NCBI RefSeq assembly: GCF_044704955.1
Contig: NC_091990.1
Span: 177,320,001 to 177,384,000 of the forward strand
DNA from: Pristiophorus japonicus
Lineage: Eukaryota
Direction: 5' to 3'
Length of the DNA: 64,000 nt
Both the position numbers and the translations under genes were made by a program. The notes beneath the pieces were generated by a model. The model was not told the origin of the DNA. It saw only the letters and a list, made by a program, of their open reading frames with translations, and made no database searches. How positions within the stretch are numbered: the stretch's first letter is position 1; every line of letters starts with the position of its first letter. Positions 1 through 64,000 of this stretch are shown here, one piece after another.

Positions 1-1050
1 TGTCTGCCTTTTTTCTCAACCGAGAATTCCCCTCTCCTGTGGTTGACATAGCTGTTGACTGTGTCCATTCTATTTGCCGCACTTCTGCTCTCACTCCTTC
101 CCCTCCCTCTTAGAACCATGATAGGGTTCCCCTTGTCTTCACCTTTCATCCTACCAGCCTCCACATGCAACGGATCATCCTCTGTCATTTCCACACATCC
201 AGCATGATCCCACCAGCAAACATCTTTCCCTCTGCTTTCAGCATTCCGAAGGGACAGCTCCCTCCACAACACTCTGGTCCACTCCTCAATCACCCCCAAC
301 AACCCCTCCCCTTCCCTGTCCAGGGCCTCAAACACTCCTTCCAGGTGAAACAGCGATTTACTTGTACTTCTTTCTATTTAATATACTGTATTCGTTGCTC
401 ATGATGCAATCTCCTCTACATTGGGACACCAAACACATATTGGGTGATTGCTTTACAGAACACCCCCGTTCAGTCCGTAAGCATGACCCCAAGCTTCCAG
501 TCGCCTGTCACTTTAATTCTGTGCTCCAATCCCACTCTCATCTTTCCATTCTCGGCCTCTTGCACTGTTCCAACAAAGCTCGCGTAAGCTCCAAGAACAG
601 CACCTCATATAGGCACCTTACATCGGACTCAACATAGAGTTCAACAATTTCAGACAAAAACACTGCCCATACTTTATTCTCTTTTTCTGTTTTTTTCTCT
701 CTTTCTCATGGCAGCTGTTGATGATTCTGCCATTTCCATTTACACCCTATCTAGGCGTGTCTTTTCTTCCTTAACTTGCCTCGTTCCCATCTCCTTTCGC
801 CTTGCACCACCATCCCTTTTATCTCTTTATCTCTCCTGCCTTACACCCTATCACAGAACTTCCCTTTTGTTCTTTCTTCCTTTCCCCTTTCCCTGCCCCT
901 ACACTTGCTTAAAAACCTGTTACATCTCTGTTTGCAGTTCTGACGAAGGGTCAACGACCTGAAACATTAATCCTGTTTCTCTCTCCACAGATGTTGCCTG
1001 ATCTGCTGAGTATTTCCAACATTTTCTGTTTTTTTTTCAGATTTCCAGCA
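1..1050 (+). mobile_element. Penelope-like retroelement 3' part (decayed GIY-YIG endonuclease plus terminal repeat)
   Basis: Frame-shifted RVPLVxTFHPTSLHMQRIIL and FTCTSFYLIYCIRCS.CNLLYIGDTK...EH...PVACHFN (GIY-YIG), followed by a pyrimidine-rich tail and a CTGACGAAGGG..GAAAC motif. Confidence 0.8.
940..970 (+). ncRNA. Minimal hammerhead-ribozyme-like motif in the Penelope terminal repeat
   Basis: CTGACGA-aGGGTC-aac-GACC-t-GAAAC: CUGANGA and GAAA core boxes flanking a short stem II. Penelope elements are known to carry minimal hammerheads. Confidence 0.55.
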
Positions 1051-1470
1051 TGCGCAGTATTTTGCTTTTACATGAACAAGTATAATATTGTGAAAAGGGT
1101 ACTTACATTATCAATTACCACACTTAATCAATTTCCGTGGCGAGTTTAATGGGCAATTAATGTGCAAATGCAGGAACTTCATGAAACTCATGGGGTAGTT
1201 AAGGGCAAGCTGCCATTTATGTGACGCTAACAGCAAATTGTCCAGCAACTTGTGGCGATTTGCAAAGCACGGGGTATCTCGTTATCCACGGAACCTGCTG
1301 GACGATTTGCTCATTAATAACGATGTGTGTCGTTCACATGCCATTACTTTTTCAGCAAGTTCCAGTCAATTATTTCAAGCTATCTTTATGTTTTTGCCAC
1401 GATTTGCAGCCAAAGGTTTTCACCATCATGTGTGCAGGGATTTGTGTTGTGTACAAAATGCTCAAATTAC

Positions 1471-1896
1471 CTGCTTTAACGTTCAGTACTGCTTTTGTAG
1501 TACAACCTTCAGTTGTTCTGTCCTGTTTAACTTCAATGATTAGCTCAGCGCCATCATCCTTGGATACATCAGGACACAGGGTAATGTTACAGGGTATTCT
1601 GAAATTCTTTTCAGCAGTATGTTGTAATTCTGGCACCTCAGCAGTGAAGGAGTCATCTTCCTTGCAGGAATCTAATACACTTGTGAGGGGAATATATGCT
1701 CCCTTTTCTGCTGGCAAGCTCCCTACTGGAATTTGCCAGTGAAATAGCTTCTTTGTTTCCTGCTCCCCTTTCCTCTTCAAGGATGTAACAATGTTCACTG
1801 TCTCTCGACAGAACAGAGTGACTTCCCACTTCAAATGGATTCTCTCATTGTGTTTGATTTCATCCGGTTTTGTGATATCACTAATTGTAGGAGGAT
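1471..1896 (-). CDS. Post-TM (cytoplasmic) exon encoding a degenerate Ig-like domain
   Basis: 426 nt, phase 1-1, ttttctgttgtag acceptor and CAG|GTAATT donor, within ORF 1370-1912. Non-repetitive, DPPTISDITKP...DDGAELIIEVKQ...KAVLNVKA. Joining to the TM exon is inferred from strand, order and phase. Confidence 0.75.
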
Positions 1897-3330
1897 CTAC
1901 AACAGAAAACAAAACAATGTGAAATAAACTTTATGTTCCAACTTACTCACGTGCATCCTTGTTCAGAGATGATGTACAAACTGAATAGCAATGTTCCAAA
2001 ATGTGTGTCATTGCAGAGGATTGTAGCCTCATGCATTGTCATGGTGTCAAACTGCACAATTAATCCTCTGTAAATGACAATGCAGATTCTAGCATACACA
2101 ACATACCATTGTATTTACGAAATCAGAAACTGCCCTTTCTACAAAAATAAAAACATTAACAACACAGAACCCCAATTTTCTGAGACTGCTAAATTGATGT
2201 AGTTCCCTGTGGCCTGTGGATAAGGCACATCTGCGGCAGCATTGTGAAGGACAGGCTTCACCAAATTTGAGAAGTCAATTGCCCCGCTCTTTACTGGGGT
2301 GGGATTTCCAAGCGGGGAGGGTGGGTTGGTGCGGATGGGGAGGAGTAGGGTTGGAGGGTCCTGGTTTCTCTGACCGCCATGGTGTTTTAACAGGTTTCCT
2401 GCCTGGAATCCAGCCTGATTGACAGGCGTGACTACCTGTTTGATGGTGAACGCTGTAGAAGAGGGCACAGCCCAGGAGCAGGTAAGTTACAAGAGGTTGG
2501 GTATAGGGTGGTTTGGGGAAGTCGGGGCTGGTCGTGGGGTTCAGAGATAGATCGGAGGCAGAGATGCAGTGTCAGAGAGAGAGATGGGGGAGTGGGGGAA
2601 GGATTGAAGAGATGGGAGTTTGGGGGACAGAAATGTGGGTAAGTCGATGATCACGAAGGGGGGTGGGCTATGTTCGTATTTGTGTCGGGGGGAGATTGTT
2701 GCGGTTTTGGGGGGATGGTGGGCATTGTTTATAGGTTAGGTTGTTGGGACTGGTGTAAACACTTCAGTTCCTCCTGGCCCAGGAGCTGCAGTGTAAAAGC
2801 TGATGGATTCGCTCTACTCATCTCCTTTTACCTGCCGGTTTTCCCGAAGCCCAGGAAACCCGGCCGATTGTGGTTAAAAATAGAAATCTGTTAAAATGGA
2901 GGCACAATCTTCCTTGACTGTTTTCAATGACCCTCCAGCCTCCCAAGAGTGGAATGATCACCGACCCTCTGTCCTGTAAAATGGGGAGTGGATGGGGTCA
3001 AGGCGGGTTGGGTTCAGATTTCAGATTTTTAACATTTGCCTTCACATCCGACTCAAACACATCTATTTTGGGCGTTTAAAATTTGCTACAAAGCAATAAT
3101 AAAACATTGGACCCAATCTTTACCTGAGAGTCGGAGCAGGTGCCTGCGGACCCACAGCGGGTTGCCATCCTGAACGTTTTAACAGCGCGTTCTGCACTTC
3201 TCGTTTAACTACATTACATCAATTGTAATAGTCACTTGGGTTCCCCGGCCAATTAAATGGAGTTCTCGTCTTTCCCTCTTTGCAGAAGAGAGCGCAGAAC
3301 AGGAGTGATAGAGAGAGAACAGGAGGTGGC

Positions 3331-5110
3331 TGTAACGTTCTTACTCTACAGTATGAAACCACACGAGGCACGTTCTGGGGACAAGGTCACTCTGTGACTT
3401 TAGCTCTTTATTCACAGCACTCCAAAAGCGATGACCCTGCGTGGGACCTCCCTTTTTATACCTGTGTGATCAGGTAATGAGTGTCTCCCACAAGTTCACT
3501 CCTTGTGGTCAAGGTATGCATCTAGGTTGAGTGTATACAGTAATACAGTGGTATTACATTGTGGTTACATACATGACATCACCTTCCCCCCCAAAAGTTT
3601 TATTGGGATCATAGGTTTATTCTTTCAGGTGGTCTACGCTCCCTCGTGGAGCGCCGCAGTTGGAGCTCTGGTTGTTGGACACTGACGTGAGTGTCTGTCA
3701 CCTGTGGTGATTCCGGTCTGTCCGGGCTGGCCGCAGGGACTTTGCATTCTTCTGATTGCTCTTGTTGCTCATTCACTGGCGGTGGTGTGAGCTCCATCTC
3801 ATGGTCTTCTTTAGGTTCCACCATGTCGATGCTGAACCTTTTTTTTACTTGGTCCAGATGCTTACGGCATATCTGACCATTGTTGAGTTTTACTACGATG
3901 ACCCTATTCCCCTCTTTGTCAATTACAGTACCCTCAAGCCATTTGGGCCCCATGGCGTGATTGAGGACGAATAGAAGGATCATTTATTTCTATACATCGC
4001 CCCCTCGAATTACGGTCATGGTACTCGTTTTGTGACTTGTGCTTGACCTCAACTATGTTGGTCAGGACTGGGTGAATGAGGGACAACCGAGTTTTGAGTG
4101 TCCGTTTCATTAGTAGCTCTGCGGGCGGGACCCCCGTGAGCGAGTGTGGTTGGGATCTATAGGCCAGCAGGAGGCGCGATAGGCGGCATTGTAGGGAGGT
4201 TCCTTGAATCCTGAGCATACCTTGCTTAATGATTTGGACAGCACGTTCCGCCTGGCCATTGGAGGCCGGCTTGAACGGCGCAGTCCTGACGTGGTTGATG
4301 CCATTGCCCGACATAAACTCCCGGAATTCGTAGCTTGTGAAACATGGACCATTATCACTAACCAGGATGTCCGGCAAGCCATGGGTTGCAAAGATCGCAC
4401 ATAGGCTTTCCACAGTGGTGGATGACGTGCATGAATTCAGAATGTTGCACTCGATCCATTTCGAGTACACATCTACCACAATAAGAAACATCTTTCCCAT
4501 GAACGGGCCCGCGTAGTCAACATGAATGCGTGACCATGGCCTGGTGGGCCAGGGCCACGGGCTGAGCGGGGCCTCCCTGGGGGCATTACCCAGCTGGGCA
4601 CACATCGTGCACCTGCGAACACAGTGTTCCAGGTCTGAATCAATTACAGGCCACCAAACGTGTGACCGGGCAATGGCCTTCATCAGCACAATGCCTGGGT
4701 GCTCACTGTGGAGTTCCCTAATGAATGCCTCGCTGCCATTCTGGGGCATAACTACCCGGCTGCCCCATAGTAGGCAGTCGGCTTGGATGGAGAGCTCATC
4801 CATCCGTCTGTGGAATGGTCTGACCTCCTCAGGACATGCTCCGTATGCGGGTGCCCAATCCCCAGTCAGGACACATTTCTTAATCAGGGATAGGAGGGGA
4901 TCTCTGTTTGTCCAGATTTTGATCTGGCGGGCTGTGATGGGGGAGCCTGCGCTCTCAAAGGCATCGACAGCCATGACCATCTCAGCGCTTTGCTCTGCTG
5001 CCCCGTCAGTGGTGGCCAGTGGAAGCCCTCTGAGTGCGTCAGCGCAATTTTCAGTGCCGGGCCGGTGCCGGATGGAGTAGTCATAAGCAGCCAGCATGAG
5101 AGCCCATCAC
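3331..5110 (-). mobile_element. Truncated Gypsy/Ty3 LTR retrotransposon (3' LTR 3331-3578, integrase)
   Basis: TG...CA LTR next to a polypurine tract. ORF 3934-5097 has the HPG...WWP...CxxC zinc finger, RIHVDYAGP, VSDNGP and SNGQAERAV (rve integrase). No 5' part present. Confidence 0.9.
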
Positions 5111-5112
5111 TG

Positions 5113-5321
5113 AGGGGAAATAATGGGCCTGAATTGAATAAATTTAAGACAGAAATAGAAGTTTCTTAAACGATAAGGGGACAAGGGGATAAGGGGTTAT
5201 GGAGAGTGGGCGGGGAAGTGGAGCTGAGTCCATGATCAGATCAGCCATGATTTTATTGAATGGCAGAGCAGGCTCGAGGGGTTGTATGGCCTACTCCTGT
5301 TCCTATTTCTTATGTTCTTAT
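5113..5321 (+). mobile_element. CR1 LINE 3' end fragment
   Basis: CR1 3'UTR motif (gaatggcagagcaggctcgagggg...cctactcctg) and (ttcttatg)n tail. Confidence 0.8.
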
Positions 5322-6850
5322 GTCCTTGCCGACCTTGGTATTGAAGTCACCGAGGAGGATCAGCTTTTCGTCTGTAGGGACGCGGGACAGGGATTTTGAG
5401 ATGCTGGAGTAAAAGCCCTCTTTGGTCTCATCTCTTGCATCGCATGTTGAGGTGTACACACTGATGACTGTGGCACATTGGTTCCCGGATAGGATGAGTC
5501 GGAGAGTCATGAGAAGTTTGTTAATCCCGCAGTGGGAATTTCTGAAGTGGTTGACCAGCTCGTTCTTGATAGCGAAACCGACTTTGTGGAGGCGCCGTTC
5601 TTCCTCTGGTTTCCCTTTCCAGAAGAAGGTGTAACCTCCACCGTGTTCCTTGAGCTGGCCTTCCCCTGCCCGCTGGGTCTCGCTTAGGGCGGCGATGTCA
5701 ACATTGAAGCATCTAAATTCTCAGGCAACTATGGCGGTGCGGCATTCTGGCCTGTCGCTGTTGGAATTGTCCACAAGGGTTCTGATGTTCCAGGTCCAGA
5801 ACTTCATATTAATGAGTATTGGATGCCTGTGTGTGAGTTCTTTTAACGTGGGGTGGTCGTTGCACACCGGCTACCACACGGGCTTAGCTGAGCAAGGTCT
5901 TGATCCAGTGGCAAGGGGGTCCAAGATGACTGGAGACCAGGCACTGCTGTATGAGCCGAATTGCCTACGGCGAGATGTTGGCCGTAAGCTCGGTGCTGAA
6001 TAGCGCCCTTTGGTGAGATGGTAGGTGATCCGAGGCCTGGATGGGGGCAGGCATTGGGAAGGTAATTTTGTGGGGAGGAGAGTTAGGGTGTTCAGAGTGG
6101 AAGGAGGAGGGGTCAGTGTGGTCACAGCCATTGTGCTCACCGCGTGCTGGAGGGGAAGAGGCCAGGTCGTCGCTGTAGGAGGAGAGACCCAGGCATCGCA
6201 GGAGGAGGAGGTCCAGTCACAGGAGGAGGGGAGAGGTCCAGTCACAGGAGGAGGAGAGGTCCAGTCACAGGAGGAGGAGAGGCCCAGTCACAGGAGGGGA
6301 GAGGTCCAGTCACAGGAGGAGGAGGTCCAGTCACAGGAGGAGGGGAGAGGTCCAGTCACAGGAGGAGGAGAGGTCCAGTCACAGGAGGAGGGGAGGTCCA
6401 GTCACAGGAGGAGGAGGGGAGGTCCAGTCACCTCAGGAGGAGGAGAGGTCCAGTCACAGGAGGAGGAGAGGCCCAGTCACCTCAGGAGGAGGAGAGGAAG
6501 AGGCCCAGTCACAGGAGGAGGGGAGAGGCCCAGTCACAGGAGGAGGGGAGGCCCAGTCACAGGAGGAGGGGAGAGGTCCAGTCACAGGAGGAGGGGAAGA
6601 GGCCCAGTCCCTGCAGGAGGGGATGAGGCCCAGTTGCCGCTGGGTGGAGTCTCAGAGGGAAGGCTCGCAAGTGAGATAGGCCCAAGCCTGTGGTCGGAGC
6701 TGGTCGGAGCTGGTCACAAGCTCACCAGGTGCCGGCGGGGATCGGGTGAAGCAGCTGAGTTGGCCACGTCCAGCGGGGAGTGTGAGCTAGGTCTTTGGGG
6801 AGGGTGGGGGATGGGCAGGGCTCAGATAGTTGCCCTTCAGCAAGGGATTT
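5322..6850 (-). mobile_element. RTE-clade (BovB-like) LINE, 5' portion only
   Basis: The minus strand encodes an APE endonuclease: TWNIRTL..RP.CRTAIVA.EL..FNVDIAALSET...GYTFFWKG...VGFAIKN...LILLGDFNTKVG (5322-5810). The extent of the 5'UTR to about 6850 is less certain. Confidence 0.75.
6197..6625. repeat. GA-rich minisatellite, unit about 21-27 bp (GAGGTCCAGTCACAGGAGGAGG)
   Basis: About 17 tandem copies of CCAGTCAC with variable GGA spacers. Confidence 0.95.
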
Positions 6851-8234
6851 AGCAGTAAGGGAAATACGTAGGGGTAGAAAAAAATGCACCCACTTTAGGC
6901 TTAAACAGTGGGGAGGGGAGATTGGGGGAGCGAAGAGTGAAGTTAGCAGCAGATGGCCAGAGGGAAATTTGTTCAGGGGGAGCTCCCGAGGAAGCTACCA
7001 TCCTGCCCGCCATCTTGGATCTCCTCAAGAATTGGTGTGCCAGTGACATCCTCACTTTCCTTCGGTTTAATTTGTCCTTAAACAACAATGCAGTCAAAAT
7101 ATATTAGCCAGCACACAAACTGACCTGGATCCATCGCAAATGGAATTTGAATGTGACAATTTTAAAAGTACATCATTCTAGATCCCTATAGTTTAAGTTC
7201 TCTACAGTATGTATGAAAAACACAGAATTATCCTGACATTATCAACTTAAATTGAAAAATGTAATTCATAGTTCAAATAATGAATTTCACCAGTTCTTCC
7301 ATTAATGTCTCATGTCCTCAGTTTGATCAAATAATTAAAAGAGGAGCAGCTTTTCACGTGATTTTAAATTTTAATCCCTTTCAAGGGCAATTAGGGAGGG
7401 ACAATAAATGCTGACCATGTCAGCGATGCCACATCTCAGGAACGAATAAAGAAACCCACATTTTTACACTCCGCCTTTAATGATGTCCACATGAACGATA
7501 AGGAAAATTATTTCTTGAAACGTAAGCAAGCAGCATATTAAAGCCTCGACATATGAAATATCGTCAACATCTGCCAAGTGAAGTAAAGGTTCCTGTTTCC
7601 AGCTGACAGACCCAACTTTAACACCAACCCATAATAGTTAATCACCATTTTAACTGATATTTTGTTCGAGCCAAATGATTTTTGATACGTCTTCAATTAA
7701 AAATGTCTCACATCGTGCACTGCCCGAGTGTAATGAACCAGAAGCAAAGTGCTGATTATTGTGAATCTTCAAATACAAAATGACTCGATCTATATAAAGA
7801 ATGATTTCCCAACAATTCAGTTATGTTTACTCTGTGTTACTTGTGTTGAATTTGCAGAATATTAGCTGAAAGGAAAGTGTTATTGTTTAAAACAACAAAG
7901 TTAGCAGCAGAACCAGAAGAGTTGGGTCGATAACAATTAGAGCAATTTTTACAAACCAGAATAGAGACTTGTGATGAAAGGATTACTAGCCTGCAGTGAC
8001 ACCAATAATTATCACAATGAGGCCAGTTAATGTTCGTCAAAATCATTGTTAGAGAGAGAAAAGAGCAATCCACAAATTGTGGTTACTTGAGAAGAAATTA
8101 TTTCTCTACAGTTGAGTACAACAACAATAAATACGCAACATCTTGAAACAAATTGTCACATACGAGTCCAATAACCAAATAGTTTTCACTTTAATATTTT
8201 TGGTTGTTGTTTATGAAGATGAAAAGGACTTTAC

Positions 8235-8336
8235 CTTTAGATTTTTTCTTCCAGAGACAAACTCCTAAACACACTGCACAAAGCAGCACAGCAGAACCAA
8301 AGATGCCTCCAATAATCGGTCCAATTTGTTTTTCTT
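8235..8336 (-). CDS. Transmembrane exon of the B7-H6-like gene
   Basis: 102 nt, phase 1-1, ttaacag acceptor and GTAAAG donor. Encodes EEKQIGPIIGGIFGSAVLLCAVCLGVCLWKKKSK, a hydrophobic span followed by a basic stop-transfer. Too short for the ORF track. Confidence 0.85.
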
Positions 8337-8810
8337 CTGTTAAAGTATAAAACATATACAACTCTTTGAAAACTTGGCAATAAATAAATTGTGTAATTTA
8401 TATATATTCATTAGAATCTATATCTGTCCTGTTCTACTGATCAGATCTGTTAATTATCTTCTAGAAAATGAAGTAGAAATTGTCATGCATTGCGTCTGTT
8501 ATTCTGGTGTGAAATGGGTGCAACACTGACAAATTTAGCAGTGGGACAGCCTACAACCAATCTCGTATGCATTTGGGCCGGTGCTAAATTAGTTGGGCCT
8601 ACTTTTTAGTCATTCCAGACGGTCGCCTAAAACAGGCATCAGGCCCCTTGGATATGTTGCTTCGGGATCTAGCCCCTGTTAAAGGGCTCACTCAGGAAAA
8701 TGTCTTTCCGATGAGTGGTGAAGGTGCCAGGTCTTCCTCACTAAGAATTCTGCAGCGGCTCCTGCAGCCACCAACAAAAGGTGATTAAAAAAAATTTACA
8801 TTGTTTTAAA

Positions 8811-9670
8811 AAACATAAGAACGTAAGAACATAAGAAATAGGAGCAGGAATAGGCCATTTGACCGCTCGAGCCAGCTCCGCCATTTAATAAGGTCATGGC
8901 TGATCTGATCATGGACTCAGCTCCACTTCCCCGCCCGCTCCCCATTACTCTTTATTCCCTCACCGTTCAACAATCTGTCTATCTCCACCTTAAATGTATT
9001 CAATGACCCAGCCGCCACAGCTCTCTGGGGCAGAGAATTTCACAGATTTACAACCAGCTGAGAGAAGAAATTCCGTCTCATCTCAGTTTTAAAGGGGCGG
9101 CCCCTTATCCTGAAACTATGCCCCCTAGTTTTAGTATCCCCTATGAGTGGAAATATCCTCTCTGCATCCACCTTGTCGAGCCCTGTCATTATCTTATATG
9201 TTTCGATAAGAGCACCTTTCATTCTTCTGAACTCCAATGCGTATAGGCCTAACCTACTCAACCTATCTTCATAAGTCATCTCTGGAATCAACCTAGTGAA
9301 CCTTCTCTGAACAGCCTCCAATACAAATATATCATTCCTTAAATACAGAGACCAAAACTGCACGCAGTACACTTGGTGTGGCCTCACCAATACCCTATAC
9401 AGTTGTAGCAGGCTTCTCTGCTTTTATACTCTATCCCCCTTGCATTAAAGGCCAACATTCTATTCGTCTTCCTGATTACTTGCTGTACCTGCACACTAAC
9501 ATTTTGTGTTTCATGCACAAGGACACCCAGGTCCTTCTGTACTGCAGCACTTTGCAATTTTTCTCCATTTAAATTATAATTTGCTTTTTCTGTCAAAGTG
9601 GATAACCTCACAGTTTCGAACACTGTACTCCATTTGCCAAATTTTTGCCCACTCCGCTTGTCTATAAACC
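8811..9670 (-). mobile_element. 5'-truncated CR1 LINE
   Basis: (acataaga)n tail. ORFs give LVRPH..YCVQFWS...RRMKGALIETYKI...TRGHS, the CR1 ORF2 C-terminus. Confidence 0.9.
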
Positions 9671-10580
9671 TTTCTGTGGAGCTAGGAGGAGCAAGAGTAA
9701 CATTCAAACTCCAACCACACCCAGTGCTCAATGAACAACTCCTGTGTGGAGTCCAGACTTCAGGCATTATAGCTGCTGGTTTGTCCTTGACTTTCCCGAT
9801 TTATGTGTACTGTGTTAAAACAAGCTGTGGTAGGTAGATTATGCCTAAACTTCTCACGTACAAACTGGGAGCTGTGTTGAAGTATTACTAATTCTCTGAA
9901 GAGCTGGGTAAGGGAAGTAGAAAGATAGAGATTTAAATAAAGGTGGAAAATACATAGAACAGAAGAAAAAGGAAAGGGTAACCTTTTTGGACTTCAATAG
10001 CTGACAAGGCAAACAAATAGAAAATTCTACAAAGTGGACAAGACGACGTTGACACCCTGATTTCAGCCAACCCTGATTGCTTAAGTTCTCCTAAAAATTG
10101 AGTTAAAGTATCCTGAGTAAAGAACACAGCTTATGAGCCTCATAAATTCTATGTTTAAAAAGGATTGTTAAAGAACATTTTATCTCGTAGCACTATTCTA
10201 CAGTGCTGAGAAGATCTATTAAAGTTAAAATCTACTGACAAATATATTGGATGCCTGTCCCATTTGCACTGTTTGCTGGAGAAAAACATTGTGAATGCAA
10301 GGAAGAAAGAAACATGGTAAGTAGTTGCAGGAGTACGCCATTTGATCATGGCTGATATCAAAGCCACAATATATTGTGAGGCAACTTTAACGAGTCTCAG
10401 ATCAGTATTTTCACAGTCCCCACATGAACAGTGTGACTTGGGGTCTGAAGAGCTAATAATGTCTGCTCCAAAAGAAAATGGTTGGTAACTATGGATGTTA
10501 TGTGTGAGGAATGTCATGGGAGCTTCATTACTGGAAGGAAATAAATTATAAGTGAAACCTGATCTCGAACCAGATCTTAC

Positions 10581-10889
10581 CTTCATCTGGGTCAATTTCC
10601 AGTGTAAGATTGCCGGTGACTGTTTTATGCTGCACCACACATCTGTACTTAGTACGATCATCCAACGTTGGTTCAATTCGTATTTTACTGGAAACACTGA
10701 ATGTCCCATCACTGTTTGTAATTAGATCCTCAGTGGATTGAGTTTTTGGAACATACACCACTTTTCCATCTGATAACTTTAACCAACTGATATTGATCTG
10801 CTTGGGATAAAATTCCTGAGCATCACATGTCAAAAAGCTCTCTGCACCATTTGCAACTTTTTGTGTGGATGTGCTGAGTTTTGGTTGGG
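10581..10889 (-). CDS. IgC1 exon (copy B) of the B7-H6-like gene
   Basis: 309 nt, phase 1-1, same splice sites as copy A, open frame, LTCDAQEFYPKQINISW...YRCVVQH. Confidence 0.9.
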
Positions 10890-13800
10890 CTGTGGAAGAG
10901 AGAACAGGATATATAAGCTGTTAGTACATCACCATACAACAAGCTAGATCTCACTGATTCTTGATCTGAGAAACTAGAAAAATACATCCTAGCTGTTTTA
11001 TCAGAGGAGCTACTGCAATGCCTCTGTCCTTTACTTCCATCATGCCGTTTTCTTGTTTTTGAAAAACGTTTTTCCCCGCCTGTGTTGAAGACAATGCGGG
11101 GGATGATTTCATGTCCAAATATTCTGTCGACATCTATTTTTGGGTGCAGATGGGGAGTTGAAGAAGGGAATCAGTTAAAAAGGAGTTCCACCGGATGGCC
11201 ACCTAATCTCTGTCCTCAAGCAATTTCAAGAACATCAGCTTCACTGAGACGAGTGACACCTCAGTCCTTGGGGGCTCCATTGGTACAGTCTCAGACACAA
11301 ATCTCCCAACTTCATGACACTGAAGTAGTTCCACACAGGATGTGAGGATCATAAAATGGAAAGAATTGAGGCACAAGGAGTAGTCACTGTGATAAGAAGT
11401 AGTAGTAATAGTGGCAGCAGGGCACAATGAAAGGACAATACGGTCGTACATGTGATATCTTCAAGAGCACACTTAACACACAGTCTGTATGATGGCTGCA
11501 TTTCCGGAACTTCCTGTGGAAGCCTACTTCCTGTCTGTTGACCTGACTGTTTCTTAAACAGCACTAGCTGCGGTAACACAGTACGTCCACAGTGTGGCGC
11601 TACATACATAACACTTTTCCCTCCTTAATGAAGAAGTCATTATAACAAACAATCATCATATATAACTTGCATGGTTATACATAACAAAGGACATGGACTT
11701 ATTTTGCTATATTTACAAATCAAGCTTAACGACTTGTTTTGTGTTTCGAAGACGATATCTTCACTCTCGAACAGAACCTTCCAAACATGGTGTCGAATTT
11801 AAACTCATTCAAGGCTGATCCTGAGGGAAATTTTCTTCCAAGTGATGCCCTTGATTTCCATTTGAACTCTTTCTCATTTCAGACTGTATGTTTTCCTAAC
11901 TCGGACTCAGACTTACATTCTGACTTTCTCTTGGACTTGTTTTCAGTATATTGGATGTAGGATATGCTACTGGTGTATCAAAACTATCTGATGAGTAAGA
12001 AATAATTAAATCACTCCCACTCTCAACTACTTCCATGTCTGTGGGTAAAATACAATCAATGTGAACAAATCTAACCTGTCCATTATCAAACATCTTGACC
12101 AAATATGAACGAGGACCACATATCTTCACCACTCTTCCTGGTAACCACTTTACCCATTTATGGTGATGGTTCTTCACTCTCTCCTTCTGATTTAATTTCA
12201 CACTTCTCTCTTTTACTCTACCTCTATCATGATTCTTTTTCTGTCTTAATTGTGTCTGTTCTACAGACTGTGCCAAGTTTGGTTTTATCAACGAGAATCT
12301 GGTTCGTGGCTGTCGTTTGAGAAACAACTCTGCTGGTGTTCTACCAGTAGTTGTGTGAGGCGAATTACAATACATTATTAGAAAATTAGCCAATTTGTGG
12401 TCCAATGACAACTGTCATTCCTATGGATTTGGATCCAACGTTTGTTTGATGAGGGCACATTTTACAATTTGTATGGTGCGCTCTGCTGCCTCATTCGAAG
12501 CAGGGTATTATGGTGGAATCTTGGTATGTTTCACACCATTGTTGCTCATGAACTGTGCAAATTCTTCTGAATGAAATTGTGCTCCATTATCCGAAACAAT
12601 TTCTTCTGGGAGGCCAAATGAAGAAAATAATCTTCGCAAAATGTCTAATGTTTTACTTGTTGTTATTTTCCACATTGGAAACACCTCAACCCACTTCGAA
12701 TGGGTATCAATCACAATGAACAATTGTTGTCCTTCTAGCTCAGCAAAATCAATATGTAGCCTTGCCACACTCTGGGAGGCCATTTCCATGGCTATAATGG
12801 TACTGATGGTGGTTGGTTGCTTACCGAATGACATGTGCTGGTCATGGAGGGCTCCTAATAATTTGGACCTGAATTTATTTGGTATAACCACTCTTGCACC
12901 CCACATGATACAATCTTTATCGACTGATAATTCATTCCTACGAATAAAGAATGGATGAATTTCTTTGTCTGTTACCTGGTTTGGCCATCCGTTTGCAATA
13001 TACTCATACACCTTTGACATAAGTGGGGGTCACGTTTGGTTGCTCTACCAATCTCTTCAACTGTGACTGGCAGTTCATCAATGTATGAAAAATAGAACAC
13101 CTTTTCCCTATCGGGTGTAACTTGTGATGGGGAAGGCAATCTAAACATTGCATCAGCATTACTGTGATCAGCTGATCGTCAATATCATATGTATATGCTG
13201 ACAAAATCAAAGCCCATCTCTGCATTCGGGCTGCAGCTCATGTTGGAACTGGGGACTTTGAATGGAGGATTGCTGTCAGGGGCTTATGATCCATAATGAG
13301 AGTAAACTTACGACCATACAAGTAATTGTGGAACTTCTTGAACCCAAAAATTAATGCCAAAGCTTTTCTTTCGATTTGCGCATAATTACACTCACTGGCA
13401 CTGAGCGTGCGTGAAGCAAAAGCAATTGGTCTCTCCTCTCCACTACTTAATACATGAGAGATTACTGCCCCAACTCCATACGGAGAGGCATCACATGCTA
13501 GCTTGATCTCCTTAGATATGTCATAGTGAACTAACATGGTGCTCTCTACCAATTCGCTTTTACACTCCTTGAATGCTGTATCACATTCTTTTGACCACTT
13601 CCAATGGGCCTGTTTTTGCAAAAGTTCCTTCAGTGGATGTAATACTGTTTTGGATCGATAATAATAGATCCAGGTTCAGGATCTGGATGAATGTTAAATA
13701 AGAGACAAAACAAATGAAGTAAAGATAAATCACCATTTACTGAGAGAAAAGAAACATAATATAGTTTACGAAGAAAAGGGAAGTATGATAAGATGCAACA

Positions 13801-14189
13801 AAGCTCACAGCCTTCGGCCTGTCGGGAACTCCACAACGACAACTGGTCAGGAGCCTTGGGGGTCCCGGCCTTGCTCGCGAATCACAGCCCAAGGTGAAGT
13901 TCAAAGAGCTACTGGACAGTTCCGTTCCTTTATACTATTGAACAAACATGGGTGCATGTGGCTTATGGCCAACTCCTAATCTGTAAGGCCCCAGCTGTTC
14001 GTTCACAAAGCATGAGACCTCGAGGCGCCGATCGTCCCATAAACAAGATCAAGGTCTCTCTCTCTCTCTCTGCATCAACAACATTCTACGAGGCATGAAG
14101 CAGAAATCACACTATAAATGTCGGAATATCATAATTAACCCTTTGTGATTAACCCTATACAATACAATCCACCTTGATATTTAGACATT

Positions 14190-15150
14190 CTAAGTAATAT
14201 AATCGAGTTGAAGGCGTAATGCATCAATTACATGTTGAGTATATGCAAGCAACGCCCGCAATCTACACCAAAGAATACATACAAGCAGTAATATCAGTAA
14301 TAACGCGACGAGTAAAATAATGATAGGATATATTGACAGCTTCAAATCGATGGATGTTTTTGGGACCATCCATAAAAGATGTCCCCCCAATGGTGTACCG
14401 TAAGGTCAGTGACCGTTGTCGCAACTCTGACCAAGGTGCCTTCACTGTAACTCATAGCAACTTGCAGAGTATGAAGAGTACGCCGTCATTTGCTCAATTC
14501 GTCAGTGACCTTTTGATTATCTTTTAGAAATTGAGCTAAATGAGTTAGGTCTACAGTGGAAGGAAGGTTAGTAATGCCTAGGACGGTGCGATGGCGCACG
14601 ACAAAATTTTCCATCGTCCCAATCGATATGACGTATTAGAATGAAGGTCATATATGGTATACACATCTTTAAAGCAAGCATTTAGAGGAGGATCTTTATG
14701 TGCGCCGTCAAGATAAATGGGATAGACACTGGTAATACAAACATGATTCTGTCCGATTTCATGTAAAATTGTATCATTGTATGGTACAAGTGTCCAAATA
14801 CATGTTCCCGCTGTATGCTGTAGGGAGCATGGTTCAAACACGTACCGAAAGGCCATATTTGACAATCTTGAGCTTGGTGAGTTCTATTGCTAGCATCAAT
14901 CCACCCTTGAACTTGGGTACCCACAGATTTTGGCCATACAGGTGGGGAAGCACTATAAACTGGCACCAAATGTTGTTTTTTGTGATATTGACTATTCTCA
15001 TAGTAAAGTTACACCCCTGGTCATCACAATGTGTATGTTGCATATCAGGTTTTACCCCTAGATTTCTATTGCCGAAGTGGAATATTTTGCATGCCCTGAC
15101 ATGGCAATACGTTCTAACGCGGCCCTTAATAGTTGCCGGGTTACTTCTTC
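14190..15150 (-). pseudogene. Frameshifted env remnant (C-terminal half) of the ERV
   Basis: Cys-rich ectodomain pieces, helical segment VDLTHLAQFLKDNQKVTDELSK, HHWGDIFYGWS, then TM IYPIIILLVALLLILLLVCILW just before the PPT and 3' LTR. Confidence 0.7.
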
Positions 15151-17567
15151 AAACATGCACAATTGTCTGGGTTTTTGGATTGAAGGCAGCAGCTCGCCAT
15201 CGCCGAAGGCTGTTTTGCCAGACCACTGAGCCATCTGTGAACCAGGCATAGCTATGTTCTTCAGGTGTTAACTGTTCAAAAGACACACCCCAGGAGATCG
15301 GTGACTCTTTGGTTAAACTGACAGACGACTGCGTAAGTTCACTCTCAACTGTTTGTGGGTATGTAGTCGGGTGATTCTTTCTTTTCCCTTACTTGCTCTG
15401 TCTGCGATACACCATTTCCAGTACACTATGGAGCTTTGCTGCGCTCGCCCGACCTTGTGTGGTTCATTTTCTGAGAGAACCCAGGATAATATGGGTAGGT
15501 CTGGTCTTAAACTGACTTTGTCGTCCCCTGTCTGTCCTTCTGTTTCTGTTAGGGCCCAATAACATGCTAATAATTGTTTCTCAAATGGAGTGTAACAAGT
15601 AGCAGCATCTGTCAATTTTCTGGACCAGAACCCTAACGGTATACGAGTGCCATGTTGAACCTGCCACAAACTCCGTACTGCAGTATCATTGGTAAGGGAT
15701 ACCTGTAGCTCCAAAGGCTTTCCAGGCACTCGCGGGGCTAGGGGTAAAGCTTGAGCTACGGCTTCTTTGGCTGCATCAAAAGCCACTTGTTGTTCCTTTA
15801 CCCACTCGAAATGGGCCTTTTTTCGTGTTACGGCATACGGCGGTTTTAATAACATCGTGAGGTGAGCTATGTGTCTCCTCCAGCAACCCAATAGTCCCAC
15901 GAACCATTGTGTCTCCGTTTTATTCATGGGGGGTGGCCATTTCTTGAATTTTATTCTTCACAGGCTCGGATATGATGCGCTCACCCCAGAAACTGGACAG
16001 TCTGGCTAGGGCTCTGCATCTTCTTCGGATTTATCTCTCTGCCCCTATCTCGCATGTGGTGGACTAAAGTAGCTAGGGTTTCTGACACCACTGCCTCGGT
16101 GGGACCCCTTATTAGTTCATCATCGATGTAGTGTGCCAGTGAGACAATAGGAGCCAACGTGCACATGTCCAGGTCCCGGGCCACCAATCCGTGGCATAGG
16201 GTAGGGCTATGTAGGTAACCTTGAGGTAGGCGGTTAAACGTGTATTGCCTCCCTTCCCAAGTGAATGCAAACTGGTCCTGGGATTCTTCCGCTATTGGAA
16301 TGGAGAAAAAGGCATTGACCAGGTCGATTACCGCATACCACTCCGCACCTTCTTCAGACAGCCGCTCTGTTATAGTTACTACATCTGGGACAGCGGTTGC
16401 CAGGGGAGGGGCAAATTTGTTCAGTTGTCAGTAGTCCACAGTCATCCTCCAACTTTTGTCGGGTTTCAGCACAGGCCAAACAGGGCTATTGTAGGGGGAC
16501 ACTGCATATCTAATGATACCCACCCCCTTAGAGCCCTTGTATGGTTTCCCCTATTTCTTTGTGTCCCCAGGTATTCGGTACTGTTTCATAATCACTATAC
16601 GCGATGGCCGTGGTATTACCACTGGTTCCCACTTTGCTTCCCCTGCAATCAGTCATTGCCCGTATCCAGAATGAGAATCGCCCGAACAAGGTGTTGTGTG
16701 TGGTTCCCTTTAAAATGTCCATCCCAATAATATGTTCCTTTACTGCCGATATTAAGACCATTACCCAGCGCGGGGCCCATTTCCCAACGCCAGTCTGATA
16801 GTTGTTCGGACAGCGGGCGTTTCTGTCCCTCCGAACCCATTAATCATCATACGGGTCCCTGTGTGTTTCCTAGGATTTCCATGGATATTAGTAACTTCTG
16901 CCCGTGTCGAGTAAGGCCACATCTCTTTGTATGTTCCTCCCCTGCCAATGTATCATAATCGGAATGTGTGGCCTCAGATCCCCGGGAGCTTGGGTTGATG
17001 TGGTTCTAACGAGGAGTACTCCCGGATCCCGGCCACACCCCTAGTGGAGGGGATTATTAGCCTTCCACAGCTCTTCTACGTTGGGGTATAGGCTAGCGGG
17101 AGGTGGTTTCTCCACATCCGCAGACTTATCGCTATCTGACTTAGTCTCCCTTACCTCCCTCCTTTCACCCTTCCCTGTTCCCGGGACGCAGTGTTGCTTC
17201 CACATGGAATCCCAACAGGAGCGATGTATTCTATCAATTTTTTCCTTGGGGACCCCTGCCTTCAGTAAAGCTGCGAACATGTCCCTCCGCGTAGTTCTTT
17301 TTTTTGTCTTTCCTGACGCTGTATCTTTCCCAGAGGTCGAACCTTGTCGCTGGTCCCGATCCCCCTCTACATTAGCCATTCTTGACTGTCGCACACTATC
17401 TTCTACATCCTCTAACTGTCCTAACACTAGGCAAGCGTGCCCCACCTGCTGCCCTTGGGCTGGTCCCAATAATGCGAGTAGCACCCTACTCATCATAGGA
17501 GGGCCACTCTTCATCAGCCTGCTCCGCATTCCTGCCATAAAGAGCTCCTGATCTGGCCCCCCATATT

Positions 17568-19661
17568 ACATAGAAAATAGGTGCAGGAGGAGGCTATTCG
17601 GCCCTTCTAGCCTGCACCGCCATTCAATAAGTTCATGGCTGAACATGCAACTTCAGTACCCCATTCCTGCTTTCTCGCCATACCCCTTGATCCCCCTAGT
17701 AGTAAGGACTTCATCTAACTCCTTTTTGAATATATTTAGTGAATTGGCCTCAACAACTTTCTGTGGTAGAGAATTCCACAGGTTCACCACTCTCTGGGTG
17801 AAGAAGTTCCTCCTCATCTTGGTCCTAAATGGCTTACCCCTTATCCTTAGACTGTGTCCCCTGGTTCTGGACTTCCCCAACATTGGGAACATTCTTCCTG
17901 CATCTAACCTGTCTAACCCCGTCAGAATTTTAAACATTTCTATGAGGTCCCCTCTCATTCTTCTGAACTCCAGTGAATACAAGCCCAGTTGATCCAGTCT
18001 TTCTTGATAGGTCAGTCCCGCCATCCCGGGAATCAGTCTGGTGAACCTTCGCTGCACTCCCTCAATAGCAAGAATGTCCTTCCTCAGGTTAGGAGACCAA
18101 AACTGTACACAATACTCCAGGTGTGGCCTCACCAAGGCCCTGTACAACTGTAGCAACACCTCCATGCCCCTGTACTCAAATCCCCTCGCTATGAAGGCCA
18201 ACATGCCATTTGCTTTCTTAACCGCCTGCTGTACCTGCATGCCAACCTTCAATGACTGATGTACCATGACACCCAGGTCTCTTTTACCTCCCCTTTTCCT
18301 AATCTGTCACCATTCAGATAATAGTCTGTCTCTCTGTTTTTACCACCAAAGTGGATAACCTCACATTTATCCACATTATACTTCATCTGCCATGCATTTG
18401 CCCACTTACCTAACCTATCCAATCGCTCTGCAGCCTCATAGCATCCTCCTCGCAGCTCACACTGCCACCCAACTTAGTGTCATCCGCAAATTTGGAGATA
18501 CTACATTTAATCCCCTCGTCTAAATCATTAATGTACAGTGTAAACAGCTGGGGCCCCAGCACAGAACTTTGCGGTACCCCACTAGTCACTGCCTGCCATT
18601 CTGAAAAGTCCCCATTTACTCCTACTCTTTGCTTCCTGTCTGACAACCAGTTCTCAATCCATGTCAGCACACTACCCCCAATCCCATGTGCTTTAACTTT
18701 GCACATTAATCTCTTGTGTGGGACCTTGTCGAAAGCCTTCTGAAAGTCCAAATATACCACATCAACTGGTTCTCCCTTGTCCACTCTACTGGAAACATCC
18801 TCAAAAAATTCCAGAAGATTAGTCAAGCATGATTTCCCTTTCACAAATCCATGCCGACTTGGACCTATCATGTCACCTCTTTCCAAATGCACTGCTATGA
18901 CATCCTTAATAATTGATTCCATAATTTTACCCACTACCGATGTCAGGCTGACTGGTCTATAATTCCCTGTTATCTCGCTCCCTCCTTTTTTAAAAAGTGG
19001 GGTTACATTGGCTACCCTCCACTCCATAGGAACTGATCCAGAGTCTATGGAATGTTGGAAAATGACTGTCAATGCATCCACTATTTCCAAGGCCACCTCC
19101 TTAAGTACTGTGGGATGCAGTCCATCAGGCCCTGGGGATTTATCGGCCTTCAATCCCATCACTTTCCCCAACACAATTTCCTGACTAATAAGGATTTCCC
19201 TCAGTTCCTCCTCCTTACTAGACCCTCCGACCCCTTTTATATCTGGAAGGTTGTTTGTGTCCTCCTTAGTGAATACCGAACCAAAGTACTTGTTCAATTG
19301 GTCCGCCATTTCTTTGTTCCCCGTTATGACTTCCCCTGATTCTGACTGCAGGGAACCTACATTTGTCTTTACTAACCTTTTTCTCTTTACATAGCTATAT
19401 AAACTTTTGCAATCCATCTTAATGTTCCCTGCAAGCTTCTTCTCGTACTCCATTTTCCCTGTCCTAATCAAAGCCTTTGTCCTCCTCTGCTGAGTTCTAA
19501 ATTTCTCCCAGTCCCCGGGTTCGCTATTTCTGGCCAATTTGTATGCCACTTCCTTGGCTTTAATACTATCCCTGATTTCCCTTGATAGCCACGGTTGAGC
19601 CACCTTCCCTTTTTTATTTTTACGCCAGACAGGAATGTACAATTGTTGTAGTTCATCCATG
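17568..19661 (-). mobile_element. 5'-truncated CR1 LINE inserted in the ERV gag
   Basis: RT ORF (YLDFQKAFDKVPH, SGVPQ, KFADD), TSD CATATT. Gag reads YHQQY|GGPDQ across the insertion. Confidence 0.92.
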
Positions 19662-20742
19662 CATATTGTTGGTGATATAATCCTCCCTGTGTTGCCATGT
19701 TGCGCAACTGTATCGCACCCTCCGCCATAGTATTCCAAGGTTTTACCTCCCCTTCCCAATCAACGGCAGAGGGATATTTTTGCCGGACCCCTATAGTAAC
19801 CATGTCCCATAGCGAACCTGTGCCCTGGACATTCCGGAGCACTGCAGTGATATGGTGGTCCGCAGTCATGGTCCCCATTTTTATTAACTCTTCGGGGTTA
19901 AGTATTACGCCTGATGCTCCCTGGTCCCAAATCCGGGTTAGCCATTCTGACAATGATTCCCCGGGTTTTTGGTGAAATCGAGACCCTATTTCTTGTAACT
20001 CATGAGTGGTGAAGTCACGCACCCCTCTAGTGATTACCGGCTGTTCCCCATCTTGCTGTTTCGTCTTATTTGTCATAAGGGGTCTAGCTTCTGTGCTCGG
20101 AGCGTATAGGGGAGGGTCTTTAGTTTCCTCCCATTCCCCCCCCCCCTCTCTATCTGTCCACTCATATTCTGAGTCAGAGTACCACATGTCTCCGTCCCAA
20201 CGAGCCGGATCCCAAGTGGGTCCAGCTCCCAATGCACGTACCTTTGACCGATCTATCTGTCATTTCCGTCACCTGGCTTTCTTTTTATTTTGTACTGTCG
20301 CCAGATGGCACGTTAAAATTTCTGATTGTTCATTGACTTTGTCCGGCCATTCTTGTGCAGTGCGGACCGCTTCAGTCAGAGTCGAGTTTTGACTTTCCAA
20401 AACCTTAACAGCTGTTTTTAACTGTCGGTTTTCTGCCTCACTTTCCTGAAGTTGTTTACACATCGCCCTTAATGCTGTCAACAAAATCCATCCCATTTGT
20501 GGGGGACTATTTTTCTCCTGTGGGAAGCTCGCTTCCTCCAGGAGAGACAGTACCGCGTGGGATATGGTTCTATCTTTGCTCTGTTCCAATAACTGCGTAT
20601 CCCAATGTTGTGGGGGTCCAAACCGGTTGGACATTGGCAAGAGAGCCAAAACCCTTATCCCTCATGCTCCACCCTGTTATTCTATACTTCTCTCCCGCAG
20701 GAGGAGACTGCTTCTTGTCTTTTCTCTTGAACATTTTACCAG

Positions 20743-20760
20743 ATCCTGTTCGTGACGCCA
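20743..20760 (-). promoter_or_regulatory. ERV primer-binding site, tRNA-Ser
   Basis: TGGCGTCACGAACAGGAT 3 nt inside the 5' LTR, complementary to the 3' end of vertebrate tRNA-Ser(CGA) (...ATCCTGTTCGTGACGCCA) as recalled. Confidence 0.8.
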
Positions 20761-22619
20761 AAATGTTTTGGATCGATAACAATAGATCCAGCTTTGGGAT
20801 CTGGATGAATGTTAAATAAGAAACAAGACAAATGAAGTAAAGATAAAACACCATTTACTGAGAGAAAAGAAACATAATGCAGTTTACGAAGAAAAGTGAA
20901 ATATGAAAAGATGCAACAAAGCTCACAGTCTTCGGTCCGTCGGGAACTCCGCAACGACAACTGGTCAGGAGGAGACTTGGGGGTCCCGGCCCCGCTCGCG
21001 AATCACGGTCCAAGGTGAAGTTCAAAGAGCTACTGAACAATTCCGTTCCTTTATACTATTGAAGAAACATGGGTGCATGTGGCTTATGTCCAACTCCTAA
21101 TCTGTAAGGCCCCAGCTGCTCTTTCACAAAGCATGAGACCTCGAGGTGCCGATCGTCCCATAAACAAGATGGTGTGCACATCAAGTTCTCTCTCTCTCTG
21201 CATCAACAACATTCCACGAGGCATAAAGCAGAAAACACACTGTAAATGTCGGAATATCATAATTAACCCGATGTGATTAACCCTATACAACACAAGTACT
21301 GTAGCCAAATTTGGTAGGAACTTCCCATAATAGTTCAAAAGACCCAAAAATGATCGAAGTTCAGTGACATTCCTGGGAGTGGGTGCATTTCTGATTGCAT
21401 CCAGCTTTCCCTTGGTTGGATGTAAACCATCTTTGTCTACTCTGTACCCTAGGTTATCCATTGAGTTTTGAAATAACTCACACTTGCGAGCAGACACTCG
21501 TGCTTCTCTAGCTGTTTGAGGACTTCATTTAATATGTTATTATGAATTTGCCTATTTGGTGTTGAAATTAATATGTCATCTAAATAACATACTACCCCTT
21601 CAATACCTTGTAAAATCTGGCTCATCACCCCTTGGAATATGGCAGGGGCAGAAGACACTCCAAACGGTAGCCTATTAAATTGATATAGGCCTAGATGAGT
21701 ATTTATAGTCAAGCATGACTTGGACTCCTTATCTAGTTCAAGCTGTAAGTAGGCATTCATAAGATCCAACTTTGAGAAGATCTGACTACCTGTCAGTGTT
21801 GTGAACAAATCTTCTATATTTGGCAATGTATTGGGGACATTACCCTCTAGAACCTGGTTTACGGTTACTTTATAATCACCACACAATCTTACCTTACCAT
21901 TGGACTTAGGTACAACAACAATGGGTGTAGCCCAATTACATCGATCTATCTTAGAAATAATGTTAGGCACAAGCAAATTTATCAGTGTTTCATACAACTC
22001 GGGCCCGGCCTCAGTTGAGAATATAGCTCTTTTTTGATCCAACACCACCCGGTTCTGGTTTCCATCATCGGGAATTTTGATTATATTATTTGCAGTGAAA
22101 AACATTTCTAGCCGATCCATATATGCTCTGAAACTTTCCCGGTTCCGTTGAAATGTCACCACGTGTCCTATGACTCTGGCAGTTTACCAAGTGTGCTTGT
22201 AATTTACCTTGAGTTTGTAGCTGTTTTCAAAAACAGAGAAGCTCTCAAAGTCTCTCTGTCGGCTGGCTGAATCCTTCACCAACAAAAATTTCACCTTTGT
22301 ATTATCTGATTACATCTCCAGTCTCGTCGCCAATGTGATATCTTCAAGAGCACACTTAACACACAGCCTGTACGATGGCTCTAGTTCCAGAACTTCCTGT
22401 GGAAGCCTCCTCTCTTTGAGGTGACCTGACTGTTTATCAAACAGCACTAGCTGCACTAACACAGCATGTCCACATTGTGGAGCTACATACATACAGTACA
22501 CATGTATTTTGCTGGCAATTTTGTAATTTTGTGTATTTCTTTCCAGGAATGCCTCCTTTGTCATCCCTGCTATATGGTGTTTAATGTTTGTAATTGTCCT
22601 CTTCCACAGATGATATCAG

Positions 22620-24420
22620 ATGTATTACAGATTAGCTGAACGGTTGTCTGAGAGCAAGGAAAGGGACTGTGAAGGGTTTCATTGGGTCATACAGATGGAG
22701 GGCATCCTTTGTATTGGATGATCATCTCTTGCCTGGGGGCATGTGTTGCTGGCCAACCCATTCCTTGCTCCCTTCCTGCCCCCCTTCCCTGAACTGAACC
22801 ACACACTTGTGCCTTTATGCTTTCAGATGATGAGCCAGCCTGTCCCTCAGCCTCCCACCGAGAACGACGAGGGAGATGAGCACGAAGGACAGGAGACCCC
22901 AGCTCAGACACAGTCACCTCAGCAAGCTGCCCCCATCAACAAGGGAGACTCAACCGGGGGAGTATTGCAGGGCTCCACCCGAGCGGTCAAGGCATCGGAA
23001 CCGTTGTTTGATCATCCCGATAGTCTGTTCAATGAGGTTCTTGGTTGCGGCATGTGTCTCATTTTATGAGCTTCCTGTGGTCGCACACCGACTGAACATT
23101 CACAGAGTGGTGGCCTTTGCGTTCAGTGCTGCATACTGCACAACCTGGCCATTGAGAGGGCCTACCCAGCGTTGCTACTAGAGAATACAGGTCCAGCTCA
23201 GGAGGTGGAAGAGGAGAAGGAGGAGGATGAGGAGGACGACGACGAGGATGAGGAGCAGCAGCATCTCACTCTGCGACACAGAGAGCACAGATGGTCTTGC
23301 AGGACACCCTCTACCAGCTCTGGGCCTGGAAGGCCCGGCTGCAGACTCAGCCCACTTCTGCAGTGTGATAAGGTGCCTGCAATTCCACGTGAGTGCAGTC
23401 AATGGTGCCCTGAACCATGGGGAAGCCTGCTATCCTTGCAAATGCACAAGTGCATTCCTGCTGCCTCTCTCTGGACATGCTCCATGAGATGTAGTCCTTT
23501 CTCCTGCTGTACAGAGCATCTGTTACATCTCGGATACAGCAATGGACTGCGAACTGTGAAATGTTTGCTCTATTCCCTGCTGTAGCCTGGAGAGAGCCGC
23601 TAGCATAGAAATCAGAGCTACTGTGACCTTGAGTGCCACTGAGAGTGAAGTCCTCCTCCTGCTATCAGGCTCATGGTCTTGATGCAGCAGGTGGCGTGCT
23701 CTGTGACCACCTCTGTGATGGTGTAGCTTTCTAAGGCACCGCTCTACTGACAGGTGAATGCACAAGAACTGTTCTCGGAAAACCCTGGCAGGGTAAGGCA
23801 TCCTGTTGCGATGTCTATGGGCCCTCCCCCTGCCTCTGAGCCCATTTGGCGTGGTCTGTGTCTGCAGCCGCCGCCTTAACAGGTTGCCAAGGTGCATTGC
23901 CGCATGACTGAGGGAAAGCAGCAGGTCCAAAACTTGTGCTCACGAACAAACTATAACACCTGAAACAAAGCAACTCTGTTCACAACCTGAAAGCTTCCAA
24001 AATGATCTCTGGGAAGGTCGCAATCAATTTACCCTCCCAGTGACCCGGTTGCTCATTGACTTATATATCGCCATGGTAGCACCAATACCATTTGTGAGCG
24101 CTTGGTTTTGCTGGTGAGATTAGCGCCGATCGGTAAATGCAGCAAAACAATCAATATTGTGATTGGTGCACTAGCGGGGCGTTGCACGCTCATTGACGTC
24201 ACGGTCTCATTGTCACAGCGTTCCCGGGCGCCAAGTGTTTGCGCCGCCACTAAAACCCTATTCAAGTTGGCGAGCAACGCTAATATCACTGCCCCCGGGC
24301 GCTAGTCCTTTAGCGCCCCATTAGTGCCCTTCGCCATCACTAACAGGTGGCACTAATCTATTCAATTTCTCGCCCAAGGTCTCTGCTCCCCTGGGTTAGG
24401 AAGCAGAAAATCAGCCAGGC
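22620..24420. mobile_element. Decayed PIF/Harbinger remnant with transposase pieces in both orientations
   Basis: Plus strand CCILHNLAIER with an acidic tail (about 23125-23270). Minus strand ARIAGFPMVQGTIDCTHV and YPARVFRE (23380-23800). Confidence 0.65.
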
Positions 24421-24556
24421 TTCCCACTCCTGATTACTATTCAGTGATCCCGACCAGAGATATATGTATGTAAACATTAGGTGAGGGAGGACCAGGCTCT
24501 TTGGAAACAATTCAAGAGGAGCCGAGAGGAGGGGAAATAATGTCACGAAAGAAAAG

Positions 24557-27500
24557 TCATAGAAACATCGAAAATAGGTACAGGAGTGGGCCATTCGGCC
24601 CTTCGAGCCTGCACCCCCATTCAATAAGATCATGGCTGATCATTCCCTCAGTGCCCCTTTCCTGCTTTCTCTCCATACCCCTTGAATCCCTTACCCGTAA
24701 GGGCCATATCTAACTCCCTCTTGAATATATCCAATGAACTGGCATCAACAACTCTCTGTGGCAGGGAATTCCACAGGTTAACAACTCGGAGTGAAGAAGT
24801 TTCTCCTCATCTTAGTTCTAAATGGCCTACTCCTTATCCTAAGACTGTGTCCCCTGGTTCTGGACTTCCCAACATCGGGAACAATCTACTGCATCTAACC
24901 TGTCCCATCCCGTCAGAATCTTGTATGTTTCTATGAGATCCCCTCTCATCCTTCTAAACTCCAATGTATAAAGGCCCAGTTGATCCAGTCTCTCCTCATA
25001 TGTCAGTCCGGCCATCCCGGGAATCAGTCTGATGAACCTTCGCTGCACTCCCTCAATAGCAAGAACGTCATTCCTCAGATTAGGAAATCAAAATTGAACA
25101 CAATATTCCAGGTGAGACCTCCCCAAGGCCCTGTACAACTGCAGTAAGGCCTCCCTGCTCCGTACTCAAATCCCCTAGCTATGAAGGCCAACATACCATT
25201 TGCTTTCTTTATCGTCTGCTGCACCTGTATGCCAACTTTCAATGACTGATAAACCATGACACCCAGGTCTCGTTGCACCTCCCCTTTTCCTAATCTGCCA
25301 CCATTCAGATAATATTCTGTCTTCGCATTTTTGCACCCAAAGTGGATAACCTCACATTTATCCACATTATACTGCATCTGCCATGCATTTGCCCATTGAT
25401 CTAACCTGTCTAATTCACCCTGCAGGCTCTTAGCGTCCCCCTCACAGCTCACACTGCCACCCAGTTTAGTGTCATCTGCAAACTTGGAGATATGACACTC
25501 GATTCCCTCATCCAAATCATTGATGTATATTGTAAAGAGCTGGGGTCCCAGCACTGAGCCCTGCGGCACTCCACTAGTCACTGCCTGCCATTCTGAAAAG
25601 GACCCATTTATCCCGACTGCTTCCTGTCTGCCAACCAGTTCTCTATCCATATCAGTATATTACCCCCAATACCATATGCTTTGATTTTGCACAACAATCT
25701 CTTGTGTAGGACCTTGTCAATAGCCTTTTGAAAGTCCAAATACACCACATCCACTGGTTTCCCCTTGTCCACTCTACTAGTTACATCCTCACAAAATTCC
25801 AGAAGATTTGTCAAGCATGATTTCTCCTTCATAAATCCATGCTGACTTGGACCAATCCTGTCACTGCTTTCGAAATGCGCTGCTATTTCATCCTTAATAA
25901 TTGATTCCAACATTTTCCCCACCACTGATGTCAGGCTAACCAGTCTATAATTACCCGTTTTCTCTCTCCCTCCCTTTTTAAAAAGTGGTGTTACATTAGC
26001 TACTCTCCAGTCTTTCAGAACTGATCCTGAGTTGATAGACTGTTGGAAAATGATCACCAATACATACACTATTTCTAGGGCCACTTCCTTAAGTACTCTG
26101 GGATACAGACTATCAGGCCCTAGGGATTTATTGTCCTTCAATCCCATCAATTTCCCCAACACAATTTCCCGCCTAATAAGGATATCCTTCAGTTCCTCCT
26201 TCTCACTAGACACTTGGTCCCCTAGTACTTTCGGAAGGTTATTTGTGTCTTCCTTCGTGAAGACAGAACTGAAGTATTTGTTCAATTGGTCTGCCATTTC
26301 TTTGTTCCCCGTTATAAATTCACCTGAATCCAACTGCAAAGGACCTACGTTTGTCTTTACTAATCTTTTTCTCTTCACATATCTATAGAAGCTTTTGCAG
26401 TCAGTTTTTATGTTCCCAGCAAACTTCTTCTTGTACTCTATTTTCCCCCTCTTAATTAAACCCTTTGTCCTCCTCTGCTGAATTCTAAATTTCTCCCAGT
26501 CCTCAGGTTTGCTGTTTTTTCTGGCCAATTTATATGCCTCTTCGTTGGATTTAACACTATCTTTAATTTCCCTTGTTAGCCACAGTTGAGCCACCTTCCC
26601 CGTTTTATTTTTACTCCAGACAGGGATGTACAATTGTTGAAGTTCATCCATGTCATCTTTAAATATTTGCCATTGCCTATCCACCATCAAGCCTTTAAAT
26701 ATCATTTGCCAGTCTATTCTAGCCAATTCATGCCTCAAATCATCAAAGTTACCTTTCCTTAAGTTCAGGACCCTAGTTTCTGAATTAACTGTGTCACTCT
26801 CCATCCTAATAAAGAATTCTATCATATTATGGTCACTCTTCCCCAATGGGTCTCACACAAGATTGCTAATTAGTCCTTTCTCATTACACATCACCCAGTC
26901 TAGGATGGCCAGCACCCTGGTTGCTTCCTCGACATATTGGTCTAGAAAACCATCCCGAATACACTCAAGGAAATCCTCCTCCATCGCATTGCTACCAGTT
27001 TGGTCAGCCCAATCAATATGTAGATTAAAGTCACCCATGATAACTGCTGTACCTTTATTGCATGCATCCCTCATTTCTTGTTTGATGCTGTCCCCAACCT
27101 TACTACTACTGTTTGGTGGTCTGTACACAACTCCCACTGGCGTTATCTGCTCCTTGGTATTCCGCAGATCCACCCATATTGATTCCACATCATCCAAGCT
27201 AATGTCCTTTCTTACTATTGCATTAATTTCCTCTTTAACCAGCAATGCTATCCCGCCTCCTTTTCCTTTCTGTCTATCCTTCCTAAATGTTGAATATCCC
27301 TGGATGTTGAGTTCCCAGCCTTGGTCACCCTGGGGCTATGTCTCCGTGATGCCAATTACATCATACCCGTTAACTGCTATCTGCGCTGTTAATTCATCCA
27401 CCTTATTCTGAATACTCCTCACATTGAGGCACAGAGTCTTCAGGCTTGTCTTTCTAACACACTTTGCCCGTTTAGAATTTTGCTGTAATATTGCCCTTTT

Positions 27501-29010
27501 TGCCTCAAGTTTCTCTGCCCTCCACTTTTACTTTTCTTCTTTCTATCTTTTGCTTCTGCCCCCATTCTACTTCCCTCTGTCTCCCTGCCGTATTAGTTTA
27601 ACTCCTCCCCAACAGCAAACATTTCCCCCTAGGACATTGGTTCTGGTCCTGCCCAGGTGCAGACCGTGCGGTTTGTACTGGTCCCACCTCCCCCAGAACC
27701 GGTTCCAATGTCCCAGGAATTTGAATCCCTCCCTGCTGCACCACTCCTCAAGCCACGTATTCATCTTAGCTATCCTGCTATTTGTACTCTGACAAGCACG
27801 TGGCACTGGTAGCAATCCTGAGATTACTACCTTTGAGGTCCTACTTTTTAATTTAACTGCAAGCTCCCTAATTCGTCTTGTAGGACCTCATCCCTTTTTT
27901 TAACCTATATCGTTGGTACCTATATGCACCACAACAACTGGCTATTCACCCTCCCTTTTCAGAATGCCCTGCACCCGCTCCGAGACATCCTTGACCCTTG
28001 CACCAGGGAGGCAACATACCATCCTGGAGTCTCGGTGCGGCCGCAGAAACGCCTATCTATTCCCCTTACAATCGAATCCCCCATCACTATAGCTCTCCCA
28101 CTCTTTTTCCTGCCCTCCTCTGCAGCAAAGCCACCCACGGTGCCATGAACTTGGCTGCTGCTGCCCTCCCCTGGTGAGTCATCCCCCTCAACAGTACCAA
28201 AAACGGTGTATCTGTTTTGCAGGGGGATGACCGCAGAGGACCCCTGCACTACTTTTCTTGCACTGCTCTTCCTGTTGGTCATCCATTCCCTATCTGGCTG
28301 TGTACCCTTTACCTGCGGTAAGACCAACTCACTAAATGTGCTATTCACGTCATTCTCAGCATCGTGCATGGTCCAGAGTGAATCCACCCACAGCTCCAGT
28401 GCTGCAATGCGGTCCGCCAGGAGTTGGAGGTGGATACACTTCCCGCACACATAGTCGTCAGGGACACCGGAAGCATCCCTGAATTCCCACATAGTGCAGC
28501 AGGAGCACGTGTCTGAGTTCTCCTGCCATGACTTAACCCCTAGATAAACTTAATTTGGTAACAAGGATAAAAGGTTACTTACTGATATAGAAAAGAAAAA
28601 GAAAAACTACTTACCAATCACTTACCCCCTTGGCTGTGACATCACCTTTCGATTTCTTTCTACCTCTTTTTGTCTCCCTGCTGCTGCTGCACCAGCTGGC
28701 CTCTCCGACTCCCCAGACTCCGAGTGTAGGCCTTTTATAGGCCTCCGCCGATGCTGCTCCCTGGACTCCCGCCTCTCCGACTCCCCAGACTCCGAGTGTA
28801 GGCCTTTTACAGGCCTCCGCCGATGCTGCTCCCTGGACTCCCGCCTCTCCGACTCCCTGGACTCCGAGTGTCGGCCTTTTATAGGCCTCCGCCGACGCTG
28901 CTCCCTGGACTCCCGCCTCTCCGACTCCCCAGACTCCGAGTGTAGGCCTTTTATAGGCCTCTGCCAACGCTGCTCCCTGGACTCCCGCCTCTCCGACTCC
29001 CCGGACTCCT
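24557..29010 (-). mobile_element. Near full-length CR1 LINE (decayed ORF1 and ORF2)
   Basis: 3' tail, RT and endonuclease ORFs (24839-27400), ORF1 with CxxC and VMGDSIVRG esterase-like motif (27567-28530), tandem-repeat 5'UTR. Confidence 0.92.
28700..29007 (-). repeat. 72-bp tandem monomers (about 4.3 copies) in the CR1 5'UTR, each with a TATA-like box
   Basis: The period is 24 codons in the overlapping ORFs. Each unit has GGCCTATAAAAGGCC on the minus strand (one unit is TGTAAAA). Confidence 0.9.
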
Positions 29011-30061
29011 CAAGTGTAGTCAGATTACATTGCACGGATATAGAATGGAATTAACTCAGAATAGAATGGCTCCCTCTTCATAGGGACAGAACTACACTCT
29101 CACCACAGGTGTAATTTTATATGAAAGATTTGTTTCCTTGCAGCATCTAATTACCAATTTTTAGGTATGTTTTTATTGTCAGTTGAAATTGTCAGTTTTA
29201 GCTATTGGATTCAAATATAACAATGTATTTATTAAAGTTTTTAATGAACCAGAACTTTCTTCAGTTCAACACTGGCAAGATCAAAGGCATCCTGTTTAGT
29301 TTCTGACTGAAATTTCAGGCCTCAGGTATTGTTTCTATTTCACTATCCGGCTGCTGCTCCGACTAGACTCCTGTCTCCCAGCAAATCAGTTTCCTAATCC
29401 TTATCCTCATCCTCAGATATCTCCATGGTGTCATTTCTCATTATTGCTACAATCTTCTCCAGCCCTATATTTCAGCACGTAACTTTGGATCTTCTAATTC
29501 TCATCCACTGGGCATCTCTGCCTTCCTCATTCCCCCCTCCCCATCTGTGGCAGAGATTTTTGCCACCACAGCGCTGTGCTCTAGAACTCTCTCCCTGAAA
29601 CACTGTGACCCTTTTCATCTCCTTCAAAATCCTTCTCTGCTACTGTGGCTTAGGTCTCTTCTCCTTGATTGCCTCCTAACACAGCTCTACCTGTAATGTG
29701 CCTTGGCATGTTTTAGAACATAAAATAAGTTATACAAATGTATTTTTTTATTGTTAAAGTCCTGTTTTTTCACTCTCCACTTTTCCCCCTGGTGATTTGC
29801 TCCTCTCGTTCACTGAAGACATTGACTCCTTGGTGGGACATGACTTTATGGGTGCTGGCCTCCTCCGGCAACTCCCCAGATGGTATTTATTTTGGAATTA
29901 GCATTGTTGTGAATGTTAGCAGGCTATTTGACAGTAATGGGTATTTCCTCACTTTACACACACTTCCTGAAGCGGTTTCTGCATTGTAATCAGGACCAGA
30001 AACCCAGACCAACTTTCCCCTCTTTAACTCAGAATTACTGAGGCCAAATCAACAGCCCTAT

Positions 30062-31880
30062 TATAGGAACATAGGAACAGGAGTCAGCCACTTAGCCCCT
30101 TGGCTGTTCCGCCATTCAATGAGCTTGTGGCTGATCTGCAACCTAACTCCATATACCTGCCTTTGCCGCATATTCCTTAATACCTGTGGTTAATAAAAAA
30201 AAAAATCAATCTCAAAATTAAAATTAACAATTGACCTAGCATCAAATGTTGTTTGCACAAGAGAGTTCCAGACGTCTACCATGTGTAAGAGTGTTTCCTA
30301 ACTTCACTTCTGAAAAGCCTGGCTCTAATTTTTTGACAATGCCCCCTAGTCCTGGACTTCCCCAACCAGCGGAATTAGTTTCTCTCAATCTACCCGATCA
30401 GTTCCCCTCAATATCTTGAAAACTTTGATCGTCACCCCTTAACCTTCTAAATTCCAGGGAATACAACCCTAGTTTGTGTAATCTCTCCTTGTAATTTAAC
30501 CCTTGGAGCGTAGGTATCATTCTGATAAATCTATGCTACATTCCCTCCAAGGCCATATATCCTTCCTAAGGTTTGCTGCCCAGAACTGAACACAATACTC
30601 CAGGTGTGGTCCAACCAGGGCTATGTACAGCTGTAGCATTACTTCTACCCCTTGTATTCTAGTCCTCGAGATGTAAAGCAGAGCATTCCATTCGCCTTTT
30701 TGATTATTTTCTGTACTTGTCCATGACATTTTAATGATCTTTGTACACGGATCCCTAAGTTTCTTTGAACCCCTACTGCTTCAAGCTTTTCACCATTTAT
30801 AAAGTTCTCTGATCTATCCTTTAAAGGTTCAAAGTGGCTGGCCAGACACTTGCCGACATTGAAATCCATTTGCCATATTTTTGCCCATTCACTTAATCTC
30901 TTAATATCTCTTTTATACTTCCATCTACATTGCTTACTATGCCACCTTGCAAACTTCGTTATGTGGCTCTCTATTCCATCATCTAACTCATTAATAAATA
31001 CGGTGAATAGTTGAGGCCACAAAACAGGTTCCTGCCAATTAGAGTACGTGACCATTATCCTCACTCTCTGTATCCTGCCGCTCAGCCTATTTGCTAACCA
31101 GGTTAATAATTTTCCTTTAATTCAGTGAGTTAACAGTCTCTTTTGAGGGACTTTATTGAATGCCTTCTCGAAGTCCATATAAATAATATCCATAGACTTT
31201 CCCCGGTCCACTACTTTAGTCACCCCTTCAAAAAATTCAATCAGGTTCATCAGGCATGACCTTTACAAATCTCTGCTGGCTCTCTCTGATCATCTGAAAA
31301 TGTTCAAGATGTTCAGTCACTCGATCCTTAATTATAGACTCTAGTAATTTCCTGACAACAGATGTTAGGCTAACTGGTCTATAAGTCTCTGGTTTGCCTT
31401 ACTCACCTTCCTTAAATAGATGAGCAATGTGTGCAACTTTCCAATCTAAAGGGACGGTTACTGAATTGAGAGAACTTTGAAAGATTACAGTTAGGGCACC
31501 TGTAATGTTCTCACCTACTTCCAGTTAAACCCTGGGATGAAAACCATCTGGTCCTGGGGAATTGTCGCTCTTAAATGCCATTATTTTCTTCATTACTGTT
31601 ATTTTGTTTATGTTAATTTTGATGAGTTCCTGTCCTTTATTCAATATTAGTTTCCAGGATGTCTGGCATGCTATCCTCTTTCTCTACTGTATATACTGAT
31701 AAAGTAATTCTTCAACAAATCCGCTATTTCCTTATTTTCATTTACAATAACCGTTATTACTTTTCCAGTGGCCCACATTGCACCTGACCATCCTCTTTTT
31801 CCCAATATAATTTTTTGTGTTGATTTTGATATCCCTTGCAAGTTTCTTTTCATACTCCCTTTTTGTAGCTCTTACTATTG
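30062..31880 (-). mobile_element. Old, decayed CR1 LINE shared in part with unit A
   Basis: CR1 tail and degenerate ORF2 ([18 protein letters not shown]). Homologous to 57510-58320. Confidence 0.8.
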
Positions 31881-32114
31881 CTGCCCCAACCGAGGTCAGT
31901 TAACTTTGTAAAGACTGCATTCTTCATGATGTCTATGGCTCAGTCACTGACTGTTAAGCTCATTGAGTCATCAGGGGAGCCAGAAGCTCTGCAACACAAT
32001 GTTGCCTTTTATAGATAGCAAACACATATTATTGCTTATAGCAGCAAATCCTCTCTACTGTGAACTTAACACCAAGTTATACAACATATCAGTAAATGAT
32101 TTTGTCTCTCTTAC

Positions 32115-32453
32115 CTGATACTTGCATTACTGAACTCTTTTCTTCTTTATGGGGAGTAACAAAAACAATGCAGGTGTATTTTCCTTCTTCGCTAAGTTGT
32201 ACATTTGGAAGGTAAAGTGAAGCATTCCCTTTCCGTAAAGCGTCGGCAAAAATCTTTGCTCCTTATCTCCTTGGGAGATGATACCCTCCATTAAATAAAT
32301 ACACTTCTGTCTGGTTTGTTTGTGATTCAAAAAACCATCGAACAATTACATTTGTGAGGTCAAGTTGTGGTTTACTGTATTTGCAGTTTAGAAGAGCATT
32401 TTTATTTACTAAAACTTCCAGCGGAGAGGGAAATAGCTCCAATTCTAAAGTGT
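32115..32453 (-). pseudogene. IgV exon (copy B) with a premature stop
   Basis: 339 nt paralog of 58549-58887 with both splice sites intact. Codon AAA (Lys, copy A) is TAA at 32263-32265, and the rest of the frame is open. Confidence 0.85.
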
Positions 32454-33729
32454 CTTTAAAATAATTTAGACATTAATATGCATAAAAGTACCTTAATATC
32501 ACAAATAGATGGAAACATTTAGCTGTTATTCATACACCAAAGAAAAATTGGAAACTGATTGCTACAAACCATCCATTCTGTAACAAGTTCCCTTAAATCA
32601 TTGCCCATATTTCTAGTAAAACTTTTATTATTATAAGGTGAAAGGTTTTCTGTCTTGGGAATATCAGTTTTATTGGTTCTGAATCTTTTCATAAAATAAA
32701 GTATGTAAAATATTTTTGGTTCTAATTTTCTCGTACTGCCCTATCATGGTCCCAGTCCTATATTTCCCCAGGCAGAACATGGTACTACCACAGTTCAAAA
32801 ATGTCTTCAGGAAATGTCAATTAAGGTTCACACTGACTACAGTTATACCATTGCCAAAGCAAACCAAAAATGTGATTGCGGCATTCCAATCTAATTTTTA
32901 TCAATACTGCTACAAACTAATATATTTGCACTGTCCTGTTGGCAGCAACATTTCTGATCTTCTCAAGAAAACACGACATGCATCAGTTATTGTTGTCAGC
33001 ATCACAACTTTGGTCAAGTGAAAATTTATCAATTCCAATTTGTAAATAACTTTCCGGATTGTCACATCTTTTTAGTCAGTATTCTATTATATCAGCTGAC
33101 AAATGACAGTAAAGTACAACTACTTGTGATGATAAATTATTTTTATTATGTTCAAAGCCTTCAAAACAATAATGACCAAAAATTCTGAAAGAGTTTAATT
33201 TGAAAATACCATATGGCCTCTGCCTACAGCTGGCAAAATAAACTGTCTGGATGGTCATTCTAAAGAGTCAACAACTGCACAATATCTCCCCAGAGTAAGA
33301 GATAGGCAGACACAAGTTGGGTGACTGGAGCACACCCCTCTATTCACTACTAGAATAGCAATCCAGCCCAAAGATGCCGTCGTGCAAAATAATGTAAACT
33401 AATTTGTATTGAGCACCCAATCAGTGAAGTTCCTAAACAAACAATGAATGCACTCATACTACATTATGCAAGTCCATTTAAAAAGTAATATACACAGGAA
33501 TGTAGTGTGAGCATGGTAAGCCTTAATACTTGAACATTGGTGAATAGAAGTATCGATATTTACATCTATAAGTACATGTAAGAAAACTACCACAACTGCA
33601 CCACTGTATAAATCTGTGTGAAGTATTTTTTTAAATTAAAGCTAAAACATGGGCCTGGAATTTGCAGTCGGAGACGTACGCCTTTACATCGACATCAGGA
33701 GCACAAAATCCGGGCCATGAATTTCAAAA

Positions 33730-34060
33730 AAAATTCTGCTGAGCCAAAAGGAGATATTAGGACAGGTGAACAAAAGTTTGGTCAAAAAGGAGGTTACTAA
33801 GGAGAGTATTTAAGAAGGAATGGGAGGTGGCGAGGCAGAGAAGTTTAGGTAGGGCATTCCAGAGCCTGGGGTCCAAACGGTTAAAGGCACAGCCACCAAT
33901 GGTGGAGCGAAGGAAGTGGAACGCTATACAATGGGCCAGCATCAATAGAGCAGAGAGTTTTGTGGGGGTGGGGGGAGGGGGGTGGTGAGCTGGGGGTGTT
34001 GTATGGCTGTAGCAAGGGAAAGGTCATGAAGGGATTGGAACAAGAGAATGAGCATTTTAG
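33730..34060 (-). mobile_element. L2/CR1-superfamily 3' remnant (paralog at about 62030-62370)
   Basis: RSTIGGCAFNRLDPRLWNALPK..L..FL..LL...LFDQTF, typical of the L2 ORF2 C-terminus. Confidence 0.6.
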
Positions 34061-34166
34061 ATTGGATGTTCTTTCAATTTAGTATACTATATTCGCTGCT
34101 CATGATATGGCTCATCTACATTGGGGAGACCAAAGCAGATTGATCTGATCTCTCCATTCTCGGCCT

Positions 34167-37100
34167 TATTATGTCTGTAATGTACTTATGAATGACTCCA
34201 CGAGGCAATGTGTTGTACTCAAACTGTAGTGACCTTGGTCCTTTATTCCAAACTCCAGAGTGAGGCAGCCACATGGTGGCTCCCCTTTTATACAGCCCCT
34301 GCCACCAGGGCAGGAAACCCCGGTTTCCACCAGTTGCACCCTCTAGTGGTGCCAGCATGTATATATACAGTGTAAGCCTTATTGATAGTACATCAGGTAA
34401 ACAAGTCTCCATTTTATGCAACTATATAGTGACTACACAGAGAGTATATCTATAGTCTGCATATATAACATCACTCTTCCCCAAGTCCTTTGTGCCAATT
34501 ACCTTTGCACTATGTGCTCTGGCTTAGCTCTCCCCAGAATTAAATGACAATAGCCCTTGCACTTTGGCTGCGTTTTGGCTTGGCTCTCTCCCTGTTAACC
34601 CTCAAGTCCTTTTGCCACTATGTTGGGTTGTGGTTACCAGTTTGTATGGTTCGATGATGCATTGCAAGTTCCAGTGGGTTCTGGGTGTGATCCATGTGTG
34701 TGTCCATGGCAAAATACATCCATTTCCACCACCCCCCCACACACAGCGAGATCATGCATTGTCTAAGGATAAGGGGTAAGCCATTTAGGACTGAGATGAG
34801 GAGAAACTTCTTCACCCAGAGAGTGGTGAACCTGTGGAATTCTCTACCACAGAAAGTTGTTGAGGCCAATTCACTAAATATATTCAAAAAGGAGTTAGAT
34901 ATAGTCCTTACTACTAGGGGAATCAAGGGGTATGGCGAGAAAGCAGGAATGGGGTACTGAGGTTGCATGTTCAGCCATGAACTCATTGAATGGCGGTGCA
35001 GGCTCGAAGGGCCGAATGGCCTACTCCTGCACTTATTTTCTATGTTTTTATGTTTCTATGCAGCTGGCCCATTACATTAACATACAGGATCAGACACAGT
35101 GCCAGTACAAAGAAAGGAAGAAAAAAAAAAACATTTCAGTTTGTATCATGACACCGTGGTTCACTGACTTGCATTCGTTATGTTTTACGGTCGTGCGCCA
35201 GGATTGAGTAGATTGCATTCATGGTTTAGTCATGGTCAGTACTGAGGTAGCAGTACAGGTATGCGAGGATGCTAGTTCCAGAGCAACCGGACGGGGTCCT
35301 AGTCTTCTGATGGTGGCGCTGCACCTGCTGCTAGTGGGGTGGGCTTGGTTCACTCACCTTGCTAGGACTCAGGGCCTTTGCCATTGCCTATTGGTGGGCA
35401 GAGCTACAGATGTGTGTGGCCTCCCTGTCCTCCTTTGAGGGCTGCAAAATCTTCTGCCTGCTCTGTAACGGTGTTAGAAACCTGGCTGTTCCAGGTCCCT
35501 TTTGTGGAACTTGTTGGCTCTGACCTTTCGCTCCTGGACATGGCTGAGGTAGCGACTGGGTCTGGGGGCTGCGCCGTCTCCACCCGGGGGGGTGGGCAAC
35601 GGCGGCCGACTGCGCGTATTGGCGCTGTTTTCATTTCCAGATTGGTGGCGAATAGTGCCATTGGGTGCCTGCAGCTTGGGATAGACCTGGAGCAGGGTAT
35701 CAGTATCAGCGCCTTTACCCTCCCGAATTCACTCGCTTGCTACTTTTGGGGACACTGTATTCCCGATATCGCACAACGTTTTGTTCTTTACATTCTTAAA
35801 TCAGTTGGTTACATTGATTGCCATGCATACAATGTCTCTAAGTTCAGTTGGTTGCAGGTCTCCTTTAAGAGAACCCTGCCACACCACACTGCACCTCGCT
35901 GCAGCAGGGACGCCATCTTGCCTCTGTCCTCGAGGTCGACTGCCTTGATCCTTCTGTCCCGCGATTCTGCACAAAAACTGGAAGAATGCCTGTGAATTCG
36001 ATCTTCCTCCCCAGGAGACCTGCCACTGGAGCCGGGAAGATACTTTTAGGTCGTTCCTGTTGGATCATTACCACGCAGTCGTGATGGACGGTCTGTGCCT
36101 CAGGTGCTGCGCTGGTCTGTTCTCTGGTGCCTGGCCCAAGTGTAGGTGAAGTTTTGCTCTGAGCATGGGGGACATCGATTGCTGGACTGAAGAGGTCTTC
36201 CCATTTCCACTGGATCTTCCCCATCCACCTTCTTCCGAGTAGCATTGGACCATCACCTGCAACAATCCACAGAGGTAACTTATGCACCATGCCATTATGG
36301 ATTACACTTACATCCGCACTACCAAGGACTGGGATCAGCTCCTTGGTGTAGGTGTGCAACTTTTCCTGTATTGGAACCAGCTCGGGTCGTTTTGTGTTCC
36401 ATAGCCGCTCAAAGGCATCCTGGCTCATCACTGACTGGCTCGCTCCCATGTCCACTTCCATGAAGACTGGAACGCTGTTTATCTCGACTTCCATCTTCAC
36501 TGGAGGGCAATCAGTGGTGCAGGTATACACTCCATACACTTCATCTTGGGGCTGAGCTGCATCTCTGGCCAAATCATCATACACCCCGCTGGATTCAAAG
36601 TCATCTGCCGACACCTCTGCTGGATGGTGAGTAGTATTTATTTTACACATATGCTGGAGATGGCCCTTCATGTTACAGGCTTTGCATACATACTCAGCAA
36701 ACCGACACTGGTGAGCCCTATGGTTTCCTCTGCATGCTGCTACTCGATTAGCACCCCTCGGCAGATTTTGAGTTCTGGAACCCTGAAGTCTGTGCTCTCT
36801 GTCCTGGGCAGAGCCACATTCTACAGTCTTGCCTGTAAAAGGCACCATTCTGTGTACCGTACTTGCCGGGTTTGTGTCCACAGGATGAATAATTTGCTTG
36901 GTGCTGCAGGTCAAGGTCAAGAACGCCTGACTGATGCTGATGGCCTTCTGCAGGTTGACTGTGGTGGCGGCAGATAATAGCTTGCGAATGAGGCTCTCTT
37001 GGCCAATTCCTATAATGAAGATGTCTCGCAATGCTTCGTTGAGGTGCGTGCCAAAATCACATGCTGCCGCAATCTCCTGAGGTCAGCAGCATATTTTGCA

Positions 37101-37757
37101 ATCTCCTGGCCCTCAGCTCTGCGGTGAGTGTAGAATCTGTGCCTGGCCGTGATGATGCTCAATTTTGGTTTTAGTTGGTTGTGAATTACTTCAGTCAGCT
37201 CATCGTATGTCTTATCCTTGGCCTTCGAGGGTTCCAGCAAGTCCCTGACGAGGGGTAGACCTCGATCCCACAACTGGTCAGCAGTATAGCCTTGCGCTGC
37301 TCTGCCAATGTCTCTGTCTCCCCTGCCAGGTCGTTTGCTACAAAATATTGCTCGAGCCTTTCCGGGAAGGCATCGCAATCATCACTGTCTGCGAAGCCTT
37401 TTAGTGTGCCAAAGGTAGCCATAATTGTGTGAAAGTCCGTATTCTCGTCACCAGTTATTATGTCTACAATGTACTTATGAATGACTCCACGAGGCAATGT
37501 GTTTTACTCAAACTGTAGTGACCTTGGTCCTTTATTCCAAACTCCAGAGTGAGGCAGCCACATGGTGGCTCCCCTTTTATACAGCCCCTGCCACCAGGGC
37601 AGGAAACCCCAGTCTCCACCAGTTGCACCCTCTAGTGGTGCCAGCATTTATATACACAGTGTAAACCTTATTGAAAGTACATCAGATAAACAAGTCTCCA
37701 TCTTATGCAACTATACAGTAACTACACAGAGTATATCTATAGTCTGCATATATAACA
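34167..37757 (-). mobile_element. Non-autonomous Gypsy-type LTR element (gag and protease only)
   Basis: LTRs at 34167-34470 and 37456-37757, PBS TGGTGACGAG. Gag (MATFGTL..ERLEQYFVAND, CCHC knuckle) and protease (MEVDMGAS, LLGR). No RT, RNase H or integrase motifs. The empty site is in unit A at about 62475. Confidence 0.85.
34762..35060 (+). mobile_element. CR1 3' fragment inside the LTR element
   Basis: LRIRGKPFRTEMRRNFFTQRVVNLWNSLP plus 3'UTR and tail. Confidence 0.88.
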
Positions 37758-38584
37758 GGCTCTTACATTGTTCCAATGAAGCTCACGTAAGCTCGAGGAA
37801 CAGCACCTCATCTTTCAGTTAGGCATTTTGCAGCCTTCTGGACTCAACATCGAGTTCAACAATTTCAGATCATAACCTCTGCCCATATTTTTTTCCACAC
37901 ATTTTGTTCTTTCCCATGGCAGCTAGTGATGATTCTGCCATTCACACCCTATCTAGACTTATTTTTTGTTTCTTAACTTGTCCCATTACTATTTCCTTTT
38001 GCCTTGCACCATCATCCCCTTTGTCTCTTAATCTCTCTGCCTGCCACACTATCACACACCTTCCCTTGTGTTGTTTGCTCCCCTCCCCTTTTCCTACACT
38101 TCCTTAAAAAACTGTTACATCTCTAACTGTTTCCAATTCTGACGAAGGGTCACAGACCTGAAACATTAGCTGTTTTTCTCTCCACAGATGCTGCCTGACC
38201 TGCTGAGGTTGCCAGCATTTTCTGTTTTTAAATTGGAGGAGCTGGGGAACCAGGAGCCAATGTATGTCAGCAAGGACAGGGGAGATAGAACCGGGACCTG
38301 GTGCAGGAAAGTACATGAGCTGCAGTTTATGGAGCATGGAGGATGGCCAGGAGTTAAGTCTGGAGGTGACAAAGGCAAGGATGAGGGTTTTGCAGCAGAT
38401 TGTCTCAGTAGCACAATGTTCTGGAGATGGAAGTAGGTGGTGATGGAGAATCTAACAGCTCATTTATGTTGTGCTGAGGTTCCTTTCACTCCATCCTTAG
38501 AGTTAATCGTGCTCCCCATTTTTGTGTCGTCTGCAAATGTTGATAAGGTGCCACCTATACCCAAATCCAGATTATTTATAATTA

Positions 38585-38927
38585 CAGGTACAACGACTCA
38601 AATCCGGCTGACCGAAAATCGCAATTTTCCTAAAACCGGACATTTTTTTGAGAAAATCCCATTAAATATTCAGTAAAATTAAATCCGGAATTATTATCCA
38701 AAAACCGGCTTGCCGGACTAGTTATCGGCTTCGCCGCTATGTTTTAAATTATGTGCAATTCGTCCGAGCCTTACCGAATGACCCTCGACCCGACATGACC
38801 CATGCCACCATTAGTACTTTGTCTGTCTCGGTAGCATGCTCTTGATTTTCTTGTCCGAAATCCGGAAAAATCCGAAATTCGGCACGGTCTCGGTCCCAAG
38901 GTTGCCAGATTTGGAACGTTGTACCTG
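38585..38927. mobile_element. Tc1/mariner-type MITE
   Basis: About 24-bp TIR CAGGTACAACG..CAAATC.GGC at both ends, preceded by TA, non-coding. Confidence 0.75.
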
Positions 38928-39804
38928 TGTTCAGAGGAGCAATTGTCTCACACTCAAATCCCAGGGAACACTGCTGTTTTCATGCCTCGGGTTCAGAAAA
39001 TATCGGTTTGCCACTAGTCTCCATTTTTTGTTCTTTAACAAACTTGCTGTCAATTTTACCACATTTCCTTTAATGTCACGTGCTTTAATTTTATCAACAA
39101 GCCTCTTATGTGGCACCTCTGAAACAACTTTTAAAAATCTATATATACACAATATCCACGGCATTTCCTTTATCAATGCAATCAATTGTTTCTTCAAAGA
39201 AATTTGTCAGTCACAACTATCCTTTTACAAATCTATATTGGCTGTCCTCAATTAACTCATGCCTTTCCTCGGTGAGCTTTAATTTTAATACTGTATTATG
39301 GTTTCTGGAAGCTTACCCTATCTGAAGCTGATCGGTCGATGGTACTTGCTGTATCCGGGCCAGTTCCCTCTCTCCATGTTGAATTGTATTTTATTTTTGA
39401 GTGTTCTCATTGCTTTTCAGTTTTTATATTGAAGCTTATATTCTGGTCCCTGTTTCCGAGCTCTTCCCCGACTCTTACATTACCGATTTGCCCCAATTAC
39501 ATTCATAGAATGTGATCTGGCAAAGCCTCTGTCACTGTTGGTCTAAACTTGAACAGGTCCAGAGAGCAGTTCTGGATAAATTTGAAAAACCCCTCTTCCT
39601 AAATATAAAGTTCAGTTCCCAGGTGTACTTTAGCCTAAGCTAGGTTTCCGTTAATGCTATTATGTCATGCATCCCATAGAAATTTCTAGCTCACCAATTC
39701 TATTCACAATACTTGTGTATTAACATACATTTAAACTCTGTTTCGCAATTTTGCTCAGCTCTATCCTCTTTCTGATCTGTTTCTCTATCTTTCCGACACT
39801 CTTT

Positions 39805-42800
39805 GGGGTAGAAATTGCCCCCCACCCAAAACGGGCAGTACGCACCACATTTGAGCGTCCGGTCCCGCCGATATGGATGGGGTGGTATTAAGCCAGCGGT
39901 GTGGCTGCAGAGTGGAGTTTGAATTGCAAAATTCCCTATTTGATGCAAACCATCAAGCTAACAACGCAGCTGCCCCCTGGCCTTCTTAAAGGGCAGGTTT
40001 TGCAGCTGTGTCTGGAGTTCATTTGGACCTGCATCCGAGGAGATGGCTGCAAGGGGAGGTATGAGGAGAGCGAGGTGCTTCAGCGACTCAGAACTCGAGA
40101 CTCTCATCGAAGGTGTGAACGGAAGGAGGCGGCTACTCTTCCCTGAGAGTGGTGGAGAGACCAACTCGAGGTGTCTTCACCGAACCCTGGAGGGAGAAAG
40201 GGGAGGGAGTTTCGGGGACCTCCATTCACTAACGGACCCCGAACCATTGCAGGAAGAGGCTAACCAATCTTATTCAATTGATGAAGGTGAGTACATGATG
40301 TCCTAACTCCTTACATTACATCTGCCACACTCTCCTTCACCTTAACTTGTTTCTCACCAACACCACTTAGTAGCTGAAATGCCAATTGATTGCTAGACCT
40401 GTATTTTGTCTGTCTCCTTTAAAAAGGAGGCTGACAAAAAACAGGAAACTACCGACCAGTTAGCCTAACATCTGTCATTTTGAAAATGCTGGAGTCCATT
40501 ATTAAGGAATCAGTAGCAGAACATTTGGAAAAGCATAATTCAATCAAGCAGAGTAAGCATGGTTTTATGAAAGGCAAATCATGTTTGACAAATTTGCTGG
40601 AGTTCTTTGAGGATATAACGAGCAGGGTGAATAAGTGGGAACCAGTGGATGTGGTGTATTTGGATTTCCAGAAGGCATTCGATAAGGTGCCACATAAGAG
40701 GTTACTGCACAAGATAAAAGTTCATGGGGTTGGGGGCAATATATTAGCATGGATAGAGGATTGGTTAACTAACAGAAAACAGAGAGTTGGGATAAATGAT
40801 TCATTCTCGGGTTGGCAAACAGTGACTGCTGGAGTGCCACAGGGATCAGTGCTGGGTCCTCAACTATTTACAATCTATAGTTGAGTTTGCTGATGATACA
40901 AAGATGGGTGGGAAAGCAAATTATGAGGAGGACACAAAAAATCTGCAAAGGGATATAGACAGGCTAAGTGAGTGGGCAAAAATTTGGCAGCTAGAGTATA
41001 ATGTGGGAAAATGTGAGGTTATCCACTTTGGCAGAAATAATAGAAAAGCAAATTATAATTTAAATGGAGAAAAATCGCAAAGTACTGCAGTACAGAGAGA
41101 CCTGGCGATCCTTGTGCATGAAACACAAAAAGTTAGTTTGCAGGTACAACAAGTACTCAGGAAGGCAAATGGAATGTTGGCCTTTATTGCAAAGGGGATA
41201 GAGTACAAAAGCAGAGAAGTCCTGCTACAACTGTACAGGGTATTGGTGAGGCCACACCTGGAGTACTGCGTACAGTTTTGGTCTCCGTATTTAAGGAAGG
41301 ATATACTTGCATTGGAGGCTGTTCTCTGAAGGTTCACTTGGTTGATTCCGACGATGAGGGGGTTGACTGATGAGGGTAGGTGAATAGGTTGGGCCTATAC
41401 TCATTGGAGTTCAGAAGAATGAGAGGTGATCTTATCGAAACATATAAGATAATGAGGGGACTCAACAAAGTGGAGGCAGAGAGGATATTTCCACTCATGG
41501 GGGAAATTAAAACTAGGGGACATAGTCTTAGAATAAGGGGCCGCCCATTTAAAACTGAGATGAGGAGAAATTTCTTCTCTCAGAGGATTGTAAATCTATG
41601 GAATTCTCTGCACCAGAGAGCTGTAAGGCTAGGTCATTGAATATATTTAAAGCAGAGTTAGACAGATTTTTGGGTGATAAGGGAGTAAAGTGTTATGGGG
41701 AGCAGGCAGGGAAGTGGAATTGAGTCCACAATCAAATCATCCATGATCTTATTGAATGGCAGAGCAGGCTCAAGGGGCCAAATGGCTTACTCCTGCTTCT
41801 ATTTCTTATGTTCTTATGTATGCACACTCACAATGGAGGATGCCTAGCATCTGATATTCAGAGCTGCATTTAATGGATTCACACTTGCACTCATTGCCGA
41901 GGCCTCCTGAAACTGCCACTTAACAACCCTTCGTTGCTTTGGGCCAAGATGGCGCACAACCACACCAACCAACAAGCCACTGGTGGGGGAAAATCCCAAA
42001 ATGTGCCTCTCACAGATCTTGAGCAGAGGGTGCAGTGGCTAGTCGGCAGGAACGTCGGTCTCTCTAGCTGCTGGTTGCTCCGATGGTGCTGGGGGCAGCA
42101 TGAGTAAGTGAAAGCGTTTGTGCAATACCATGTCTCCCTCAGTTCATTGGCCTAATTTGCTATTGCTTATGCTTCTGTGCAAGCTGCTTGTTGCATGGTG
42201 CAGTGCGGCTCCTCACAGTACCCTTCTCCCTTTTATGCTTGCAGATGATACCCACAGTGTCATCATGAGCGACACAGACACCCATGATGTGACTGGCAGT
42301 CACAGTCAGGAGGAGACACTTGACACCCTCGATGATCTTGGTGGCATTTCAGATGAGAGAGATGGAGAGGGGGAGAGCTCTGCCAGAAACAGTGCGTCAC
42401 TGCTTCCTACAGTCCCATGCACCAGCTCAGATACTGGGCGTATGCGGTCGGGTAACTTAGATTTAGGAGAGGGGTCTGCACTGTGTGAAGCACTGGGGCC
42501 TAGTGGGCTGCAGCATGGTATAGAGCCAATGGAACCTTGGGTGCCATCTCTCCGGGGGGGCAAGTGAACAGCCGAATCCTGCTGAGGAGGACTCAGACGA
42601 GCCCATCTATGTTGGGGCTAATGAACAAAGGGTGGAGGCCTTGAATTCCGAAATGCAAGGGGTACGCGAGAGGCTGCCGCAAGTGCTGAGGAGCGTGGAG
42701 GAGTCTGCCTCCCGCATTCTGGACAGCTGCGATGACGCGTCTCTTGGCGGAGGTGACAGCTGCCATTAGAGCTTGGGAACGAGTGTCTGAGTGCTGATTT

Positions 42801-42828
42801 GGAGAGGGTGTCTGCTGCCTGGGTCAAC
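39805..42828 (+). mobile_element. Truncated Harbinger-type element (Myb/SANT-like gene side only)
   Basis: Starts GGGGTAGAAATTG. ORF RRARCFSDSELETLIEGV..RRLLFP (MADF/Myb-like) with GT-AG introns. Ends abruptly at the unit A boundary. Confidence 0.65.
40410..41819 (+). mobile_element. 5'-truncated CR1 LINE
   Basis: RT ORFs 40480-41640 (YLDFQKAFDKVPH, GVPQGSVLGP) and (ttcttatg)n tail. Confidence 0.92.
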
Positions 42829-43902
42829 ATTCCATTTGCCTTCCTGATTACTTGCTTACCTGCATACTAACTTTTTGTAATCAATCACAAGGACCCCCAG
42901 GTCCCTCTGTACTGCAGCGCTTGGTAATTTTTCTCCATTTAAATTTTTTTTTTTTTTTTTTATGCCAAAGTGGATAACCTCACAGTTTCCCACATTGTAT
43001 TCCATCTGCCAATTTTGTGCCCACTCACTTAGCCTGTCTATAAACCTTTCTGTGGAGCTAGGAGGAGCAAGAGTGACATTCAAACTCCAACCACACCCAG
43101 TGCTCAATGAACAACTCCTGTGTGGAGTCCAGACTTCAGACATTATAGCTGCTGGTTTGTCCTTGACTTTCCCGATTTCTACGTACTGTGTTAAAACAAG
43201 CTGTGGTCGGTAGATTATGCCTAAACTTGTCACGTACAAACTGGGAGCTGTGTTGAAGTATTACTAATTCTCTGAAGAGCTGGGTAAGGGAAACAGAAAG
43301 ATAGAGATTCAAATAAAGTTGGAAAATACATAGAACAGCAGAAAAAGGAAAGGGGAACCTTTTTGGACTTCAATAGCTGACAAGGCAAACAAACAGCAAA
43401 TTCTACAAGGTGGACAAGACAAAGTTGACACCCTGATTTCAGCCAACCCTGATTGCTTAAGTTCTCCTAAAAATTGTGTTAAAGTATCCTGAATAATGAA
43501 CACAGCTTATGAGCCTCATAAATTCTATGTTTAAAAGGGATTGTTAAAGAACATTTTATCTAGTAGCACTATTCTACAGTGCTGGGAAGACTTATTAAAG
43601 TTAAAACCTACTGACAAATATATTGGATGCCTGTCCCATTCGCACCGTTTGCTGGAGAAAAACATTGTGAACACAAGGAAGAAAGGCACAATATATTGTG
43701 AGGCAACTTTAACTAGTCTCAGATCAGTATTTTCACAGCCCCCACATGAACAGTGTGACTGGGGATCTGAAGAGCTAATAATGTCTGCTCCAAAAGAAAA
43801 TGGTTGGTAACTATGGATGTTATGTGTGAGGAATGACATGGGAGCTTCACTACTGGAAGGAAATAAATTATAAGCGAAACCTGATCTCGAACCAGATCTT
43901 AC

Positions 43903-44211
43903 CTTCATCCGGGGCAATTTCCAGTGTAAGATTGCCAGGGAATGTTTTATGCTGCACCATACATCTGTACTTAGTACGATCATCCAACATTGGTTCAATT
44001 CTTAATTTACTGGAAGCACTGAATGTCCCATCACTGTTTGTAACTAGATCCTCAGTGGATTGAGTTTTTGAAACATACTCCACTTTTCCATCTGATAACT
44101 TTAACCAACTGATATTGATCTGCTTAGGATAAAATTCCTGAGCATCACATGTCAAAAAGCTCTCTGCACCATTTGCAACTTTTTGTGTGGATGTGCTGAG
44201 TTTTGGTTGGG
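43903..44211 (-). CDS. IgC1 exon (copy A) of the B7-H6-like gene
   Basis: 309 nt, phase 1-1, cttccacag acceptor and GTAAGA donor. AQPKLS...LTCDAQEFYPKQINISW...NSDGTFSASS...KYRCMVQH carries the C1-set signature (FYP, W, DGTF, YxCxVxH). Confidence 0.9.
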
Positions 44212-45418
44212 CTGTGGAAGAGAGAACAGGATATATAAGCTGCTAGTACATCACCATATAACAAGCTAGATCTCACTGATTCTTGATCTGAGAAACTAGA
44301 AAAATACATCCTAGCTGTTTTATCAGAGGAGCTACTGCAATGCCTCTGTCCTTTACTTCCATCATGCCGTTTTCTTGTTTTTTAAAAACATTTTTCCCCG
44401 CCTGTGTTGAAGACAATGCGGTGGATGATTTTATGTCCAAATATTCTGTCTACATCTATTTTTGGGTGCAGATGGGGAGTAGAAGAAGGGAATCAGTTAA
44501 AAAGGAATTCCACTGAATGGCCACCTAATCTCTGTCCTCAAGCAACTTCAAGAACATCAACTTCATTGAGACGAGTGACACCTCAGTCCTTGGGGGCTCC
44601 ATTGGTAGTCTCAGCCACAAACCTCCCAACTCCATGGACTGGATTTTACACTTTTGTGCAGAACGCTTAAAAATGGGCGTTATTTCCGGCGTGGGCGGTA
44701 AAAATTAGTTTTCAGATCGCTGGCTTGTCGCCCATTTTCAAAATCCCTAGTCTCCATTTTTGAAATTGGCCGTTACTGCGAGCGATATGAAATGGGCATT
44801 AGCGTTAAATCTCCCTGACCTTCTGCCGTAAAGTGTCACTGTCCTTAGCAATGACATGGCAATGCTCGATTCCCATGATTCGGGAGGTCAAGGGTCATCA
44901 TGACATGCGCAAATGAGTAGACAGAGAGTGAGAAAGCTGAGAGGGAGTGAAGGCATGTGTGGGTGTGGTGTGGCTGCTTTGGGAGGAAGGAGGGAGAGTT
45001 TCGAGCTTTATAGCAAATTGGGAAAAAAAATTAGTTGTTTCCAGCCAGATAGTTGCTCGAATTTGGTGCATATAATGGAGGGAGAGGAGCAGGCGACACA
45101 GCACACTGTGGAGACTGATGCTGGCGAGAGCAGTGAGCTGGGAGAGGAGCACATTGGAGGGCGCAAAAGAGCCAGGAGGTTCTCAGACGAGGCAAATGCC
45201 TTCCTCCTGCAGGAGGTAGAGTTACGCTGGGGTGATTTGACACAGGGAGGGCGTGGGAAGCCCACTAGGGAAAGGCTTACAAAAAGATATTGTCCGAGAT
45301 AGCAGAGGTGGTCTCATCAGCGACCAACGAGGTGCATGAGGGCAACCAATGCCGCAAGCGATGGAACGACCTTGCTGGATCCGCAAGAAGAAATATTACA
45401 TTTATTTACATGTACTTA

Positions 45419-48400
45419 TAGAAACATAGAAACATAGAAATTAGGTGCAGGAGCAGGCCATTTGGTCTTTTGAGCCTGCACCGCCATTCAATAATATCAT
45501 GGCTGATCATTCAACCTCAGTATCCCTTGCTGCTTTCACTCCATACCCCTTGATCCCTTTGGCCGTAAGGGCCATATCTAACTCCCTTTTGAATATAGCT
45601 AACGAACTGGCGTCAACAACTTTCTGTGGTAGAGAATTCCACAGGTTAACCACTCGCTGAGTGAAGAAGTTTCTCCTCATCTCGGTCCTAAATGGCTGAC
45701 CCCTTATTCTTAGACTGTGACCTCTGGTTCTGGAACTCCCCAGCAACGGGAACATTCTTCCTGCCTCGAACCTGTCCAATCCCGTCAGAATTTTATATGT
45801 TTCTATGAGATCCCCTCTCATTCTTCTAAACTCCAGTGGATACAAGCCCAGTTGATCCAGTCTCTTCTCATATGTCAATCCTGCCATCCCGGGAATCAAT
45901 TTGGTGAACCTTTGCTGTACTCCCTCAATAGCAAGAACATCCTTCCTCAGATTAGGGGTCCAAAACTGAACACAATATTCCAGGTGAGGCTTCACTAAGG
46001 CTCTGTACAACTGCAGTAAGACCTCCCTGTTCCTATACTCAAATCCTCTAGCTATGAAGGCCAACATGCCATTCTTCTTCACTGCCTGCTGTACTTGCAT
46101 GCCAAACGTCAATGACTGATGAACCATAACACCCAGGTCTCGTTGCACCTCCCATTTTCCTAATCTGTCACCATTCAGATAATATTCTGCCTTCCTGTTT
46201 TTGCCACCAAAGTGGATAACCTCACATTTTATCCACATTTTACTGCAGCTGCCATGTATTTGCCCACTCAACTAACCTGTCCAAGTCACCCTGCAGTCTC
46301 TTAGCATCCTCCTCACAGCTCACACCGCCACCCAGCTTAATGTCATCTGCAAACTTGGAGATATTACATTCAATTCCTTCATCCAAATCATTGATGTATA
46401 TTGTAAATAGCTGGGTTCCCAGCACTGAACCCTGTGGCACTGCACTGGTCACTGCCCGCCATTCTGAAAAGGACCTGTTTATCCCAACTCTCTGCTTTGT
46501 CTGCCAACCAGTTCTCTATCCAAGTCAATACATTACCCCCAATACCATGTGCTTTAATTTTGCACACTAATCTCTTGTGTGGGACCTTGTCAAAAGCCTT
46601 TTGAAAGTCTAAATACACCACATCCACTGGTTCTCCCTTGTCCACTCTACTAGTTACATCCTCAAAAAATTCTAGATTTGTCAAGCATGATTTCCCTTTC
46701 ATAAATCCATGCTGACTAGGACCGATGCTGTCATGCTTTCCAAATGTGCTGCTGTTCATCTTTAATAATTGATTCCAAAATTTTCTCCACCACCGATGTC
46801 AGGCTAACCAGTCTATAATTCCCAGCTCTCTAGTTAGTTCCTCGACATATTGGTCTAGAAAGCCATCCCTAATATATTCCAGGAAATCCTCCTCCACCGC
46901 ATTGCTATTAACTTGGTTAACCCAATCTAGAAATAGATTAAAGTCGCCCATGATAACTGCTGTACCTTTATTGCATGTGTTGTATATGGAGAAAGAGTCA
47001 GACTGAACACTATGAGCTCAAAGTAAAGTGTGACTTTAGTCTTTTATTACAGGTCTCCAGAGTGCCTCTCCAACCTGTGAAGCCTCCTTAAATGCCTGTG
47101 CTCCAAAGGGATTATGGGATCCCTTGGGACTCCAGGGGATAAGCCCTTTGGTGGCTGTACAGAGTAAATAAAAATCCACCTATATAACAACACTCGCCCC
47201 AAAAGTCAATAGTGTAACTATTTACAATGTGAGTCGATCTGGTGCCCTTCTTGCTCTGGTTGATCATCTCGGTGTGAAAGCTGGCGTTGTTGAATCATTT
47301 GTTGGGACCTCGCTGGGCGGCTGTACAGCTGGCCTTGCTGGGTTACCTGGTGTGTTGGGCCCTGCAGGTCTGCTGTGGATGATGGGTTCTGCTTCATGGT
47401 CAACTGTGGTGCTGGTTGCCACTGGTGTGTATGTTGGGTTATCAAAAAAGGTAGGGTCCAAGGTGGGTTGCTCAGGATAGTCCGTGAACCTGAGTTTGAT
47501 TTGGTCCAAGTGTTTCCGGTGAATGAGTTCATTTGAAAGTTTGACCCGAAACACCCTGCTCCCCTCTTTTACCACGACAGTGCTGGGAAGCCACTTGGGA
47601 TCTTGACCATAATTTAATACAAATACAGGATCATTGACTTCAATCTCGCGTGACACATTTGCGCTACAATGGTATGCACTTTGTTGAAGCTGCCTGCTCT
47701 CTACCTGTTCATGTAAATCAGGGTGAAAAGAGTCTTAAATGCTCTTTTCATGAGCAGTTCAGCAGGTGGGATCCCAGTGAGTGAGTGGGGTCTCATGCAA
47801 TAGCTAAGCAGGACTCGGGATAGGCAAGTCTGCAGTGAGACTTCAGTTACCCTCTTCAAGCCTTGCTTGATGGTTTGCACTGCTCTCTCTGCTTGACCAT
47901 TGGATGCTGGTTTAAACAGAGCCGATGTGACATGTTTGATCCCGTTATGGGTCATGAATTCTTTGAACTCAGCACTAGTAAGTCGCTCACCAGGACATCG
48001 AGAAAGCCGTGTGTGGCAAATATGGCCCGCAGGCTTTCAGAAGTGGTAGCAGACGCGCTAGCCGACATTATCTCACATTCAATCCACTTGGAGCACGCGT
48101 CTGCAACCACAAGGAACATTTTACTCAAGAACAGGCCTGCATAGTCGACGTGTACCCTGGACCACGGTTTGGAGGGCCAAGGCTATAAACTTAGCGGCGC
48201 CTCCCTGGGTACATTGCTCAACTGCGAGCATGTATTACACCTGTGAAGGCAAGACTCTAAGTCCGCATCGATACAGGGCCACCACACGTGGGATCTGGCT
48301 ATCGCTTTCATCATTACAATGCCTGGGTGGGTACTGTGGAGATCATTGATGAAGGTGTCTCTGCCTTCTTGGGGACCACTACTCGATTGCCCCACAGAAG

Positions 48401-51400
48401 GCAGTCTGCCTGTATAGCGCACAGCTTTTGACTAGAGATAATAAAGAGTCATGGCTTGTCCAGGTTTTGATCTGCCAGGCAGTGACAGGTGATTGCTCAC
48501 TCTCAAATGCTTCCATAACCATGGCTAGATCTGCGGGCTGTGCCATTTCCACCCCTGTGGTGGGCAATGGCAGCCTACTGAGAGCATCAACGCAGTTTTC
48601 TGTGCCTGGCCTATGGCGGATGGCGTAGTTGTGTGCGGACAACGTGAGTGACATCTCTGGATGTGGGCCGATGTGTTGGTATTTATCCCTTTACTCTTGG
48701 AAAACAGGGATATAAGTGGCTTATGGTCAGTTTCCAATTCGAATTTGAGCCCAAACAGGTATTGATGCATTTTCTTTACCCCATAGACACACGCTAACGC
48801 TTCTTTTTCAATCATGCTGTAGGCTCTCTCAGCCTTCGACAAATTTCTGGTTGCATAAGCAACCGGTTGCAGTTTCCCGAAATCATTAGCTTGTTGCAAT
48901 ACACACCCGACGCCATATGACAACGCAGCACATGCTAGTATCAAGTGCTTACATGAATCATACAACACAAGCAATTTGTTTGAGCATAACAATTTTCTCG
49001 CTTTTACAAAGGCACTTTCTTGGCTTTTTCCCCAAACCCATTCGCCCCCTTTTCATAGTAAGAAATGTAATTGTTCTAGCAGTGTGCTGAGACCGGGCAA
49101 GAAGTTGCCAAAGTAGTTCAAGAGTCTCAGAAACGACCGCAGCTCCGTCACGTTCTGTGGCCTCGGTACGTTCTCGATGCCTCAGTCTTCCCGTTGGTGG
49201 GCCTGATGCCGTCCGCCGCAATCCTCCTTCCCAGGAACCCCACTTCAGGCACCAAAAAAATGCACTTCGAGCGTTTTAACCTGAACCCCACGCGGTTGAG
49301 TCGACTAAGAACCTCATCCAGGTTCTGCAGGTGCTCAACTGTGTTTCAACCTGTGACCAAGATGTTCTGGAAGACTACAGTGTGCGGGACCGACTTCAGT
49401 AAACTTTCCATGTTTCTCTGGAATATCGCCACCGCTGATCGGTTCCAAACAGGCATCTGTTATAAACAAAAAGGTCCTTGTGCATGTTGATGCAGGTGAG
49501 AGCCTTTGATGATTCCTCCAGTTCCTGCGTCATGTAGGCTGAAGTCAGATCCAGCTTCGTGAATGTCTTTCCTCCAACCAGCATTGCAAAGAGGTCGTCG
49601 GCCTTTGGTAGTGGATATTGGTCCTGCAGGGAGAAATGATTGATAGTTACTTTATAATCGCCACAGATTCTGACGGTGCCCTCTCCCTTGAGGACTGGGA
49701 CAATAGGCCCACTCATTGAACGTGATCGGTGAAATGATACCCTCTCGTTGCAGTGGGTCCAACTCGATCTCTACCCTTTCTTTCATCATGTATGGTACTG
49801 CTCTCTCCTTTTGATGGATGGGTCATGCCCCTGGAATTAGGTGCATCTGATGCCTGGTTCAAACAGCGAAAGAAATTTGTTTAAGACCTGGACACACGAA
49901 GTGTCGTCAGCGGGCGATAGCACTCGGACATCGTCCCAGTTCCAGCGTATCTTTTCCAGCCAGCTCCTGCCAAGCAGCATGGGACCATCACCTGGTACCA
50001 CCCAGAGTGGAAGCTTGTGCACCGCTCCATTGTAGGAGACCTTTACGGTAGCACTGCCGATTACAAGAATCAGTTATTTTGTGTGTTGTTAGTTTTGTGC
50101 GAACTGGAGCCAAGTCTGACCTTGAGGCCTTGTTGCACCACACCCTTTCGAAAGTCTTTTTGTCCATGATGGACTGGCTCGCGCCCGTGTCCAGCTCCAT
50201 TGACTCCGGGATTCCATTCAGTTCAACATTCAGCATTATCGCGGGATAATTTGTGGTGAATGTGTGCACTCCATGTACCTCTGCCTCCTCTATCTGAGGC
50301 TCTGGTTTGTCGTGGTACTCCGTGGATCTGTCCTCCTCTGCAACATGGTGGTTTGCAGGTTTAACAGGCTTAGCAGCTCACCTGCACACTCGTTGGAGGT
50401 GTCCCATTGTTCCACAGCCCTTGCAAACATATTCTTTGAAGCGGCATGAATGGAATCGGTGATCACCCCCGCAGCGCCAACAAGGTATTAATGGCCTTGC
50501 ATTCATTACCCTTGATGGTGGACTCAGTTATCTGTGGATGTGTAGCTGCGGACATGTATGTGTGACCTGCCCTATACGTTGCGATTCAAAAACAACATCA
50601 CTTTGTTCACAGTACTTGTAGCAGCACTTGTATGCTGAGAGATTTGCTTAGTATTGTCACTGGTGGCAATGAACGCCTGGGCTATCGCTATGGTCTTACT
50701 CAAGATTGGGGTCTCTACAGTGAAAAGTTCGGGAAGTATGGTTTCGTGGCCAATGCCAAGTACAAAAAAGTCTCTGAGCATGTGCTCCAAATGTCCTTCA
50801 AATTCGCAATGTCCTGCAAGGCATCTTAGCTCGGCGACATAACTTGCCACTTCCTGGCCTTCAGACCTTTTGTAGGTGTAGAACCGGTACCCCGCCATCA
50901 GAACGCTTTCCTTTGGGTTCAAATGCTCTTGGATCAGTGTGCACAAATCGTCGTACGATTTCTCCGTGGGTTTTGCTGGAGTGAGCAGATTCTTCATGAA
51001 GCCATATGTTGGTGCCCCACAGAGGGTGAGGAAGATAGCCCTTCGTTTGGCAGCGCTCTCTTCCCCATCTAGCTCGTTGGTCACGAAGTATTGGTCAAGT
51101 CACTCCACAAAAGTTTCCCAATCATCTCCCTCCGAAAATTTCTCCAGGATGCCCACTGTTCTCTGCATCTTTGGGCTCACTATCTGTATCTCGTCACCAG
51201 TTGTTGTGTATGGAGAAAGAGTCAGACTGAACACGGTGAGCTCAAAGTAAAGTGTGACCTTAGTCTTTTATTGCAGGTCTCCAGAGTGCCTCTCCAACCT
51301 GTGAAGCCTCTTTAAATACCTGTGCTCCCAAGGGATTATGGGATCCCTTGGAACTCCAGGGGATGAGCCCTCTGGTGGCTGTACAGAGTAAATGCAAGTC

Positions 51401-51770
51401 TACCTATATAACAGCACGCATCCCTAATTTCTTGTTTGATGCCATCCTCAACCTCACTACTACTATGTGGTGGTCTGTACACTACTCCCACGAGCGTTTT
51501 CTGCCCTTTGGTATTCCGCAGCTCTACCCATACGGATTCCACATCATCCAAGCTAATGTCCTTTCTTACTATTGCGTTAATTCCCTCTTTAATCAGCAAC
51601 GCTACCCCACCTCCTTTTCCTTTCTGTCTATCCTTCCTGAATGTTGAGTTCCCAGCCTTGGTCACCTTGGAACCATGTCTCCGTAATCCCAATTATATCA
51701 TAATCGTTAATAGCTGCCTGCGCAGTTAATTCATCCACCTTATTACGAATACTCCTCGCATTAAGGAACA
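45419..51770 (-). mobile_element. Internally deleted CR1 LINE interrupted by a Gypsy element
   Basis: (gaaacata)n tail, RT at 45507-46830, endonuclease pieces at 46830-46977 and 51414-51770. Confidence 0.85.
46978..51413 (-). mobile_element. Full-length decayed Gypsy LTR retrotransposon
   Basis: LTRs at 46978-47189 and 51202-51413, TSD GCATG/GCACG, PBS TGGTGACGAG. Gag, protease (ELDTGAS), RT, RNase H and integrase fragments in order. Confidence 0.92.
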
Positions 51771-53579
51771 GATAATTTGATTTGTAAGAGTCATGAGTGA
51801 GGTGAGGTCTTGCACTTTTACCAGGAATGTTTTACTCAAAGCCTGCATTCATAGTGTACATTTGGTAAGGAATGATAATTATCATAATAATCATGATTAC
51901 ATCTGTCGGTTATGTCTTGTATCAGTCCCTGTGACAGTACCTGGCAATGATATCATGCAATGATCTCATGCCATGTCGTCCTGTTACCTTTTACAGAAGA
52001 AGCTATCGACCATTGGGTCTGTGCAGAGGTGAACGGTGGGTGGCCACCAGTCACCAGCGACATCACTGACAAGGAGGAGCGGGTGCTCACACTCGTGGGG
52101 AGGCACACGCGGACAGCCACGCAAGCAGCTGTAGACCCTGAAGTGATGCCACATGAATAAAATATACAACATTGTGTGATCTAAATTCAATTGATGCCAC
52201 ACCCACTCATATCTGAACAATAATATGATAGATGGTTTCTAAAATTGTTCTATAAATAATGCTGGCCTAATGAAAATCAGTGCAATGCACAATGTGTTGA
52301 TGGTCATGAAAAGTGATGTCTGTGATGACTTTGACAGCGGTGATGCTTTTGTCGTGCATATGCTGTGTGTAACACTGGAATCACCTTGTGACCCTAGCAC
52401 CCACTTCTCCTCTAATAGCCTCATTTGTGTTTTGCAGCTCAGCCAGCAGCGCAGCCCCAGGCAAGGCCACAGAGCGACATCTGATGCTGAGGAGCTCTGA
52501 TTCTCGCCCGTCAATCCGCTGGGTCTGTTCTCTATGGATGAGAGCGCCGACTTCGAGGAAACTACATCGCCAGGCTCCAGAAGGCATTCCACCCCAAGGC
52601 CATCTAGTGCTCCTCCGACCATTTCTGCCTCCACTCTGGAGGCATCGGGCCCAAGCATCTTGCCACAGGGCACCCCATTTGTCCCCAGGATGGCGCCGAC
52701 CCCGTGGAGGTTTCGTGGATGCGACAAGTCTGGTCCACGAGCGCCAGATGAGAGCAGAGAGATGGTTAGGTTGTCCAGGAGAACTGTAGGCATTGGTGAC
52801 CAGATCCTCAATGCATTGTGGGGCATATCCCGACACCTGGCTACCATCTCTGGCATCATGACTGAGTACGTTCCGTGCATGGCGGAGGCCCTGGAGGCGA
52901 TAGCCAGGAACATTGCTGCCACTGGCCTCCCAGTGATCCTGAAGCGCGCCACTCCACCCCTAGGTTCCGCACCACCAGTGCCAACGACACATGCGAGCAA
53001 GATCCTGCATCTGGATCTGAGAATGTTCCCACCTCGGCACCCCCCGCTCCCGTACCCGTGCAACCACCACCTCTGCCTTCATCGCCCCCAATGAGGCATC
53101 ACCTGAGGAGCTCTTCGGCCAGGTGGCGTGGAGCGAGGAGGTAAAGGGGTAGAGGTGGGGAAAAGAAGGGGAGGGGGGAAGGAAAGTGAGGTGCATGTCC
53201 ACAGGTGATGGTTGTGTTATATCTCCACCTCGGTGTATGCAATTTGTTGTAATGTATGGGGGGGGGAGGGGGCCACCCTCCTGCTTCACATTTGTGTTCG
53301 GAGTTGCTGGACATGTTGACCATTTGATTGATGTCAATGGTCGAAAAAGTGGGGTGGTTGTAGGGTATTTTTGCCCATGATACTTATGATTTTAGACCAA
53401 TGGTCACATAAAATGTTTTTTATTCAACATAATCTAGTTATGCATTGTCTCAGATGGCTGGACCGTTACACACTGGTGATTCCTTAACATGAAAGGGTCA
53501 AATTAAACTTAACATGAATCAACTTAAACTTTAACTGGCACCAAGGTGATGCCCACCATTGATGTCTGAGCTGCACGTT

Positions 53580-54768
53580 CTTTCAGGCAAATCGCTCATT
53601 TATGAGCTCCTGACGTAACAGTCTTGCAGCTATGTAGCCACTACAGGCCCATTCCTGCAGTCTGGAGGGGGTCGTGGGCATGGTTGCACAGTGAGCCTGA
53701 TTGTCTGGCCTGAGGTTAGCAGCCCCTCGTCTTCCTCTTCCTCTCTCTCCTGAGGTGGACCATCAGTCCCTTCTAGTAATTCTTGTCCCCTCCTGATAGC
53801 CAGGTTGTGCAGCATGGAGCACACGACCCCGAATTGAGCTACTTGCTTAGGGTTGTATTGTAGCTCCCCTCCTGAGTGCTCCAGGCATCTAAAGCGCTGC
53901 TTAAGCACAGTAATTTTTTATGGACCACATTGTGTGTGGCTCTGCGGCTCTCATTGTATTGTTTCTCAGTCTCGGTGTGGGTGTCATGCAGGGACTAGGC
54001 CATATCGGTTGTCATGAAGCATCCAGCATTGTCCTTGTGGCTGATGGTTAACCATGTCAGAGACAGTGCTCTTATACAGGATGAGAGCCTCATCGAAGCT
54101 GCCCAGACATTTGGTATTCACTGCCATTATTATCTGGTTGTGGTCGACAACTAATTGGACCTTCAGGGAGTGAAATCCTTTTCTGTATCGGAAAAGCTCC
54201 GGGTCCTGAGAAGGTTCCCACATGACGATGTGAGTACACGGTATTGCTTCTTGCACCTTGGAGAACTTAGCAATGCGGTAGAATGCTCCAGCCTGGTCAG
54301 CCTGAGCCTCCATGGTCATGAGGAAGCTGATAAAGTACTTCCTACGCATGTACAGAGTCTCCGTGGCCTGTCTAATGCAGCGATGTGTGGATGGTGAGAC
54401 AGAGGGGAAATGTTGAGCGCAGAGGCCCGAAAGGAACCGGACGCGTAGAACGACAGTGCTGCGGTGTCCTTGACCTCAATGGACAGTGATGTCCTGAAGG
54501 TGATGGCAGGCTGCAGATCTGCCCTGATGAGCTGGCATATTTTAGTGATCACCACTTTGTGGAAGCACAGTCTCCAAAGGCAGGTGTTCTCGGACATTTC
54601 GAGGCAAGACCTCGTCTCCCTGTAAGTGCGGGGTGTGTATCGTCTGGACTTGCTCCTCATTCTGGCACGTCTTAGATTGGGCGCATGATGGTGTGCATTA
54701 GATGTGCCAATTGCACTCTGCAGCATCTGCGTATTAATCGATGCAGGCTGAGAAATGGCTGGCCCCAT
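53580..54768 (-). pseudogene. Harbinger (HARBI1-like) DDE transposase, frameshifted
   Basis: YTPRTYR, ALSFYASGSF, RKGFHSLKVQLVVD, LKQRFRCL..SGGELQY, CSMLHNLA. Confidence 0.85.
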
Positions 54769-55861
54769 TCCAATGAAAGTATAACACCGATTGATCAGAG
54801 TCAATAATTTCAACACTAAGAGTAAAACCCAATCATCCACAGTCTGAAAAGATGTCTCTTGAGATGGTCACTTCACCTGAGAAGAATTCCAGAATCAATC
54901 CAAACTCCCCCGAAGTTGAAGCAGCCTTTTCAATGAAGCAACCTGCTTGATTTGAAAAATGGCGCCCACACCGCTGTGATTAGTTCAGAACAGTTACACT
55001 TTTTCTGAGCGGTGTTTTGGGCGAGCGATATTGTGGGCGAGATGTTTGCAAGGTGGTGAAAGTGACGCTGGGCGATATACTGGGCCTTAGTTTCGGCAAA
55101 TTTGATCTTTACGGCAAAAAAAAGTGGGCGGGCGGTATTATTGAATCTTGGCGTTAATTACATGCCGAAAGTAATGCTGGGTGATAAGTGTCCGAAAAAT
55201 GGGCGTCAGTTTCCATTTTGTGGCTAAATGGGCGATATCTTGGCATTACACCACTTTCAGCGTTAAAATGGAGATTAAGTGGGCATTCTGCATGCAAAAA
55301 TAATGGAAAATCTAGCCCCATGACACTGAAGTCGTTCTACACAGGATGTTAGGATCATAAATGGAAAGAGTTGTGGCAGAAGGGGTAGTCACGTTGATAA
55401 GAGGTAGTAGTAATAGTGACAGCAGGGCACAATGAAAGGACAGTATGGTAGTACACATGTACTTTGCTGCCAATTTTGTGTTTTTGTGTATATCTTTCCA
55501 GGAATGCCTCCTTTGTCATCCCTACTACATGGTGTTCAATGTTTGCAATTGTCCTCTTCCACAGATGATATCAGAAGTATTACAGATTAGCTGAACGGTT
55601 GTCTGAGAGCAAGGCAAGGGACCGTGAAGAGTTTCATTGGGTCATGCAGATGGAGGGCATCCTTTGCCTGGGGGCATGTGCTGCTGGCCAACCCATTCCT
55701 TGCTCCCTTCCTGCCCTCCTTCCCTGAACTTAATCACACACTTGTGCCTTTATGCTTTCAGATGATGAGCCAGCACAGCAGCAGCCTGTCCCTCAGCTTC
55801 CCACCGAGAGCATCCAGGGAAATGAGGACGAAGGACAGGAGACCCCAGCTCAGACACAGTC

Positions 55862-57450
55862 ACATAAGAACATAAGAAATAGCAACAGGGGTAGGCCATA
55901 CAGCCCTTCTAGCCTGCTCCGCCATTCAATAAGATCATGGCTGATCTGATCATGGACTTCTTCCAACCACATTTCTGCAATGGCCATCAGATCATACCCA
56001 TTTTTATCTGTTTGTGCCGTCAACTCATTTATTTTGTTACGAATGCTACGTGCATTTAGACAAAGTCCATTTACATTTTTTTTTACCCTTTTTTCCTGCT
56101 TGTTTCCTCTCTCCTTCAAACTCACTTTCTTCATTTTTGCTTTCTAATTCCAGCTTTACACCCCTCTCTACTGAATCTATTTTCAGGTTCCCATTCCCCT
56201 GCCAAGCTGGTTTAAACCCTCCCCAACAGCAAAGCAACACCCCCCTCCCCCCCCCACCCCCGCGAGGATATTGGTCCCGGCTCTGTTGAGGTGCAAACAG
56301 TCCGGCTTGTACAGGTCCCACCTCCCCCAGAAGCGGTCCCAATGCCTCAGAAACTAAAACCCTCCCGCCTGCACCATCTCTCCAGCCACGTATTCATCTG
56401 CTCTATCCTCCTATTTCTGTACGCACTAGCTCGTGGCATCAGGAGCAATCCGGAGATTACTACCTTTGAGATCCTGTTTTTTATCTCTCTCCTAGCTCCC
56501 TAAACTCTGCCTGCAGGACCTCACCCCTCTTTCTACCTATGTCATTGGTCTCGATATGAACCATGACCTCTGGCTGTTCACCCTCTCCCCCCAGAATGCC
56601 CTGCAGCCGCTCGGTGACATCCTTGACTCTGGCACCAGGGAGGCAACATACCATCCTGGAGTCACATCAGCGGTACAGAAACGCCTGTCTGCTCCCCTGA
56701 CTATTGAGTCCCCTGCCACTATAGCTCTTCCATTCTTCTTCCTTCCTCCTGTGCCACTGAGCCTCTCGTGGTGCCATGGATTTGGCTTGAACTGCACTCC
56801 CCAGAACCACCATTGCCCTCACCGGTACTCAGAACAGAGTACCGGTTGGAGAGCGAGTTGGACTCAGGGGATTCATGCACTACCTGCCTAGTCCTCCTCT
56901 TCTGTCCAGCGGTCACACAGTCCCTGCACACTCTTAAGCTGTGGGGTGAAAACCTCTAGAAATGTGCTATCCACATTGCTCTCAGTATCACGGATGCACC
57001 GCAGTGACTCCAGCCGCCGCTCAAGCTCCAAAATGCGGAGCTTAAGTTGGTGCAGCTGGAGACACCTCCTGCACACGTGGTCATCCCAGCTGCATGAAGC
57101 ATCCAGGATTTCCCACATGCCATAGGATATAGAATCCACAGAACTGAGCTGCCCTGCCATCCCTCTCGTTACACTCGGATCTATCAAGTAGAACTAAACT
57201 CTCAACTTTTGCAATACACACCCAGCAACTACTCGGCAATCGGCCAATTTAACTAACCTTTATTTAAAAACTAAGTGCAAACTTAACAGAGAAAAAAAAC
57301 ACTCACCAATCAGCTACTTCCCTTGTACCAACGTCACTTTTAAACGTTGACGTTCCTTTCGAATGTTATCTGTTGAGACTTGACTTTTTAAGCCTCTGCC
57401 TCAGCTACCACTGCTGCTCCCACGCTGGGCCGCTGCCTCCAATACTTACC
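55862..57450 (-). mobile_element. CR1 with 3' tail joined directly to ORF1/5' region (large internal deletion)
   Basis: Tail at 55862-55955, then LNARSIRNK (endonuclease start) and ORF1 motifs (VAGDSIVRG, VCRRCLQL). Confidence 0.8.
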
Positions 57451-58548
57451 AGATATTCCAACTCTTTCCAAATTCCGGAATAAACCACTCTGTTTAACTC
57501 CACTCTCTGTGCAGGGATTTTATTGAATGCTTTTTAGGAGTCCATATAAATAACATAGATAGACTTTCCACGGTCCACTACTTTAGTCACCTCTTCAAAA
57601 AATTCAAACAGTTTCATCAGGCATGACCTTTACAAATCTCTGCTGGCTCCCGCTGATCATCTGAAAATGTTCAAGATGTTCAGTCACTCTATCCTTAATT
57701 ATAGACTCTAGTAATTTCCTGACAACAGATGTTAGGCTAACTGGTCTACAAGTCCCTGATTTGCATTGCTCACCTTCCTTAAATAGATGAGCAAAGTGTG
57801 CAACTTTCCAATCTAAAGGGACGGTTCCTGAATTGAGAAGATTACAGTTAGGGCACCTGTAATGTACTCACCTACTTCCTGTTAAACCCTGGGATGGAAA
57901 ACATCTGGTCCTGGGGAATTGTCGCTCTTAAATGCCATTATTTTCTTCATTACTGTTATTTTGCTTACGTTAATTTTGGTGAGTTCCTGTCCTTGATCCA
58001 ATATTAGTTTCCAGGATGTCTGGCATGCTATCCTCTTTCTCCACTGTAAAAACTGATACAAAGTAATTATTCAATAAGAACTCGTTGAATGGCGGTGCAG
58101 GCTCGAAGATCCGAATGTCCTACTCCTGCACTTCTTTTCTATGTTTCTATGTTTCCGCTATTTCCTTATTTTCATTTACAATAACCGTTATCAGTTTTCC
58201 AGTGGCCCACATTGCTCCTGACCATCCCCTTTTTCCCAATATAATTTTTTGTGTTGATTTTGATATCCCTTGCGAGTTTCTTTTCATACTCCTTTTTTGT
58301 AGCTCTTACTATTGCTGCCCCAACCGAGGTCAGTTAACTTTGTAAAGACTGCATTCTTCATGATGTGTATGGCTCAGTCACTGACTGTTCAGCTCATTGA
58401 GTCATCAGGGGAGCCAGAAGCTCTGCAACACAATGTTGCCTTTTATAGATAGCAAACAAATATTATTGCTTATAGCAGCAAATTCCCCTTACTGTGAACA
58501 TAACACCAAATTATATAACATATCAGTAAATGATTTTGTCTTTCTTAC

Positions 58549-58887
58549 CTGATACTTGCATTACTGAACTCTTTTCTTCTTTATGGGGAGTAACAAAAAC
58601 AATGCAGGTGTATTTTCCTTCTTCGCTAAGTTGTACATTTGGAAGGTAAAGTGAAGCATTTCCGTTCCGTAAGGCGTCGTCAAAAATCTTTGCTCCTTTT
58701 CTCCTTGGGAGATGTTCCCCTCCGTTAAATAAATACACTTCTGTCTGGTTTGCTTGCGATTCAAAAAGCCATCGAACAGCTACGCGTGCAAGGTCAAGTT
58801 GTGGATTACTGTATTTGCAGTTTAGAAGGGCATCTTTATTAACTGAAACTTCCAGCGGAGAGGGAAATATCTCCAATTCAAAAGTGC
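58549..58887 (-). CDS. IgV exon (copy A, intact) of an NCR3LG1/B7-H6-like B7-family gene
   Basis: 339 nt, phase 1-1, ttttaaag acceptor and GTAAGA donor. Translates to TFELEIFPSPLEVSVNKDALLNCKYS...VRWLF...GNASLYLPNVQLSEEGKYTCIVFVTPHKEEKSSVMQVS, with V-set C-W-C. The GNASL.LP.VQL.E.G.Y.C.V.VTP block resembles B7-H6 as recalled. Confidence 0.88.
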
Positions 58888-59044
58888 CTTTAAAATAATT
58901 AAAACATTAATATGCATAAAAGTACCTTAACATAACAATAGATGGAAACTTTTAGCTGTTATTCAAACACCAAAAAAAAATTGAAAACTGATTGCTACAA
59001 ACCATCCATTCTGTAACAAGTTCCCTTAAATTGTTGCGCATATT

Positions 59045-60902
59045 TAGAAACATAGAATAGGTGTAGGAGTAGGCCATTCGGCCTTTCGAGCCTGCACTAC
59101 CATTCAATAAGATCATGGTTGATCATTCCCTCAGTACCCCTTTCCTGCTTTCTCCCCATAGCCCTTGATCCCCCTAGCCGTAAGGGCCATATCTAACTCC
59201 ATCATGAATATTTCCAATGAACTGCCATCAACAACTCTCTGCGGCAGGGAATCCCACAGGTCAACAACTCTCTGAGAGAAGAAGTTTCTCCTCATCTCAG
59301 TCCAAAATGGCCTACCCGTTATCCTAAGATTGTGTCCACTGGTTCTGGACTTCCCCAACATCAGGAACATTCTTTCCGCATCTAACCTGTCCAGTCCCGT
59401 CAGAATCTTATGTTTCTATGAGAACCCCTCTCATCCTTCTAAACTCCTGTGAATACAGGCCCAGTCGATCCAGTCTCTCCTCATATGTCGGTCCTGCCAT
59501 CCCGGGAATCAGTCTGGTGAACCTTCGCTGCACTCCCTCAATAGCAAGAACGTCCTTTCTCAGATTAGGAGACCAAAACTGAACACAATATTCCAGGTGA
59601 GGCCTCACCAAGAACCTGTACAACTGCAGTAAGACCTCCTTGTTCCTATACTCAAATCCCCTAGCTATGAAGGCCAACATACCATTTGCCTTCTTCACTG
59701 CCTGCTGTATCTGCATGCCAACTTTCAATGACTGATGTACCATGACACCCAGGTCTCATTGCACCTCCCCTTTTCCTAATCTGCCGCCATTCAGATAATA
59801 TTCTGCCTTCGTGTTTTTGCCCCCAAAGTGGATAACCTCACATTTATCCACATTATACTGCATCTGCCATGCATTTTCCCACTCACCTAACCTGTCCAAG
59901 TTACCCTGCAGCCTCTTAGCGTCCTCCTCACAGCTCACACTGTCACCCAGTTTAGTGTTACCTGCAAACTTGGAGATATTACACTCAATTCCTTCATCCA
60001 AATCATTAATGTATATTGTAAAGAGCTGGGGTCCCAGCACTGAGCCCTGCGGCACTCCACTAGTCACTGTCCGCCATTCTGAAAAGGACCCGTTTATCCC
60101 GACTCTCTGCTTCCTGTCTGCCAACCAGTTCTCTATCCACATCAGTATATTACCCCCAATACCATGTGCTTTGATTTTACACACCAATCTCTTGTGTGGG
60201 ACCTTGTCAAAAGCCTTTTGAAAGTCCAAATACACCACAGCCACTGGTTCTCTCTTGTCCAATCTACTAGTTACATCCTCAAAAAATTCCAGAAGATTTG
60301 TCAAGCATGATTTCCCTTTCATAAATCCATGCTGAATTGGACCGATCTTGTCACTGCTTTCCAAATGCACTGCTATTTCATCTTTAATAATTGATTCCAA
60401 CATTTTCCCCACTACTGATGTCAGGATAACTGGTCGAAAATTACCCACTTTCTCTCTCCCTCCCTTTTTAAAAAGTGGTGTTACATTAGCTAACCTCCAG
60501 TCCATAGGAACTGATCCAGAGTCGATAGACTGTTGGAAAATGATCACCAATGCATCCATTATTTCTAGGGCCACTTCCTTAAGTACTCTGGGATGCAGAC
60601 TATCAGGCCCCAGCGATTTATCGGCCTTCAATCCCATCAATTTCCCTAACACAATTTCCCTCCTAATAAAGATATCCTTCAGTTCCTCCTTCTCACTAGA
60701 CCCTTGGTCCCCTAGTACTTCCAGAAGGTTATTTGTGTTTTCCTTCGTGAAGACAGATCCAAAGTATTTGTTCAATTGGTCTGCCATTTCTTTGTTCCCA
60801 ATTATAAATTCATCTGAATCTGACTGCAGGGGACCTACGTTTGTCTTCACTAATCTTTTTCTCTTCACATATCTATAAAAGCTTTTGCAGTCAGTTTTTA
60901 TG
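59045..60902 (-). mobile_element. 5'-truncated CR1 LINE, specific to unit A
   Basis: RT ORF 59756-60868 and CR1 tail. Absent at the paralogous site near 32612. Confidence 0.92.
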
Positions 60903-63328
60903 TAGTGACATTTTTATTATTATGTGAAAAAATTTCTGTCTTGGGAATATCAGTTTTATCGTTTCCGAAACTTTTCATAAAATAAAATATGTAAAATATT
61001 TTTGCTTTTGATTTTCTCGTACTGCCCTATCATGTTCCAAGTTCTATATTTCCCCAGGCAGAACATTGTAATACCACAGTTCAAAAATTTCATCAGAAAA
61101 TGTCAATTAAGGTTCACACTGACTACAGTTATACCATCAACAAAGCAAACCAAAAACATGATTGTGGCATTCCAATCTAATTTGTATCAATACTGCTACA
61201 AACTAATATATTTGCACTGTCCTGTTGGCAGCAACACTTCTGATCTTCTCAAGAAAACACACCATGCATCTCAATTATTTTTGTCAGCATCACAACTTTG
61301 GTCAAGTGAAAATTTATCAATTCCAATTTGTAAATAACTTTATAGAATGTCAGATCTTTTTAGTCTGTATTCTATTATATCAGCTGACAAATGACAGTAA
61401 AGTACAACTACTTGTAATGATAAATGATTTTTTGTAATGTTCAGAAGCCTTCAAAACCATAATGGACTCCTGAAATAATTCTGAAAGAGTTTAATTTGAA
61501 AATACCATATGGCCTCTACCTGGAACTGGCAAAATAAACTGTCTGGATGGTCATTCTAAAGAGTCAACAACTGCACAATATCTCCCCAGAGTAAGAGATA
61601 GGCAGACACAAGTTGGGTGACTGGAGCACATCCCTCTATTCACTACTAGAATAGCAATCCAGCCCAAAGATGCCGTCGTGTAAAGTAATGTAAACTAATT
61701 TGTATTGAGCACCCAATCAGTGAAGTTCCTGTACAAACAATGAATGCACTCATATTACATTATGTAGGTCCATTTAAAAAGTAATACACACAGGAATGTA
61801 GTGTGAGGATGGTAAGCCTTTAGACTTGAACTTCGGTGAATAGAAGTATCGATATTTACATCTATAAGTACATGTAAGAAAAACCACTAAAACTGCACCA
61901 CTGTATAAATCTGTGTGAAGTATTTTTTTAAATTAAAGCTAAAACATGGACTCGGAATTTGCAATCGGAGATGTACGTCTTTACGTCGTTATCGGGAGGA
62001 CAAAATCTGGGCCATGAGCTTCAAAATAAATTCTGCTGAGGCAAAAGGAGATATTAGGACAGGTGAACAAAAGTTTGGTCAAAAAGGAGGTTACTAAGGA
62101 GAGTATTGAAGAAGAGGGAGTTGGAGAAGCAGAGAGGTTTAGGTAGGGCATTCCAGAGCCTGGGGTCTAAACGGTTAAAGGAAGCCACCAATGGTGGAGC
62201 AAAGGAAGGGGAAGGCTACACAATGGGCCAGCATCAATAGAGCAGAGAGTTTTATGTGTGTGAGGGAAGGGGCCTGGGAGGAGGGGGTGGGCAGTGGGCT
62301 GTTGGTGTTGTATGGCTGCAGCAGGGGAAAGGTCATGAAGGGATTTGAACAAGAGAATGAGCATTTTAAATTGGATATTCTTTCAATTTAGTAAATTGTA
62401 TTCGCTGCTCATGATGTGACTCATCGACATTGGGGAGACCAAAGCAGATTGATCTGATCTCTCCATCCTCGGCCTCCTACACTGTTGCAACGAAGCTCAC
62501 GTAAGCTCGAAGAACAGCACCTCATCTTTCGTTTAGGCACTTTACAGCCTTCTGGACTCAACATCGAGTTCAACAACTTCAGACTATAACCTCTGCCCAT
62601 ATTTGTTTTCTACTTTTTTTCACACTGTTTTTTTTTCCCATGGCAGCTGGTGACGATTCTGCCATTCACACCCTATCTAGTCTTATTTTTTGTTTCTTAA
62701 CTTGTCCCATGACTATTTCCTTTCATCTTGCACTATCATCCCCTTTGTATCTTAATCTCTTCTGCCTGCCACACTATCACAGACCTTCCCTTGTGTTGTT
62801 TCCTCTCCTCCCCCTTTCCTTACACTTTCTCAAAAAACTGTTACATCTCTAACTGTTTCCAGTTCTGATGAAGGGTCACAGACCTGAGATGTTAACTCTG
62901 TTTCTCTCCATGGATGCGTGACCTGCTGAGATTTCCAGCATTTTCTGTTTTTAAAATTGGAGGTGCTGGGGAACCAGGAGCCAATGTATGTCAGCAAGGA
63001 CAGGGGAGATAGAACCGGGACCTGGTGCAGGAAAGTACATGAGCCGCAGAGATTTGGATGAGCTGCAGTTTATGGAGCATGGAGGATGGCCAGGACTTGA
63101 GTCTGGAGGTGACATAGGCAAGGATGAGGGTTTTGGCAGCAGATTGTCTCAGTAGCACAATGTTCTGGAGGTGGAAGTAGGTGGTGATGGAGAATCTAAC
63201 AGCTCATTTATGTTGTCCTGAGGTTCCTTTCACTCCATCCTTAGAGTTAATCGTGCTCCCCATTTTTGTGTCGTCTGCAAATGTTGATAATGTGCCACCT
63301 TTACCCAAATCCAGATTATTTATCATTA

Positions 63329-63643
63329 CAGGAACGACGACTCAAATCCGGCTGATCGAAAATCGGAATTTTTCTAAAACCAGATATTTTTTGAGAAAAT
63401 CCCATTAAATATGCAGCAAAATAAAATTATTGTCCAAAAAACGGCTTCACCGCTAAATGATGTGCGATTGGTCCGAGCCTTGCCGAGCATCACCAAATGA
63501 CCCTCGACCCGGCCCGACCCGACCCGACCCATGCCACCATTAGTACTTTGTCTGGCTCGGTAGCATGCTCTTGATTTCCGGAAAAATCCAAAAATCGGCA
63601 TGGTCTCGGTTCCGAGGCTGCCGGATTTGAAACGTTGTACCTG
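63329..63643. mobile_element. Tc1/mariner-type MITE (paralog of 38585-38927)
   Basis: Same TIRs and flanks, so it predates the duplication. Confidence 0.72.
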
Positions 63644-64000
63644 TGTTCAGAGGAGCAATTGTCTAACACTCAAATCCCAAGGAACATGTCTCTAGTTCAG
63701 AAAATATCGGTTTGCCATTAGTCTCCCTTTTCTGTTCTTCAACAAACTTGCTGTCAATTTTACCACATTTCCTTTAATGTCACGTACTTTAATTTTATCA
63801 ATAAGCCTCTTATGTGGCTCCTCTGAAACACCTTTCAAAAATCCATATATACAATATCCACGGCATTTCCTTTATCAACGTAATCAATTGTTTCCTCAAA
63901 GAACTGTATGAAATTTGTCAGTCGCAACTATCCTTTTACAAATCTATATTGGCTGCCCTTAATTAACCCATGCCTTTCTAGGTGAGCTTTAATTTTAATA

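Follow-up and report, generated by a model that had tools for sequence, protein, structure and literature searches.

A candidate cytoplasmic, C1-set-derived immunoglobulin domain in a B7-H6-like receptor gene of the shark Pristiophorus japonicus

In a 64,000-nucleotide stretch of the Pristiophorus japonicus genome (contig NC_091990.1, positions 177,320,001 to 177,384,000; hereafter the window), we describe an exon that is likely, in our assessment, to encode an immunoglobulin (Ig) module of about 140 residues, derived from a C1-set domain and carried in the cytoplasmic tail of a type I membrane protein resembling B7-H6. Profile comparisons of sequence show that this module (the tail-Ig domain) descends from a C1-set domain and has lost the disulphide between strands B and F, and homolog searches show the architecture and phyletic spread of its family, whose members carry no family name; the function that we propose for the tail-Ig array is entirely inferred. 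A check of the literature, suggested in a preliminary description of this DNA, found no description of the family; an earlier mention in Flajnik et al. 2012 (Immunogenetics) or Ohta & Flajnik 2015 is possible.

Exon layout of the locus

The tail-Ig exon (Table 1) is intact, as the preliminary description had it: 426 nt, or 142 codons, of phase 1-1, in an open frame with acceptor ttgtag and donor gtaatt, downstream of the transmembrane (TM) exon. The TM exon, which has an ag acceptor and a gt donor, encodes ...IGPIIGGIFGSAVLLCAVCLGVCLWKKKSK, is 78% identical to the Heterodontus TM, and holds the only B7-type TM segment on the minus strand of the window. Between the two exons probably sits the linker exon, which the preliminary description missed when it placed the Ig exon directly after the TM: its translation is GQIKPKESEDVTGTPILEEIQDGGQD; its splice sites read ttgtttaag and gtagct; its 26 codons equal the length of homolog linkers; and tblastn with homolog linkers as queries matches it at E 3e-5 to 7e-5, the linkers of Heptranchias P0009 giving 68% over 19 aa and 57% over 28 aa. 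Because a linker exon probably intervenes, the junction 8235->1896 is perhaps not the main one, and what stands of the earlier placement is that the Ig exon lies downstream of the TM. In a chimaera homolog, the TM is joined directly to the tail-Ig domain.

A V-C1 unit is duplicated in tandem in the window. The best PDB matches of the V1 exon are CD276 and NCR3LG1; V2, the V exon nearest upstream of the TM and tail exons, carries a stop codon (HLPRR*GAKIF) and would, from its sequence, be a pseudo-exon or a null allele; given this stop, the present copy of the gene may be partly decayed. A scan within the window gave no convincing candidate for a leader exon upstream of either V exon. The likely minus-strand order is a leader outside the window, V, C1, TM, acidic linker, tail-Ig, and more linker or tail-Ig exons left of the window; the tail-Ig donor at 1470 points out of the window, and the further exons are implied by homologs only. 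Every exon of the gene is phase 1-1. Exons were searched one by one. The introns are crowded with retroelements.

Table 1. Features of the locus in window coordinates
Feature	Position	Strand	Description and evidence
Tail-Ig exon	1471..1896	-	sequence and translation, AlphaFold2, PDB structure matches, hhalign, homologs
Probable acidic linker exon	6999..7076	-	78 nt, phase 1-1, (G)QIKPKESEDVTGTPILEEIQDGGQD; tblastn, splice sites
Transmembrane exon	8235..8336	-	102 nt, phase 1-1; hydrophobic 23-mer then WKKKSK
C1b exon	10581..10889	-	extracellular C1-set domain, intact; Pfam C1-set 5.5e-12, splice sites, frame
V2 exon	32115..32453	-	V-set with in-frame TAA at 32265..32263
C1a exon	43903..44211	-	duplicate of C1b, 88.5% aa identity, intact
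V1 exon	58549..58887	-	intact V-set, Pfam V-set 2.6e-12; 71% identity to Heterodontus homolog

Fold, ancestry and distribution of the tail domain

An AlphaFold2 model of the tail-Ig peptide is a beta-sandwich of 9-10 strands (pLDDT 93.5, pTM 0.87), and among the Foldseek matches listed for this model almost all are Ig domains (79 at E<=1e-3). The top VIA-align match is TCR V-delta (Z 11.3, rmsd 2.7 A over 112 residues), with further Ig domains in the remaining rows; titin Z1Z2 (Z 10.2) is among the structural matches. The model has the two-sheet Greek-key sandwich of the Ig fold with core strands B, C, E, F and G, which DSSP places at residues 19-27 (IHLKWEVTL), 33-40, 98-106 (FRIPCNITL), 117-124 (ELIIEVKQ) and 131-136, in agreement with the strand map that the preliminary description had drawn by eye. 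These predictions give us high confidence that the exon encodes a well-folded Ig domain, as had been anticipated.

Two earlier expectations hold in part. Of the expected C1-set sandwich, the Ig fold and the C1 ancestry stand and the topology does not: the model contains an additional C' strand (48-55), and some 45 residues are inserted between C and E, with short strands at 67-69 and 83-85 within the insert, so that its three-dimensional topology looks V/I-like; it departs from the seven-strand A-B-E-D / C-F-G topology of C1 domains without C'/C'', and its best structural matches are V-type. Of the claim that the domain is disulphide-free, what stands is the absence of the canonical B-F pair, which is all that is missing; five Cys are present, and C102 on strand E is kept in 27/33 copies. 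A new compensating disulphide, C77-C102, was considered and rejected: C102 is present in 16 of the 17 copies that have C77, a co-occurrence not above expectation given the high frequency of C102. Complex prediction with two tail-Ig copies, run without controls, scored 0.00 and speaks neither for nor against self-association.

Single-sequence searches of Pfam and the PDB with the tail-Ig peptide (hmmscan, phmmer) gave no match, hmmscan finding no C1-set (PF07654) match at E<=1; Pfam C1-set is likewise not called on the tail-Ig copies of homologs, and leads from the ESM Atlas were weak, none above 0.81, and some pointed to C1/C2-set clusters. A jackhmmer search started from the extracellular C1 exon of the window picks up the tail domains, and hhalign aligns the tail-Ig profile with the ectodomain C1 profile (96.1%, E 3.5e-9) and with the canonical post-TM C1-set domains (98.7%, E 2.1e-16), a comparison that shows the C1 origin and the loss of the B-F disulphide proposed earlier. 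In the profile alignment, W23 falls on the B-strand Cys of C1 domains, I120 on the F-strand Cys and Q124 on the His; at the B-Cys, C-Trp, F-Cys and His columns the window domain reads W, T, I and Q, as against C, W, C and H, always, in ectodomain C1 domains. The replacement of B-Cys by Trp, C-Trp by Thr and F-Cys by Ile is thereby confirmed, and the C1-set hallmarks (B-F disulphide, C-strand Trp and the His of CxVxH) are absent from the tail-Ig domain. On this evidence the domain has lost its B-F disulphide and C-strand Trp, filled its core with Trp and Ile, and gained an insertion between C' and D.

A phmmer search of 1.8 billion representatives returned 32 tail-Ig homologs, all vertebrate, with E down to 0, and in 25/25 full-length relatives examined a signal peptide, V, C1 and TM precede the tail-Ig domain. 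A short form, V-C1-TM with 1-7 tail-Ig copies and acidic linkers, occurs in sharks, rays, chimaera and frogs (the last with 1-5 TMs); sharks and amphibians were among the groups in which the preliminary description had advised looking for the same topology. A long form, genomically linked, has tail-Ig followed by 3-6 more C1-set domains and occurs in chimaera, sharks, rays, bichir, coelacanth and newt. Judged by this distribution of sequences, the family was already in the jawed-vertebrate ancestor; the shuffling event is neither recent nor private to this gene, and is older than the divergence of cartilaginous from bony fishes.

Membrane topology and alternative explanations

The tail-Ig domain is predicted to lie in the cytosol. 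In Kyte-Doolittle scans, the fish and newt homologs show a single hydrophobic segment with K/R-rich residues behind it; a second TM, which the preliminary description had named as a point to check, was found in none of them and nowhere on the minus strand of the window. Ranid frog paralogs have 1, 3 or 5 TMs ahead of the tail-Ig domain; an odd number of TMs after a cleaved signal peptide, with a positive-inside flank, is the rule among the homologs on these scans, frog isoform model P0031, which reads as four TMs, being the exception. The ectodomain C1 never lacks the canonical Cys pair, which is lost after the TM in D1, D4, D5, D6 and D7; D2 and D3 alone among the seven tail domains keep it. 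This position-specific pattern is the same from chimaera to newt, and D2 and D3 of the long family have kept the two Cys and the Trp for more than 400 My, which would be easier to explain if they sometimes folded in an oxidising compartment. No N-glycosylation sequon is conserved in the tail-Ig domain, at most 5/33 copies sharing one, and the short family has 1.3-2.8 sequons per 100 aa outside versus 0.2-1.1 after the TM. The linkers are acidic. Composition (E+K, S+T) hardly distinguishes tail Ig from ectodomain Ig and was set aside as evidence.

The post-TM Ig domains might instead act extracellularly, the TM exon being a cassette and the key product a secreted V-C1-(Ig)n chain, with the TM-containing long form minor or ending soon after the TM via intron retention; we regard both versions of this scenario as unlikely. 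Skipping of the TM exon would preserve the frame because all exons are phase 1-1, and Heterodontus (P0035), Hemitrygon (P0055) and S. torazame (P0017) have isoform or gene models that lack the TM and would put the same domains in a secreted protein; read-through of the TM-exon donor meets a stop after 14 codons and that of the linker donor after 9-10 codons, and the Cys pair and Trp of long-family D2 and D3 are present in all taxa. However, the TM is included in most annotated isoforms (6/7 in Hemitrygon, 4/5 in Heterodontus), and the Callorhinchus entry UniProt V9K7L7 (P0041), which we take to be transcript-derived, has TM and tail in the same protein. Five of the seven tail domains are without the disulphide, whereas extracellular C1-set domains almost never lose it; the lack of a conserved sequon also argues against secretion, and the TM number in frogs has been altered in steps of two, the TM not being deleted. 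Acidic, non-mucin linkers are atypical extracellular spacers, and the linkers here are of this kind.

That the locus is a decaying duplicate, in which the tail-Ig exon is an intact relic and no full receptor is made, seems to us quite unlikely. Such decay could account for the nonsense codon in V2, the missing leader exon within the window, the retroelements that fill the introns, and a dN/dS of 0.5-0.7 between duplicated exons; yet values in this range are usual for immune receptors. Moreover, good splice sites and an uninterrupted frame are found in each of the tail-Ig, linker, TM, C1a, C1b and V1 exons; the common phase lets V1 splice to C1a or C1b and then to the TM, bypassing V2; and the tail-Ig exon, 57-60% identical to those of other sharks, has lost none of the family motifs. 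It is highly improbable that the exon is part of another, independently initiated gene, or that its open frame arose by chance. The 5-6 kb intron, which contains a retroelement, would be compatible with a separate gene, but the exon is phase 1-1 and has no ATG-led leader, no homolog examined has an own leader before the domain, and the domain shares a protein with V-C1-TM in every full-length homolog, which answers the earlier concern that it might be a different gene; the fold confidence of 93.5 rules out a chance frame. A cytoplasmic tail module of a type I membrane protein is the reading that we prefer.

Relation to known systems and possible function

The extracellular V-set and C1-set pair with a single TM is the architecture of B7 proteins. 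The name B7-H6-like, given in the preliminary description, may suit the family: its profile matches human NCR3LG1 at 1e-57 versus CD276 at 3e-44 and is best on the solved B7-H6 ectodomain (4zso, 3pv6, 6yjp, E about 1e-57), and NCBI names one chimaera member and one frog member NCR3LG1-like; the window V exon alone gives CD276/B7-H3 at 1.5e-17 versus NCR3LG1 at 1.1e-10. Human B7-H6 (NCR3LG1), the NKp30 ligand, is like the shark gene a type I protein with signal peptide, V, C1 and single TM. Its tail is reportedly Gag-related with ITIM/SH2/SH3 motifs, whereas that of the shark would be an Ig array.

The best functional analogy may be the butyrophilins (BTN/BTNL, V-C-TM-B30.2), through inside-out sensing or scaffolding: they share a B7-related ectodomain, one TM and a folded beta-sandwich predicted to be cytosolic. 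However, their cytosolic domain is PRY/SPRY (B30.2) and not IgSF, they have heptad exons where acidic repeat linkers are found here, and no B30.2 was found in the window exons or homologs. The tail of the type I receptor integrin beta4 is a string of FnIII modules with a connecting segment and acts as a cytoskeletal scaffold; its modules have an Ig-like fold, as here, but FnIII is not C1-set-derived, the ectodomain is unrelated, and no sequence relation was seen. The I-set Ig domains of titin, MyBP-C and obscurin fold in the cytosol free of disulphide, much as the tail-Ig domain is predicted to, but they have neither a membrane-receptor tether nor a profile relation to this C1-set-derived domain. 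Shark UrIg2 (PDB 9dmx; PMC12227049), the best PDB sequence match of the C1b exon, likewise has a V and a long C1-type array made by exon duplication, but all its C domains are disulphide-bonded and stand before the TM (PMC12227049), whereas in the array here, which follows the TM, most domains have lost it. UrIg/UrIg2 was rejected as the family, the TM of UrIg2 being at the C-terminal end.

We propose that the V-C1 ectodomain may engage an NKp30-type receptor, as human B7-H6 does, and that the folded tail modules and acidic, Ser-rich linkers would form a cytosolic protein-binding scaffold; by analogy with B30.2 in butyrophilins and the FnIII modules of integrin beta4, this scaffold could connect the ligand with the cytoskeleton, trafficking or signalling. 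More tentatively, an ancestral jawed-vertebrate B7-H6-type ligand may have had a cytoplasmic C1-derived Ig array as an inside-out sensor or scaffold, the tail being retained in cartilaginous fishes, bichir, coelacanth and amphibians; no such tail was found in amniotes, and human B7-H6 has Gag-like sequence in its place.

C1-set Ig domains are seen as a signature of extracellular molecules of adaptive immunity, and B7-H6/NKp30 is one of the oldest MHC-linked receptor-ligand pairs; to our knowledge, nothing is known of a role for the ligand's tail outside mammals, and we know of no earlier case of C1-set-derived domains working in the cytosol. A conserved cytosolic Ig array would, if true, be the first known case of such domains in that compartment, would point to butyrophilin-like inside-out control for B7-type ligands, and would suggest that an ancestral structured tail was exchanged for another in mammals. 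As Pfam models cover none of it, the tail-Ig domain would be a new domain family as well.

Layout of the gene and its surroundings

On sequence similarity, the gene can safely be placed in the B7 family, in the B7-H6/B7-H3 branch. A full-length alignment profile ranked the solved ectodomain of human NCR3LG1 (1e-57) ahead of CD276 (3e-44) and TAPBPR (6e-27). In database searches made exon by exon, the V-set exon V1 alone matched CD276 (1.5e-17) and NCR3LG1 (1.1e-10), and the extracellular C1-set exon C1b matched UrIg2, IgA and MHC class I alpha3; its match to NCR3LG1 had 6e-9.

Exons, duplicated segments and repeats of the gene region, in window positions
Feature	Position	Strand	Remarks
V1 exon	58887..58549	minus	intact
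C1a exon	44211..43903	minus	
V2 exon	32453..32115	minus	in-frame TAA at 32265..32263
C1b exon	10889..10581	minus	
TM exon	8336..8235	minus	102 nt, phase 1-1, ag acceptor, gt donor; encodes ...EEKQIGPIIGGIFGSAVLLCAVCLGVCLWKKKSK
Linker exon	7076..6999	minus	78 nt, conserved
Tail-Ig exon	1896..1471	minus	426 nt, 142 codons, phase 1-1, open; acceptor ttgtag, donor gtaatt
Duplicated pair	9450-11316 vs 42822-44636		
Duplicated pair	31134-34166 vs 57501-62475		
Integrase ORFs	3609-5097	minus	Pfam rve 5.6e-12, Integrase_H2C2 1e-9
GA-rich minisatellite	6200-6634		period 23/48 nt, ~18 copies, 84% matches
LINE-like copies	8814-9673, 17568-19661, 24565-26652, 40418-41819, 45432-46831, 59050-60903	both	
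LINE-like reverse-transcriptase ORF	e.g. 18410-19759	minus	
TM-like segment	~14351	minus	probably of element 13646-21294

The TM and tail-Ig exons, with the coordinates and symmetric phase 1-1 design given in the preliminary description, were reproduced from the sequence; the direct succession of the two exons described there overlooked a conserved linker exon that probably lies between them, equal in length (26 codons) to the Heptranchias linkers and 57-68% identical to them. In a Callorhinchus NCR3LG1-like protein the TM segment is joined straight to the tail-Ig domain, so junctions with and without the linker exon are both possible. The V-C1 unit is duplicated in tandem (91-94% nucleotide identity; dN/dS 0.5-0.7 between the copies), and the TM, linker and tail exons occur once each in the window. 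The order V1-C1a-V2-C1b before a single TM/tail, together with the stop codon in V2, makes the gene look like a half-decayed version of the 4Ig (VCVC) arrangement of B7-H3. Because phase 1-1 is common to all exons, V1 can splice to C1a or C1b and then to the TM exon, bypassing the broken V2; alternatively, the proximal V-C1 copy is a null allele. The window scan found no leader exon, and positions 1..1470 yielded no linker-like or Ig-like sequence; judging from the homologs, the next exon is predicted to lie beyond the left window edge, with more linker or tail-Ig exons and an acidic end.

The integrase ORFs belong to a retroelement that lies inside the linker-to-tail-Ig intron in the orientation of the gene, and the boundary of the duplicated C1 segment is marked by a LINE-like copy. 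The minisatellite gives rise to long, spurious plus-strand ORFs (GGGEVQSQEEE...), which in tblastn bear a weak resemblance to the acidic homolog tails. The TM-like segment in the V2-to-C1b intron probably belongs to the element around it and not to the B7 gene.

Fold and C1-set ancestry of the tail-Ig domain

No Pfam family was found for the tail-Ig peptide (its top match, at 0.077, is spurious), nor any PDB sequence match at E<=1. AlphaFold2, run on a 27-row alignment, gave a pLDDT of 93.5 and a pTM of 0.87, with all five models above 91 and strands at residues 19-27, 33-40, 48-55, 67-69, 83-85, 89-92, 98-106, 117-124 and 131-136. Among the PDB matches that Foldseek listed, nearly all were Ig domains (for example nanobodies, MPZ, MHC class II beta2; 79 hits at E<=1e-3). 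VIA-align, which is independent of Foldseek, placed TCR V-delta at the top (Z 11.3 at an rmsd of 2.7 A over 112 residues), above many further V/I-type Ig domains, titin Z1Z2 among them.

The tail domains of the homologs were all recruited by jackhmmer seeded with the extracellular C1 exon of the window. A tail-domain profile from shark, ray and chimaera aligned with the ectodomain C1 profile at 96.1% probability (E 3.5e-9, 110 columns) and with the canonical post-TM C1-set domains at 98.7% (E 2.1e-16, 125 columns). In these alignments the columns of the B-strand Cys, C-strand Trp, F-strand Cys and C1 His are occupied by W23, T37, I120 and Q124 respectively, in exact agreement with an earlier by-eye map that had the B-strand Cys replaced by Trp, the C-strand Trp lost and the F-strand Cys replaced by Ile. 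Unlike a textbook C1 domain, the domain carries an insert of ~45 residues between strands C and E, which makes a C' strand with the most conserved motif, KRKGEQExKKLFHW. This strand, taken with the profile kinship, makes tail-Ig V/I-like in topology and C1 in ancestry; of the C1-set beta-sandwich that had been expected, the Ig fold and the C1 ancestry hold, and the C1 topology does not. Together, the predicted model and the profile comparison identify tail-Ig as an Ig-fold domain of C1-set descent.

Relatives and the age of the architecture

A phmmer search of 1.84 billion representatives with the tail-Ig exon peptide (E<=1e-3) found 32 related proteins, and in all named full-length relatives tail-Ig is preceded by a signal peptide, V-set and C1-set domains and one hydrophobic segment, in that order. 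The short form has 1-7 tail-Ig copies, usually with acidic linkers between them, and its shark proteins end in ...NPSQ: there are seven near-identical copies in Heterodontus XP_067902348, two to three in Scyliorhinus torazame, two in Stegostoma, one each in Heptranchias, Mobula, Hemitrygon and Rhinoraja, and three, abutting directly, in Callorhinchus XP_042197527. Ranid frogs have at least eight such genes clustered on one chromosome, one of them named NCR3LG1-like by NCBI.

The long form continues from a degenerate first post-TM domain (D1, the tail-Ig) into 3-6 C1-set domains called by Pfam, with no second TM. It is found in Callorhinchus (LOC103174895, including UniProt V9K7L7, presumably a transcript-derived entry), Heterodontus, Cetorhinus, Narcine, Pristis, Hemitrygon and Amblyraja, and in the bichir Erpetoichthys, coelacanth and the newt Lissotriton. 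At the C-terminal end of long-family proteins (homologs P0018, P0020, P0017), an acidic cluster (e.g. DGDDDEVDEPVSDEMKSDDEEDMDF) leads into a further Cys-Trp-Cys Ig-like domain, and the chain closes with a conserved ...YF.LKLS / YFTVLLS sequence, as against ...NPSQ in the short shark family. Short and long genes share a contig in Callorhinchus, Heterodontus and Hemitrygon, with adjacent accession numbers in Heterodontus. The domain order proposed in the preliminary description recurs in sharks and amphibians; no teleost or amniote relative was among the matches of this single-sequence search. Its occurrence in both cartilaginous and bony lineages therefore dates the V-C1-TM-tail-Ig architecture, on sequence comparison, to before the split between them.

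Side of the membrane and putative role

We infer that tail-Ig lies in the cytosol. Full-length homologs have a cleavable leader and a single hydrophobic segment of 19-23 residues followed by K/R (KKKSK in the window), and Kyte-Doolittle scans, by which TM segments were located, found no further hydrophobic segment in any fish or newt homolog or on the gene strand in the window, and hence no second TM that would return the domain to the lumen. Ranid frogs have enlarged this segment by hairpins to three or five TMs, with basic loops (KKCVKGWRPW, GRLLWKYF) alternating with acidic ones (DFGD, ADSD); an odd TM count is kept, and the K/R side is still where the domain lies. One isoform model, P0031, reads as four TMs. 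The Cys-Trp-Cys-His signature is complete in every ectodomain C1, and its decay after the TM is position-specific, in a pattern common to the taxa from chimaera to newt. The F-strand Cys is missing in D1, D2 and D3 are intact, and D4 to D7 read CW[V/M]H, CWFH, [I/V]WCH and CW[I/V]H. Loss of the disulphide in five of the seven post-TM C1-set domains, and retention of this state across lineages, fits a reducing compartment. Tail-Ig has no conserved N-glycosylation sequon (at most 5 of 33 non-redundant copies), sequon density in the short family drops from 1.3-2.8 per 100 residues before the TM to 0.2-1.1 after it, and the acidic, Ser-rich linkers are not mucin-like, which we count in favour of the cytosol.

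Against a cytosolic location stand the isoform models that skip the TM (Heterodontus X3, Hemitrygon X6) and the TM-less model of S. torazame, the retention of both Cys in D2 and D3, and the frequency of C102 (27/33 copies) and C77 (17/33); C77 and C102 occur together in 16 of 17 cases, about as expected from the frequency of C102. Amino-acid composition is uninformative on the location. In the Aquarana/Lithobates paralogs (P0063-P0069) the TM hairpin ending in GRLLWKYF is duplicated, giving three or five TMs; the ranid expansion makes the B7-type ligand a multi-pass protein carrying tail-Ig at its C-terminus.

Our analysis shows a stable, conserved Ig fold in the post-TM module, and we infer that it would act as a cytosolic interaction module. 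On its surface, conservation is highest in a basic C-C' segment (KRKGEQExKKLFHW) and in the turn between strands E and F (PDxSKDDGAEL). Both adjoin strongly acidic linkers, an arrangement that suggests regulated contacts within or between molecules; the two best analogies are the B30.2 domain of butyrophilins and the FnIII modules of integrin beta4. Every family member carries the database label 'uncharacterized', no Pfam model covers the tail-Ig family, and a full-text literature search found no published description, an earlier mention in Flajnik et al. 2012 or Ohta & Flajnik 2015 being possible. We rate the gene product as a B7-family ligand whose Ig architecture, probably cytoplasmic, is both new and ancient.
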